From: Amphiscolops sp. MND2022 | Lineage: Eukaryota | Assembly (NCBI GenBank): GCA_964187785.1 | Contig: OZ076409.1 | Coordinates: forward strand, 33,730,001-33,794,000 | Length of the DNA stretch: 64,000 nucleotides | Direction of reading: 5' to 3' | In this document: piece by piece, positions 1-64,000 of the stretch | Layout of the letters: each line of letters begins with the position of its first letter | Numbering within the stretch: position 1 is the stretch's first letter | Translations under genes and position numbers: made by a program | The notes under the pieces: model-generated | Seen by the model: the letters and a program-made list of their open reading frames with translations, nothing else | Databases searched by the model: none | Told to the model about the DNA's origin: nothing

Positions 1-228
1 TTTCTGAAAAAAAATTAGGCGAAGTGACCAAAGTAAAAGACGTTTCGCCTAAAAAAATTAGGCGAAGTGACCAAACACGTTAGGCGAAATGACTTTAGGC
101 GAAATGGCATTAGGCGAAATGACCATTTCCCCCCTAAATGCAGGAGCGAAGCGAAGCAACGTGCCATATGGCCATGCCTCAATGTTGCTACTTGGCGAAG
201 GGAGCGAAGCGACCGAGCCATACAACAA
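1..228. repeat. Non-autonomous repeat: (TTAGGCGAARTGAC)n minisatellite plus GCGAAGC-rich core
   Basis: Tandem ~15-bp ttaggcgaa(a/g)tgac units at 15-125. The core at 133-228 recurs, inverted and diverged, at ~11235-11340, next to a related ggccaagtgac array. Confidence 0.7.
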
Positions 229-339
229 ATACGATAAAATTCGACAGCATTCCATTCGATCCCTGCAATTCGATCAAAAGGTTCGACCTCTGTCCTTTCG
301 ACCAGAAAAATTCGACCTATTTAAAGCCACCCAAAACAA

Positions 340-555
340 CCAAAAAGCTACTCAAACCAGCAACTATGCAGTCGACCGGTAGAATTTATTCAAAGCTGCT
401 ATGATATAAAGGACAAAAAAATTAGGTTATATGTAATAAATTTCTTCGAACGCATCTCTGTCGCTCACAGTTCCTAGAACACAGGCCGCATTGCCGATCT
501 GAAGAGCCATTGAAATCCGTTGCTTCAAAAAGCTGCCATCTCGTTGATCGTCATT
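340..555 (-). mobile_element. 3'-terminal fragment of the CRE-like non-LTR retrotransposon (5'-truncated copy)
   Basis: 430-540 is nearly identical to 3918-4030 and encodes GSFLKQRISMALQIGNAACVLGTVSDRDAFEEIYYI* on the minus strand. The 3'UTR-like flank is also similar. Confidence 0.8.
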
Positions 556-1059
556 AAGTTTATAAATTTAATTGAAGAATCTTTTCGTTGTAATTCAAGG
601 TGATAGCCAAAATTGCATTTTTGAGGAAGAACCCTGAAAAGTTGCAAGATTGCACAAAATGTCGCACTAATCGCTAATTGCCCCCATGTTTTCGATAAAT
701 GCTAATTGAAATTGCATGCCTCAAAGTCGCAATTAATTGCAATTGCTTGCAATTAATTGCTTTTGAAATTGCAATCCCTGACCATATGATCTTTCATTGT
801 ATTATGTCAAAGAGCGATGACTATGTCACTCGTACGAGACGATGTGATTCACAGTAATCCCTGCGGCATTAGACGCTAGATAAAGCATTTCATAAAAACC
901 GAAATTTTGCAGCTACACAGGTGAACTGTCAAGCCCAAATAAGAATAGGTGCCATCGACACGATTACCATTTGGAAGTCGGGAAAAACAACAAATTTACA
1001 ATGGATCAATAAAATTGAGAATCGAAAAGTACTTGGTCTATAAATTTGGATATGAGACA

Positions 1060-2155
1060 AACTGTCGACGGACAATTTGCCGAAAGTTGACTCAGGGACA
1101 ATTTGCCGAATAATTTTCGGCAAATTGACCTTCACCTTCGGCAAATTGGGTTTCGGCAAATTGTCTTCCGGCAGATTGTCTTGCGGCAAACAGTCCCGTA
1201 TCCGGCTTTTGCTCCTGCGAACTGTTTAAATTTGATTAGGCACTTCTCCTCACCTAAAGTGGGGTCATATACGGTGTATGCACACTCGCCCTCACCGTCG
1301 CAAAACCAGCTCCCACTACGATCGCTTCGCGATCTCCGTTCCCGCTACGTCTTTGCTCCTGTTCGACCTCGCTTAGATAGATGGGAATATAGGCGGCCCC
1401 AAGAGGCCGCGGGCCTCTATAGGAAACGAGGGCATGTCCGACGGCCAAAAACATTGTTATTTGAAAACGCTAGGTATTCGGCAAATTGTCCCTACAAAAT
1501 TCGGAAAACTCAAAGGGACAATTTGCCGAAAAAAAATCGGCAAGTTGTCCTTCACGTTCGGCAAATTGGGTTTCGGAAAATTGTCTTCCAGCAAATTGGC
1601 CCTAACCCTATTTATTTCTCATCGAAATGTCGAGACATTTTTATTTTCAAATTTGGACACCTCTTCAGGTGCGATACCAGGTGGAAATACTGCTGATACA
1701 TCAGAAGTGACGAATTAGGTCCAGTTTGTAGAATACCAGTTTGTAGACTTGTACAAACTGGTCCTAGGTGCTTCAGTTTGTGGAATTTTTATCTACAAAC
1801 TGAATCATTAAATTCTACAAACTGGACATCCTTGACACAAGATCCTGAGAGCTCAACTGCCTAAGATCTGAAAGAATAAGATCTAAAAACCGAAATGTTA
1901 GACAATTCTGGAGTATGCACGCTCGCCCTCACCGTCGCAAAGACCAGCTACCACTACGATCGCTTCGCGACCTCCGTTCCCGCAAGGTCTTTCCTCCTGT
2001 TCGACCTCGCTTAGCAAGATGGGAACAAAAGCGGCCTCAAGGACCTGCGGGTTACTAGAGGAAAAGGGGACATACCCTAGGTTTGTAGAAAACTGGACCT
2101 CACTTATCTACAAACTAGAATCTACAAACTGGTTTTCTACAAACTGGTTCCATAC
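1060..2155. repeat. Repeat with a shared ~170-bp core flanked by different inverted minisatellite arrays
   Basis: Core gtatgcac.ctcgccctcaccgtcgcaaa...gttcgacctcgcttag at ~1276-1440 and ~1912-2075. It is flanked by (ttcggcaaattg/caatttgccgaa) arrays and (tctacaaactgg/ccagtttgtaga) arrays respectively. Confidence 0.7.
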
Positions 2156-3916
2156 CGAAGTGACAAGCGAGAACACGCTCAGGAATTGTTTAAAAAACCC
2201 TAAAAGTTTCCGATTTTTAACAACCATTTTCGCAATGACGAATAATCTAAGAAAGAAACTTTCACCACATTGAATATAATACCCACCATTGTTAGTTGTT
2301 CTTAATATTGGGCAGGTTCAAAGTGAAATTGGCAAAATTAACGAAAAATGTAAAGTAATTGGAAAAATCATCCGAAGATATAAAAATTGCGCCGATGGAA
2401 AATTTCCGTAGAAAAGTTACATTGTCAGAAAAGTAATCAATGGTAGCACTTTTTTTCAAATCATTCCAATGTTAGTCGTCATTTTTCAACGTCCAGTGAT
2501 GAATCTTTCAACCACTGAAATGGGGGGTCCTGATCCGTCAGCTGACGCCTATGTTTGGCCGGTTTGATGTGGTTTATCAACCGAGAATAGGCAAAATTGG
2601 CAAAAACTTTTATATTTATCCAAAACATCACGTTTCCGAAGCTTAAAAACTGGTGCCAGCCTAAAAATCTCCTAAAATCTCCGAGAGGGCCCAGGACTAA
2701 TGGGTTCTACAGAAGTGCGCCTAACCAGCCCCAATAGCTTGGGGTAAGTCAACACACAATTTCCGATTTTTATTCGCCATTTTCTCATCGACCAATGATC
2801 GTAGGATAATGAAACTTGCATGATCTTAGGGAAGACATCCTCTTGCGTCGGACGGTACTAATCAGAGCCGGTTCGATGTCGTTTAAGTAGTAAAATTGAG
2901 CAAAATCTACATTTAGAAAATTTTTCGCAAGAAAACCCAAACAATTTCCGATTTTGAATAGCCATTTTCTCGACGCCCAATAATTGTAAGATAATGAAAC
3001 TTTCACGACTTTAAAGAAGACATCCTCGTGCGTCAGTTAGTATTTGTTTTGAGACGGTTCGATATGGTTCAAGTGAAAAAATTACGCAAAATCGGAAAAC
3101 TCCTGAAAGTGTTTTTGCAAAAATCGTGTTTTCGAAGCTAATAAAATCGCCCAGGCGGAAAATTTTCGGAATTTTCTTAACCAGAAAGGGCATTCAGTTG
3201 CGATACTGTTTTTAAAGTTTTGAATTCTCTCGAAGAAATAGGCTAGGAGAAAAATAGCCGAATTTTTTGCCAATGCAGAAGGATGTTACGTTTAGGCAAA
3301 AAAAACCGACGCAAACAATAAGGCATCTGGTTTCACTCGTCGCCTTAAAAAGCAATGTAACTTACAAAAACTTGTAAAACCTTCACGCAGTTCCAACCAG
3401 AGTACCCAAAAGTAATTCTACACTTCATTAGGGTGCTAGTGCAAGCTATGATATTCAAAATTGTAAATCTCGGAAGAGAAACAGAGCCATAACTACTTCA
3501 AAAATCTATCCTGAAGCGAGTCGCAAAACGCTTTGTAAAGCCAAAAATGTTTTCAATATGTAGTGGTAGCTGTTGTAGAGATCAATACATTGTTTGTAAT
3601 TACATATCTGAATTAATGTCAATATTGAATAAATACCTGCCTAAAGAACTCAGCAAAAAAGAATCAGTTTAAAGATGGGCGCTCATAAATTTTTTTCTAT
3701 CAGATATCATGGATCTTCGTTATGAATCAAGTGCCGTGTGTGTTATGTTGGTGGAAAAGACACACACCCGTGGTCTGCAACGAAAGTAGGGAACCCCATA
3801 CCAGCCACTATCCCAATAACAAAAAAAAACAACCAACAAACTACTCATACCAGCCACTATCTCAGTCGACCTGTAATTTTTTCAAAGCTGCAATTATTGA
3901 GGTTCAAAAAATTGAA

Positions 3917-6900
3917 CTATATGTAATAAAGTTCTTCGAACGCATCTCTGTCGCTCACAGTTCCTAGAACACAGGCCGCATTGCCGATCTGAAAAGCCAT
4001 TGAAATCCGTTTCTTCAAAAAGCTGCCAGCTCATTACTAGTCGTGTCAACGACAGAGCTTTTTTCAGAGACGCCTGATGAAAATTTCACTGCTCTCGCCT
4101 AAAGAACCCTGCATTTCCAATACCACTGGTTGAAAAATGTATACATAGTCTAATAATTCGCGATACTTCTCAATTTTACGCGCTTCAGCCTCGGTGGGGT
4201 GGCTCCCGGGTAGCATAAAGATCATTGATTTAGACGACTGGGTGCAGAGCATCCACAACCGTGACAACCCACACCAGCTGTTCACCTAAATTCCAACGAA
4301 TCATGGTAATATCGTCTAGGCGTTTGCCCTCAGTTCGGTACAGTCCACGCGGTTCGAGCATTGAAAGCAAGATGGGAGATTCCAACGTCTGCTTTATAAT
4401 AGAAGTGAGAGTAGCATGACGTGAGAAGCGAGCAGTACTTTTGGTGCAAGAAAGACCTTGTAAACCGTCCCGATCGACTCTTTTACCACAATGGCACGTA
4501 TGCGCAACACAGATGTTGGGTCCGAGACGCAAAACAATTGAAATCCGGAGCTGCTGATCATCAAGTTTCAGGCCTAGTTTCATGCCAGGAACGACGTTCA
4601 GCCGTTGAGACTCCAAGTTTCCTTGTTGAAAGTTTAAAATTTTCGAACAATTGTCATTCATTTTAGAAGTCGAATCTTGGGCGGTTTTGACGTAGAGAGG
4701 TTGTGTCAAATATTTCTGGGTTTCATCGAGAGGACTTTTCTGTTCATTCGTCAAACCATTTCTCAAGCGCTTTTGTAAACGAACTATCTTCGAATGCTTC
4801 CGAGCAAAGCGTCGTGAGAAAGCCACACGCACCAACAGCTGAGGCCAAAAAGGCTGGAAACTCTAATAACGATGCTCGTGAAACCCCAAGAGCATTCTTT
4901 CAGCGGGCAGAGCCAGCTCAGTACAAAAAATATTGTCGAAATTCACAACCCGCCGCGTACGGTTTTGTCATACTTTTCCAAGAGAGCTTGGTGTTTGAAA
5001 CATGTACAGGTTCTCAAGAAATACAACAACTTTGGCAGGCTGAAGCATTTTTTCAACACAAAAGAACATAATGCGCATCTAGTTTTTCAACAATTCGACT
5101 TTTTTTCCAGTTCATTGATTTTCTTTTCCAATGAGTCTGTTCGTGATATCAGGCCGAGCTGTGAATCAAGAATTATAAGTTAGTCTTTCTTTGGAGTTTT
5201 GATACCAGGGCAAAGATTTTGGAAAGGTGCTAAAATTGTCGATTGTCGTTTTTCAGTGATGTCACAAAGGACGATATTTTCGCATTTCGTGGGTTTATTT
5301 TTGAGTCCATCGTTTTTTTCGCTTCAACATTTTTTTGAGATCTTTCAAAACGGTTCTGTAATCATCACTTAAGTTTCCATCGTCAAGGTACCAAAAATTT
5401 GTTTTCGACTCCAAACTGTCAACCAGATCCTGAATGGCATCCGAAAACAAAGCTGGAGACTCAGGATCTTTCTGCTGGGTCCCTTCACAAGATTTGATTA
5501 CTGAATCACCGTAGAAATGAAAACTTGGCTAATTGTCCGCCGAGTGTGAGTACTTATTAACTTCAGGGTGTATCTCAAAAGTTTTCTCTAGCATGAATTG
5601 TTGGTTTATCGAATTGAAAGCGTTATCAAATTTACGTTTTCTTTGGGCCGCGTGCTTTCTATCAAACAACGAAAAATATATGAGGCCAATTCAGCGCCCC
5701 TGTTGGTGCCTACACCTTAATGTCGAATTCCATATCTTGCTTGATGTGATTCGAAGACATGGTGTTCGGCACATTTTGCGGACAACCGGCGGAAAGAATT
5801 GCCGACGGCGATAGGACGAGGTTTTCCGTCGGACTTTTTTTAGCGCAATTAGTTTCGCACCGAAGAAGTACGGCCGAAGTTCGCAGGAAATTTTTTCCTT
5901 CGAGAATCACATTCACAGAATTTGTTAAGGCTCTGAGAAAATTCAGTCCAGTTTTCATGTTCGAATTTGCAGTCAAATTTTCAAAACTTGAGGCGAAATG
6001 CCATCCAACCCTGCACTAGAGCCGTTGGGGAAGGACATGAGAGCCTTGGGGACGTAAAGCCCCGATGTTGAAAAACAAACAAAATTGTGGGGTCCGGAAC
6101 AGAGCGAATTTTCATCTGCGGATGCGGAAGTTTCAGCTTGAGGGTCGTGTAGTTGTTGACCGTGAAATCTGCAATCTTGTCGTCGCCTACTGCCATTCTG
6201 ATTCCAGCCATAAAAATACCTTCATCTAGTTTAGTGCAAATGGAACGCAGTCATCGATCTAACTGGCTTTTCTGCTGTTTTTTTTCTGTCGCATTTCAAA
6301 TTTATCTCAATGACACCGTCCCGAATACGCTTGCTGATAATCGCACTGAGTGATGACCTTTGCAGTTTACCTCCTCGAGGTGGTTTTTCCTGAGAGGATA
6401 ACAATAAGCACCACAAGGCAATCTTTGACGGGGTTACACAAATATCCTTAAATTTGGGTATCAAGTTTTCAGCTAAGGGGATGCGTGAACTTTTGAGAAC
6501 TCTTTCCGAGTGAACAACGCCTGAATTAAAAAGGGTGTCTGATCTGAAGTTATCATCGTGACACTGAAGGATAGTGTTCACTAAAGAGCATCGACAACAT
6601 TTAAATTCGGCAATGACCTGGGCCTCCGTTCTTGATGTATTGGCGCATTTTATAATAACCCATCCGTTGCAAAGCCCACAGTTTACCGAGTCTATCAACC
6701 ATGAGGGCTTCAGGCACTTCAGAGCGTTGCTGGTTTCGGCAACCTCAAAACCATTTGCAAGAAAACCACAATTGGGTGTGTGGTAATCTCCCGAAAAACC
6801 ATCACCACAGTGAAGCAATCCGTATGTGAAACAAGACCTTGAATTGATAAAACGAAAAATGAATGGAATTATCTTACCGGGATGTGATGGTTCTTTCAGC

Positions 6901-7010
6901 CCAAGTGCATCGACAAACCAACACAACAGCGTCTGCGATGTTGTCCAGCTGTCTCAAATTCGAATCGTTGCCATCTCTGAAGCTATTCAACAAGCCTATC
7001 ACAACAATTA
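3917..7010 (-). mobile_element. Decayed CRE-clade (RLE-type) non-LTR retrotransposon: PHD-like finger, RT, CCHC and restriction-like endonuclease
   Basis: Frameshifted minus-strand fragments. RT motifs include FDNAFNSI, GTQQKDPESPALF and YLDDG. C-terminal motifs include LRLG..CHCG..GLSC..RH..., LEPRGL..GKR.D..T...W...LVW.VTVVD, EAEARKIEKY and QRISMALQIGNA. Confidence 0.8.
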
Positions 7011-7341
7011 GGCTAATGAATATCTAATGAAATCATGAAAATTGAAACTGAATTTTTCTATGCGCTCGCGTCCACTCCATGATACGTTCCCGTAAAGTCC
7101 CATGTAAGAAACTTGGCTCAATATCTCTAGACGGAACAGGCTGCTTCAACCGTCAAAAAAGTTTAAAAACCGGAGTATCCACTGTATCCTAAAAACCCTC
7201 GAATGAAACAAGTTTTTCAATATCCACGAATTTACGAACTCATTATGATTTTTCTTTATTTAGTTTTTTCCTCACAGTTGATTCAGGGTGACCCTCACTA
7301 ATATCTAATGCATAAAGTCGACAAATTCTAGCATACGTCGG

Positions 7342-10300
7342 TGTAGTAGCTTTGCAAAGCAAACGTAAGACGAACTTTCAATTGCACGTATAAATCATTA
7401 TCAGCTCAATCTGAAAAGACACAATTCACAACCATCAGATTTACTGTTTACATTAAATATACACGAAGTCACCACACTCTCCCAGCCTTTGTATTCTGAG
7501 TCGGGCTTTTTTTTCGTAGCGGCGATGACGTTTCTTCGATAGAATGTTTGGATAGGAATATGTTCAAAGCAACATCCGACAACTTTCAAAGCAACAAATC
7601 TTTGTACTGCCTTGGCAGGGCTCGGGGCTCTTCTACATCGGACATTTGATTGCTCTGGCGGAAGTTCCTGCGACGTATCAGATGCGACTGTCTAACTTTT
7701 CTTTCGTCGGGTTCTGCTCCGTAGGATTGGGTGGCTGTGGTTCCTCCGATATGTATTTCGTGGCAACCGGGTCAATTCGCTTTTTCTCTGGGTACGGAAC
7801 CACTGCGTGCCGATAATTGGCGCAGAATTCGTGCAAAGGGCACTTGTAAATCGTCTTTAGACTTCTTTTTAAAGTTCTCTATGGATATGGCTGATTCCTT
7901 GCACATCCAGTCGGTCGTAGAACTGAAACCAGCTGGCATTTAGTGAATTTTGTTGAAACTTAGATAGTTCTGGTCCAGCAAAGAGCGCCTTTTTTATTCC
8001 AAACAGACGGTTGTGAGGACATTCGAAACCAATTTCCCTTGAAAACAAATAGCGAATACTGCACAAAACTTACGGAATCTCTTCGTTCAGTAAGCGAAGC
8101 TGGTGGTACGCGAACTTCAGGACTGTGTAGGAAAACCAGTGTCAGGAGCTCAGTTTCAACAACATATGTTCAATGACCCGCATGAGACAAGCCTCTGGAC
8201 TAGTGTACTGATGCACTGTTGTAGAATATTCAATGCACATTCGGTTTTTGTGATTAGCGGTATTGGACAACACTACCTGAGCCCACCAAAGGAATTGTCA
8301 CTTCTCTATGACACCGGCTTCATCTAGCGTTTTGACTTCCAGCTGAATTCTTCCTCACTCCTGAATCGAGAAGGGCAATGTATCGGGCTGGCATTCTCCT
8401 GCATTGGTACGATAAGGAAAGTCTCCAGGATTGCCGGATTGCCAACGTCGTTGCTTCGAAAAAAAGTGTCCCTCCACTCGTGTCTCTCAAGTTACAAATG
8501 TGGTGATGCAGAGATAATTATGTTGACCGTTAGTCTCATATCGAGCAGTTGATGCGCAAAATCTGTTGTTTCGCAACAGATTGTTCTCTTACAGTGAGGG
8601 ACCTTGCCACTTACGGAGTTGACTAGGAAGTGTTGTGATACGCTATAGACTCTATAGCAAGATTGAAGCGTCGCAGGCGTCTTTTGTAATATAAACTTGC
8701 TACGACATCAGAATCGTCATAGTCGCTATGTCCATCCCTCGCCGCGATTCGTTTCTGCGTCACACGCACTCCTTGGAATCGACCCTTGCTTTTACATTTG
8801 CAACAGTTTTTATCTCTGGCTGGACACGCGGTTTTGTCGTAGAACCTGTGGGATACGCATCAGCGGCATCGACGAGAGTAACCCGAACTATTGACATAAG
8901 CGGGTTTGGTCGGAACCTTAAGTTTTTTGTTTGTCGAAGCAGCCACTGCAAGTTCGTGAAATGACGAACTTGTTTGTTGGGCGGCTTCTACTTCCGCTGC
9001 TCTATCCGCATTGTTCAAGAAACATTGCTTGGTTTTCTGTGTCACCGAGGCGAACGCCCGGTAAACAGCTTGTTTAGTCGTTTCTAAGAAAAGATCCTGG
9101 CAAAAAGCGTCCCTGAAAGCTTCGTAGACGACGTTGCTGGAAAGTTGTAAAACCTCGAAACCTGACGTAAGTCGCTGATTGGTTTGGTTTGGTTTCTGCT
9201 TGAGTGAATACAGTTTTTGTCGCCTCAATAAAACGTTTTTACCCCCCCCCCCAAAAAAAAACCTCGTTTCGAAATCAACAGCTCTTTTGTATTCCGTTTG
9301 CCCTGCGTCTTTCTCATCCTGCGTCAGAAGTAGCCAAGTTAATTGATTGTAAAATTTCACAGCTTTAGACCCAGCGCAGAGGCGGAACAGGTCCAATCGG
9401 TTGGTAGCGTTAGGCTTGATAACTCGAATAGGCTCAGCCAAATCACGTAGGCGTTGATATCTTCTCCGGTAACTAAGGGACAGGGCAGGGAAACTTTGGT
9501 GGCCATTGCAGTAGGTTAGCTCACTACTCTGTTTAACTAAGCAACTCTGGGGAATTTAATTCCGCTAGAATTATAGTTAAATCTACCAGTGAGATATTAA
9601 ACCTGATTGTTGGGTTTTTCGGCGAGCATTCTTATACTTGGATCGGCCCCGTTTGCCTTCCTTGCTTGCTGACTAGTTTACACAGGTCAGTTGAGTTTGC
9701 TTCTACGGTTAGAAAAATAGCCTTTTCAAACGCTACACACGTGTGCAACAGTCGTAGTGATTCAGAGAAGGCCAACCGACATCTCTTGGAAAGCAAGTGT
9801 CTTCTGACGTTGTTTACTAAAATCCATGGTTGGCGAAGCCGAACTCAAAAAATTCCAATTCTGTGGCAAAAAATCAATGCAGGAATACGTTCTCATTGTC
9901 TTCTCGAAATTTCGATTGATTGAAAGGTGCTAAATGGAATGTTCTCGATTGAGGGAAAAAGAGTTATTGATAACGTCGTCCCAAATTACAATGTTTGACA
10001 GCTGCTTGAGTTTTTCTGAATTCAAGAGAAAGTACAAGTTTTTCGAATTCGTTCGCGAATTCGTGTTGAACGATTATCCTCTAAAAACTGTGACGTAAGA
10101 CGCAACATGCCGTTGGTAACAAGGTTGACGCATTTGGGTTTTCACTGGGATTGTGGAGTGACGAAGCTCCTACATTGCAAATCATGGAATGACGATACCG
10201 GAATAATTGAGCTGATAACCTGTGGAAACCTTGCTAAGCAAACGTAAGATGAAAGTTTGGTTCTACGTATAAATAATTATTAGGTCAATCTGAAAAAAAT

Positions 10301-10356
10301 ACAATTTACAACAATCAGGTTTAATGTTAGAGTCAATATTACACGTAATGACCACA
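7342..10356 (-). mobile_element. Old, internally deleted Ty3/Gypsy LTR retrotransposon relic
   Basis: Diverged ~135-bp direct repeats at 7342-7476 and 10221-10356 with TG..CA ends, and a purine tract next to the left copy. Minus strand ~8080-8345 reads EVKTLDEAGVIEK*QFLWWAQVV...RMCIEYSTT...LKFAYHQL, the Gypsy RT N-terminus. Gag-like fragments lie at 8860-9510. No TSD is recognisable. Confidence 0.7.
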
Positions 10357-11234
10357 ATTTTTCGTATAGTTTATCTTCAGTTTTTGTTTACTTCGTTTTT
10401 TGTCACAGATGATTAAGGGGGGGTCCCTCGTGGAAGTCTAAAGCCTAATTTTAGCATACGCCTGGCATCTATTGTCTGAAAAAAAGACGAGTGTTTGAAA
10501 GAAAAAACTTCGAAAAACAACTCAGTGCATGTTTTCGTGGGTGACAGAGTTGGCATCGCTGTTGTATGCACGATTGCCGTCGCCCTTATAAACACCATCC
10601 CCAACTAGATAGTTCACTATCTCCGTTGCTGATAGGTCTCGACCCCTGCGCAACATCGCTCAGCAAGACGTCCGCAGGAAGCACTACACGAAGCGAGGAG
10701 GTTGTCTAAAACTCAGAAATTGTGCGAGCAACATGTTATAGGTTTAAAAAATTAAATTTACACTTTACGTGTACGGCGGTTTCCACATTTTGGACCTAAG
10801 TAAGTGGCCGAAAGCGTTGTCAAAGAGGCTCAACGTGCTACTACTGACAAAATACAGCTTCAACCTCAAAAAGTTCGCATTTCATGACAGTGTACACCTA
10901 CAATACGGTAAAGCACATGAAAAATACCAAAGACATGACCATGTGGTGAGTATTTCGCAATAGTCTATGCGTTCCACTTCCGACGAGGTAGCTACACCCA
11001 TATACCACACGATGTGATCAGAGAGGTTACAAGTCAATTGACTTAAAGTCATTTGGCTTAATTGTTACCTCGAGTAATTTGAAACCTTGCAAGCCAAAAG
11101 ACCACGAAATTGAGCTAAGTCCATTCAAACTCATGCAATGGCGAAAAAAAATTGAAATCCAAAATTGAACTGAAGTTTTGAAGAAACGTTTAGGAAAAGG
11201 AAGTTTATTTATTTGACTTTATTTGAAGGTTAGC

Positions 11235-11560
11235 ATATTTGTTGTATTGCTCGGTCGTTTCGCTATCTTCACTAAGTAGCAACATTGAGGCATGGCAATA
11301 CGGCTCGTCGCTCCGGTTCACTTCGATCCTGCGCTTAGGACATTAGGCGTCATGAACACAGGTGACTACGTTATAATAACAATTTTGACTCAATCTGCCA
11401 CAGGTTTCCAACAAAGTGGTGTTCAGCCAAATGGTATTCAGTCAAGTCACCATCTACCAAGACGTTTAGCTTGAAAAAAACCAGGCCAAGTGACCAAACG
11501 TTTTAGGCCAAGTGACTTTGAGCCAAATAACCTCAACCCAAGTGACCATTCATCCTAAGA
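11235..11560. repeat. Inverted, diverged copy of the repeat at 1-228
   Basis: gctcggtcgtttcgctatcttcactaagtagcaacattgaggcatggc is the diverged reverse complement of ~170-220, and is followed by (ggccaagtgac)n. Confidence 0.7.
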
Positions 11561-13524
11561 GAAACGTTTTTGCTAAATTCATGAACAAAGTTTCCTCTGA
11601 TTGAAATCGAACCAAATCTTCCACTCAACAATGGGAGAAATTTGAAAAGAAGAAGCTCGATAACATGAAACAAATCGATCCTTCACACGGTCCTTTTTCG
11701 ATGTCAAATACGCAGGGTTGAACATGGCAGTTTTGTCAATCTAGTTTTCTGCAAAAATGCTTTTTACTAGAGAGAAAGAAGAGGTTCAAAAAGGTACTTC
11801 GATTGTCCCAGCACGCTATATCCGAAATTTGACCATATCCGAAGTGCATTGCGTTTCACCAAGATGGAATTGAAGGTTCGAAAGCATCGCGTTTTATCCG
11901 AATTTTGACTTCAGTTCCAACTTAAATTGCGTTTTGCTGAGAAGGAGACAAATTTTCAAAACCTTTATATGATAAGTTTCACGTTTTAATAATTTTATAA
12001 TAGGCTTCCGGTCTATTCTTGTTAATTATGAGTTTCGTCGAGATTTCCATTCGCCACTTCAAAAGGAGTCGTACTACTAGTAGCCTGTCTTAATTTGTTC
12101 ATTTGTGAGGTCGGAGGGAGTATCCTGACAAATATCTTTATCAAATTCAAAATTTGATTCGTGTTTTCGCCTGATAAGATTGCTTTCTGAGTTGGGATGA
12201 CCGGGCCTTCTGTTCTCCGCATCCTCTTCTCTTCTGGTTGAGTCGTAGTTTTCATTACCTCTAACTTGGTAAAAAGTTATCAAACGTGGTAATGTTGTTT
12301 CTCAATCTGTGTTATTTCTGTGTTCTTTTGCTCCAAAAGTGTATGAGAAACAGCTTTTATTTTTTTGCTGACTTATGAGGGATCACTTATTGCTCTGCCA
12401 AAGTTCCTGTCAAAGATTTTATCACCGTTTCAGAAACATAAATCGAAGTCACATTATCTTGTACGAAACTACTTGTTTCTGAAGTGTGTTCTTCCCTGTC
12501 GGAAGACTGGGACCTCAAATCTCCTTGACCGTCCTTTCTCTCGATTTCCATGTTGAAAACACAATTAGGTGCGAAAGTATTTGAAATTTGAAGGGATTGG
12601 GTGGAATTAAAGTAGATAAATTATCGCCTACAAAGTGAAACAAACTGCAAAGAACGATAATTCAGTTAGCATTAAAGGGAGACTATTTAGCGAATTCAGG
12701 CGGCTGTGTTCGGTTATTGTTTTTAGGTGAAATTTTCAAAAATGGTTTCTTCAGGGTCTCTTCCTAAGTGTTTTTATTGAGTTATTTTTAAGAACATTAT
12801 CACCAATTTTACTTTTATCTTCATACCGTCGTAATTCTAGTGTCAGGAATTATCAAAGTTTAAAAAATACCATTACATCACATTCCTAGAATGTCTGAAT
12901 ATAAGTCTTACTAAATGCAGGAAAGCGACGGATTAATTCAGAGAAATGTATAAATAATGCTGTTTGCTATGTTATTTTCGCAAACGCTCTTTTGTACAAC
13001 CGCATAATGCAGCATAATGCGTGAGCACAAGTGTGAGTTTGAATTCATCATGCTGTTTCCTAGTCATAACATTATACTGTTTTTCATGGATTTTTCGCAA
13101 AATTATGCTGTGACCATCCTACAGTCTTAGGTATATTACTGCATGATATAATTATTAGGTGGTTAAAAGAGGGGAATTGGCTTGTATCCCCGGGTTGACC
13201 CTCTTACTAGCATCTTGGCTGTCTTGGCAAGATCTTGCAAAATTCTTACTACATCTTGGCAGCCATGGATCAAAATTTTGAAATCTTAGAATTTTTTCGA
13301 TCTTGGCAAGATTCTTACTAAGATCTTACTAAGATGTATCATAGTTGTGTAAGAAATCGCATTTGACGCCAGACGCAAGGACGCACAGGTGCTCACTTCG
13401 TTCGCCCCCTTGAGTCGATGTCAAATACGATTTCTTACACTACTATGGTAATACTCTACTAACCATGTTTTAGAATAAAGTTGAAATTCTTTTAAACTGC
13501 TAAATATTTGTGAATTTCACTCTG

Positions 13525-13670
13525 TAAATGTAAATATTGATTTTCAAAAGAAATTCTTTCAGACTGCTAATTAGTTGAGAAGGTAGATGTAAATATTGAT
13601 TTTCAAACGAAATTCTTCCAGACTGCCAATTAGTTTAGAAGGTAGATGTAAATATTGATTTTCAAAGCAA
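13525..13670. repeat. Subterminal ~61-bp tandem repeat (about 2.5 copies) in the Polinton
   Basis: atgtaaatattgattttcaaa recurs three times at ~60-61-bp spacing. Confidence 0.8.
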
Positions 13671-14070
13671 TCAAAAAGAAACGAGAAAAACTTGAGCACT
13701 GGTGTGAATTTAATTTTCACCAAAAATCAATAAAAACACCCAACATTTTCAAAAATTATCTCAACTTCTACTGGGTTTTTAGAGATGGGTTTTTCACCAT
13801 TGTGATCCTCTCTTCCATACGAGTAAAAAGAGATGTCGATGAGCAAAATCCGCCGAGTAGTTAACAAAACCCATCACCAAACGCATTCATTTGAAACAAG
13901 ATAAAATCAAAAAAATCTAATTTGACCATGCTAGTTATTTGAGCATGTGTGATTTTTGAATTACGCGCGCTCCTAGGTATGGATAAGCGGATAGCAAACC
14001 ATTGCATAAATCCTCCAAACATTTATTTGTATTTTTAATTACAACTCAGTCGGCACACTCTCTTATCAAC

Positions 14071-14811
14071 ATGAGTGACAATCTCATAACGAATATAAAC
14101 CTTGCCAAAAAAATAAAGAAACTCGGATCCTGTCAGGAGGCTGTTTTGGCTGGTGTGGCAGACCAACTGACAGAAAAAGAGAAGGCAAATATCACCATTG
14201 CTCTAGGCAAAATGGATCAGCTCTCTAACAATATCAAGATTGAAGATGATGAACCCACAAATCAAACCACATCGGGCGCACCAAATTTTGAACCCTTCTT
14301 CTCAACATTCAAAAACGACCTTCGCGCATATGAGGAATCATACAGAATGGAGAGCTTGATGTTTTCATCAGATGAGTAAATCCAATTCAAGACAAGTCTC
14401 TGTGAGAGCTTTGATCCGATGTACTACGAGCGCTATATCTCGCAAATACACAAATTTGAAGGTCAAGCCAACCGAGTGTTGCTGTTTCTTGCTGCTGACC
14501 GAGGTTTCATTTATTCCAAAATGAAAGAAGATTGTCTCCTGAAAAATATCACATGGAGAGAATATCTCGCAGGACAGAAACTCTCATACACGACGGTGAA
14601 CAACTATATTCAGTTTTATGATCTCGTTAAACTGTACACGAGAGTGCTCATATCCGGAGCAACCAAAACAGAATGGTTCAAGTTCATAAATCAAATCAAA
14701 GGGGTGATAAAAGATGACGAAAGCATGAAGACGAGGTTGGCAGCTAGTTTAAAGGAATTCGTAGAGCAAGATGGCTCTTTCGAAGACGCCTGTGAAAACA
14801 ATAAAATTTAA
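14071..14811 (+). pseudogene. Polinton accessory ORF of unknown function (possible small helical DNA-binding domain), one nonsense codon
   Basis: ORFs 14002-14379 and 14419-14811 are in the same frame, separated by one TAA. ATG is at 14071. The C-terminal W..YL....LSYTTVNNYIQFY segment is HTH-like by inspection only. Confidence 0.6.
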
Positions 14812-15569
14812 TATTCCCCTCCATCTGTTTGGTGAGTTGGAAATGAATTTAGTCTATGGCCACAATGTTTTAGTATCAGTTGAAACGAGACATATCCGTT
14901 ATAGCTTATCTCCACATGTTTAAGTATCCGTTGAACGGAGATTTATACCTTATAGCCTATATCCACATGTTTAAGGATAGGACATACCATCTTCCCATGG
15001 TAATAGTCGCAGGTTGGCGGTCATTAAATTTACTTCAGTGGAGGAATACTGATGAAACACGACAATCTAATTTTATGTTTTTTGTTCACCAAATAAAGGT
15101 TGCCATTTTCAACACACAATACTGTGTGGCATACGATCCTTATATTTGTATCTTTTGACCCTTTTCTGTATTATTCGGAAACATATATAACGACTGATTT
15201 TTTGTTTCTGTTTAATTCAAGAGAAAAATAAGTGTTTTTTGGACAAGTTGCCGTGAAAGAAAGAAACACCCCTTTGTAATTCTCTTTGATCTAGTTACTA
15301 AATGTTGTCGTGTGAATTCGAAAAAAGAGTCAGTATTATAGTCGCATTTCACTTTATGAAGTGCCGGCTCAAAACAAACAAGAGACGCCAATGTGCTTAT
15401 CACCAAATAAACATTGATAATTTTATTCAAATTTAAAACATGTAGTCTGTGATTATCAATGTAGGTTTACCATTCCGCATGCCAATGTGTTTTGTATTTT
15501 TAAGACATAGACATTTTCATGTTCCAATTAAATGAAGAATGAATGAATCGAAAGAAATTTTCTCTTTTG

Positions 15570-15982
15570 TATTTAAGTATTTAACATTCAAATAATTTGT
15601 TAAGAAATATGGATTAAAAAACGAAGCAACTTCTAATGTAAAAATAAAAGATATAATAGACATCTTAAATAGACATATTCATGATTCCTGTCAAGTGTAT
15701 ATGAGAGACGATAAATTTACAACTGATTCAGGAATTGTAAATTTACATCCCTCAGTGGGAAGACACTGGGTTATGTTTATTAACAAGTATTACTTTGACT
15801 CAAATGGCTGCCCACCTCCAATAAACATACTCAACTATCTCAATATTGGTCTATACTCAGAATATCAAATTCAGAAAAATGATAGCTATCGTGCAGCGTA
15901 TTGTTTATATGTTTTATATCTTACACAAATTATAGGCTTTAAAAATGCAGTTTTAAATTTATACAATCAGACATATTCATGA
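15570..15982 (+). pseudogene. Adenain-like (Polinton PRO) cysteine protease
   Basis: GIVNL...GRHWV...YYFDSNGCPPP...QIQKNDSY[R]AAYCLY. The catalytic His, Asp and Gln are present, but the catalytic Cys position reads Arg (cgt). Confidence 0.85.
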
Positions 15983-16169
15983 GACATTTTGTCATTATTA
16001 AATGAAGAAAATTAATACTTATTCAGCTCAATTTAAAATCATATCTCCCAAACAACAACGAAAAAATAATCGGGATGGTATTCCGATTGAGAAAAAATTA
16101 TCAAAAGATAGACAAAACTTTATAAATAACACAGCTGCTAGTGGATTTGAAAAGTTTTATGCATAATAA

Positions 16170-17193
16170 ATGGATCTATCAAACTTTGTAACTTATGATA
16201 AAAAGGAATCTCTTTTGCTGAATATTGCTAAATCTAATCACGAAATTGTTGAAAATACTCATTCTAAACCACAAGAGACTCTAGAATATAAAATGACTAA
16301 ACGAAAAGAATCTTTTTCATTCGATGTTCCTCTCGAACTAAATGAACAATGAATGATGGGAGTACCAAGTTTAGAAGTGTATAATACAGTTTATAATAAT
16401 ACTAACAGCAATAACAAACTTGAAATTCTTATAACAGACGAACAACTCAAAGAACATGGAGTTGACATTGTATTAGTAAAGAATATAAAATCTTTGTATG
16501 AATCCTATAACTTAGAAAATCAGGAAGCGTATTATGATTTTGTAGAAAAAGTTTCTAATAGTTATTCTGAAAACAAAAAACTTGCAAGAAAAGAGTTTAA
16601 TGATATAAAGGAATTATTTGATGATAATAACCAACAACACACCAAGCACCCCAGAACTATTCCTGAATTTGAAATTCAAGATGATTGTATTGAAATAGAA
16701 CTACCTCCAGGAGTTTATGAATTAGTTGATATAAACACTGCTATTAAGAACCAAACTGATTCTGGTTTTGAACTCAATATAGAAGCAGATACAATATCAA
16801 AGGAATTAGTTTTAACAACCTCAAACTCCATAACTTTTGTTTCAGAACTCAGTAAACTTCTAGGTTTCAAATCTAAAACCTACTCAGAAGGAACCCACAA
16901 ATCAGAAACGCCAGTTATGAATTCGAGCGTAGATAAAGTTCATCTAAAGTGAGACTGCGTAGATGGCTCAATTGTTAATGGAATTAGAGAGCTAATCCTG
17001 TTTAGTTTCAACCTTAGTGCTCCTCCAGGATACAAAATTACGAACAATCCCACAACTGTTTTGTACAAAAAGATAAACAAAACAAGATTAGACAAAATCC
17101 AATTTTTCTTAGAAGACTCAAACCACAACCCAGTAGATTTCAACAACTACGATTTCAACACTCACATTCACAATTCAAATCGTCAGGAACTAA
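16170..17193 (+). pseudogene. Minor capsid protein (penton, single jelly-roll)
   Basis: In-frame pieces separated by TGA stops: ELPPGVYELVDIN, LLGF, VDKVHLK*DCVDGSIVNG, LFSFNLSAPPGYKI, LYKKIN, FLEDSNHNPVDFN. These motifs are typical of Polinton penton. Confidence 0.85.
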
Positions 17194-17199
17194 TATAAA

Positions 17200-17603
17200 T
17201 AAATCAGCTTCAATAAATTTAAAACTAAATCTCATTGTGTTGGTGTTAGACACTATTCTGCTACAACTAATCTTCGTGGAGATTTTACACAAAATAAAAA
17301 AACTGACATGCCAGTTAAACTATTAGTAGGAACTTGTTCCACTTGTAAAAGAAAAAAGTCACCTATAGTATCAGATCAAACTATTGCAGCCGATGGATTG
17401 GGTGACTTCTTTAAACATATTAGCAAAGCTGCTAAGAATGTTGGAAAAAAATACTCAATAATCCTGGTAGAGCACTAGAACTCGCAGCTAATATTGGTAC
17501 CGAAGCAGTCAGTAAAAATCCACGAATGATCGCAGCAATTGCTCCTGATATTATAAAATTTGTTCATTAAGGAAAGGGTTTATTTTTTAGTAAAATTCAT
17601 TAA
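17200..17603 (+). pseudogene. Small Zn-ribbon plus amphipathic-helix protein (candidate membrane-active virion protein)
   Basis: SHCVG.RHYSATTN...GTCSTCKRKKS followed by GLGDFFKHISKAAKNVGKK. It has a frameshift and a stop. Confidence 0.55.
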
Positions 17604-17618
17604 GTTTATGGTTAATAA

Positions 17619-18545
17619 ATGTATTCAATTCATAACCGTGATGATTTAGAAAAATTGAAAAAATTGCAAGAAACAAAATTTTCTTCGGAAGCTGAACGAC
17701 TAAAGCAAAAGCTCGGGAAGCAAGACTTTCATTACGATATGGAAGAAGTTTTTGAACCCGTTACTGAAAACCAGAAACAAAACAAAACTAAACAATAAGA
17801 ACTTTCTGGAAAGCAAATACAAGCGCTACGTGATTCTACTCAAACTACAACACAAGCAATACAACATAGTAGTGAATTTTTAAATGAAAATTTACAAAAA
17901 TCTATTAAACAAAATGATGAAATTACGAATCTCAGTAATCAAGATCTTACGAGTTTTGTTAATTCTAACCAAGTTGATTCTAGTATAGCTAAGACTGTTT
18001 CTAATTTGCTTAATGACAAAATTAAAAGTCAATTCAGTTTACAACCTGTTGAAGGAAGTTCAAACTTATTCCTAATTAACCCCACTGATCCTCAACAAGT
18101 ACTAATCAAGGGTTCGACAATGACTTTACAGAATGGTAACACATACAGTTTAAATGATCCGGATCTTTCATATTTTATAACTAATACACATATTGATAAA
18201 CAACTCCAAAACATTGGAACAATTACCAATTTTTTAGATGATATGAAGTACAATCTAAATTATGGAGATAAAAAATCAAATAGATAAAATATGATTAAAT
18301 ATTTATTTCAACCCCAATTGGGAAGTGGATTAAATCAGTATGTCTTCCTCCTATCTGATCCAGATGAGCTTGTAGATCAACTAAAACTAATCGTGTTAGA
18401 AAAAGTAGGAGGAAATGATAATCCTATGCTGAGCGAACAAATCGTAGCAATTGTAGATAAACTCCTGGAATATGAAAGCATTACAACAAATCAAAACCAA
18501 AACATTGTTTCAGCTTTTACTAAAAAGGATCAATTTGTGGATTAA
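17619..18545 (+). pseudogene. Conserved Polinton protein of unknown function
   Basis: N-terminal MEEVFEPVTENQK coiled region and C-terminal GSGL..YVFL.SDPDELVDQLKL...GGND motif, as seen in animal Polintons. Interrupted by stops. Confidence 0.6.
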
Positions 18546-18582
18546 AGATTTGAAACTCTGGATAGGATTCATTGCACAGTTT

Positions 18583-19350
18583 TTACTTACATTCGTTTTT
18601 ACCTTCTAGCCGGTTTATTAATAAATAGTTGTATTTTTCATTCCATGCCTCCCTGCACAAACTTTTAAATTCATCATAAGACATATCAAAATCTGCAATA
18701 TCTCTGTATATATGTTCTACATCTTTCAACGTTTGTTGAAATAAAATTATGATATTACTATTATTGCGTGTGGTGCGTTTAGGCAAATCGAAATATGACT
18801 GTGATAAATAATACACATCTAAATCATTATGTCTTCCCCTAGTAAAAAATGGGTCTCCTAATTTCTGATTGGAGTCTAACATACCATCAAATACAACAAA
18901 ACAAATTTGAAAATCTTGTATTGTTCTATCTTCTAGATCTTCTTCCACTGAAACATCTTCTAGTTGTATGTTCTCGTATTGTTCCGGAGATCTAGTTGTT
19001 ATTTTTATTTGTTGTTCAGGGTTATCCAAGCGAAATAAATGTAATTTATTTATTAACAAATAAGTCTTACCACAAAATGAAGGACCAACTATTAATGTTC
19101 GATTTAATGCATCAGCCTCAGTTGTGTTATTTGTGTCAGTTTTATGAATGTTTTTCATATGCTTTGTTAAACATGTTTTATTGAATTCACGGTCACAAAA
19201 TTCACACCTCATCTTCCTATTAAAACAACTTATACACTTAACATATACATCACCTTTATTATATTTATAAAAATCTTCTTCAGATTTAAAAATTTTACAC
19301 TCTTCACGCTTTTTATTACCACAATGGGAACCACAAATTAAACTCTTCAT
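18583..19350 (-). CDS. A32/FtsK-HerA family genome-packaging ATPase with N-terminal Cys/His zinc fingers
   Basis: Walker A GPSFCGKT; Walker B VVFD(G); FTRGRH..L...YLSQSYF..PK..RNN motifs; N-terminal C2H2 finger CEFC...HMKNIH. Confidence 0.9.
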   Translation of the reverse strand: MKSLICGSHCGNKKREECKIFKSEEDFYKYNKGDVYVKCISCFNRKMRCEFCDREFNKTCLTKHMKNIHKTDTNNTTEADALNRTLIVGPSFCGKTYLLINKLHLFRLDNPEQQIKITTRSPEQYENIQLEDVSVEEDLEDRTIQDFQICFVVFDGMLDSNQKLGDPFFTRGRHNDLDVYYLSQSYFDLPKRTTRNNSNIIILFQQTLKDVEHIYRDIADFDMSYDEFKSLCREAWNEKYNYLLINRLEGKNECK

Positions 19351-19378
19351 TTATATAGTAAAATTCCGTAGTAAAATG

Positions 19379-19530
19379 AATCACTAAGACGATTTTTTGT
19401 CACTAAGACTCAAATCTTAGTGAATAAGAATCACTAAGAATCACTAAGAGTCACTAAGACCAACCTCTTAGTGAATAGGAATCACTAAGAATCACTAAGA
19501 GTCACTAAGACCCAACTGTTAGTGATAAGA
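19379..19530. repeat. (AATCACTAAG)n array with inverted CTTAGTGA units between the divergent ATPase and integrase genes
   Basis: About 8 cactaag units and 3 inverted ttagtga units, arranged in ~50-bp higher-order repeats. Confidence 0.8.
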
Positions 19531-19569
19531 ATACCACTTTCAACCCTTCTAAATTAATAAACGAACCTA

Positions 19570-20416
19570 AAACAAAAAATCGCTAAAGAAATATTATCTC
19601 CTGTAATTAAAAAGTTCCGCCGCATAAAAATACAAACTCACTATAAAGATGAGTGTTGGAGTATTGATCTGATAGACCGATCTAGCTTACCAAAAAAAAA
19701 CAAAAACTACAAGTTTATTTTTACAATAATTGACAATCATACTGAACATGCATGGGCAATTCCTCATGAAGATAAATCAGAAAAAAGTACAACAACAGCA
19801 TTCAAGAAACTAATAGAATCTAGTAAAAGAAAACCACAAAAAGTCTGGTCCGATAGAGGTAAAGAGTTTTATAATAAAACACTTTTGGAGTTTCTTAAAC
19901 AAAATGAAATTCAAATTTCCTCAACCAATTTCGATTTGAAAGCTGTTTTTGTTGAACGCTTCAGTAGAACATTATGAGATCTTATCAAAGAACCAATGTA
20001 TATTGAAGGTAAAGCTTGTTGGTTGAATCATCTTGATGCTGTTTTGGAAAAATTTAAAAACCGTGTGCACACCACAACACGTATGACACCTTTTGAAGCT
20101 AGTAATGACAAACCAATATCTAGCATAATACCTAGCAATAATAAAAAAGTTCCTAAATTTCAAGTGGGAGACTATGTAAGAGTTCCTGGTTAAAGGAACA
20201 TTTATTCCAAAAGGTTATACAACAAATTGGAACAGAGAACTTTTTAAAATACATAAAATTAACCCAACTAACTCAGTTACATATGGTTTAGAAGACGAAA
20301 ACAACGAACAACTAGAAGGAAACTATTATGAACAAGAACTTCTACGAAGTGTATTCAACTTTGAATCTAACCAGAAGGTGTTAGAAAGTATGAAAATTTT
20401 CCATCATTTTGAGTAA
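19570..20416 (+). pseudogene. Retroviral-like (rve) DDE integrase of the Polinton
   Basis: WSIDLID...IFTIIDNHT..AWAIP...KPQKVWSDRGKEFYN...KAVFVERFSRTL*; C-terminal KFQVGDYVRV...GYTTNW...G.YYEQEL. Contains stops and a frameshift. No chromodomain is seen. Confidence 0.92.
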
Positions 20417-20433
20417 TTATGCCTAAATGAATA

Positions 20434-21088
20434 TTGTCAATACAAAAAGTTGGCTATAGTGCCGAGAGCCTACAAAAAGATAAGATTGAAAATTTAGAAA
20501 AAGAATTGGAATCACATACCAATTTAATTAACATAAAATTCATTGATATGTCTGACAAATTAGAAAATTCGAAAATCCTACAAAATGTACAAGAACTTAA
20601 TTTTGATGATGGTGAAACCAAAGTAGTAGTCAATGCAAAGTTATTCTTAGACATAAACAAAAATATCGAAGACATGAAAATCAATCTGAAATACTTAGAA
20701 CAAGATATTAAAAAAGTTATTCGAAAAGAAGAAGGAAATTATTTTGGATGCTGCCAAGTTAGTAAAAGAACAGCAAGTCATTTTACGTAGTCAGTTCGAG
20801 AGAAACTTTATTTCGGAATTGGAAATATGTAAAAGTGAAGCAGTCAAAGATACTATTCAATTACTATATAATAAAGGGTTGTTTGACTCATTTGAAAAGA
20901 AAGACCAAATATTCCAGTCGTATTTGACCTTTACCAACCAATACTTGCTTGAAAAATATGGAACAGAAATAAAGACATCAGATGGTGTGTATTATTTATC
21001 AGAGTTGGACTATTCAACGAGAGAAGATCTCGTGAAGTGCTTAAAAAAGATGAATACAAAGATACAGTTGACCTTAAATATAGAATGA
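20434..21088 (+). pseudogene. Polinton accessory coiled-coil ORF (frameshifted)
   Basis: Two overlapping ORFs, 20434-20790 and 20744-21088, both K/E/L-rich with no recognisable motif. Confidence 0.45.
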
Positions 21089-21178
21089 AACTAATCACTA
21101 ATGAAATCATATTAATACTTTTTGAAGAGTGAAGCAGAGCCTTTGACTGAATAAACGAGTGAAAAATTATATCCTAGT

Positions 21179-21691
21179 TTGCAACCACAAGCAGATAATT
21201 TAGAGAAACACCTAAACCTACGATGGAAAGAAATAAATAGTTTCAATATTTCAATTCAAAATAAAAAAAATATTAAAAATTTTTCTAATCATGAAGCCGA
21301 AAAGTATAAAAGGAAAAGTAAACAATACAAGCTCATAAATTGTTTAATACAATCTGTTGATGGTGTTTCAATACTAGCTGTATCATCAACATGTGTCACT
21401 CTCAGCATTACTGGAGTTGGATTGGTTGTTTTCCCCGTTTCTAGTGGTATTGGTGCAGGTTTATGTATAATCAGTAAGCTTCTTGGTGAGTACCTGAAAA
21501 GAAAAGAACAACACAATCTTAAGAAATATACCCTTGCTGGTAGAACACTACATGATTTCTGTAAACTACATTCAAAATGTTTAGAAGACAATAAAATCGA
21601 TCTGAATGAATTTAACAAACTAAAACAATCTTATGATACACACAAAACGAACAAAACTAAACTAAATTCTGAGTCTACTTTTTTAGGCTAA
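21179..21691 (+). CDS. Polinton/adintovirus protein with a Gly/Ser-rich hydrophobic hairpin (putative membrane-active protein)
   Basis: Basic helix, then SILAVSSTCVTLSITGVGLVVFPVSSGIGAGLCII, then K..EDNKID.NEF. Lies directly upstream of the MCP. Confidence 0.65.
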   Translation: MQPQADNLEKHLNLRWKEINSFNISIQNKKNIKNFSNHEAEKYKRKSKQYKLINCLIQSVDGVSILAVSSTCVTLSITGVGLVVFPVSSGIGAGLCIISKLLGEYLKRKEQHNLKKYTLAGRTLHDFCKLHSKCLEDNKIDLNEFNKLKQSYDTHKTNKTKLNSESTFLG

Positions 21692-21749
21692 CATTATTTA
21701 GTAAAAACAAAATCAGTATAAGTTTTAATCATGATTGTTTCTATATAAT

Positions 21750-22997
21750 TGGATTATTTTCTCTGAAAAAGAACTATGCTCTCGATAATCCAATTCATAA
21801 AATGGATTTTATTAAAAACTCGCCTAGTAGTTTAGCTACAATCAACAACAATAATTCAAATATTTCCATCAATTTCCCGAGAGAAGATGCTTATATTTGT
21901 TTACAAAACTCATACATTAGTCTAGAATTTGAAGTTCTTAAAAACGATAACACACGCTACGTAGACAACGACCAAACAAGTTTGGTCAACTTTGGGCCTG
22001 TTGCTTTATTTAGTGAAGCTAAACTTGTGACATCATCAGGAAAGCACCTTAAGAAAGTTGATAACCTACAACCAGTATGTTTAATGTACAAGCTTTTGAC
22101 TAGCAACCAACAAACAAGTCAATTGATGTACGGATTTGAAGAATCAGAAAACACCAGGCGATTAGAATTAACAAACCACAAAACAGAAAAAAAACCTTTT
22201 TTGTTAGAATAAAACTAAAAGACTTGTTTGGATTTGCTGATCAAGAAAAAACAACTTACGGATTGGGTTATTCTCTGACATTAAAACGTAATAATAATAA
22301 CGACCCTATCATCAGGGACAACGGTGTAGATGCTGCAAAAACAGATATAAAAGATATTGCTTGGTACATTCCACACTATGTACCCAGTATGGAAAACCAG
22401 CAACTTGTCCTAAATCAAATATTAGATAAAGACCCAACCGAGTTGTATTATATAGAGCGAACTGTCTTTAGAAAAGATGTTAACACCAATAATAATTGGA
22501 CATTTGAATTAGGCAACAGTGGAGAAACGACACCAACATACGTGGTAGTTGGATTTCAAGCTAGAAATGAAATTGTTTCACAAACACATAACAACTCAAC
22601 ATTCGATCGACTTTCGGTTAGTAATGCAGTTTGTAAAATAGGATCACAAAATCATCCCGATGATCAAAAAGAATGTAACTACAACCGCGACAAATACGAT
22701 CAAGCTTATTATGAGATCAAAAGCTTCTATAACTTACATTCTGAATCTAATCTACTCAAACCGTTTATCAGTTTGCACAAATTCCGAACGAGTTACAATT
22801 TTTATGTATTTGACCTATCTAAGCAGAATTCACCTATAGCATCTGACCCTATTAGATTAGAATTTAAATTTAGTGCTGGTTTTGGTGTAGCAGATTTTGT
22901 AGCTCATGCCCTTGTACTAACACCCAAGGAAATAAGTATTAGTAGTGACGGACAAAGACACTTTGATCTTTTAAAATTCATCAATTCATTAAATTAA
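21750..22997 (+). pseudogene. Major capsid protein (double jelly-roll), frameshifted
   Basis: LQNSYISLEFEV, NFGPVALFSEAKL, LFGFA, LTLKRNNNND, IAWYIPHYVPS, PTYVVVGFQ, YVFDLSKQ, IRLEFKF, ALVL. Frameshift near 22200. Confidence 0.9.
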
Positions 22998-23865
22998 AAA
23001 ATGAATATATTTATCAATATAAAAACATTAGATGAAGACGAATATGTAATTACAAAATTGAAAATTTATTTGAAATAAATAATATATAAAAATTGAAGTA
23101 CATAAATAATAAGTTTTACACTGGAGTTAATAATCCAAAGTACATTATCAATGATGGTAAAATTCAGAGAGAAACATCTCCTCCCAAGTCATTGAAATCT
23201 AATTATGAAGTTATGATTGGTGTTGAAGTTATGAATGGTGTTGTTGATTGGTGTTGAATGATTGGTGTTGAATTTTTAAAAAATCAAATATAATTGAATT
23301 AGATGACGGATCTCTTCATATTGTAACGAAACAAATGGATGAAGAAGAATTTTTAAATCCCACCATGTAGAGATGTAAATCAAATGCTCTACTAGGATAT
23401 GAGTATGAATTCACTTGTTATGTATGTGAATTTAATGTTATAAAAACTAAAAATCAATTGACAAAAGTTCAAAGAGAAAAGAATATCAATTTTAAAGGGA
23501 GATTAAGATATGCAACTCCGAAAAAAATTGGTATTTGTATGGAAGTTAATTTATTAGTTCAAACCAATGATATAGACGTTCTCGCAGCTGTCCTAACATA
23601 TCCTAAAAGAAGAAAATAAATATCTTAGAAGAAATCCTGAGAAAGTTTGATGATATGCCTGATGATTTTGAAACAAATGCCTTCGCAGCATCTGAAGGAA
23701 TAATATGCATAAAGCAGGAGATTATTGTTTAAGAATGATGACGTAGTTGATCGCGGCTAGGTACTATGAGAATATTAATTATTACGATTTGATTGCAACT
23801 GCTTTGAGGTTCATGAAAGGTTCGAAATTAAATGTTACAAAGGAACTTTTCTCATCTATAAATAA

Positions 23866-24030
23866 TGAGTGAGAGTGAAACAATCCATTCAGAGAGTGAG
23901 ATCTCTGAGGATGAAACACTACATAGTTCAGATGAAGATTTTATTGATGATTTCGAATATGAAACTTCAGATTCTGAGAGCGAAGATGAAGATTATATTC
24001 CAGAAAGTAAAAAAAAAAACAAAAATTAGA
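23866..24030 (+). other. Short acidic ORF with basic tail
   Basis: MSESETIHSESEISEDETLHSSDEDFIDDFEYETSDSESEDEDYIPESKKK. Confidence 0.4.
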
Positions 24031-24065
24031 GAAAGTTGAAATTATAATTGATATTAAAATATAAA

Positions 24066-24680
24066 TCACATCTTTAAAAAATAATTAGCTTTATTCTTCT
24101 GTAAGAAATAAAATCTCATATTAATTTTGTTACCCTTTTCTAAGTTGCCTTTCGAAAGCATCGGCCTCAGATTCTTCCAATTATGACACTTTCTCATCTG
24201 ATTTTCATTGCATAAGTTAAGAGAACAAACAGGAAAAGAATGGTCGATATGCCAAACTTTACCATAATTTTCTAGAGTCATATCACCAAAGAGTTGAAAT
24301 TCGATCCAGCGTTTGAAGAACGAATAAAACATCCTAATATGTCCATTGTTTTATTGTTCTTACTTACACTCTGAGCTTTGAATGCATTGTATGTTCTTGT
24401 TCTTAAATTAGATGTTAATTTAAATATTTGATCTGTTTCTCTTCTATTTTTTTCATATTCACATCGTCTTTCACGATTTTCCTAATGATATTTTTTATTA
24501 TATTCACATCTCTGATCTCGTGTTTCATGTTAGTACATTCTATAACAGCCCTTACACCAACTACTCAATCCATCTTTACAACTCTTAAGTTTACAAAAGT
24601 TCACTTTTAGTTGTATGATTCTGCATTTGGAACAGATTTTAACTAAATCATAAGTCATCAAATTTTTAATGGTAATACTC
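24066..24680 (-). pseudogene. HNH-type (His-Me finger) endonuclease
   Basis: MTLENYGKVWHIDHSFPV..LNL....QMRKCHNWKNLRPM....NLEKGNK. The upstream part is frameshifted. Confidence 0.7.
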
Positions 24681-24738
24681 ATTTCTTTAGAATTCTTCCA
24701 TTGAAATAAAATGAATTCAATAAATCTTCATAAAGTGA

Positions 24739-27700
24739 ATGCGCGCACCAGTTAATATGAAATATTGTGAAGCGTGTGGTAAGCACATTCACAAATCATC
24801 TTTCACGAAGCATCTGAAGTCTAAACTTCATTTGCACCATGTAGGAGGTGTAATCCCTCCAGAAGCCGGACCTCTTCCTGAACCGGTAGAACAACAACAA
24901 CCTCAAACTGTACCAACATTTAAAAAACTAGCGAGAGCAAAACTCAATATATCAAAAAACGAGTTAGATAAACAGATTGCTAAACACAAGATAAATCCTT
25001 ACTACTTCAGTCGAAGATATCGATCTCAATATGAGGTTAACCTTGATCGACACCACCCCAATCATATAAATAGCAAGATAACTATCAAATCTAAAAATAA
25101 CCTCAACCTCCCTATTGAATTGCTCGACCTGAATAATTTTTTCAAAGAGATGGCTAAGATCTATGGAAGATTGATAAATCAATACAAATTCAATTATCAA
25201 GTTGTCTTCTCAGTTATTTTCGATAAGGAGACTCAAGAAGAGTTAGAACAATATATTAGTGTACAAGTCAACCAAAGTTTAACTTGGAGCGATATTGAAA
25301 AATATGATCTAGAAAGAAAGACAAATGCACTAATTGAAAATCTCGAGATGAAAGATAGTGGTTGGAGATTCCATGAAATTGCATCGATGACCATATACTT
25401 TCATAAAACTGATGAATTAAACGGTAGTAGTTATGTTAAAATAACTCTTAGAAGTTCTGCTGTTTTGAACACTGAAAATGATGACAACTACTGCTTTCTA
25501 TGGAGCATCTTAGCTCACCTTGACGCTTCTGAGAAGTCTCATTCAAATAGAGTTTCAAACTATCGAGAATATTTTAAGGAATTGAAAATAAATGGATTAG
25601 ATTTCCCATTCAAGACTTCAGATGTCACCAAATTTGAAAGGATGAATATTCTAGCTATTAATATATTTGAGTTACAGTTCTATCAAGAGGGGATAAATTG
25701 GAAACATAAATTGATTCCTGTTAAGGTTAGTGAGAACAATTCGGAAGCAGTGATTGATTTAATGATATATAGAAATCACTATGCTCTCATTAAAAAACTT
25801 CATTTATTCTTAGGAAAGAGAGATTCAAAATTCGTTTGTCGTCGCTGTCTAACTTGCTTTACAAATGAAAACGTTTTGGTGAAACATACTGAAAGATGTG
25901 AGCAACAGGATATTACAGCTATCAGACTTAGTAAGGAGAGTCATTTAATGTGGAAGAAGCACTTTCATAATATCCCACTACATTTCATGATCTATGGTGA
26001 TTTCGAATGTATTAATAAAATAGAAAATTCTCACATAGGTAATAAAACCACAAACATTTTCAGACAAAATCCAACATGTAATGGATTTCACATAGTATCT
26101 GAGTTGAATGATGTTCTACAATCTGGATATCACTCGGTCTTTGGTGAAAAGAATTTTGAATGGTTTGTTAATGAAGTTACAAAAATAGAAAACCAGATGA
26201 ACTTCTATTTGAAGAATACAAAGAAATATATCATGATGACTCAAGAAGATGAGGAAGATTTCAAGAATAGTAAAGTCTGTTGGTTCTGTGAGCTTCCTTC
26301 AGATGGGAGAGCTGTCAGAGATCACTGCCATCTAACAGGTAGGTATCGAGGAGCTGCGCATGAGGTGTGAAATATAAATGTGAAACAGGAACAGAGTAAG
26401 TTCATACCGTTCATGTTTCACAACTTCAGCAACTATGATTGTCACTTGTTCTTTAAAACATTAATTGATAAAAAACCAAATAATGTTCCTCTTCACGTTA
26501 TAGCTAAGACAAATGAAGAATATATCTCAATTTCATATGGTTGTATTAGATTTATAGATTCATATAGAGTTTTACAAAGTAGTTAATATGGGTTGGTTAA
26601 AACAGTTGACGAGCTGACACTTCTGAAAAAAAATTTCCTAGTAATTGGGAACTGTTGAATAAAAAGTTGGCGTACCCCGATGAATATTTTAAACCTCTTG
26701 ATGATTATGATTTACCAATTACGAATCTTGTAAAAGAGGATTATTTCAGTAAATTGAAAAATGGATATCCTGAGAAAATTGAAATTCAGAGAACAAATGA
26801 GATCATTGATACTTTTAGGATTAAAACAGGAAGAGAATTGACTGAGTTATGTTTAAAAACTGATGTCGTTTTATTAGCAGATGTCTTTGAAAAGTTCATA
26901 AAGGTATCATTAAACGAATTTAAAATCAATCCTCTGTATTGTGTCAGTCTTCCTGGATATACTTGGGAAAGTGGATTGAAATATACTGGGATTAATCTGC
27001 AAACACTTCAAGATAAAGATATGATCTTACTATTAGTAAATAATATTAGAGGGGGGATTTCATCTGTGATGGGAGATAGATATGTTAAATCAGAAGAAAA
27101 AAAATATTTTACATATTGATGCTAAAAGTCTATATGGGTGGGGCATGAGTCAGTATTTGCCATATGATGATATAAAATTTGATGGTGATGTTAAGGTAGA
27201 AGATATTTTAAATACTTCAGATGATAGTGAGGTTGGGTATTTTGTTGAAGTTGATTTGAATTATCCTTAGGGGATAAGAGAGAAGACTAAGAACTTCCCA
27301 TTCTGCCCAGAGAATAAGTTTTCTCCTCAAGATAAGTCTACTGACTTTATGAAGAAATTGAAGGTGGATAGTCACACTAAATGTAAAAAGTTAATTTTTG
27401 ATTGGACGGATAAGAAAAAGTATCTGGTTCATTATCGAATGTTGAAGTCCCATGTGAGGCATGGGAAGATTGTTGAAAAAGTTTATGCAGTGATTTCTTT
27501 TAGGAAGAGTAAGTGGTTAGAGAAGTATATCAATTTCAATACTCAGAAAAGGAATAAGACAAAAAACGATTTCGAGAAAGATTTCTATAAACTATTGAAT
27601 AATGCGTTCTATGGGAAGACGATGGAGAATGTGCGGAATAGATCGAGTTCATTAAAAAGGATGAAGAAGAGAAGATGGTGAAGTGGCTGTCTAAATTGAC

Positions 27701-28350
27701 GTTTGATGAGATCCATAAATGTTATGAGACATATGATAGTTTCACGTTTAAGCAGAATGAGGTTCTGGTGGATAAGCCAAAATATCTTGGATTTAGTGTA
27801 AAGGAGATGAGCAAGTTATTGATGTATGAGACGTACTATGATAAATTTCAGCCTTATTTTGGAGAAGAGAATATTCAATATCACTACGGAGATACTGATG
27901 CGATGGTGTTGAGTATTAAAACGAAAGATATTGTTGAAGACTTATATAACCTCAGAGATTTGTTTGATTTCAGCAATTTGAACAGAGAGCATAAATTGTT
28001 TAATGAAGAAAAAAAGAAAGTAGTTGGCAAATTTGAAATTGAAAAGCCTGGAAGTATTTGAATAGATGAGTTTGTTTGTTTGTTTGAGAAGTAAAGCATA
28101 TTCATATAGATGTGGAGGTGAAAGTTCTAACAAATTAAAAGGTATTTCAAAGTCTCAGAGTAAAATTTATTAGGTTCGAAGAATATTACAATAGTTGGTT
28201 TGGGGATGATTATCGAAGAGAATGTGAGAATTATATAATTAGATCTATAGATCATGAAATGTTTCTGCAAAAGGTTACAAAATATTCATTATCTGCATTT
28301 GATGAGAAGCGTTGTTATTTGAGTAACATTAAGAGTATTCCTTGGACGTA
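24739..28350 (+). pseudogene. Protein-primed family B DNA polymerase (pPolB) with N-terminal Zn finger and inserted endonuclease VII-like Zn domain
   Basis: YGDFEC (ExoI), FHNFSNYD (ExoII), RFIDS, DVVLLADVFE (ExoIII), NIRGGIS, DAKSLYG, KLLNNAFYGKT and YGDTD. Insert CWFC...VRDHCHLTGRYRGAAH. Many stops and frameshifts. Confidence 0.95.
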
Positions 28351-29854
28351 ATGTAAAACTTTTTATGCATTTTAATGTTAGTGTGAGAATGTTGTGAGGG
28401 TGAGTGTCTTGAAGAAAGAGGGAACCGCGCAGTAGTGTAAGAAATCGTATTTGACGTTGGCGCGAGTTTGCTAAGAGCGAAACGGAGTGAAGCGGAGTAG
28501 AGCGAATGGCGAAGCAAGGGGATGAGGTCGAGCGAAGCGAGACTGAGTCACGTTGCGCCCTCGCGCTGGCGTCAAATACAATTTCTTACACTACTTATCA
28601 TCATTCCAAGATCGAATCTTACCAAGATCGAAAAAATTCTAAGATTTCAAAATTTCGATCAAGGGTGCTGAAAGTAGCTACATTCGTATAATATTTTTTT
28701 TGCCGGGTCTTTACGCGATTTCTCAGCTTGGACCTTGATTTCCTGTAAAGATCAAAATTCTCTGAAGCCAAACCTTATTCCAGTGGTTTTAGATCTTATA
28801 ACTGTGAAATGAGAACCGACCTACAATGTTTTTTTTTTGGAAATGTTTAGGGGTTTTCAGGGTGAAATTGGCTAAATTATCGTCATTTTGGGGGACTTTT
28901 AGATCTTATACCAGAGATCTGAGTCCTTATTCCAAAAATCAGTGTTTATAGATCTTATTCCTGTGCTTTTAGTCATTATTTCAGTGGCTTTAGATCTTAT
29001 TCCTGTGAAATGGAAACCGATGTAGGAGGTATTTTCAGGGTCAGTATGAAATTGGAACGCCGAAGAAGTTCATTCGCGCAAAGAAGTTTTTCACCTTTTG
29101 AAAGAAAACTTCGAAACGAATCTCCCAAAATTAGTCTGCGAGCGACAAACGAAAATCAATTCTCATTCTTTCGACAACGCGTTTTGGCCACAAAATGACA
29201 ATAATGTATCTACGATATCGAAATGGTTGTAAAAATCATTCAGTAATTTTGTTCTGAGTGATGTCTAGATTATTTTTCCATAACTCTTAATTTAATGGTT
29301 TTCTGATTCTACTTTTTGTCGATATCGAACAGTTCGTAGTAATTTTTTTCTTGCCATATTCGGCTTCTTATTAAGATTTTTCTTGCCATATTGGTCTTCT
29401 TAGTAAGATTTTTCTTGCCATATTGGGCTTCTTAGTAAGATTTTTCTTGGAATCATGGCTCTCTTGATAGGATCTTACCATGGCATCTTGCAAGTCTTGG
29501 CAATATCTTGTCACGATCTTACTAAGATATCCATGGAGTGTCGACCCGGGTTGAGCAACTATATCGTTACTTTGCCTCTCAAACGATTCAATTCATTAAC
29601 GGTCATTCAAACAGTGATCAGTGAACAGTTTAAACAATTATTAAAACTGAAACTTCCTAGACTGAATGTAAAAGTTTATTTGTATGTTATATCTTTTCGT
29701 GGATTTGCGGTTTTTTTAGGTTTTCGGGCATTCTGAGTTGCATGAAGGGTTGCCTGCTTCAACGGTTTTGCGAGCCGGCTTCTCGTAAGGATAGCCCTGT
29801 GACAGATAAGGAGGAGGCGGAGGTTCGAAAAAGTGCTACCCCCAATGTTGAGCA

Positions 29855-30620
29855 CCCCCTGCCAATCTGTACAGATCCTGACAGATCCTGACAGATATTC
29901 CAGGATTTGTAGAAATTTAACCAGTCGTAAATACAGTTTGAAATTTAAGTATTGGTTGATTAAAGCTCTACGAGATAGACACGTCTCTCGATTGAAAATT
30001 TTTAAAGATTTTCCAGGATTTGACGAAAATTAATCATGACCAAAAAATTACTATAACGTATTCCAAGTTTCCAGCAATTACTAAAACTAATCCAGCAAAC
30101 CATGTATCCGAAATACTACAACCACATCACTTTATCAACACCTCTACCAACCCAGACGGTGGTCACATGTCTAATTACATCCGCCAAATCAAAGTCAATA
30201 TGGCAAACGATCATCTTAAAGCTTAACAACCACTTCGGGAAAGTTCAAGTGAAAGGAATTAATTACCGTGCAAAAGCAATACCGAATATTCCCCAGACAC
30301 CAAAATTACCGTGATGGGGACAAACTTTCCTGCTCAAGAATTTTGAGTGATGGAGAGTTTTAACTGACTGAGCCTTGGTCAGCTAAAATACTTTTTGAAG
30401 AAGCCCAAAAATGCAATGCATTGTTTTCCAGGAACTCCGGAAAAAAATTCCTGAAAAATCTGTACAGGAAATCTTTGAACATCTGTAAAGATCCTTGCAG
30501 ATCTGCAGTTGTCCTAACATATCAGTGGCACGATCTTTACGGATCCTCAAGGAAAAAAGGCTCACAGATCTGTACAGATTCTCAAGGAAAGCTCAACATG
30601 GGCCTTCTGTCCCAAAACGC
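29855..30620 (+). repeat. Interspersed repeat with (gatctgtacagat) motifs; uninterrupted paralog of the repeat holding the solo LTR
   Basis: 30185-30500 matches the reverse complement of 35452-35590 joined to 33720-33919. The segment gtgatggggacaa (~30311) is the empty site. Confidence 0.7.
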
Positions 30621-33319
30621 TATAGTAAAACATCTGAGGTTATTTGCAAAAAAAATGAGTTCTACTCAGGCGGAGGCACAAACTGCGCTAGTTCAGAAAT
30701 TTAGCGCTGTATCCGACCGACGATGTGAATTACTTCGCTAAGCAAATCTGTAAGGTAATTTAGCACATTCTGACTGCCACTAAGAGTAGGGATTAACTCA
30801 GTCTTGCAGGCCTGGTGACGTGGTCTGAAGAAGCAGGAGTACGAGTTTTCGAGATTCGAAATAAGCCAAACGTTTTCATGTTTGCAAAAACAGAAGGGAG
30901 GCTAACGTATCCCCACTTTTGGAGTTTTCCGGCACAGGACGAGTTTTGTCAGCAATTTTTCCGACTGAACTGCCCCTCGTTTGATTTTAAACAACACAAA
31001 GCGTTTTGCGAGCATAGAAGGCCACTTGTTTTTTCGGCACAATGCTTCTTACTGACGAATTTGAAATTTTACTGAAAAAGTTTTTAGTTTTTTTGTAAGG
31101 AAAACTTTTTTCTAGGGTGCACCTAATCCTAATCCAGAAATCTTAATAAATACTTGAAGAAATAGCATTGCATCAGAGAAATATTTAGCATTAATGATTC
31201 TCTATGAAACTCTAAAAGTCATGCTAAAAGTGCTTGGTAGCCTATAAAATCATGTAAAAGTTTTATGCCGTTTCAACTAGAGTGATTTAATAATTGTTTT
31301 TTTATTACTGTTAGAGTGATGAGAGTTTTCTCTGATTGTTGAAAAAAACTAGTTGTTTTGGGGTATATACGACTTTTACTTGGGAAATGTTGTCATTAGA
31401 CAAACTGTAGCCTTTCACTTTCATGAAGCTCAAAGTTCCAGTTTTGGCAGTATGAAATATCTTACGGGCAAACCTTTATAGAAAAGATGTTTTTTGTTGT
31501 TTCCAAATGGAGGAAAAATAACTTTGAAGTCTCATGCGAACCCCTCCGGATATTTTCTGACACCGTGAAAATGATCAATAATTTAACATTATTGTCCTTT
31601 GCATATACAAAACACTTGATTTGTTCGAAACTTGAGAGGGGATTTAATTTCAGTCAAACGTTTCAGAGAAGATGGCCGAAAGCGAGTCAATAACACTAAA
31701 AGCTGTAGCTAAAGAGCAATTTTGCGGATGAAAACACAAGACCACCTATTACACCTGGTAGAGCCAGCTGAGTGCTCAATAAACTAGCAAATTTTACGTT
31801 AATTATTTCCGAAAAATTGTACGGTTTTGTCATACGGTTGAAAAACGTACTGGCTCGTCAAAAATTCAAACCTTTGGGTTGATTGCAATAAACCTTTTAG
31901 AATGTAAAATTGGTAGTGAGCGTCTATTCTTCTAACGTTTTACTTTTTTTTCCAGTTCGTTTGCTTCTTCCGTTAGCTTTTTCTGCAATTTTTCAGCCTG
32001 CGGTCCTTCCAAGAAATTTTATTTTTTCAAAAGAATTTTTCGTTTCAAAACAATGCGATTTATCGGCTGAAAACATTCAGAAAAAAGCCCATGTGGCGAA
32101 TTCTGGAGAAACAAACAAGACCTGAACGTCAGAAGTCGGCGCCACCCAAGTCTCCAATATCGTAAAGTTTTAAAAATATGCTCGGGACGGTTCTTATGAA
32201 AACTCACAAAAAGTTTCAAAACACTCGAAGGTGGCCTTTAGTGTTCGGAAAACGCTCGGAAAAAAGTTCGGATATAGCGTGATGGGACAAACGGTAGCGC
32301 TTGTCTTTCAACCTACACCTCCTCCCGAGTAAATCGCAGTAATGCTCAGTTATAACGTCAAAAATTCGCATATAGCGTTTCATTCAGAATATTACGTTAA
32401 AATTTTGGATAGTATTAAGGAAGTATTTATATTGAGAAAACATAATAAACGAGAAATGAGAATTCTGAAGAGCTTCATATTGCCAAAGAATGTGAAAGAG
32501 GGGGCCCATTGGTTTTTTATTTTCCGCCCACATATAAGGGGGGAAATCATATGAAGAAACTCATGATCTGTGTTGCGTTTTTTTCCAAATTTTGCCAAAT
32601 TTCCACGGTCTACATCCACCACTACTTGACTTTTTTCATAGCTACTAGTAACTAAAATAGTCTAGTAGTAACTATTAGTAGCTAAATTATAGTAGTAAAT
32701 TATAGAAATTACTAGTAATAAATTCTGCCAAATCTCCACGATCTCAATCCACTACTTGACTATTTTCGTTACTTGACTATTTCAGTTACTATCAACCAGT
32801 AGGTTGTGGGTTCGAATCTCGCCTCCGTCTGATTTTTCTTGACAAGGCGGAAAATATTCCGGTGTTTTGCGGGCGTCTTGTTCAACATCCATTCTGTTGC
32901 AAAATAACAGAAGAAATGAAAGGCGGACCCTTTGGAGACATTAAACCTTTTCAGAGAAAAAGTTTTACAAAGTTGGAAAAAAGGGAAAGTCTCATAGTGC
33001 CAAAAAGAAGAAAGGTTGAATCTTTCTGCGTAGGAATGGTTTGCGTTTGACGTTAGAAGCTTTGGATGTGTTCAAATCCAAGTACTAAGCACTTATGGTA
33101 AAAGTGCACAGTGCACAAAAAGCGGACCATTTAGAGTGTGTACAAACAAACAAAACTTTAAAGCGTGAATCACAGTATTACTTAATTTAGGTTGAGAGGC
33201 AAAATGTGCAACATGCAAAGCGTTGGTGCCTCCTCCTTCGAGTTTTATATTTTATTGGACAAAAATTTTGGTTAAAAAAGTCGCACTGGGCTCAACTACT
33301 TCTGCAGAGATAAAAGTTA

Positions 33320-33412
33320 TAGTTGAGCGCGGGACTCAAACGTGCATACGCCTGCTTCCCAGGACGAGTAACGACACGGAGACACACACGTTGACCACTA
33401 GACTAAATGCTA
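33320..33412 (-). repeat. tRNA-derived (SINE-like) sequence; second copy at ~38382-38473
   Basis: Minus strand has an A-box-like TAGTCTAGTGG and a B-box-like GTTTGAGTCCC about 60 nt apart. No clean cloverleaf. Confidence 0.4.
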
Positions 33413-33919
33413 AGTTGTTTCCGGCTTCCATCAGCATCTTGTAACTGCAGGCAAAAAAATTGGTAAAGTTGCAGACAGCTAACTGTTTTTTGTTTCCACT
33501 GTCTTTTTACTTTTAGTTTTTTTAGTTGGAGAGGCTAAAAGACAAGGGTTGCAATTGTGAGCAGAAATCTCCAGATATAAAATCTTCTAACCTACCAAGC
33601 TACGGTACCAAATCTGCAGTCAAATGTTCAAGCTCTTCTCGAAAAGAAGGTGTCATTGGAAACCCATGTTTTCGACCTTTGCAAATCTGTGCAGATCTGT
33701 TGCACTCAATCCTGAAGAACCATACCGATCTGCAGAAACTTTACAGAAGTGTGCAATATCTCTTTAAAGATTTTTCAGAAATATGTTTCTCTGCAGGTTC
33801 TAAGGAACCAATAGACTGCATTTTTGACTTCTTCAACTATTTTATCAAGTATTTTGGCTGACCAAGGTTGACCAACTTTCCATCACCCAAAATTCTGGAG
33901 AAGAAAACTTGTCCCCATC

Positions 33920-35451
33920 TGTCGTAACCTTCATCTTCACTATAGTTGGAATCATATGAATTCTGCCTAAAGTGGGCCTCTTGGTTACTACCAATTGTAA
34001 TCAACCCAGGAAGATTTTCTGTTTTGTTTTGATCTAATTTGCGAGTTTTACTTTGCTGCCGTCCGCCTGACTCATGGTCATCAGCTTGGGGCATCTGACC
34101 TGACATATTCAGATGCCGTCCATCTGACCGAAGGTCCCATTTTGTGTTTTTAGCTCCTTCACTTGCTCCTACAGCTCCCCTAATAGTGGGCAACACCTTT
34201 TCTTCAATTGCTGCATTTAGTATCTCTACTATGTGGGAATTTAAGTCAGATTTGATTTCCTCGAATCTTCTCGACATTTGAGTGGAAATTTTTGAACTGA
34301 TTGCTCGACTTGTCTCAGCTGTAATCTCACTATTCACACTCATATTTGCATTCAGGGATAACCTGATATTTTCTCCAATAGGGTCAGTATTTTCTTGCCG
34401 TCTCCCGAACCTCAGGTCCATTTCTAAATCACTATTATTTTCTTGTTCATCTAATTCGTTTCGAACATACGTTCCTTACATAACCTCAAGGTTTTCTACA
34501 TCTGACATTATGTCTGATTGTCTTGAACGCTTTTCTTTAGCTTTCTGCTTCCTTGTAGAAGGCATCCCAGGGAGAATATCAAGTTTCAACAATGAATTGA
34601 TCAAAGAGTAGGAATTTCACAGCAAGGTTGTACGTATTGTAGTAATTATATTGAATGAATCTCAACCTTCAGTTCATCAGTATACATACCTTCACCACCA
34701 TGACACTCAATATTTAGAGTGTCACTGGTTAAAAATAGTAATGATGTCATCATTAAAATAGCAACATCCTCAACTATTGCATAATATTTGCAATAAATAG
34801 AACATAGGATGATTTGAAGCATTACGTCATTTACCCGACATTCTATAAATAGAAGCAGCAATAGACTAAAATTGTGTAATACAAGCTAACAGCAACATTT
34901 CATGCATCTGAGAGAATTATTTAACTAATTGGACCATTGGTCCATATGACTGCAGTACAGTACTAGTTCCTGCAATTTGATTGGTCGAAAGTAATTTGGA
35001 CAACGCGTCAACTTGACGTCAACACTGTACAAGTTAAACGCGTTTCCTTTACCTTTGACAGCTTACTACATTAATTGATTGAATAATAATCTAATTTTAC
35101 AAACTGCAACAGTGAACCAACTACATAATTAGGTGAGTATACTAGTTCACAATGGATAAAATAATTCATCAGAATTATTACATGCTGTTGTATGACAGTA
35201 AATATGTAGGTAAATAGTTGCCGTCGATCTGACCTTAGGTCATAGATTATAAAATCGTTGTGTATATTGGCTAAATTAAGCACCAAACTATCGTGATTAT
35301 TGATATACATGACAAAATAATAGTATTCATCAGTACGTTAGGTGAGTTTTAAGTTCTGCTCATATCGGTGGGACTCCCGGTCTGGGAACATTAAGGTCGT
35401 CTTCAGGGGTGATCTGATATAGTAGGCCATCGCAGGCGGCAGTCTGCGACA
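33920..35451 (-). mobile_element. Solo LTR (1532 bp) carrying a gag-leader-like ORF
   Basis: TGTCG...CGACA ends and 5-bp TSD CCATC (33915-19 and 35452-56). The ORF from ATG 34565 runs off the LTR end and has one premature stop in this copy. Confidence 0.88.
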
Positions 35452-37772
35452 CCATCACGTAAATTTTGGTGACCGCAGAATGTTTGGAATTGGTTATACA
35501 TTGTAGTTTATCCTTTTCACTTGAACTTTCCAGAAGTGGTCGTTGAACTTTGAGAGACTCGTTTGCCATAATGACTTTGTTTTGACGCATGAAATTTGGC
35601 ATGTGGCAACTTTCTGGGTTGGTAGATGTGCTGATAAAGTTTTGTTGTTGTAAGATTTTGGGAAGAGGGTTTATTAGATCGATTTTAGTAATTGATCGTA
35701 ACTTGGAATGCGTTATTGTATTTTATTTGTCATTGTTTGACTCAGTAAAGATCTGTAATCTCTACAGATCTGTACAGATTGCTGCAGAAAAATGTTTCAT
35801 CTTTTTAGCATAATGAGATTTCTCTCCAGTTCTAAACATTTTCGTTATTCGTTTGACATCGCTGTGGGGTTTTCAATGCGTTTCTGAGCATGACTTTTTT
35901 TCGAATCTGCACATATCTGCAAGGTTCTGCAACAATTCTGTAGATCTGCACAGGTTCGCAAAGATCGAAAACCTGGGAAGTAATTTCCTTAAGGTCACAA
36001 TGGCCTGAATGCACGCTGTTGCTTTCAATTTCGTTTTCATTCGCAAAAGGCAATTTTCATTGACCACACCAACTGAACTTGAAACATTTGATCAATGCCC
36101 TAAAGTAGCGAGTTGAAAAATATTCTAGGCTGAATTCTGACCAAAACAGGACTAATGGGTTATCCTGTACACTTTGATTGCTAAAAACGGATAATGGTTA
36201 CATTTTTTCCATTTAGGTTTTTTGTAAAAAACACAAATTTTTAGTGAACAAAACTTGGGTAAGTAGCGTGAAGAATCAGCTGTTTTTTATAAGCTTTTGA
36301 GCTACTTTTTGAGCTATATACCCACTGAAATTATAGAAAAACCGCAAAGTTTCTTTAAATTGTTTTTCTTTGGGTATATTATCTACAAAATTAATATTTC
36401 TTGTTGAAAAAATAATCTTATTAGTTCAGTGTTTCGTCCTTTCACTCCGTGTATTGTGAGTGGTACTAACAAAAAAATCAAAAAAATGCACAACAATTGA
36501 TCAAAACGGTAGGAAAGTTCAGATACCTTCTGAAAAAACATGCTTAGTAGCTAAAACGTTCGTAATTGAGCTCTGTGGAAAATCACACTCACAAAAAGAT
36601 GCAAAGACTAAATAGCATGGAACGGTCGAAAAGTTTAGCGTTTTGTTCAACTCTTCGAGCCTTAATAACTGCAATCCTAGCACTAAATTTATGCTGAAAA
36701 GATTGTCGCCTTGTTGTTTAAACCTATGGTTTTTCATATTCACGAGACAAAATCGAAGTTGTACAAACATTGTCTAACAAATTGGAATAACATTTTCTGA
36801 ACATATTTTGTGCAGTTTTTGAACACAAAACTCCTGTTTTTCTTTTAAATACGTATTGGGTAGCTAATTGTCCCAACGTTGAATTTGGAATTCTAGGTCA
36901 GGCAATTGTTCAAAGAGTGTTGGAAAAAAACAATTTATCATCAAACATTGGGTTAGGTTTTTTGAAGGTTGAATTTCGTGGAAAAAGCCCTATGTGTTGC
37001 GTATAAAATTGGAACTTAGCAAATTGAGGGGAAAGGTGGAACTGTTTGACATTTTTCTTTCCCTTTTAGAAAGAAATGAACGAAAACACTCAGGTACATA
37101 ACATACTTTTTTGAGAAGTGTGAATATTTTCTGTCGAATTTTTTGAGCAAGTTCTTGTGCATCGGGTACGCTCGAGCATTAGTTAAGCCGTTGCTGGAAT
37201 AATTCAGGGCATAAAATATCCCGTGCTCAGTGGGGGTCTTGTGTTTGTTAATTGGTCAAAACAATTTCTGAAGCTAGTGATGGTGCGCTCCAAAACATTA
37301 AATTCTACAGGCACGTTTTTCACCACACCAAGTTTTTGTGTAATAGGTACTTTTCATGGTACAGTGACAATGAAACATCTAGAAATAGACGGGTTGGCAA
37401 CCCGGGTATTCAAATAAGTGAGTGGTTTTTCTAAAAACTGCAAAAACTCAAACGAAAAAATGATCTTCAAGTTTTCAAACAGTAATTCACTTTTTTCAAT
37501 ACAGTCTATTCTTTGATGGGGTTTTGAAGTTTTCTCAAAACATGGATTTTATGAATTCATATGCTTCAGAAAAAACTTCCTCATTTATCAGTGTTTTCCT
37601 TTAAATTCATCCTCGAATGCTGACTATTTTTTGTTCCTAAGATAACGAAAAGTTTGACAATTTCAATCTGATCTCTGCTATGTACAAAAGCAAAAACAAA
37701 TCAAAGTAAAACTCTAGCGAAATTTTTGAAAAACATGACGCATTTGAAAAAAATCATGAATTTGTTGTACAC

Positions 37773-38026
37773 TTAACCGACCGGAGCTTTATGAGAATTA
37801 GGCTGCGGTTTCGTTTTCTTCGAAGGGCAACAGTTGTTTTTCATTACGGTCGAGTGGTTGAGCAACTTCTCGAATATTTCTATTAGCGAGATTGCACTGA
37901 CGCCCAACCACAGCCCCAAGAGTCCTCCAATATTACTAACCAGGGTTATGAACGTCATAAAGGGCACAATCTCAACCACCATTTGCTGTCGACTGTTTTG
38001 GTAGTGAAATGTCACGTGAGAAACGC
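37773..38026 (-). CDS. Duplicated terminal exon (TM2 and C-terminus) of the DEG/ENaC channel
   Basis: GVSHVTFHY...LVSNIGGLLGLWLGVSAISLIEIFE. Intact copy of 57822-58075 with 2 amino-acid changes. Confidence 0.8.
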
Positions 38027-38898
38027 CTTCGAACAATGATTCTCTGGTTTGGTTAGTTTCTTGACATCAACAAAGAATTGAAATTCAAAAATTTCAGAAC
38101 ATTAGAGAGAGTTATAGTTAATCAGCATCTGCTAAAATCCAAGTACTAAGCACTTATGGTAAAAGTGCACAGTGCACAAAAAGCGGACCATTTAGAGTGA
38201 GTACAAACAAACAAAACCTTAAAGCGTGAATCACAGTATTACTTAATTTAGGTTGAGAGGCAAAATGTGCAACATGCAAAGCGTTGGTGCCTCCTCCTTC
38301 GAGTTTTATATTTTATTGGACAAAAATATTGGATAAAAAAGTCGCACTGGGCTCAACTACTTCTGCAGAGATAAAAGTTATAGTTGAGCGCGGGACTCAA
38401 ACGTGCATACGCCTGCTTCCCAGGACGAGTAACAACACGAAGACACACACGTTGACCACTAGACTAAATGCTAAGTTGTTTCCGGCTTCCACCAGCATCT
38501 AGTAACTGCAGGCAAAAAAATTTGGTAAAGTTGCAGACAGCTAAATATTTTTTGTTTCCACTGTCTTTTTACTTTTAGTTTTTTAGTTGGAGAGGCTAAA
38601 AGACAAGGGTTGCAATTGTGAGCAGAAATCTCCAGATATAAAATCTTCTAACCTACTAAGCTACGGTACCAAATCTGCAGTCAAATGTTCAAGCTATTCT
38701 CGAAAAGAAGGTGTCACTGGAAACCCATGTTTCCGACCTTTGCAAATCTGTGCAGATCTGTTGCACTCAATCCTGAAGAACCATACCGATCTGCAGAAAC
38801 TTTACAGAAGTGTGCAGATTCTCTTTGAAAATTTTTGCAGAAATATGTTTCTCTGCAGGTTCTAAGGAACCAATAGACTGCTTTTTTGACTTCTTCAA

Positions 38899-39627
38899 CT
38901 ATTTTATCAAGTATTTTGGCTGACCAAGGTTGACCAACTTTCCATCACCCAAAATTCTGGAGAAGAAAACTTGTCCCCATCTGTCGTAACCTTCATCCTC
39001 ACTATAGTTGGAATCATATGAATTCTGTCTAAAGTGGGCCTCTTGGTTACTACCAATTGTAATCAACCCAGCAAGATTTTCTGTTTTGTTTTGATCTAAT
39101 TTGCGAGTTTTACTTTGCTGCCGTCCGCCTGACTCATGGTCATCAGCTTGGGGCATCTGACCTGACATATTCAGATGCCGTCCATCTGACCGAAGGTCCC
39201 ATTTGGTGTTTTTAGCTCCTTCACTTGCTCCTACAGCTCCCCTAATAGTGGGCAACACCTTTTCTTCAATTGCTGCATTTAGTATCTCTACTATGTGGGA
39301 ATTTAAGTCAGATTTGATTTCCTCAAATCTTCTCGACATTTGAGTGGAAATTTTTGAACTGATTGCTCGACTTGTCTCAGCTGTAATCTCACAATTCACA
39401 CTCATATTTGCATTCGGGGATAACCTAATACTTTCTCCAATAGGGTCAGTATTTTCTTGCCGTCTCCCGAACCTCAGGTCCATTTCTAAATCACTATTAT
39501 TTTCTTGTTCATCTAATTCGTTTCGAACATACGTTCCTAACATAATCTCAAGGTTTTCTACATCTGACATTATGTCTGATTGTCTTGAACGCTTTTCCTT
39601 AGCTTTCTGCTTCCTTGTAGAAGGCAT
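38899..39627 (-). CDS. LTR-encoded gag-leader-like ORF (MPSTRKQKAK...) reading out of the solo LTR into flanking DNA
   Basis: Open from ATG 39627. The LTR ends at ...SEDEGYD (38982), and the last ~27 codons come from the flank. Confidence 0.6.
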   Translation of the reverse strand: MPSTRKQKAKEKRSRQSDIMSDVENLEIMLGTYVRNELDEQENNSDLEMDLRFGRRQENTDPIGESIRLSPNANMSVNCEITAETSRAISSKISTQMSRRFEEIKSDLNSHIVEILNAAIEEKVLPTIRGAVGASEGAKNTKWDLRSDGRHLNMSGQMPQADDHESGGRQQSKTRKLDQNKTENLAGLITIGSNQEAHFRQNSYDSNYSEDEGYDRWGQVFFSRILGDGKLVNLGQPKYLIK

Positions 39628-40513
39628 CCCAGGGAGAATATCAAGTTTCAACAATGAATTGATCAAAGAGTAGGAATTTCACAGCAAGGTTGTACGTATT
39701 GTAGTAAATATATTGAATGAATCTCAACCTTCAGTTCATCAGTATACATACCTTCACCACCATGACACTCAATATTTAGAGTGTCACTGGTCAAAAATAG
39801 TAATGATGTCATCATTAAAATAGCAACATCCTCAACTATTGCATAATATTTACAATAAATAGAACATAGGATGATTTGAAACATTACGTCTTTTACCCGA
39901 CATTCTATAAATAGAAACAGCATTAAACTAAAATTGTGTAATACAAGCTAACAGCAACATTTCATGCATCTGAGAGAATTATTTAACTAATTGGACCATT
40001 GGTCCACATGACTGCAGTACAGTACTAGTTCCTGCAATTTGATTGGTCGAAAGTAATTTGGACAACGCGTCAACTTGACGGCAACACTGTACCAGTTAAA
40101 CGCGTTTCCTTTACCTTTGACAGCTTACTACATTAATTGATTGAATAATAATCTAATTTTACAAACTGCAACAGTGAACCAACTACATAATTAGGTGAGT
40201 ATACTAGTTCACAATGGATAAAATAAATCATCAGAATTACTACATGCTGTTGTATGAGAGTAAATATGTAGGTAAATAGTTGCCGTCGATCTGACCTTAG
40301 GTCATAGATTATAAAATCGTTGTGTATATTGGCTAAATTAAGCACCAAACTATCGTGATTATTGATATACATGACAAAATAATAGTATTCATCAGTACGT
40401 TAGGTGAGTTTTAAGTTCTGCTCATATCGGTGGGACTCCCGGTCTGGGAACATTAAGGTCGTCTTCAGGGGTGATCTGATATAGTAGGCCATCGCAGGCG
40501 GCAGTCTGCGACA
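38982..40513 (-). mobile_element. Solo LTR, second copy (via the duplication)
   Basis: TGTCG...CGACA ends and TSD CCATC at 38977-81 and 40514-18. Confidence 0.88.
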
Positions 40514-41935
40514 CCATCACGTGAATTTTGGTGACCGCAGAATGTGTGGAATTGGTTATACATTGTAGTTTATCCTTTTCACTTGAACTTTCCAGAAGTG
40601 GTCGTTGAATTTTGAGAGACTCGTTTGCCATAATGACTTTGTTTTGACGCATGAAATTTGGCATGTGGCAACTTTCTGGGTTGGTAGATGTGCTGATAAA
40701 GTTTTGTTGTTGTAAGATTTTGGGAAGAGGGTTTATTAGATCGATTTTAGTAATTGATCGTAACTTGGAATGCGTTATTGTATTTTATTTGTCATTGTTT
40801 GACTCAGTAAAGATCTGTAATCTCTACAGATCTGTACAGATTGCTGCAGAAAAATGTTTCCATCTTTTTAACATAATGAGATTTCTCTCCAGTTCTAAAC
40901 ATTTTCGTTATTCGTTTGACATCGCTGTGGGGTTTTCAATGCGTTTCTGAGCATGACTTTTTTTTCGAATCTGCACATATCTGCAAGGTTCTGCAACAAT
41001 TCTGTAGATCTGCACAGATTCGCAAAGATCGAAAACCTGGGAAGTAATTTCCTTAAGGTCACAATGGCCTGAATGCACGCTGTTGCTTTCAATTTCATTC
41101 GCAACAGGCAATTTTCATTGACCACACAACTGAACTTGAAACATTTGATCAATGCCCTAAAGTAGCGAGTTGAAAAATATTCTAGGCTGAATTCTGACCA
41201 AAACAGGACTAATGGGTTATCCTGTACACTTTGATTGCTAAAAACGGATAATGGTTACATTTTTTTCCATTTAAGTTTTTTTTTTTTAAAAAAAACTCAA
41301 ATTTTTAGTGAACAAAACTTGGGTAAGTAGCGTGAAGAATCAGCTGTTTTTTTAAGCTTTTGAGCTACTTTTTGAGCTATATACTCACTGAAATTATAGA
41401 AAAACCGCAAATTTTCTTTAAATTGTTTTTCTTTGGGTATATTATCTACAAAATTAATATTTCTTGTTGAAAAAATAATCTTATTAGTTCAGTGTTTCGT
41501 CCTTTCACTCCGTGTATTGTGAGTGGTACTAACAAAAAAATCAAAAAAATGCACAACAATTGATCAAAATGGTAGGAAAGTTCAGATACCTTCTGAAAAA
41601 ACATGCTTAGTAGCCAAAACGTTCGTAATTGAGCTCTGTGGAAAATCACACTCACAAAAAGATGCAAAGACTAAATAGCATGGAACGGTCGAAAAGTTTA
41701 GCGTTTTGTTCAACTCTTCGAGCCTTAATAACTGCAATCCTAGCAATAAATTTATGCTGAAAAGATTGCCGCTTTGTTGTTTAAACCTATGGTTTTTCAT
41801 ATTCACGAGACAAAATCGAAGTTGTACAAACATTGTCTAACAAATTGGAATAGCATTTTCTGAACATATTTTGTGCAGTTTTTGAACACAAAACTCCTAT
41901 TTTTCTTTTAAATACGTATTGGGTAGCTAATTGTC

Positions 41936-43059
41936 TGTCGGAACGACTGTCAGTACTTGTAGTTGCTGGATTCAGTCTGTTCCCTTCTCCATTAACGGAG
42001 GCAAACTGATTGGTCAGTGTAAGGACGATATTGGTAAGGTCTCCGATTTGTCTATTTATCTCATTAAATCATTGCTCAATGTTATAACTGTTACCATTTT
42101 GACGTCTAGTTAAAACGTCGTCAGAGTCAACGTCTACCATTTGGTCTCTGGATAAAAGTTCAGGGAAACTGGCTTCACTTTCGTTATCGCTTGATCTATC
42201 CATATTTCCAGTTTCTACTTGTCTATTTTGACTACTTTGAGATCTGGTAATTACCATGAGAAGTCTGGAAGTTTTAAGTTGAATTGAAATGTTTTAATGT
42301 TAAAACAAGGATTGATAACACGTAAGCAAGGTAGTAGACAACTGGTTATATCAATGGTTACAACTCGTGAGTGAGTTCGGTTTTACCCGATTGTGTGACT
42401 ATAAAGGTGTGTTAGCACCTTTCCTTTTAGCCAATGACATTCGATTTACTAATTGCTATTTAATTGCACTTGACGACTTGTGGCTACAGTCGTGACGGGT
42501 GATAATCGGCGTTTAAGTATTCATGTTTGATCTAGTATGACCGCAAGCACCAGTCATTTTAGCACGCAATTGTCTCAATTACCTCTTAAACTGAGCCTTT
42601 ACTACCATGTATCTTTATCATCATGGTGACCAATTCAATTATCGTTTGGAGGATAATTACTAAAAGGCATTGTACAAATTGCTAATATGAATGAACGAAA
42701 TGTTGTTGTTATGAATGATTGAAATTTCTGGTAATACTTTACATGTAATATAAAAAATGGATGAAGAATGATTAAATGACAAACTATCACGATAGCTGAC
42801 GACTGATTGTTTCAGTCAAATTTATGGGAATCACTTGTTGTGACTGAATATTTCAGTCTTGGTTTCTAAACGATGCACAATAACATGAATGAATTTAGTA
42901 TTGATGACTGTTAGTTCCAGTTGTTTTCCTTTCAACTGTGTTGTTCGGGGAATAAATTACTGCAATGTATTTTTATGATGATCTGTAATTTAGGGAGTTT
43001 GATGTATAAATTAATGTTTTAGAGTTCGTTTAATTCCTTCATGCTTGGCGGGCATGACA
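41936..43059 (-). repeat. 3' LTR
   Basis: Direct repeat of 55799-56921, preceded on the minus strand by the PPT. Confidence 0.95.
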
Positions 43060-43072
43060 TTCCCCCCTTTTT
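43060..43072 (-). promoter_or_regulatory. Polypurine tract
   Basis: AAAAAGGGGGGAA immediately 5' of the 3' LTR on the minus strand. Confidence 0.9.
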
Positions 43073-43879
43073 GAGAGAGAGCAAGCTGTAGGGGTAATGG
43101 GTAAGGTGAACGGTCGAGTTGAGAGGTAGCAGGTGTTTGAGTGGAGTTTTGAACAGCGGCTGAAGTGGCATGCAAGGTATAGAGAAACGCGTGGGTGGCA
43201 ATGTAGCTTCTGGAAACTTTCGGAAGCGTGAATGGACAAGGTGAGGCAGGCAAATAGTAGGTAGTCGGAAGTTGAAGTCTATTTATAGGAACGGTTTGAC
43301 AGCCACGTCATCCGTGTAGTGCGCATTGAGTGTAATGTTTGTTTAAGCAACTTTTCATCGATCATCGGCAGTTGATTGATTTGTTGAGTTGCTATAGTGA
43401 AAGTCAGTTGAGTCAGTTACTGTTTGAATTGAAAGTTGATCCCGCTTTAACTTGAGAGTATTCACCTTCGTTTTTCAACCGTTGGCTTTGCTCATTCTTC
43501 CACAATGATGAAAATATGTCCTTGTTTGGCTTTTTTGCCCTGTTAGTCCTGTATTTTTCGGGTATCGAATGTACTGATAAGGTTGTGCGGGGAATTAATC
43601 TTTTTTGGCAGGGAAATACGACTGCTTTCTTTCTGCTTCTTGTAATTAGCATTTGATATTTGATGGAAGTAGGTCCAAAATATGGTTCCTTGAATGTCCA
43701 GTATTACTCGAGTAGGACTGTTTGATAAGGAGGTCAGGTATCCATTGTATATTGGAATAGGTGATCAGTCTATAACAACAATAAATGGAAGAATGAGCTT
43801 TTGCAGTCGTGTCTTCGTCGCCGATTATTATTTCCCCGAATAGTATCAGTTATTTCCTTTGCTCCCAGCGTTATCCAAT

Positions 43880-46800
43880 ATGTCTGATGATGAGGCAGGT
43901 CAGTCCTTTGGTCCCGGATTAGCTGAGTTAGTCGCTGAAGTGGAGAATCAGATGGCCGGAGAGGGGGCTCAGCTAGGTGGAAGTGGAGGCGATCTGGAGT
44001 TATCAGGATTATTGCTGGAGACCAGTTACTGCTGTCAGTTTGCAGCTCGGGTATCTTCTGCTAATATCGCGGGTTTAAGCGATTTATTGGATGTCGTTCT
44101 CTCCCAGGAAATTGGTAAGTGCTCACTTCGTATATTGTACTACTATTAGTGGTATGTCTAAAGCTTAAGGGAGAGTTTAGTCTTTCCTTCAAGTTTGCAT
44201 ACTTTCAAGTTTGAGTCCCGTAATGTTAGGGAGTGTCAGGCGTAGCATTTTAAACAGGGTGTTCTCGTGTTTGTAGCTGATGTCAACATGTCCGACGTGG
44301 TCAGTTATTTACGTCGCTTTCGTGCTTCGATAGCCACTGGAACTGCTGAGTGTTCTGAGACGGAGGCGGCGCCCATCCTTCGTCGCCTGGATGCCTTTCT
44401 GACATCGCAACTTGGTAAGTGAATTCACGGTTACTGTGAAGTTAGGTTATCTGCTGGGGGGGTCTTTTGGTTCTTTTGTTGTTCGATACCAATGCATGCA
44501 GTATACGGTTGCTGTTCTATAACAAGGCGGTGATAGATGCCTTCAGTCGTTGAGTCCAAAGTAGGTGCTGTGAACTAAGGGTTACTTTGCAGATGCCAAC
44601 GTTCGAGCTGATGTCATTGTGGGGCAATTCACTGAATTGTTTCATCGTTTGGAACGGGAAATTCAGCAGTGGGTGAAGGCTGCAATCGAGTCTAGTTTGG
44701 GCCGGCTAGGGACAGTGGGTGCTCTCGCTGTCGAGGAATTCCTGGACAAATTGAAGGAAGCGTTGCGAGAACTGGGTCAAGCTCCTGTCGTTCCCCGTGG
44801 TGGTGAGACTTCTTCTCTACCACGCTCCGTAGCTGGGAGCATCTCTGGTGTGGACGATCGTCGTGCGGCAGTGGAATCTGATGTACCGTCTGAGTTTGGA
44901 GAAAAAAGCGTCGTTCCTTCTGGAGGGACTTCGTCTGCTTTTGCCTCCACATCAAAGCCTGGTAAGAACTCTCAAAAGATCACGTGAGGGGTTTTAGTTT
45001 TAGGTGGTAAAGAAATAAGAGATGTATATAACTTACTACTACTGCTTACGGACAAAAACGTTTTTTTTTGGAAGTTTTTGGCTGGACAGTGGTGCTATGT
45101 GATTTGCGTTGTGTGTTAGCAGGACGGAAGCGTGCTATCAAAACGTTGAAACCCTCATTCTTCGTTTCTGGGGTCGTGGGGACCTTCGTTGGTTTCCCCC
45201 GAAACAAACGTGTGGTGGACGGGTTCGCAAGGTGTCGTCTGTGCCGCGTTGATTTAAGCATTGCCGGACGTGGGCTACACAACTTGTGGGATCATTGGAA
45301 AGGGCGAGAGCACACTCGTCTAGAGCAGCGCTTCCGCATCATGTCCAATAGGCCTCTATTGGACAAGTCCTGTAGGCCCGTGTCATTGGACGAGGATCGG
45401 AGAATTCGGGCAGCCAGAGTGTCAGAGCCACCTGTCATTCTAGAGTCAGAGGTGAAGCTGACTGTTGAAGAGCGGATTGCGGTTGAATTAGAAGAGGAGG
45501 CAGCTGGTTCGAAACCCGAGTTGTCGGAGTCCAGTGCTTCATACCTCTGGCTATGCTGCTTCATCAATAACTTTGTTGAACTGAGGGACTTTTCAAGCGT
45601 TGTGCGGTCCATGGAAGTGTGGTCCAGTAGCATGCGGGGCGAGCTGGTTTTCAGTGAGAGGGTGCTATCATACCCGAAATGTCAGGTAATACATGTTTTG
45701 TTCATCTTTTTTTTTGTTCGTGAATGTTGGTTCTTGTCTGCTAGTTCGTGTTTGCAGTTGCTTACTGTTTTCGTTGGCAGTACTTGCTGAGAAGTGTCAC
45801 TGTTGTATGTTTGTTGTAGAGTCTTGTGTTGTACGGCCTGTATCCATTTGTTATGGAGAAACTGAGCGATCTACTCTCTGCTGGGGCGCGGGTTGGTCTG
45901 CACGTCCGCACTGATGGTTCGTTGAAGCGGGTGGATTGCCACATTTTTGACGCTCTGACAGTCAAAATGGTTGTGCTAGCTGCTATTCCTGGGGGTGGTG
46001 AGTGGGAACGCTCACTACTCAAGATTGTTGTCTCTGTTCTGGCCTGTGTGGAGTCTCATGCGGGTCTGTGTGCTGTGAGTGTGGGAGAGAATCTGCGTCT
46101 TGGGCGTGCGTTAGCTAGCATCGCGCACCCAGCCATACCTTTGGTTACTCGTCGTCTCGATGTGGACTGGCTGAAGTATTTGCTGCGGCGCACGTTTCTG
46201 CGAGAGTTGAGTGGACTGGAACCTTTCTGCGCGTTGGAGTATTTCCGGTTCCGCTTAGCCGCCGTCATCGGTGGTTCGTCGTTTGACAATATGCCAAGGC
46301 TTCGAGAGGTAATTGATTTTAAGTTTGTTAGCGCATTTCTTTTTCTTTTCGGGGACTGGTGTGAGTATGTGTGGTAATGTGTGGTCGTGGTCTGCTTTGT
46401 TCTAACTCGGTGCTAATTTTGTTCTAGTTCGTCCGTGGTGGTGCTGCGCGCTTCCAGGAGTTGTCGGCTCTGTGCACCGATGGGACGACCTCGGTGCCTA
46501 CTTTGGTGTCCACCGGTCAAATACTGTGTCCGAAACGCAGAGTATAGCCAGTATGGAGACTCAAGTCTTCAGCGATGCTTTGTCGAGGCCGCGATTTGCA
46601 GTTTTGAAATTTCTGGCAGAGACAGGTCAGTATAAGAGTTTTGAGTGTTACTTGTGTACGGGTGTGTCGGTACTAGTTTTGTTGTAATTGCTGATTTGGG
46701 TGTTATCGACGTCTGAGTTGTTAGGGTGTGTAGTTTTTCGACATTTTGTTTGTGATTCGTCTGTGTGTTTCAGTTGTTGCAAAGTGTCCTCGCTTTTGTT

Positions 46801-48053
46801 CTGCTGGGCGAGATCGGAACTTGTGGTTTGAGCGGGAGCTGGCTGCTTTCCTTCGAGAGTTATTGTGTCTGGTCGTCGAACCCTCATCAATACCACCTGA
46901 TTTTGAAGTCCTCGCCGTGTTGAAGTTGCGACTGGGCGAGGGTAAACCTGTTGACAAGGCCCGATACCAAGTGCTGTTCGGCCAGTACTTCCGCTTCGAC
47001 GTGGTCAGCCAGAAGCCTTTCTTTTATAAAGAGGTGCAGAATTTCCTCAGGACTGTGTGCGAGTCGTGTATTGGCGATTATGACCAAGGGTGGGTTAAGC
47101 ACCTCAGCTTGTTGCCGCTGGATCCTTATGCTATTCAGTTGGTGTCAATGGATCGGCTGACAGACATCCTTGTGGGTACACTTTCTGTCCTCAGCTTTAG
47201 GGATCTATGCAGAGGAGATCAAGGTGCCATCATCTTGCAGCAGTATCGCGAGGTAGTCAACTACTTCAAGCATCGATGGGAGTCCAATGCTTCGGTGGTG
47301 CCAGTTATTGACGATGCCATGTCTTTGTGGCTGTCATATCCTTCGTGGGACCGGTGCCAAGAATTCCGGGGCATTGTGGAGATTCTTTTTGTGGGAATGC
47401 TCCATGATTCGTATGCTGCTGATTTTCAGGATGTAGGAGACACAGCCCTCGATGGCAGTATCATGCTGTCAAGTTTGAACATTATTCGAAGCTGGATGTC
47501 GAGTGGTCTCGGCGGGCATTCTCGACGCTCGATGATTGGTTTTGTTAGACACTGCAGCACTACAGACATGCAGGTTTCGCGTTTAACCGATGAAGGCAGA
47601 GCTATCCCCTGGGACCAATTGGTTAAGAGGGGGGTTGACGAATCACTTGGGCGCTGTGTCACTGTACTGGAGACGACTGGTGGACTACCTACTCGCCCTG
47701 TCATTGACGATTATGTGTCTGCTGTTTGTAATCAGTTGCGGACAATGGAGTCGAGTCCAACTGCTCCCCGTCGGAGTCCTGTCAAATCAACGCGTTCAGC
47801 AGCTCAAGCGCCGAAATTGCAATCTGAGGTCGTAGTGTCATCAGCAGGTCCGAATGAGTCAGCTCCGAAGCGCAAAGCGGTCAGTAGGACGTCAGGGGGC
47901 AATCACGGACAGAGGACCGGTGGGAAGCCGGACAAGAAAGGGAAGCGCACTCTGGCTACCTTTGAGACTGAACCTGTACAAGCCAGCAGGCGGGCTTTTT
48001 CACTAGAAGAAAGCAGTAACGAGGGCGGTTCCAGCCGTTCTACAGAGTATTAG
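43880..48053 (+). CDS. Seven-exon antisense gene inside the Gypsy element; ~1090-aa BED-finger / hAT-transposase-like protein (one apparent 1-bp deletion in exon 6)
   Basis: Exons 43880-44114, 44277-44414, 44593-44961, 45120-45685, 45820-46308, 46428-46625 and 46774-48053. All introns are GT-AG with matching phases (1,1,1,0,0,1). Contains ARCRLCRVDLSIAGRGLHNLWDHWKGREH (C2H2 BED-like) and RWDDLGAYF. Confidence 0.8.
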
Positions 48054-48469
48054 TTGGCAGAAGGACTTGTTTTAGTAATCAGACTTTCCATATTTCTTTG
48101 TGTTCTCAGCTTTTTGTTTATTTATTGAGTCCTGATATTGTGATTTGTTTTGTATGCTGCATTTAATTTTGGCCTGAGTAGGTCTTGCACTTTCTAGTAA
48201 TTTAAGTAGATGGTTTCAACCAACATAGTACTCTTCTTTGTTTTTCCCTAGGACTTAACAGTTAGAACGTCACAAGAGGTTTTTCGCTTGTTTTGCATGT
48301 GACAACTCCATTTTTTTTTGTGTAGGACGTGAAACCTAAAGTTGCATGGCTCTTATGCTTGCTTTTTTTTGTTGTTTGTGTGTACGTTTATGCATGATGC
48401 TGGACTGGCTTTGTCTTTCTTAAGTGAGTGTATGGGGTAACCCATACTTCGCTATGGTTTCGAGTGGAC

Positions 48470-48766
48470 TTACGCTCTAATTGTTACGGCGTCTACAGAG
48501 AATTTTTTGAGGAAGTTCATGTTGGTTATGGTTGTCACTGCGGTAACCATTAACATAAACATTTGTTCACGCGTCAAACTGTGCTGTGCATGGTACTCGA
48601 GAGCCAGGTTTTTCATGTAAGTTATTAGTGAAGGCTCGAGAATGGTAACGAGACATTCAGACCTTGGCCTTCCAGTCCTTAGCGCCGCACTGTAAGGTAC
48701 GTGACTGAGCATCTAGTTCCTTTCGATGACGGAGAGCTCAAGGAGTGTATCCTTGGTTTGATGCAT
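48470..48766 (-). other. Short sense-strand ORF remnant between pol and the antisense gene
   Basis: MHQTKDTLLELSVIERN*MLSHVPYSAALR...IRA; no recognisable motif. Confidence 0.3.
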
Positions 48767-49878
48767 GACTTTTTTTTGTGTGCATGTAATATTCATGTTA
48801 TAAGTCTTTAGGACTATTTTGCATGTATTTTAGTGTGTTTCAATATATTACATGTAGCGGTCTGTGTACGCGACGTCATCATCGTTGATGTGTGTCCTGG
48901 GACGTCATCATACGTGATGTGTGTCGTCAAGATCGCGGGTTCTTACATTATATTAACTTCGGTGGTAGGAAGTTGTTAGACTGAGAACTATGGGTGTGCG
49001 TGGATTTTAATACTAAGCAGAGGTTGGGGCCGCGCACTCCTGAATCTTTTCCCAAGCGAGGCGAAGCCTTCGCATATCTGGTTACTATTAAGGGGTCGGG
49101 CATTCATTGTTTTCTGAATTTGGCAAGTTCTTGTTCTTACCGGCGTTGTGTTATCGTCTATGGTTGGTTTTTTTATTTTTGTTTTTGATGTTCAGTTCAT
49201 TGGAAAAGGTGAATTCCCGTCGGAACCACCTATACAAAACTAACACTGAATCCAGTTGCTAAAGAGCAACCTTCATCTGTATGGTGACGACCAACCACAC
49301 AAGCGCGCTTTTCGACGACCCACCAACGCAGCCAGCACTATGGGTATAAGTCGAAATGGGTGGGATGTTGGTTGTGTTGTCCTAACGTTTGCCAGGCAGC
49401 AGATTGCCACTGTTAGTTTGTTTGCGCTTGTAGGGAACGTTCTTTCCGTTCACGTTTCGTTAGTTGTGTTTCAACGGTTTTCTAAGCGAAGTGTTTCGTT
49501 TCGATTGTTGATGTGGTAGTTTTGGTGTGAATTGAATAAATTATCGTTCACACTTTTGCGCGCTACGTGTGCTTCCGGGCCGCGAGTGTTGGGATGATTG
49601 GCGTTTGCAGTCGTTGCCTTACCGTTCGTTTGCTTCTTACGTAGTAGTTGATGCTAAGTAATTAGACAGTTCAAACAGAGTTGGCGGAAGTGGATGGTCA
49701 TTTAATCGTATTAATTGGATTGTGTACTAGGTTGTCCGGAATTTCCAATACTGCTTGTTGAGTACTGGTATATAGGGGTGTAATTGTAAAACAATTACTT
49801 TTACGGTCAAGGAGCGAGACTGTTGGTGACTGCTGTTAGCAGTCGTTGGTTTGAGAACTGCAATGAGGGGTGGGTGTT

Positions 49879-52800
49879 TTACATGTTTCTGTTTTTCGGA
49901 AGTAACTGTTGCAGTGAAGGCGTTCCATGTAATTCGTGCATCAAGAAATCAGGGTACGTGGTAGGTTTTGGGTTGTGTCTGAGCCCGTATCGAGACATGG
50001 TGTGTCGTGATGGCGCTGGAGGGCGGTCGTTTGTTTGGTGTTCAGAATTGTTCATGCTAACATTATCCGGTTGTGGTTCTTGTGTTTCAGCTTGGCTTTC
50101 AGGTATGGATATGTTTTGATCAGATTCTATGTTTTGCCGATCGTAGTAGATCATTCCATGGTCTGCGTGTAACTCTTCGAAGTTTGATTGTTCAGGTATT
50201 ACTTGTTGTGGCTGTTCATGGACATGGTCGGGTAGGTTATTTTCAAATAACTCCTGTTCGTTGAGAGCGTCAGGATCTTCGAAATATTGTGATGCATTGT
50301 CTTGAATGTCTTCGATTGGTGCGTTTGGCGTGAATGGGCGAATCTCATTCTGTGAACGCATTGGGTGCGAAGAGTGCCAATCTTACGTATGATGTAATTT
50401 GAATTTGACAAGACTTTGACCACTTTGTATGGGCCTTCCCACTTGAATTCCTTGAATGGAATTTTTTCAGATTGCTGAGACAGTCTTTTGTTTAGCAGAA
50501 AGGTGAAATCATTTACTTTCAGAGGTGAAGCTTGCGCTTTTCGGTCGTAGTAATTCTTGTATTTGTGAAAGGCTTCGATTATGTTGTCGTGTGTTTGTTG
50601 GAATTTTTTGTTCATGTTATCTAGTATTCCAGTGACGTCAGTGGTGTTACGTTGTTCGGTTAATGGATGGCCAAATTTGACGTCAAGGGCATTGAACGGA
50701 ACACGTCCGTGGAAAACTTCAGTGGGTGTGCATCGGATAGCCTGGTGGTAGGTCGTGTTATGGGCCATTACGGCCATGTTGACGTATTTGTGCCATTGCG
50801 GTGAATCAGCTGAGATGTTGATTTTGAGAATTTGTTTCAGTTTTTAATGGGAACGTTCAGCCATCCCGATCGTTTGTGCGTGCTTTACAGAGGCGTGTTC
50901 GATTTTTATACCGGCAGACTCCATCAGAGCGTTGAGTAGTTGAGATGTGAATGTCGTTCCCTTGTCAGTTAAGATTGTTTTGGGTACATACGAGTGCTGC
51001 GTGAAGATTTGCATGAGTGCTTCCACGACCGACTTTGTGTCCGGTTTACGGATTGGTATTGCGAAGAGGTACCTAGAAAAGTAGTCGCATGCAGTGAGGA
51101 TGTGTGTGAATCCGTTGGAAGGTGGGAGTTCACCGACTAAATCGATTTCTAGTATGTCTTCTGGTCCGTTGCAGGGGTCGTATATTTGTTGAAGTGGTGG
51201 TGTGATTGCAGCTTTTTGGATTGGTTTTGAGCGGATGCAGTCCTGGCAGTTCGAGACGTATTGCAGTACCAGTTCAGAGAGGTTTGGTGAGTAGTACCTT
51301 TTACGCAGTTCATGGAGCATTTTGTTACAGCCAGGGTGACCTTGCAGAGGGTCATCGTGCAGGGATTGAATGATTTTTCGAATGGTTTCAGGGGGAGTGA
51401 CAACTTGTTTACTCTTGATTTTACCTGTACCATCAAAAAAATTCCTGTACAAAACGTTGTTCACTACTTCAAGTCTTTTCTTGTTTTTAACTAGTTTTTG
51501 GAAAAACTGACTTTCAAAGTTCACATGATTAGGAAGGGTTTCCTTTTGGTTCAAAACTCTAATCATGCGTTGGATGTCAAGGTTTACGACTTGATCCTGG
51601 ATGATTTGAAACTCCCCATTGGGGCGTACCTGGTTTACCACGATGTCATGAAGCTTTCGTCTGAATCTGGTGAACGTCATCTCGTCATGTTGCCCTGTGA
51701 TGATGGGTGTGATTTGATGACGGATGGTTTCTATCCTCTCGAGAAACTGTCCACTCGATTCGTTGCTGCACATGGGGACCTGGTTCAGGATGGCGTTGAT
51801 GGCTTCATTTTGTTTGGTGGTGGTAGTGTGTTGGTCATCAGGTATGTATTCTTCTTCTTCTTCGTCCTGCTTGGGTGTTCTTGATGCCGGGTCGATCTCG
51901 ACGTGGAAGACTGGTATCTCGTCGTTGAGTTTGAGGTGTATTCTTTCCTCTGGTCGTATGTCAAGACGAGACAGGTAGTCTGCAGCAGGGTTCTCAGTTC
52001 CCGGAACATGGGCAAGTACGAATTCAAATTGGAGCGTCTGATCGCAGTAATTCCATAGCTTCGGGGGAATCCGTTTAGACTGAAAAAATCGAGTCAGTGC
52101 TTTATTGTCCGTCATTACTATTGTTGGTTTTTTGACACCCCAGAGTATGTGTGCGAATTCATCGAATGCGAAATGCATCGCCAGGAATTCCTTTGCGTAC
52201 ATTGTTAGGGACATTTGGCCCTCCGTGAATCGTTGGGATCCAAATGATACTGGGGCGTACGTCTTCAGTGGTCCATCGTTTGTTTTGGTATAGTCTTCTA
52301 TCAGGAGGACATATCCTGCCGCATGCTCGCTGGCGTCGCACATTATAACAAGCTGTTTATCGGGTAACGGCAGACGCAGCGAAAGTTTCGCAGCTTTGGC
52401 AAGATTTTCGTTAATCTCGAAGATGATGTCCTTGTGCTGCTGGGTCAACTGGAATTTGACGTCTTTTTGGAGTAGTTTGTACAGTGGGGTGAGTTTTTCT
52501 GCTAGGCGTGGTATGTACTGCCTGTAGAACTGGACAAACCCGATGTACCTTTGGAGGGATTTGATTGATGTGGGCAATTTGATCTCCAAACGCACACTTT
52601 GACATCGACAATTTCAGTCCTGCTTTTTGGATTTGTTGGAACACAGCTTCAATGTTTGACAGTAGCTCATCTACAGTGTGGGCAGCAATCCCAATGTCGT
52701 CGACATATTGGGCACATTTATCCGCTTTCACTAGTGCATCAACGTACTCTCGCACCGTGCTGTTGAATGCTGATGGGGATCGGTTGAGTCCTTGTGCCAG

Positions 52801-54597
52801 TCGTAGATAAGCAAAAGTTCGACTTCCAAAATTAAATGCCAACAGTTGTATGGATTGTTCATCCGCCATCTGCAAACAGTGGTACGCCTGCGAGCAGTCC
52901 AGCTTGCAGAAGTACTTCTTCCCTGCCATGTGCTGGGCGGCGTCGGCGATGGTGGTGACTGGATGATTATGTTGGTTGTAATCATTTTTCAAGAGGTGGT
53001 TGATTCTGCGCAGGTCTACAAGAATGCGAAGTTTCCCATTGGGTTTGCGCTGGGCAAATATTGGTGAGGAATACTTGCTGTACGGCAACGTCGTGATGAT
53101 CCCGTATTCTTGCATCAGCGCTAGTTCGACGAGCAGGTCATCTTTGAGGTTGGTGGGTGTGGGTAAGCTCTGCGCGTAGACTGGTTCATCATGCTTCGGA
53201 GTGAGTTTGATTTTGAAGTCAGTATTGATGCCTATGTCGAGGCGGTGTCTGGCGAATACATTGTTGTACTTCACAAGGAGGTTCTCAATTTGTTGTTGTT
53301 CATGTTCATTCAGGATTGAGTTCTCCCATTTGAAGTTAGCAAGGAACTCCTTGCGTTGTTGGTCGTCTGCTGTTGGGTCCAGTTTCTCCTCTTCACGGAG
53401 TTGAGTGATTTCGTCATATATTCGTCTTTCAATGCGGTTCAGCTTGGACGGGTCATCAGATGTCTCCGGGGTTGGGTACCATCTGCGGTTGGTTTCGGTG
53501 CCGGGTTCCTGGAACAGCTGGTTCAGTACGTTGTTGGCTTCGTCCGGGTATTTGGTTATTAGTGTCAATTGTTCGTTTGACATTGGTTGTAGGTTTTTTG
53601 CTTGATTGGGAGTCATTATTTTGAAGGTGGCCACTGTCGTGTTCGGGTTGAGGGTAATTGTATGGCAGGTGAGGTTGGTGATCTGGACATGGCTTTTCTT
53701 CTCAGTGATTTGCGTTAGGGCGGGGGACACCAGTAATTGTGTCTTCCTTTCAAAGGCAGGAAAGGTTTCCACTGTGCCCTGGATTGTCCCGAGGTCCCTT
53801 TCTGCTAGGACGGGGACAATAATTTGGTGGTCCGGTTGTATGACTGTTTTCTGTGTCGTTCGTAATTCGATCATCTGGATTTTGTATCGTCCTCGTTCTG
53901 GTTTTAGTTGCAGGGTAATATCCGGGAACTTGACTACGTTGTTGGCAAGGTCAAGTGTCACTGAATACTTTTTGAAAAATGACATTCCGATCAAGATGTT
54001 ACCCATGGTTGGAAGAATCATGAAGGTTTCCTCCAATACTTTACCTCCGATGAAGAAGCGAAGTAGTACCTGTTTCCGGACAGGGACGATGCTTCCGTTT
54101 GCGATTTGGACTTTGAAGTCCGGTGCTGGGTACTCTTCGAGGAGTGCGGCTGGGTGTGCAGACAGGATTCGTCTGAGTTCGTCCTCTGACATTGCACTTC
54201 TTATTGCTCCTGTGTCGAGGAGTCCGTGGTTCTCGTATTCTCGGAATTGCAATGGGACGCACAACATCTTGTCCTTTTTGTTTAATTGGAGTGTTGCTGT
54301 TAACACCTGGATCGCCACGTCTTTCTTTCGGTTCATTGTTTTCCTTGTACAGTCAGTTGTTGTAGTCGAGTTAGAGTGCTGTTTGTCTTCTGTCGTTTGT
54401 AAGTTCACGTCCGTTGGTTCGGAGGGGGGGTTCACTTTGTCATTGGTTGTTTCGTGGTTAGTTGTAGTCTTAGGTTTCTGATCCTGCCGAAGATCAGTTG
54501 CCCAGTTTTTGTAGTTCTTCGTATAGTAGTAGTTGTTCATGTTGCGCACTTTGTTATTGTAATAGTCAGTCGGATGACGTGGCTTCAGAAGTTTTTT
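49879..54597 (-). pseudogene. pol: Pol polyprotein (aspartic protease, RT, RNase H, integrase), disrupted
   Basis: LLDTGA; YVDD; CDAS..KE...TDN..NPAADYLSR; H-x5-GH...CQDC; IDLVG/TDKG/AERSH; WEGPY. Disruptions: a deletion and frameshift after SKCAFG (~52590), TAA at 50844, and a frameshift near 50350. Confidence 0.95.
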
Positions 54598-56120
54598 GGC
54601 TGGCTGGATGATCCTTCGGTGAATTCCTGTTGGTAGTAGTCGTCACTGGTTTGCTGTTGTTGGTCCCCTGGTGCAAGTTCGTTCATTTCATTTGCTGGGT
54701 AAGGGTAGTTGTGTGCTCTTCGGAAGTCGCGTCGGAAGTCCCTGTTTTCATTTGTGGTTTGCCTTTTGTATGGCACGCTTCCGTAGGCGGAGGTTTGGGG
54801 TATTCTGTAACGGCAGTCTTTTGCGGAGTGACCTCTATATCCGCAAATTTGGCAGACCAGTTTGGCATTGTATTTTGGTTGTGTTTCTGCGTTGTTATTT
54901 TGCTGTTCGGGCTTTTTCTGAGGTTGTGAGTTGTTGTTGCCCGCTGCTTCGTCACGCAGTCGTTTTCGGCACTCAGCCCATTTGTGTCCGTAAGATGCGC
55001 AGTATCTGCAGTTGCCATCGAATTTCTTTTTGATTGTTGGTCGTTCGTTTTCGTTCCTCTTCTGAACAACTGGCTTGTTTGGGACTTCTTGTGTCTGGAT
55101 AGTTTGGTTGAACGGTTGGAGGAGTTGTTGGTTTGGTAGTAACTGGGCATATTGACATCTTCTCTGGACGAATGTTTTGATGTCTTCAATGGTGGCATTG
55201 TGTTTTCCTGCAATTGCCAGTTCGTTTTGGAGCTGGATCGGTAATTTGGCAAATAGGAAGGTCTGGACAATTTCCTGTGTCTTTTCGCCGTAGGCTTGTT
55301 TGGCAATCTTTTTGTAATTGGCGAGGAAGGTACTGAATGACTCAGGGGCCGGATCGTATCGTAGCTGGTCGAATTTGAACTTCGAGACTTCTGAGAGTTC
55401 TTCCTTTGCGTATTCTTTTTTGAATGCCGTCAGTATATCTCTCAGTGTCGTTTCTGTCGTGATTGTTAGGGTTTGCCAAAACTCAACTACGTCATCTCTG
55501 AGAAGACTCCGAAAGTAGTTGAGTTTTTGTTCTTCGGTTAGTTTGTGGGCATGTGGTCGTAAGTGGTTGAGCAATAAATGCTCGAATTCATTGTATTTGT
55601 CTCGATTTCCCTTGAATAGAGGTACTTGGGTCTGCAGGATTTTTGGATGGGTCAAGGTTTCCCCCATTGTACTGCGGAGATGGTGGATTTCCGTCATCAC
55701 ATCTGCTATCTGCGGAAAACTTTCGTCACTCCTTGGTGTCACGTTGGGTGGTGTTGTTCGAGATCCTGATGGTCGTGGGTTCGAGACTCCTGTCACCATG
55801 TCGGAACGACTGTCAGTACTTGTAGTTGCTGGATTCAGTCTGTTCCCTTCTCCATTAACGGAGGCAAACTGATTGGTCAGTGTAAGGACGATATTGGTAA
55901 GGTCTCCGATTTGTCTATTTATCTCATTAAATCGTTGGTCAATGTTATAACTGTTACCATTTTGACGTCTAGTTAAAACGTCGTCAGAGTCAAGGTCTAC
56001 CATTTGGTCTCTGGATAAAAGTTCAGGGAAACTGGCTTCACTTTCGTTATCGCTTGATCTATCCATATTTTCAGTTTCTACTTGTCTATTTTGACTACTT
56101 TGAGATCTGGTAATTACCAT
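54585..56120 (-). CDS. gag: Gag with two CCHC zinc knuckles; start codon inside the 5' LTR
   Basis: 511-aa ORF with VPLFKG...KLNYF.SLLR capsid-like region, CRYCASYGHKWAEC and CQICGYRGHSAKDC. Confidence 0.93.
   Translation of the reverse strand: MVITRSQSSQNRQVETENMDRSSDNESEASFPELLSRDQMVDLDSDDVLTRRQNGNSYNIDQRFNEINRQIGDLTNIVLTLTNQFASVNGEGNRLNPATTSTDSRSDMVTGVSNPRPSGSRTTPPNVTPRSDESFPQIADVMTEIHHLRSTMGETLTHPKILQTQVPLFKGNRDKYNEFEHLLLNHLRPHAHKLTEEQKLNYFRSLLRDDVVEFWQTLTITTETTLRDILTAFKKEYAKEELSEVSKFKFDQLRYDPAPESFSTFLANYKKIAKQAYGEKTQEIVQTFLFAKLPIQLQNELAIAGKHNATIEDIKTFVQRRCQYAQLLPNQQLLQPFNQTIQTQEVPNKPVVQKRNENERPTIKKKFDGNCRYCASYGHKWAECRKRLRDEAAGNNNSQPQKKPEQQNNNAETQPKYNAKLVCQICGYRGHSAKDCRYRIPQTSAYGSVPYKRQTTNENRDFRRDFRRAHNYPYPANEMNELAPGDQQQQTSDDYYQQEFTEGSSSQPKNF
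54591..54597 (-). promoter_or_regulatory. Putative -1 ribosomal frameshift site A-AAA-AAC at the gag/pol junction
   Basis: gag ends CCA AAA AAC TTC TGA. The -1 frame is open (KLLKPRHPTDYYNNKVRNM) into pol. Confidence 0.75.
55786..55798 (-). promoter_or_regulatory. Primer-binding site (tRNA-Leu-like)
   Basis: TGGTGACAGGAGT immediately after the CA of the 5' LTR. The tRNA identity is tentative. Confidence 0.75.
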
Positions 56121-56921
56121 GAAAAGTCTGGAAGTTTTAAGTTGAATTGAAATGTTTTAATGTTAAAACAAGGATTGATAACACGTGAGCAAGGTAGTAG
56201 GCAACTGGTTATATCAATGGTTACAACTCGTGAGTGAGTTCGGTTTTACCCGATTGTGTGACTATAAAGGTGTGTTAGCACCTTTCCTTTTAGCCAATGA
56301 CATTCGATTTACTAATTGCTATTTAATTGCACTTGACGACTGGTGGCTACAGTCGTGACGGGTGATAATCGGCGTTTAAGTATTCATGTTTGATCTAGTA
56401 TGACCGCAAGCACCAGTCATTTTAGCACGCAATTGTCTCAATTACCTCTTAAACTGAGGCTTTACTACCATGTATATTTATCATCATGGTGGCCGATTAA
56501 ATTATCGTTTGGAGGATAATTACTAAAAGGCATTGTACAAATTGCTAATATGAATGAACGAAATGTTGTTGTTATGAATGATTGAATATTCTGGTAATAC
56601 TTTACATGTAATATAAAAAATGGATGAAGAATGATTAAATGACAAACTATCACGATAGCTGATGACTGATTGTTTCAGTCGTATTTATGGGAATCACTTA
56701 TGTGACTGAATATTTCAGTCTTGGTTTCTAAACGATGCACAATAACATGAATGAATTTAGTATTGATGACTGTTAGTTCCAGTTGTTTTCCTTTCAACTG
56801 TGTTGTTCGGGGAATAAATTACTGCAATGTATTTTCATGATGATCTGTAATTTAGGGAGTTTGATGTATAAATTAATGTTTTAGAGTTCGTTTAATTCCT
56901 TCATGCTTGGCGGGCATGACA
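55799..56921 (-). repeat. 5' LTR
   Basis: Direct repeat of 41936-43059, followed by the PBS. Confidence 0.95.
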
Positions 56922-57821
56922 TTGTCCCAACGTTGAATTTGGAATTCTAGGTCAGGCAATTGTTCAAAGAGTGTTGGAAAAAAACAATTTATCATCAAAC
57001 ATTGGGTTAGGTTTTTTGAAGGTTGAATTTCGTGGAAAAAGCCCTATGTGTTGCGTATAAAATTGGAACTTAGCAAATTGAGGGGAAAGGTGGAACTGTT
57101 TGACATTTTTCTTTCCCTTTTAGAGAGAAATGAACGAAAACACTCAGGTACATAACATACTTTTTTGAGAAGTGTGAATATTTTCTGTAGAATTTTTTGA
57201 GCAAGTTCTTGTGCATCGGCTACGCTCGAGCATTAGGTAAGCCGTTGCTGGAATAATTCAGGGCATAAAATATCCCGTGCTCAGTGGGGGTCTTGTGTTT
57301 GTTAATTGGTCAAAACAATTTCTGAAGCTAGTGCTGGTGCGCTCCAAAACATTAACTTCTACAGGCACGTTTTTCACCAAGTTTTTGTGTAATAGGTACT
57401 TTTCATGGTACAGTGACAGTGAAACATCTAGAAATAGACGGGTTGGCAACCCGGGTATTCAAATAGGTGAGTGGTTTTTCTAAAAACTGCAAAAACTCAA
57501 ACGAAAAAATGATCTTCAAGTTTTCAAACAGTAATTCACTTTTTTCAATACAGTCTATTCTTTGATGGGGTTTTGAACTTTTCTCAAAAGATGGATTTTA
57601 TGAATTCATATGCTTCAGAAAAAACTTCCTCGTTTATCAGTGTTTTCCTTCAAATTCATCCTCGAATGCTGACTATTTTTTGTTCCTAAGATAACGAAAA
57701 GTTTGACAATTTCAATCTGATCTCTGCTATGTACAAAAGCAAAAACAAATCAAAATAAAATTCTATTGAAATTTTTGAAAAACATGACGCATTTGAAAAA
57801 AGTCATCAATTTGTTGTCCAC

Positions 57822-59909
57822 TTAACCGACCGGAGCTTTGTGAGAATTAGGCTGCGGTTTCGTTTTCTTCGAAGGGCAACAGTTGTTTTTCATTACGGTC
57901 GCGTGGTTGAGCAACTTCTCGAATATTTCCATTAGCGAGATTGCACTGACGCCCAACCACAGCCCCAAGAGTCCTCCAATATTACTAACCAGGGTTATGA
58001 ACGTCATAAAGGGCACAATCTCAACCACCATTTGCTGTCGACTGTTTTGGTAGTGAAATGTCACGTGAGATACGCCTTCGAACCATGATTCTCTGGTTTG
58101 GTTAGTTTCTTGACTTCAACAAAGAATTGAAGTTCAAAAATTTCAGAACATTAGAGAGATTTATAGTTAGTTAATCAGCATCTGCTAAAATCTTGCATGA
58201 CTGTCATGATCTTGAGAGAGCGCTGTGCTCGGTCGCCTCAATGACGTTTACATGAAGTACTTTGAAAAAAAAATCAAAAATCTCAACTTTCCTAATAAAA
58301 CGTTTTATTAGGAAAGTTGAGATTATAATTTTCTCAGTGTTTGAGGACATTGAATAATTGGTAAAACAATGGAAAATCAATATATTGATTTTCCATTGTT
58401 TTACCAATTATTCAATGTCCTCAAACACTGAGAAACATAATATGATATTAGATCACAATAGTTGGTTTCATCTTCCTGAAAAATTCATCAAAAACAAAAA
58501 AAATTCACGATTTTTAAAGAAACTTCAGTATAATCAAGGTAATCGCTAGAGAATATGGTTGGACCTTCTTTAATGACGTCAGCTTCACCCAGAGGGTCAT
58601 CACTGTTGTTGATTCTGTTCAAGAGCATCGTTGAAATTGTAGATTTGTAATTGTACCTCAATGAAAGATCCTCAAGTACTGTTTTCATCTTGTACTTGGT
58701 GTACTTGTTTCGTTGTCTGAACACAGTCGTCTTCAAATATGTCTGTGAACATTTGCCTAAACACTTTGAAAGACACTTTTTACTCCTACTTTCAACATTT
58801 TCTGGGAAAGCTCCCAGTGTTTTCAAACATAAGCGCCTATCCAACTTCTCCAGGCATTGAGTATTTGTAAGGTTCATTCCCACAAATGGGGCACAGCTGC
58901 ATTCCTCGTAATAGGCTTCAGCGATGCATAATTTTTCACAATAGTCAGCTTTGTAAGTCACTTCAAACGGTTCTCCGGTGAAATTATAAAACTGTGGACC
59001 TCCGGGTTTTGTACATTTTGCTTTGTCGTAAGAAATTTTTTGGGTTTTGTGTTCAGTCACTGCGGAGACAGTAACAAAGTGCTTGGGTTCCAAGAAGAAG
59101 CCGTCAGAATAAGGCATGTAATCTGTTGGATGATGAAAAGTGACGTATGCTCCTTTTTGGGCAATATACTTGCCCAGTTCGATGTCAGGATCAAAGAAGA
59201 ACCCAATTTTGACCGCCCTGTTGCCTCCGTAACCTCCCAAGTCAATCTCAGCTTGGTAACAGACCATGTCACCATCTAAATGCAACTTGAAATCAGGAAT
59301 GCAGTCCTTATAATTACCGACAACATAACAGCTTCCAATGAATCTATCCACATCTAGTTTGAATTTCTCCATGATTCTAGCACTGAGAAAGAATACGTCA
59401 TTGACTGATGTCGAAACGACCCAATTTGAATCATCGAACGTGTAATTACCAGATACTGCTTGGTCCAGAAACTCATAGGAATCGTAGCTGAACTCGGTGG
59501 CATTGTAGCTAGCTATCTTCTCAGCATCCAAGAAGACACTGTTGCAAATTTTGATGATTACAGGATCTGGTTGTTCAGGTTGATCGATAAAAGTAAACGT
59601 GGTTATAGGACTACTTTCTTGGTATTCAAGACAAGTACTACGAACAAAGACTAAAGATGCACAGATACAAAAACCCCAACCAAGAGTCCAAAGCACTTGA
59701 GTGATTGAGGGAAGCTTCGTTGTTGAAAGAAAATAGTGTTTCCAGCTTTCAAGATAAGATCGTTCTTTAATTTCGTCATCCGAACAAGACTCGTTGGAGT
59801 TTTTTTCAACTCCCGAGTTGGTCCAGGCATTATCTGTCGTCAAAACTCGCATTCTCATCAACAATTGATGCGGAAATGCTCCTTGGTGTGGATGCGGTGT
59901 TATTGATGG
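57822..59909 (-). CDS. DEG/ENaC (amiloride-sensitive sodium channel / ASIC family) subunit; exons ~59909-58565 and 58075-57822
   Basis: TM1 VLWTLGWGFCICASLVFV, P.IKICNS, Cys-rich thumb (YKADYCEKLC...CSC...CLSKCLGKC), and TM2 LVSNIGGLLGLWLGVSAISLMEIFE with the GxS filter. A good acceptor ttttcaattttag at 59910 suggests an unlocated upstream exon, or translation may start at ATG 59858. Confidence 0.9.
58078..58563. mobile_element. Non-autonomous TIR element forming the DEG/ENaC intron (Introner-like)
   Basis: TIRs TCGAACCATGATTCTCTGG and revcomp TCCAACCAT-ATTCTCTAG; 3-bp TSD CCT (AGG on the coding strand) at 58075-77 and 58564-66. Confidence 0.75.
58279..58435. repeat. Two adjacent perfect palindromes (46 bp and 106 bp)
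   Basis: 58279-58324 and 58330-58435 each equal their own reverse complement. Confidence 0.95.
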
Positions 59910-61574
59910 CTAAAATTGAAAAAAAATTTAAAAACAGAATCTGGAGAACGCGCGAGTGAAAAAGATAAAGGATGGCAAGGGACCCGTGGGATATTTTCGG
60001 CCCCAAACCAAATTAGCTACGGCATTTTCGTGAGGCTTGAGAGTGACAATTTCAACATTCATTAAGAAACATAGCTTTTCAATATTGAGCGCCATTGATA
60101 TTCATACTTACAAAAACATGCGAAGTTTACCAAAAAGCATGAAACATTAAAAGCTGGACATTTCGCTCATGATTTGGCATTTCGCGTAATCTAGAAAAAC
60201 TAACGTCAGCTTCCTGTGACGTTATTTCAGAAAATGCTAAGGAGGCAAATATTAGGTTTTCGGAAATTGTGAATACTCGAAGATTGTTTCACTTCTTTTG
60301 TACATATAAAGGCTTTTGCAATATTACTCCTTTCTTCAAAAAGGTCTTCTAAATCATTTTTTTAAAATTGAACTCCGTAGTAGCAACTGTTGCTACCCAT
60401 GAAAATAATCATAAACTAAATAATTATCCCAAAAACATGTTCTTCAATTTTTGCAATTAAGCAGCTTTTCTTGCGCTGTTTTCGATTACTTTCAAAAAAC
60501 AAAATATCCAGAGTTACACCATTATCCGAGAAGTTTTTCCATAAGCTTTTCAAAAGAGATCAATTCGTGTTGTCTGCCAAAATTTTGCAGTGATTTTCGC
60601 AAAGTCTTCCCCACGAAAACACTAGAAAGAAACATCAAATGTATCATCTATAATATCACTTGTATCATCTGTAATATCAATTGTATGATTTACTTCCTTT
60701 TGTTTTATTTTTGGACACAGATTTTCAAGTGTTTATTCTAATTAATGCGATTAACTAACTTCCCACAATTACACTCAACTTTAGCATTATAACATGACAT
60801 ACATTTTTTAGTCGGCGCTTTTCTAGTGAAAAGAGCCCGACTATTACAGTGGCTAGGTTTTTTTCTTTTTGTTTCTTCAGCGTGAACAAACAATCTCACT
60901 GTGATTCGTCCACTTTTCTTACAATCGAAACTACTAGAACTACTACCATAAGGCCAAATCCGGTCAGCGGAAACTAGTGCAAAAGGGTCCCCCCTTCCAA
61001 TTTTTACCTTTTTAACGTAACCTACAAAACCTGACGAGACTAAAGGGTCCTTTTACCTTTTTCGGCACTATGCTACATTTTCTGAAAGAAACAAATTCAA
61101 AAATTTCAGTTTTTTTTTCAAAAAAAGTCTTGCGCTTTTTGAGCCTTAAATATAGCGCCGAATTTAGACGTTCCCGTCTTGTTATAAACCTCACCCGTGT
61201 TTGGGTAAGTACAAAAAGGCAGTCGGTGGTAATAATTTTAAACACTCTTTGCATGAATCATTATGTTCACCATCATCACAACTTAGACAATTTTATTCTT
61301 TGAAAATTCATTTTTTCATATAGTTTTTATTGTTTTGAAAATTCATTTACTTATATAGCTTTCTATAGATACTCTGTAAAGTATAAAGTATAGGGACTTT
61401 TTAACTAGTGATAAAAAAACTGTTGAAGTAGTTAAAAAATACTTAAATAGTAGTATAAAAATCATTGAGGAAATAGCGAAATTGCTAACTGTTAACAATA
61501 CAATTTAGTACAACATATAATAGCAATTTAATCAGCATCAGAGATTCCTTATTGAGAAAAATCGAATTTAATAT

Positions 61575-62985
61575 ATGATTGAAAACAAAAAAGAAATTGC
61601 TATAGAAATATTCTTTCCAGTAATTAAAAACTTTGAAGGCATCCAAATACAAACTCACTATAAAGATGAGTGTTGGAGTATTGATCTCACTGATAAAACA
61701 AAATTGGCAAAATACAACAAAAACTACAATTCCACTTTTACAGTAATTGATAACCACACTAAATATGCATAGGCCATTCCTCTTAAAGACAAATCCAGAA
61801 AAAGTACAACAAATGCATTCAAGAAACTTATTGAAAAAGAAAGAAGAAAACCTGATAAACTTTGATCCGATTGAGGTAAAGAGTTTTATAATGAAACTTT
61901 TTAAAATTTCCTAAATTTAAAATTTTCAAATTGAACAAAACATTCAAATTTATTGAACGAATTCAGATTCGAAAGCTGTTTTTGTTGAACGATTCAATGG
62001 AACACGTTTGGACTTACTCAAAGACCCGATGTATATTGAAGGTTATGCGTGTTGGCTGAATAACTTAGGAAATGGATTAGAAAAGTATAATATTCGTGTC
62101 CATGGCACTACCAAAATGACACCTTTCGAAATGTCAACTAATCAAAAACTAATACCTACTTTGAAACCTAGCAGTAATAATAACAAACAACCAAACATCC
62201 AGGTGGGAGATGTCGTAAAAGTTTTCGATAAACGTACACTATACAGTAGGGGTTACACATTTAATTGGAATGGAGAACTATTTAAAAAACACAGCATCAT
62301 TATTACAAGTCCAGTGACCGTTGCTCTAGAAGATGAAAATGAAGAAATTATTCAAGGAAAATATTATGGTCAAGAACTTTTAGAAGTGTATTTGATTTTA
62401 AATCTTATTCTAAAACACTAGAAAATATGAATTTTTTTCCATTAATTAGAGTAATTTGTTTTATCATAAATGGATTCTATGTTTTCTTTGAAAAATTAAT
62501 ATGCTGTTGATAAACATTTTCAAAAAATTCATTCTATAAAATATAATCCAAATAGCTTATCGCCAATCAATAATAAAAATTCAAATATGCCGGTAACTTT
62601 GCCAAGAGAAGACGCTTATGTTTGTTTACAAAACTCCTATATATCAATAGATTTTGAAGTAGTAAAAGATGCTGATAATACGAGATACGCCGATTTCGAT
62701 GAAATAGCCCTATTTAATTTTGGATCTGTTGCCCTTTTTTAGCGAGGCTAAGCTGACAACTAGTTTAGGGAAACACTTGGAAAAATTGACAACCTGCATA
62801 TTTTAATTATAATGCATAAAACGTTAACTTCTCGCAAACAGACAAGTGAACAGATGAGTGGGTTTGAAGAATTGATTGCTGTCAGTAGACAAGAACAAAC
62901 AAACAATAAGACAGAGTAAGGAACCTTTTTTTGCTAAAATTAAACTGAGTGACGTGTTTGGAATTGCTGATCAAGAAAAAACATA
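61575..62985 (+). mobile_element. Fragment of a second Polinton: integrase followed directly by the 5' part of the major capsid gene
   Basis: IQTHYKDECWSIDL...VIDNHTKYA, VFVERFNGT and IQGKYYGQELL; then LPREDAYVCLQNSYISIDFEV...GIADQEK. Homologous to 19570-20416 and 21750-22250. Confidence 0.88.
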
Positions 62986-64000
62986 GGCGCGACGGCATGT
63001 CGCGCTTGGGCACGAGCAGAAACGTTCAATGGTCTGCAGAAGGTGCTAGAAAATGTGTATATCCCAGATTCCAAAACCTAGTGAACTTATCTAGTCTCAG
63101 ATCAAGAAAATTTAGATGAAAGAACTAAAAAGAAAGATGAGAAATTGAAGGTTGAGAAAATGAAAATTGTAATTTTAGCGAAAAAACGTAGGCGTCATAC
63201 TTGATGACGGAAACTTTGATAGTACAAGAACTAGCCTACATCTTTGCATATCTCTGTGAGGGAGAATGGTTTTCGTATCTACTTTCACTTCTGGGAAAAA
63301 TCAGTTACAATTTGGGAAAAAGTGGAAATTTTTCGAATTTTTCTTCATCCATTTATTTGCCCAATAATACCAGAGTGAAAAAAAGTCGACGTCAATTTAA
63401 CCTTTAAACATAGTCTACTGAACCCTCGTACAAATTACGAAACCATGGACTCCGTATTCGTTCTCGGTCCTGATATACAGAATACAGATATACAAGCTCA
63501 AGTAAAAAAGAACTGAGAAATTTTTTTCAAAAACAAGTATTTTTAGCAGAAAAACGAAAGCGTCATACTTGATGACGAAAACTTGGTTAGTACAAAAAAA
63601 GCCCACATCCTTGCTATTTGTCTTGAGGAAGAATGGTTTCTGTATCTTTCGTCAGTGTTGAGAAACATGAGCTACAGTTGAGAAAAAACTTTTCGAAAAT
63701 TTTTTCATCCCTTTTTTATGCCCAAAAAGCGCAGTCGGGAAAATTTTTGACGTCATTTTTTAGCGAAAATGTAGCCTACGAAACGCTTGTATATTATACG
63801 AAACCTTGGACCCTGTATCTGGTCTCGGTTTTGAGAAATAAGGGAAGAAAGATGAAACACTCTAAAAATTTGCGTTTTTTCAAAATTTCTTTTCAAAAAA
63901 AAACCAGGAATCCGAATTCTTTTTGAAAAATTTTTTCAACGAAAAGGTAGCCAAGGATTCTACCCAACTTTTGACTAGGACAAAGGTTTTTCGTATCTCT

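Follow-up and report, generated by a model that had tools for sequence, protein, structure and literature searches.

Does a gene with six introns, lying inside an LTR retrotransposon and antisense to it, belong to that element, and if so, what might it do there? The question is raised by a 64,000-nt stretch of the genome of Amphiscolops sp. MND2022 (contig OZ076409.1, forward-strand positions 33,730,001 to 33,794,000; hereafter the window), in which a gene on the plus strand (43880-48053) is situated between the pol (ending at 49879, minus strand) and the 3' LTR (41936-43059) of a Ty3/Gypsy element. A first-pass annotation had described this gene as encoding a BED-finger/hAT-transposase-like protein of about 1090 amino acids in seven exons, with one 1-bp deletion near 46470, no TIR or TSD of its own, and a position inside the LTRs and TSD of a retroelement with which it appeared to travel. 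We consider it likely that the locus is an accessory gene of a clade of ~15-kb animal Ty3/Gypsy elements, predicted to encode, through a spliced mRNA, a protein of 1094 residues; a function as a regulator or in host interaction, taken alone, is a more tentative proposition, which we hold to be somewhat short of probable.

The carrier, a Ty3/Gypsy element of 15 kb, occupies 41936-56921 of the window on the minus strand (Table 1) and has the LTRs and TSD, the PBS and polypurine tract, the CCHC-type gag and the PR-RT-RNaseH-IN order of that group. Its LTRs are 1124 nt long with directly read TG..CA ends, lie in direct orientation, and align in a self-BLAST at 98.1% identity over 1126 nt (41936-43061 against 55799-56923). 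The 5-bp TSD TTGTC can be read on the outer side of both (41931-35 and 56922-26), placing the antisense gene within the element's bounds as first described. On the minus strand, TGGTGACAGG... immediately follows the 5' LTR and AAAAAGGGGGGAA immediately precedes the 3' LTR. Pfam families in pol follow the order gag-asp_proteas, RVT_1, RT_RNaseH, Integrase_H2C2, rve and Integrase_p58_C, while gag matches DUF1759 (E=4.8e-5) and zf-CCHC_4 (E=0.005). The pol of the window copy is damaged by the loss of ~86 nt at 52585/52586 relative to 10/10 copies, by an in-frame stop at 50844-50846, and by a frame change near 50200-50380. An empty paralogous site is present in the same window at 36868-36872, and comparison of its junctions with the TSD copies indicates a single insertion event comprising all 15 kb. 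In the spacer between the antisense gene and pol, a 71-nt indel at 48300-48372 distinguishes subfamilies.

Table 1. Features of the carrier element and of its antisense gene, in window coordinates.
Feature	Position	Strand	Basis
TSD TTGTC, left copy	41931..41935		Junction comparison with empty site 36868-36872
3' LTR, termini TG..CA	41936..43059	-	Self-BLAST, ends read
Polypurine tract AAAAAGGGGGGAA (minus strand), adjoining 3' LTR	43060..43072	-	Read directly
Spacer, 3' LTR to ATG of antisense gene	43073..43879	+	Copy comparison
Exon 1, from ATG	43880..44114	+	Donor GT in 11/11 copies; shared variants 4 synonymous : 0 non-synonymous
Exon 2	44277..44414	+	AG and GT in 11/11 copies
Exon 3, least constrained	44593..44961	+	Shared variants 8 synonymous : 7 non-synonymous
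Exon 4, C-x2-C-x11-H-x4-H BED-like zinc finger and most conserved part of the protein	45123..45685	+	Shared variants 14:2; zf-BED E=0.028
Exon 5, conserved domain	45820..46308	+	Homologues at 53-97% identity; shared variants 15:1
Exon 6, frame broken in the window copy	46428..46625	+	13-nt gap at 46477/46478
Exon 7, all-helical conserved domain (~residues 20-210), then low-confidence region and basic tail	46774..48053	+	Homologues, predicted model
Spacer, antisense-gene stop to end of pol	48054..49878		Copy comparison
pol (PR-RT-RNaseH-IN), damaged in the window copy	49879..54642	-	Pfam, ORFs, copy comparison
gag ORF, two CCHC knuckles, continuing into 5' LTR	54585..56156	-	ORFs and Pfam
PBS TGGTGACAGGAGTCTCGAACCCACGACC... 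(minus strand), complement of tRNA 3' end	55770..55798	-	Read directly
5' LTR	55799..56921	-	Self-BLAST, ends read
TSD TTGTC, right copy	56922..56926		Read directly

The exon-intron structure first proposed is borne out by direct reading: the six introns all run GT..AG with pyrimidine-rich 3' ends, and separate exons of higher GC content (52.6% versus 39.8% in introns). GC3 is 0.52-0.53 in the antisense gene and 0.51-0.56 in pol. Splice dinucleotides at all 12 sites are conserved in 10-11 of 11 copies, and the five splice sites spanning exons 5 to 7 are intact in 27-28 of 28 further copies (29 were fetched, and one rearranged copy was dropped). Exon lengths are constant, with 0-1 of 10 copies deviating per exon apart from a gap in the window copy, whereas the lengths of introns 3, 4, and 5 deviate in 9/10, 10/10, and 8/10 copies, respectively. 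That gap is the true lesion in exon 6, rather than the 1-bp deletion initially suspected; 13 nt absent at 46477/46478 are present in 10/10 other full copies and in 24/28 of the further set. The window copy splices in silico to 3272 nt (3n+2), its frame changing within exon 6, but with the 13 nt restored the spliced frame measures 3285 nt, or 1094 codons and a stop, close to the length originally estimated. This frame is uninterrupted in five of the 10 other full copies, and the part covering exons 5 to 7 is open in 12/28. In one sister lineage, matches to exons 4 and 5 lie inside open frames of 450-477 amino acids in some copies, and we considered whether the intervening intron had been lost. 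The segment is still present, however (164-176 nt in 18 copies), and the eight copies with an open frame are exactly those in which its length is a multiple of three; read-through, not intron loss, is indicated.

Judged by its recurrence among copies, the gene is an integral accessory gene of the retroelement, under selection, and not a nested insertion. Each of the 10 copies fetched is a full element that has both of its LTRs as well as the antisense gene. Among the nearest relatives of pol, defined as the best 74 of 36,728 first-look candidates (73 others) and matched to gene coordinates by eye, 73/73 have, 1-3 kb past pol and in the opposite orientation, a match to exon 4, 5, or 7. The association extends to a divergent lineage with only 38% identity in exon 7, where, in one 8-kb stretch, a related pol on the other strand (72% identical at the integrase C-terminus) terminates 2.1 kb away from exon 7. 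At the DNA level exon 7 has at least 144 first-look matches, the 40 of these that were scored being 96-97% identical; first-look counts put its matches in the genome at ~1,000, including several young, high-copy sister lineages, and the exon-7 frame lacks internal stops in most of the matches listed. The exon-7 protein has 134 homologues at E<=0.001, along which motifs and the exon start are conserved. One cluster of these reaches no more than 28% identity with any sequence of this genome, and therefore derives from another organism. Longer fused or spliced proteins containing exon 7 were absent from the homologue search, as were long read-through forms from the members of the exon-5 homologue clusters (the longest being 285 amino acids). 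Metagenome scans returned no relative with a closer alignment and, with P0056, one locus (L052), which has bacterial-looking ORFs and whose match, a short stretch of 30% identity, was taken as spurious. The supposition that the gene travels with the element is thus sustained, as is the lack of termini of its own: three inverted 12-mers (with up to one mismatch) join its flanks, where 200 shuffles lead one to expect 2.6, and the 8-bp sequences beside them match in no case. With neither TIRs nor an 8-bp TSD around the gene, a nested hAT insertion was rejected. More generally, a one-off insertion, a host gene caught between two LTRs, or a chance run of open frames is a vanishingly improbable account, given the number of exon-7 matches, the gene's presence in every full element fetched, and the insertion of the 15 kb as a unit.

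The pattern of variation indicates that the antisense gene is under purifying selection. Variants common to at least two of 11 copies comprise 68 synonymous and 19 non-synonymous changes and are distributed 9/9/69 over the three codon positions, where synonymous sites make up 24.6% of all sites; singleton variants, by comparison, comprise 72 synonymous and 131 non-synonymous changes, distributed 72/54/77. Mean pairwise dN/dS in the gene is 0.23, below one, and the synonymous to non-synonymous counts for pol in the same copies are 27:6 and 14:2. These data bear on whether the antisense RNA, through dsRNA or small-RNA regulation, could be what matters, with the reading frame incidental. Proposed regulatory roles of antisense transcripts have been discussed for other retroelements in parts of one article (PMC7264820), but the codon-position pattern and synonymous excess, the constant exon lengths beside varying intron lengths, and the conservation of the protein over long distances require selection on the protein itself, and we regard a purely RNA-based role as very improbable.

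The gene could also be a selfish passenger, captured once and retained only by residing in a successful element, its protein idle in retrotransposition and serving perhaps itself or the host. The antisense-gene protein diverges several times faster than pol, as a passenger might: between sister lineages RNaseH-IN is 95-96% identical, while exons 4, 5, and 7 are 84-91%, 70-82%, and 69-77% identical, respectively, and exon 3 is little constrained (its shared variants being 8:7, synonymous to non-synonymous). Yet a passenger without effect on the spread of its carrier should decay, and this is difficult to reconcile with the synonymous excess among shared variants, with a frame retained where lineages have fallen to 38% identity and, in another organism, to 21-28%, and with the retention of the gene by 73/73 nearest pol relatives. 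Overall, we consider a passenger improbable and favor an accessory gene of the element, while recognizing that its faster divergence could partly reflect relaxed constraint and not conflict.

What kind of protein the accessory gene encodes is best approached from exon 4, which contains a C-x2-C-x11-H-x4-H motif preceded by aromatic residues. The finger motif of the first-pass annotation is present, with a zf-BED match that remains sub-threshold (E=0.028; score 14.9 bits, cut-off 20.6). The hAT component of that description found no counterpart among Pfam domains, PDB entries, or folds, and a hAT/BED identity is weakly supported, by the zf-BED match and by language-model leads. Look-alikes of exon 4 in the language-model atlas, taken as leads, include GTF2IRD2, FAM200, and SPIN-DOC-type zinc-finger clusters (scores 0.90-0.92, the leads overall reaching 0.93), and nine of the ten best family-bearing matches share a family or clan. 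Members of the GTF2IRD2 cluster carry zf-C2H2_12 in 84% of cases, those of the FAM200B-like cluster zf-BED in 10%, and those of the SPIN-DOC-like zinc finger cluster FAM200-ZBED5_RNase-like in 54%. The named look-alikes share 154-163 of 256 features, a level below the 170 reached by nine in 10 true family members. Beyond the finger, Pfam contains no family for exons 5 and 7 at E<=1, no hAT-related family for exons 5, 6, and 7 and 30 exon-7 homologues (E<=0.1), and no domain reaching its curated threshold in any exon or in those homologues. The language-model atlas offers no usable match for exon 5, and the PDB no transposase at E<=10 for the exon-5 and exon-7 profiles or the exon-4 sequence; exons 5 and 7 match no PDB sequence, and neither sequence nor profile comparison with the PDB produced anything meaningful. 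An RNase-H-like DDE domain is matched by neither Pfam nor PDB profiles, the predicted exon-5 model being too poor to use (pLDDT 40.6), and the hAT dimerization family PF05699 is matched neither in exon 7 nor in its 30 homologues. For the exon-7 model, of middling confidence (pLDDT 54.6) with half of it low-confidence, fold matches include no hAT structure; Foldseek against the PDB gave a best E of 2.2, and a BFVD search a best E of 0.087.

These observations could still reflect descent from a hAT (Buster/Charlie-like) transposase gene, captured at the DNA level by an ancestral Gypsy element. On this view, which is that of the first-pass annotation, the captured gene was stripped of its ends and catalytic residues, and its product would now bind DNA or target integration for the retroelement. 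As a statement on origin, this is compatible with an accessory gene. The spacing and preceding aromatics of the finger, its zf-BED match, and its GTF2IRD2, FAM200B-like, and SPIN-DOC-like look-alikes (0.90-0.92) would fit such descent, as would the strand-strand-strand-helix order in the low-confidence exon-5 model and the introns, whose presence favors uptake in the form of DNA. Downstream of the finger, moreover, we take the segment to resemble the pre-catalytic region of hAT transposases, which serves here as a lead. Against this, the bit score and shared features of exon 4 fall short of their respective thresholds, exon 5 has no usable atlas match, neither exons 5-7 nor the 30 homologues have a hAT-related Pfam family, no PDB transposase is matched at E<=10, and there are no TIRs or 8-bp TSD. 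Compared with hAT (Buster-like) transposases and with their domesticated relatives ZBED5, FAM200, and GTF2IRD2, all of which have BED/SPIN-DOC-type fingers, the present protein shares a C2H2 finger with BED spacing and has language-model look-alikes among such clusters, but differs in its sub-threshold matches, its lack of a detected RNase-H-like or hAT dimerization domain, its lack of TIRs or an 8-bp TSD, and its dissemination by retrotransposition of a carrier. We deem hAT descent possible, but rather unlikely.

How the accessory gene would operate can be sketched in outline. The genomic RNA of the element is the antisense strand of the gene, such that its introns are never spliced from the RNA which is reverse transcribed; every new copy hence inherits six spliceosomal introns, in line with what is established about retroelement replication. 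Transcription would most likely be driven by a promoter belonging to the gene and located either within the 3' LTR or within the adjoining 0.8-kb spacer; the transcript would then be spliced to the 3.3-kb reading frame and translated into the 1094-residue protein. The spacer (43073..43879), the presumed site of the antisense promoter and 5' UTR, shows 4.6% divergence and small indels relative to the other 10 copies. Against this outline, no canonical TATA box (TATA[AT]A) occurs in the 818 nt upstream of the gene, and the 950 nt that follow the stop (48054-49000) have neither AATAAA nor ATTAAA, only CATAAA at 48554 and AATATA at 48842. Notable in the protein would be the BED-like C2H2 finger (exon 4), two conserved domains, one from exon 5 and one from the first half of exon 7, and a tail that is basic and probably disordered. 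A putative DNA-binding or nuclear role is based on the sub-threshold zinc-finger match and on composition, and the protein may bind nucleic acid or chromatin in the nucleus and work in trans on behalf of the element, possibly as an activator of its expression, a shield against host silencing, or a targeting aid. If this factor co-evolves with fast-changing partners, whether the element's own LTR or host defense, then divergence several times faster than pol in a frame that stays open and constrained would be explained.

Comparable arrangements are recognized elsewhere. The Boty-like Ty3/Gypsy elements of Botrytis cinerea reportedly contain brtn, likewise an extra antisense gene in a Gypsy element (Zhao et al. 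2011). HBZ, of which a spliced form exists, is a small bZIP protein whose gene has one intron; bZIP was not detected in the present gene, for which promoter use and nuclear localization are predicted. The deltaretroviral HTLV-1 HBZ and HTLV-2 APH-2 are nuclear regulators encoded by a minus-strand gene at the 3' end, with an antisense promoter in the 3' LTR, according to sections of PMC11963269 and PMC7264820. Similar in layout are Tat/Retand-lineage Ty3/Gypsy elements of plants (maize Grande gene23, rice RIRE2, Silene Retand, and PvRetro13), which, as outlined in portions of PMC11963269, PMC7264820, and PMC4408406, have additional antisense ORFs in the long region separating pol from the 3' LTR, which occur across lineages and in most or all copies. 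The same sources report that a promoter of its own drives transcription of Grande gene23 and that a regulatory or nuclear role has been proposed (PMC11963269, PMC7264820, PMC4408406). The ORF proteins contain Transposase_28 (TRP28), plant mobile, or SMC-like domains. The present gene occupies the same place, in the same antisense orientation and with the same copy-wide presence, and in its antisense pol-to-3' LTR position and occurrence in all or most copies it is of the aORF-3R type, which denotes a functional class and not a homology family. It differs in its animal host and in having seven exons and 1094 codons; plant ORFs are not described as multi-exon in the main texts of PMC11963269 and PMC7264820, from which the word 'intron' is absent. 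None of the plant domains was detected, neither Transposase_28 (PF04195) nor the plant mobile domain being found in any exon (E<=1) or in 30 exon-7 homologues (E<=0.1).

Antisense accessory genes of LTR retroelements are thus known from plants, one fungal family, and deltaretroviruses, with their function still open in the accounts given in parts of PMC7264820 and PMC11963269. Searches of open-access text yielded no description of such a gene in an animal, and a layout familiar from plants, fungi, and some retroviruses has apparently not yet been described in animals. The present case is an animal one, and its gene is unusually large. In practical terms, gene predictors will report hundreds of its copies as host genes of unknown function. 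More speculatively, a Buster-type hAT transposase gene, introns included, might have been domesticated long ago by an animal Gypsy clade and now provide, in antisense, a fast-evolving, sequence-specific factor for binding DNA or chromatin, which steers integration or defeats silencing. We judge this full scenario unlikely, although an arms race is suggested by 23-31% divergence in exon 7 where pol diverges by 4-5%; if true, it would mean that a retrotransposon uses a disarmed DNA transposase as an accessory protein in such a contest. Either way, the several young, high-copy sister lineages within this genome constitute a natural series in which the function of the gene, and its rapid evolution relative to pol, may be pursued.

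A selected, intron-bearing gene lies antisense between pol and the 3' LTR in every copy of this Gypsy clade that we examined. The minus-strand ORFs of the carrier encode a gag-like region containing CCHC knuckles and, after it, aspartic protease, RVT_1, RT_RNaseH, Integrase_H2C2, rve and Integrase_p58_C domains (Pfam), and we assign the element to Ty3/Gypsy. Self-comparison of the window revealed both a 1126-nt direct repeat (41936-43061 vs. 55799-56923, 98.1% identity) and a 5,062-bp host tandem duplication (33074-36872 = 38135-41935; 36867-38139 = 56921-58192; 97.8% identity over 3.8 kb), in the second copy of which the element resides. As the retroelement occupies this second unit only, the first serves as an empty-site control: its uninterrupted paralogous site carries a single TTGTC (36868-72), whereas the element is flanked by two, indicating that the whole 14,986 bp inserted as one unit. 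The window copy is dead, its pol lacking approximately 86 nt at 52585/52586 that are present in all ten other copies compared, and carrying an in-frame stop (50844-46) and a frame change near 50200-50380.

Features of the element and of its antisense gene in the window
Feature	Position	Strand	Basis
LTRs	41936-43059 and 55799-56921	minus	junctions read directly; TG start, CA end
Target-site duplication TTGTC	both sides of LTR pair		junctions read directly
PBS	directly after 5' LTR	minus	28-nt complement of tRNA 3' end
PPT AAAAAGGGGGGAA	directly before 3' LTR	minus	read in sequence
Exon E1	43880-44114	plus	read from sequence
Exon E2	44277-44414	plus	read from sequence
Exon E3	44593-44961	plus	read from sequence
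Exon E4	45123-45685	plus	read from sequence
Exon E5	45820-46308	plus	read from sequence
Exon E6	46428-46625	plus	read from sequence
Exon E7	46774-48053	plus	read from sequence

Several other features of the window were recorded. Read upstream, the gag frame continues without a stop for about 107 codons inside the 5' LTR (55799-56156, minus strand), where an ATG occurs at 56120; the PBS forms part of this extended translated frame, a further ATG straddles the LTR/PBS boundary, and the 3' LTR copy of the stretch is interrupted by a stop (cf. 41787-42293). The window's own family is divided into subfamilies by a 71-nt indel downstream of the gene (48300-48372) and an LTR indel of about 23 nt (42817-42841 / 56680-56703). 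A host ORF at 58488-59909 encodes an amiloride-sensitive sodium channel (Pfam ASC, E=4e-21), consistent with an animal host, and the duplicated locus (33074-41935, 56921-58192) holds exons of an amiloride-sensitive sodium channel gene, with a TM2-like ORF at 37773-38066. A further repeat pair (19569-20028 / 61587-62061, 77.5% identical), overlapping an integrase-C-terminus-like ORF (61957-62421), is probably an unrelated transposable element.

The exons of the antisense gene are richer in GC than its introns (52.6% vs. 39.8%), which begin with GTAAG, GTAAT or GTCAG and end in (Y)nAG. In the window the spliced length is 3272 nt, with a frame change within exon 6. The first-pass annotation had ascribed this lesion to a 1-bp deletion near 46470; it in fact arises from the loss of 13 nt at 46477/46478, which are present in all ten other full copies and in 24 of 28 further copies (29 were fetched, and one rearranged copy was dropped). 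With these nucleotides restored the spliced frame is 3285 nt, and it is uninterrupted in five of the ten other full copies; E5-E7 alone are open in 12 of the 28.

The gene belongs to the element. In the 1.07-Gb genome, the first look matched exon 7 DNA in at least 144 places, and the 40 that were scored are all 96-97% identical to it. Each of the ten best other copies, taken as 16 kb, is a complete element: both LTRs are present and the internal order is unchanged. Using the window's RNaseH-IN protein as query, we took the best 74 of 36,728 first-look candidates and set the window itself aside; in all 73 of these best-listed pol relatives, pol is followed at 1-3 kb by an exon 4, 5 or 7 match on the other strand (coordinates matched by eye). 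Of these, 24 belong to the window's own family; the rest form four sister lineages, distinguished by exon-7 open frames of 456, 449, 442 and 461 aa (18, 8, 19 and 4 copies, respectively). The association extends to a far more distant lineage, the exon-7 protein of which (P0004) is 38% identical to that of the window; at a 99%-identical site on another chromosome, a related pol on the opposite strand ends 2.1 kb from exon 7; the integrase C-terminus of this lineage is 72% identical to the window's. Neither inverted repeats above chance nor an 8-bp duplication was found around the gene. With the gene present in all ten full copies and all 73 best-listed pol relatives and no such termini around it, both a nested insertion peculiar to the window copy and a host gene caught between the LTRs are excluded. 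The earlier proposals that the gene travels with the retroelement, and lacks terminal repeats and a target duplication of its own, are thus borne out, and the gene may represent an ancient DNA-level acquisition by the ancestor of the clade.

In L051 (1-5906), a stretch holding a P0004-type gene copy, the adjoining pol has an internally duplicated integrase region in a single open 769-aa frame, with a second, partial pol copy downstream. At G000:C13:45783329-45793443, elsewhere in the same genome, four same-strand exon-7 copies alternate in spacing between 1,614 and 3,956 bp, accompanied by two exon-5 matches and one exon-4 match; the gene's 3' part has thus been amplified locally in tandem. 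The genome-wide tally of first-look candidates is 5,465 for exon 4, as against 1,125 (exon 5) and 1,023 (exon 7). Many additional places, such as truncated elements or different carriers, may hold the zinc-finger exon 4, or the first look may simply have been less strict for it.

Comparative evidence that the gene is coding and spliced is strong. All twelve splice sites retain their dinucleotides in 10-11 of the 11 sequences, and at five of them the same holds for 27-28 of 28. Exon lengths are constant, with at most one of ten copies deviating for any exon; length differences not divisible by three occur in nine, ten and eight of ten copies for introns 3, 4 and 5, respectively. We took variants common to at least two of the 11 copies as changes in replicating lineages, and singletons as decay after insertion. 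Shared variants are 68 synonymous to 19 non-synonymous (codon positions 9/9/69), and singletons 72 to 131 (72/54/77). Synonymous sites make up only 24.6% of the total, and even against a generous 35% expectation, 68 of 87 is highly improbable (p=2e-16, binomial test). The same test on pol in the same 11 copies yields 27:6 for RNaseH-IN and 14:2 for PR-RT, such that the antisense gene is selected within the family about as cleanly as pol. By exon, the shared ratios are 4:0, 2:1, 8:7, 14:2, 15:1, 3:2 and 22:6 from E1 to E7. The spliced seven-exon antisense gene first proposed from the window is thereby upheld in other copies, with splice sites conserved, exon 6 longer by 13 nt in 10 of 10, and predominantly synonymous shared variation.

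In the 456-aa sister lineage, exons 4 and 5 are matched in 18 copies at identical or near-identical scores. The two matches are separated by 164-176 nt, and in ten copies the gap is not a multiple of three (calculated by hand from coordinates); the segment looks like an intron with a length-variable tract. The other eight copies have a gap of 165, 168 or 171 nt that contains no in-frame stop, so that open frames of 450-477 aa result (for example G000:C3:37440762-37441976), and a retained-intron protein form is possible in this lineage.

The rate of evolution differs sharply between pol and the antisense gene. Across the four sister lineages, identity to the window falls from 95-96% in RNaseH-IN to 84-91% in exon 4, 70-82% in exon 5 and 69-77% in exon 7, indicating that the accessory protein is diverging several times as fast as pol, at a rate graded along its length. 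Relaxed constraint may account for part of this excess; the matched-exon frame is stop-free in most copies listed. Together, the rate pattern and the purifying pattern within the family fit a working protein that tracks a fast-changing partner, which might be the element's own LTR or host defence.

The protein family carries no annotation. Pfam reports nothing above threshold on the gene's exons, the sole signal being zf-BED in exon 4 (E=0.028, 14.9 bits vs. a 20.6 cut-off) over a C-x2-C-x11-H-x4-H motif. Among the language-model look-alikes of exon 4, unnamed eukaryotic clusters rank first; the list also includes GTF2IRD2, FAM200B-like and SPIN-DOC-like zinc finger clusters (scores 0.90-0.92, 154-163 of 256 features in common); none were obtained for exon 5. 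PDB sequence and profile searches returned no match. Of the original BED-finger/hAT-transposase reading, a BED-type finger in exon 4 is therefore likely, with descent from a hAT transposase a less probable lead. When 1.84 billion representatives were scanned in full with exon 7 by HMMER, 134 proteins passed E<=0.001; of these, 93 reached E<=1e-10 and 27 reached E<=1e-30, and none is longer than 497 aa. Many originate from this genome or a near one. In the ten clusters looked up, every long member derives from an ENA assembly, and the sole name is 'hypothetical protein', on three tiny JGI members. For cluster P0056, whose identity to the window's exon 7 is 21%, nothing in this genome matches at more than 28%, and it therefore derives from another organism. 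The alignment has majority-consensus blocks QYFRxD, FDP, PVVDDxxxxWLSYPxWxRC, TDMQVSRL, PWDQL and DxYRS, and the homologues share a common start preceded by pyrimidine-rich read-through, which points to an old exon-7 acceptor. AlphaFold models exon 7 as all-helical, with confidence limited to approximately residues 20-210 (mean pLDDT 54.6); exon-5 homologues are 53-97% identical, and the exon-5 model is unusable (pLDDT 40.6).

Introns persist through retrotransposition because the element's genomic RNA is the antisense strand of the gene, in which they go unrecognised and are copied into each new insertion. The promoter would lie in the 0.8-kb spacer or within the 3' LTR, and transcription, splicing and translation would yield a 1094-residue protein which, with its zinc finger and basic tail, might act in the nucleus on the DNA, RNA or chromatin of the element, to the element's benefit. 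Counting against this mechanism, there is no canonical TATA in the 818 nt upstream of the gene, no AATAAA within 950 nt downstream of the stop, and no recognised domain above the Pfam threshold in the protein.

The same antisense layout reportedly occurs in brtn of the Botrytis element Boty. It is shared with the additional ORFs of plant Tat/Retand elements (Grande gene23, RIRE2, Retand), the proteins of which have Transposase_28 or PMD domains and no known function (PMC11963269, PMC7264820, PMC4408406). In function, the gene recalls HBZ and APH-2 of HTLV, the expression of which is driven from the 3' LTR, according to PMC11963269 and PMC7264820. Searches of open-access text found no animal counterpart. 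The antisense, pol-to-3'-LTR layout is thus a known one, and what sets this gene apart from its plant, Boty and HTLV analogues is its animal host, its seven exons and 1094 codons, a wholly unannotated protein family, and a rate of evolution markedly above that of pol.

Follow-up and report, generated by a model that had tools for sequence, protein, structure and literature searches.

A predicted 489-nt intron in an acoel DEG/ENaC gene, its probable origin from a Merlin-type transposon and signs of wider intron birth from DNA transposons

The locus

The window, meaning the whole 64,000-nt stretch that was analysed (Amphiscolops sp. MND2022, GCA_964187785.1, contig OZ076409.1, positions 33,730,001 to 33,794,000), carries a DEG/ENaC (ASC) gene in which two coding exons are separated by a predicted intron of 489 nt. 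In window coordinates, the features are:

58565..59858, minus strand: coding exon 1 of the DEG/ENaC (ASC) gene, 431 codons and the first G of Gly432 (the 5' bound is that of the open frame)
58562..58568, minus strand: putative 5' target copy, GAAGGTC, with the AG|GT donor (from the sequence and a related family's target preference GA...TC)
58548..58561, minus strand: CAACCATATTCTCT, probable 5' terminal inverted repeat of an eroded Merlin-type element (p 0.015 versus random DNA with the family end matrix)
58076..58564, minus strand: predicted phase-1 GT-AG intron, 489 nt (best junction among those tested)
58330..58435, no strand: perfect 106-bp palindrome (53+53), single copy in the 1.07-Gb genome
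58279..58324, no strand: perfect 46-bp palindrome (23+23)
58101..58106, minus strand: branch-point-like ACTAAC; 25 nt separate it from the acceptor, and the tandem copy has it unaltered
58080..58094, minus strand: AGAGAATCATGGTTC, probable 3' terminal inverted repeat (p 0.0003 with the family end matrix; predicted fold)
58073..58079, minus strand: putative 3' target copy, GAAGGCG, with the AG|G acceptor (5/7 identical to the 5' copy)
57822..58075, minus strand: coding exon 2, second transmembrane helix and stop codon, 84 codons
36867..38139, minus strand: incomplete tandem duplicate, containing ~115 nt from the intron's 3' end followed by exon 2 and the sequence beyond it (1277 nt at 97% identity)

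Both exons match the profile PF00858, exon 1 with E 3.4e-21 and exon 2 with E 1.9e-10 at profile positions 406-454. Reading through the insert meets a stop after 456 residues and gives a product without the second transmembrane helix; taking out 58564-58076 (489 nt, GT..AG, phase 1) gives, by computed joining, a 515-aa frame that reads K-E-G-V-S-H across the junction, as an earlier note on this DNA had predicted. Set against the features of U2 introns, the insert has GT..AG borders, a branch-like motif (ACTAAC at 58106-58101, then 25 nt to the acceptor) and exact frame restoration, while its donor, GTCCAA, is weak and a pyrimidine tract is absent, and on motif, donor and missing tract the note had read the sequence correctly. 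AGG does stand at both junctions (minus strand 58566-58564 and 58077-58075), but the direct repeat there is GAAGG, 5 bp rather than the 3 bp first proposed. Similarly, the inverted ends, put at ~18 bp, are 16 and 17 nt long with 15 matches, one mismatch and one indel, and the length of 486 nt holds for the whole insert between the AGG copies, not for the spacer between the inverted arms.

The pairing of the inverted ends exceeds chance: equal pairing was reached in 1 of 74 cross-pairings of other introns' ends and an equally high score in 1 of 232 of a larger set, and the terminal stem is present in both the MFE and the centroid fold. Two AG dinucleotides that stand between the branch-like motif and the acceptor fall within the 3' inverted repeat. 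Splicing could instead use an in-frame AG located 15 nt 5' of the acceptor, which would lengthen the protein by five residues. Branch-like CTRAY motifs are weakly commoner near the acceptors of predicted introns in this genome (16/117 introns, versus 8 in a control window). The 46-bp and 106-bp palindromes (58279-58435), on which the earlier note is silent, are adjacent and without a mismatch, and the larger is likely to be a later event.

The gene has also been touched by a tandem duplication of ~5 kb (33066-38139 versus 38127-41935 plus 56921-58192), one breakpoint of which lies inside the 489-nt intron, and a Gypsy-like element with 1.1-kb repeats (41936-43061, 55799-56923) sits inside the second copy. 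A match at 38011-38139 was considered as a second insertion and rejected, being the tandem duplicate. The intron must predate this event (~1.7% pairwise divergence), since its 3' end was included in the copied DNA. Exon 2 and its tandem copy differ by two silent and two replacement changes, which are uninformative. Elsewhere in the window, two AT-rich stretches (13987-28061 and 61485-62983) contain open frames that by eye resemble DNA polymerase B, packaging ATPase and integrase, and are by eye a Maverick/Polinton-type candidate.

Origin of the insert

The earlier note had proposed an intron-generating family of elements with TC[CG]AACCAT inverted ends and 3-bp AGG duplications. A genome search found the exact pattern only at the insert's own two ends, but a looser end search (256 matches versus 87 in the control) led to a MITE family with the end G[AG]ACCATGTTTCT[CT]AT (494 exact ends versus 0 in the control). 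This related family begins G[AG]ACCATG and makes 8-bp duplications, which are 7-8/8 identical in 14 of 16 paired copies that had been pre-chosen at duplication identity of 6/8 or better. It prefers targets of the form GA....TC (TC in 9 of 28 distinct flanks, p 2.6e-5), and this preference explains the outer TC/GA pair that had been counted as part of the inverted repeats. Since the pair is likely target DNA, including the T of the donor that had been assigned to the element, the likely source of both splice sites is a duplication of 7-8 bp, now eroded, rather than one of 3 bp. The transposase-bearing partners of the family are Merlin elements. The genome holds 42 Merlin-transposase matches, and of the 30 loci examined 6 lie in elements that end in GGACCATG and are flanked by 7-8/8 duplications; this end is common to the MITE family and the DDE_Tnp_IS1595 elements of the genome.

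An end matrix built from 15 copies (L082 was left out as a false pair) was used to rank 117 predicted introns. The intron of the ENaC paralog L046 comes first at 29.2, that of L225 second at 20.3 and the 489-nt intron third at 15.0; the next scores -1.0 and the median is -21, and two or three of the 117 introns carry the family end. A profile from 16 copies matches the L046 intron end to end (E 7e-4), and this intron is a full-length member with a 7/8 duplication, which bears out the expectation of an intron-generating MITE family in the genome. The same profile has no match to the interior of the 489-nt intron. Likewise, the genome search found no close copy of the insert apart from the tandem duplicate, and no other element in the genome has its exact right-hand end. 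The left end matches the family modestly (p 0.015) and requires a gap, and the two ends start CA and GA, where the definition of Merlin has 5'-GG. The target copies, GAAGGTC and GAAGGCG, are spaced in register at 7 bp and are 5/7 identical; the difference from the family's 8 bp calls for either the loss of 1 nt or a duplication of 7 bp. The eroded ends and vanished copies indicate that the insert is old.

Two other end motifs led elsewhere. The enrichment of AGGTCGAACCATG (611 versus 152 in the control) mostly reflects an unrelated repeat with shared flanks, and an exact partner end was found at 1 of 30 such loci, the 489-nt intron alone; the L047 end motif (18 matches) is mostly internal to another repeat, and no element family emerged for that intron. 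We also observed Merlin elements nested in CAG-ended elements with 8-bp duplications (L313 and L315; G000 C9:50347130 and C5:71302707).

Taken together, these results make it likely that a transposon gave rise to the insert and that its target duplication provided the splice sites, and we put at about 0.7 the probability that the insert is the eroded remnant of a Merlin-type transposon whose target duplication supplies the GT donor and the AG acceptor, with predicted splicing restoring the frame. A target containing AG|GT would have been duplicated on insertion; the 5' copy of the duplication would then serve as donor and the 3' copy as acceptor, and splicing would remove the element together with one copy. 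With the gene kept under selection, the insert would be spliced, and the paired ends may hide the two upstream AGs and bring the weak sites together.

The strongest alternative, though an unlikely one, retains a transposon and assigns it to a separate, now vanished MITE family with TC[CG]AACCAT ends and a 3-bp AGG duplication, the donor being formed by the G of the duplication and the T of the element. This geometry needs no indel, AGG is perfectly repeated, TC/GA extend the inverted ends, and the L225 intron has the same 3+4 offset, perhaps the mark of a subfamily whose duplications are shorter. Against this, no other element with such ends exists in the genome, none of 20 near-match loci examined from the looser end search had an AGG-flanked pair, the related family makes 8-bp duplications in flanks preferentially ending TC, and the junction repeat exceeds 3 bp. 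We consider less probable still an origin without a transposon, in which local DNA was copied during double-strand-break repair or template switching and a short direct repeat remained, with the inverted ends as a by-product or a later-selected RNA stem. The two perfect, apparently unique palindromes, the duplication breakpoint inside the intron and the interior without a family match are all compatible with such repair; however, a known family end is matched on either side, at offsets that are nearly symmetric (p 0.015 and 0.0003), and intact Merlin and hAT ends have matches in further introns of this genome.

The earlier note had suggested looking for copies at AGG sites inside genes. Well-kept family copies at AGG sites gave 34 matches, and none of the 30 examined lies convincingly in a coding exon. 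On these copies the family is probably an ordinary MITE that sometimes leaves introns, and not a gene-seeking Introner.

Intron gain and predicted splicing

DEG/ENaC genes form a large family in this genome, with 97 matches, many of which are long open frames; the expansion is mostly intronless. The closest paralogs of the gene, L006 and L007, have no intron, and L008 and L009 have introns at other positions. The sister protein P0002 (99/99) reads K-E-G-L-S-H without a break, P0003 to P0006 are also uninterrupted at the insert site, and the position is unique among 38 ENaC introns (30 positions in all). On this protein comparison the site is shown to be uninterrupted in the sister protein and other clade members, and the absence of the intron from paralogs and relatives, for which the earlier note had called, indicates a lineage-specific gain. 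P0002 has an apparent intron of its own about six codons downstream of the site, where its read-through departs from the family alignment after H-V-T-F.

An allele on another contig, P0132, also carries the insert. None of 431 exon residues differs between the alleles, whereas the insert read-through has 3 of 25 residues changed and then a frameshift (exon versus insert p 1.5e-4). The exon is thus constrained while the insert drifts, and since both alleles bear the insert, it is likely, on comparison of the two sequences, to be spliced out of the mRNA. In simulated neutral decay that counts stops only, the probability of an intact frame is 0.57 at 0.9% divergence and 0.016 at 6.7%; with frameshifts, 0.07 of the frames survive at 0.9% and 0/5000 at 3% or more, under an indel rate that comes from non-coding DNA and is likely too high. 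On this model, the absence of stop codons alone is weak evidence for splicing. That the insertion broke the gene and left a young pseudogene with an unspliced or poorly spliced insert is the least probable reading, since the weak donor, the missing pyrimidine tract, the large redundant family (97 matches) and a stops-only decay compatible with a young pseudogene stand against exon constraint between alleles that both contain the insert and against 515 codons intact despite its age.

Predicted introns across the genome

The sample of 117 introns, all predicted by homology with junction finders that favoured or required G..AG, consists of 38 from ENaC genes and 79 from tubulin and HSP70 genes. 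Two near-duplicates, one skipped-exon junction and two exon pairs without a GT/GC candidate were left out of the ENaC set; five introns that were not G..AG or were too short, the introns of two near-identical loci and one from a duplicated exon were left out of the tubulin/HSP70 set. When GA and GG were admitted as donors, 11 ENaC junctions shifted, and 10 of these were kept. The predicted donors are GT in 93, GC in 9, GG in 9 and GA in 6. AG precedes the donor in 24/24 non-GT introns versus 58/93 GT introns. Own inverted ends, called where an intron's own-end repeat falls in the top 2% of cross-pairs, are found in 25/117, about a fifth of the sample, and are distributed by donor class as 3/63 consensus, 7/30 weak-GT and 15/24 GC/GG/GA introns (Fisher p 2e-6; 0/100000 permutations). 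In an all-versus-all blastn of the 117 introns, end-anchored similarity was found only between paralogous introns, except for one 41-nt patch.

Among the 79 tubulin/HSP70 introns, non-GT donors occur at 8/36 unique versus 0/43 shared positions; introns with inverted ends show no clear difference between the classes (2/43 shared versus 5/36 unique, p 0.24). In 8/8 non-GT tubulin introns the chosen junction falls short of the top-scoring junction by no more than 1 point, and a switch to GT-AG would require indels in the tubulin core. P0235, a likely ortholog of L219 (75-97% by exon), has the same unusual E-Q-H at the GG junction. We looked for a transcript-derived protein of the species across a GG junction and found none. 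Intronless tubulin, HSP70 and HSP110 copies occur alongside intron-rich paralogs, which suggests intron loss or retroposition, followed by regain. One such HSP110 shares 71% and 70% identity with proteins of Convolutriloba and Symsagittifera, versus at most 46% with the remaining named matches listed, in line with a likely acoel source.

Two geometries recur. In the first, the duplication itself contains AG|G, with offsets that add up to 8 (L046, L180, L043, L047, L008 and L054). The second is represented by 12 introns, spread over 10 positions, whose 5' border reads CAG|G[GA]A; this hAT-like end would supply a GG or GA donor. A complementary end lies 9-19 nt before the acceptor in 10 of the 12 versus 2.7% of control comparisons, and four of them have it at exactly 11 nt, the sum of 8 bp and NAG. 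The genome contains intact hAT elements that end in TAGGGATG and TAGGGTTTGAC and have 7-8/8 duplications (20 loci examined of 150 matches), as well as an element with CAGGGATGTTCAAA ends and a 7-8/8 duplication. In the hAT geometry the donor would be provided by the terminus of the element itself, CAG|G[GA]A; the element's terminal CAG would stay in the exon and replace the NAG used as acceptor, and this swap would leave the length unchanged.

Introns with different transposon-like ends also share codon and phase: at ENaC profile position 241.1 the introns of L043, L046, L050 and L051 are unrelated, and the same holds for transposon-like ends at ENaC 283.1 (L047, L054) and alpha-tubulin 219.0 (L182, L246). 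Such unrelated introns at the same position in different paralogs are likely parallel gains. Judged from intron ends and predicted junctions, widespread intron birth from DNA transposons in this acoel is likely, and the 489-nt intron would be one case of a predicted genome-wide conversion of Merlin and hAT elements into introns.

End pairing, U1 and donor choice

U1 snRNA is present, and its base that pairs with +2 is unchanged in 20/20 copies read. A U1 variant as the cause of GC, GA and GG donors was therefore rejected, as no such variant occurs among these copies, and the use of these donors is unexplained by U1. The donor may instead be chosen by pairing to the exonic AG|G plus the stem. 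Separately, U1 variants starting ATACTAACCTG were observed (L261, L267 and L268, also L255 and L262; G000 C7:41278652, C3:20401118 and C3:20847387), which would pair perfectly with GTTAGT donors, very common in the genome's older introns.

Paralogous introns bear on the stem. Those of L040 and L041 have a conserved stem region and a sharply diverged interior, and in the stem of L052 and L053 a single pair is altered in both arms, another in one arm, and two no longer pair. Together with the predicted fold, these comparisons are no more than suggestive of a terminal stem kept for splicing, and end pairing may plausibly play a role in splicing.

Discussion

Introners with terminal inverted repeats that co-opt both splice sites from the target are a described class, known from Florenciella (PMC9860276, PMC12130899), and hAT Introner families with 8-bp duplications have been reported from Panicum and Styela (PMC12130899 supplement 8). 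GC and GA donors occur among Introners (PMC9860276, PMC12130899), which Gozashti et al. 2022 (PMC9860276) found in only two animal groups, a sea urchin being added in 2025 (PMC12130899). As in these systems, a non-autonomous TIR element would here become an intron with the mRNA length unchanged. The description of the insert as Introner-like holds in part: the 489-nt intron stands at a newly gained position, and the element spans the whole intron with its TIR and putative target duplication at the predicted splice sites, but similar introns were not found at several non-homologous positions. Introners are defined by end-to-end similarity, whereas different-position introns here share only short end motifs; the acoel introns further differ in coming from several superfamilies and in that most well-kept copies lie outside exons. 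Screens based on similarity would therefore miss them. The acoel genera that we searched for are absent from the 8,716-genome Introner screen as presented in PMC12130899 and its supplements 1-13.

Merlin (IS1016-like) elements are defined by 5'-GG ends and 8-9 bp duplications (PMC8101967). The MITE family resembles them in its 5'-GG ends, 8-bp duplications and GGACCATG end, and the 489-nt copy departs from them: it is eroded and non-autonomous, its target copies are spaced at 7 bp, and its interior lacks a family match. The available portion of PMC8101967 makes no mention of intron formation by Merlin, and in the table of PMC12130899 the name appears only as a terminus match, for one Symbiodinium family classed as Unknown with three occurrences. 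MITE-derived non-canonical introns are known from Fritillaria borealis, Amoebophrya, Polarella and euglenids, where canonical introns occupy old positions and unusual borders with TIR and TSD occur at lineage-specific positions, and terminal pairing has been proposed for euglenids (PMC11282704). The split between canonical old and non-canonical new introns is shared with Fritillaria and the dinoflagellates; unlike those MITE-derived introns, the acoel introns kept have an AG acceptor and G as first base, and only +2 varies.

In maize, Giroux and colleagues reportedly described in 1994 a Ds (hAT) element removed as an intron via sites in its 8-bp target duplication. The likeness to Ds lies in donor and acceptor both coming from the duplicated target and in the exact restoration; Ds is a single laboratory allele, whereas the acoel introns are fixed natural introns at many loci.

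Among acoels and their relatives, the Praesagittifera genome paper reports that no introns made only of transposable elements were found (PMC6451197), and the accessible text of the Symsagittifera and Xenoturbella genome papers holds nothing on introns made by such elements. Our literature search, mostly at title level, found no report of acoel non-canonical or transposon-derived introns. The 489-nt intron alone is a known kind of event; new are the acoel setting, the Merlin link, the predicted GG/GA donors from hAT ends and the old, multi-family pattern.

The wider proposal is that the spliceosome of the acoel lineage takes any donor that starts with G (GT, GC, GA or GG) after an exonic AG when inverted ends pair, that Merlin and hAT elements have long been making introns genome-wide, one route being a hAT end CAG|G[GA]A as donor with a NAG just beyond the 3' duplication as acceptor, a length-neutral exchange, and that the stems are selected as splicing signals; we give this whole an even chance of being right. 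One practical consequence is that gene finders limited to GT and GC would mis-model such genes, given that 10/38 ENaC junctions moved once GA and GG were allowed. Introner screens have detected intron-making transposons in just a few animal groups, and they pick up only recent, look-alike copies. The present results suggest that the ends of an individual intron can reveal old gain driven by transposons, and such a test suits any genome. The predicted GG and GA donors would offer a test of +2 relaxation in an animal spliceosome with an ordinary U1, and the same introns would allow a test of whether an RNA stem may substitute for the donor consensus and the pyrimidine tract.
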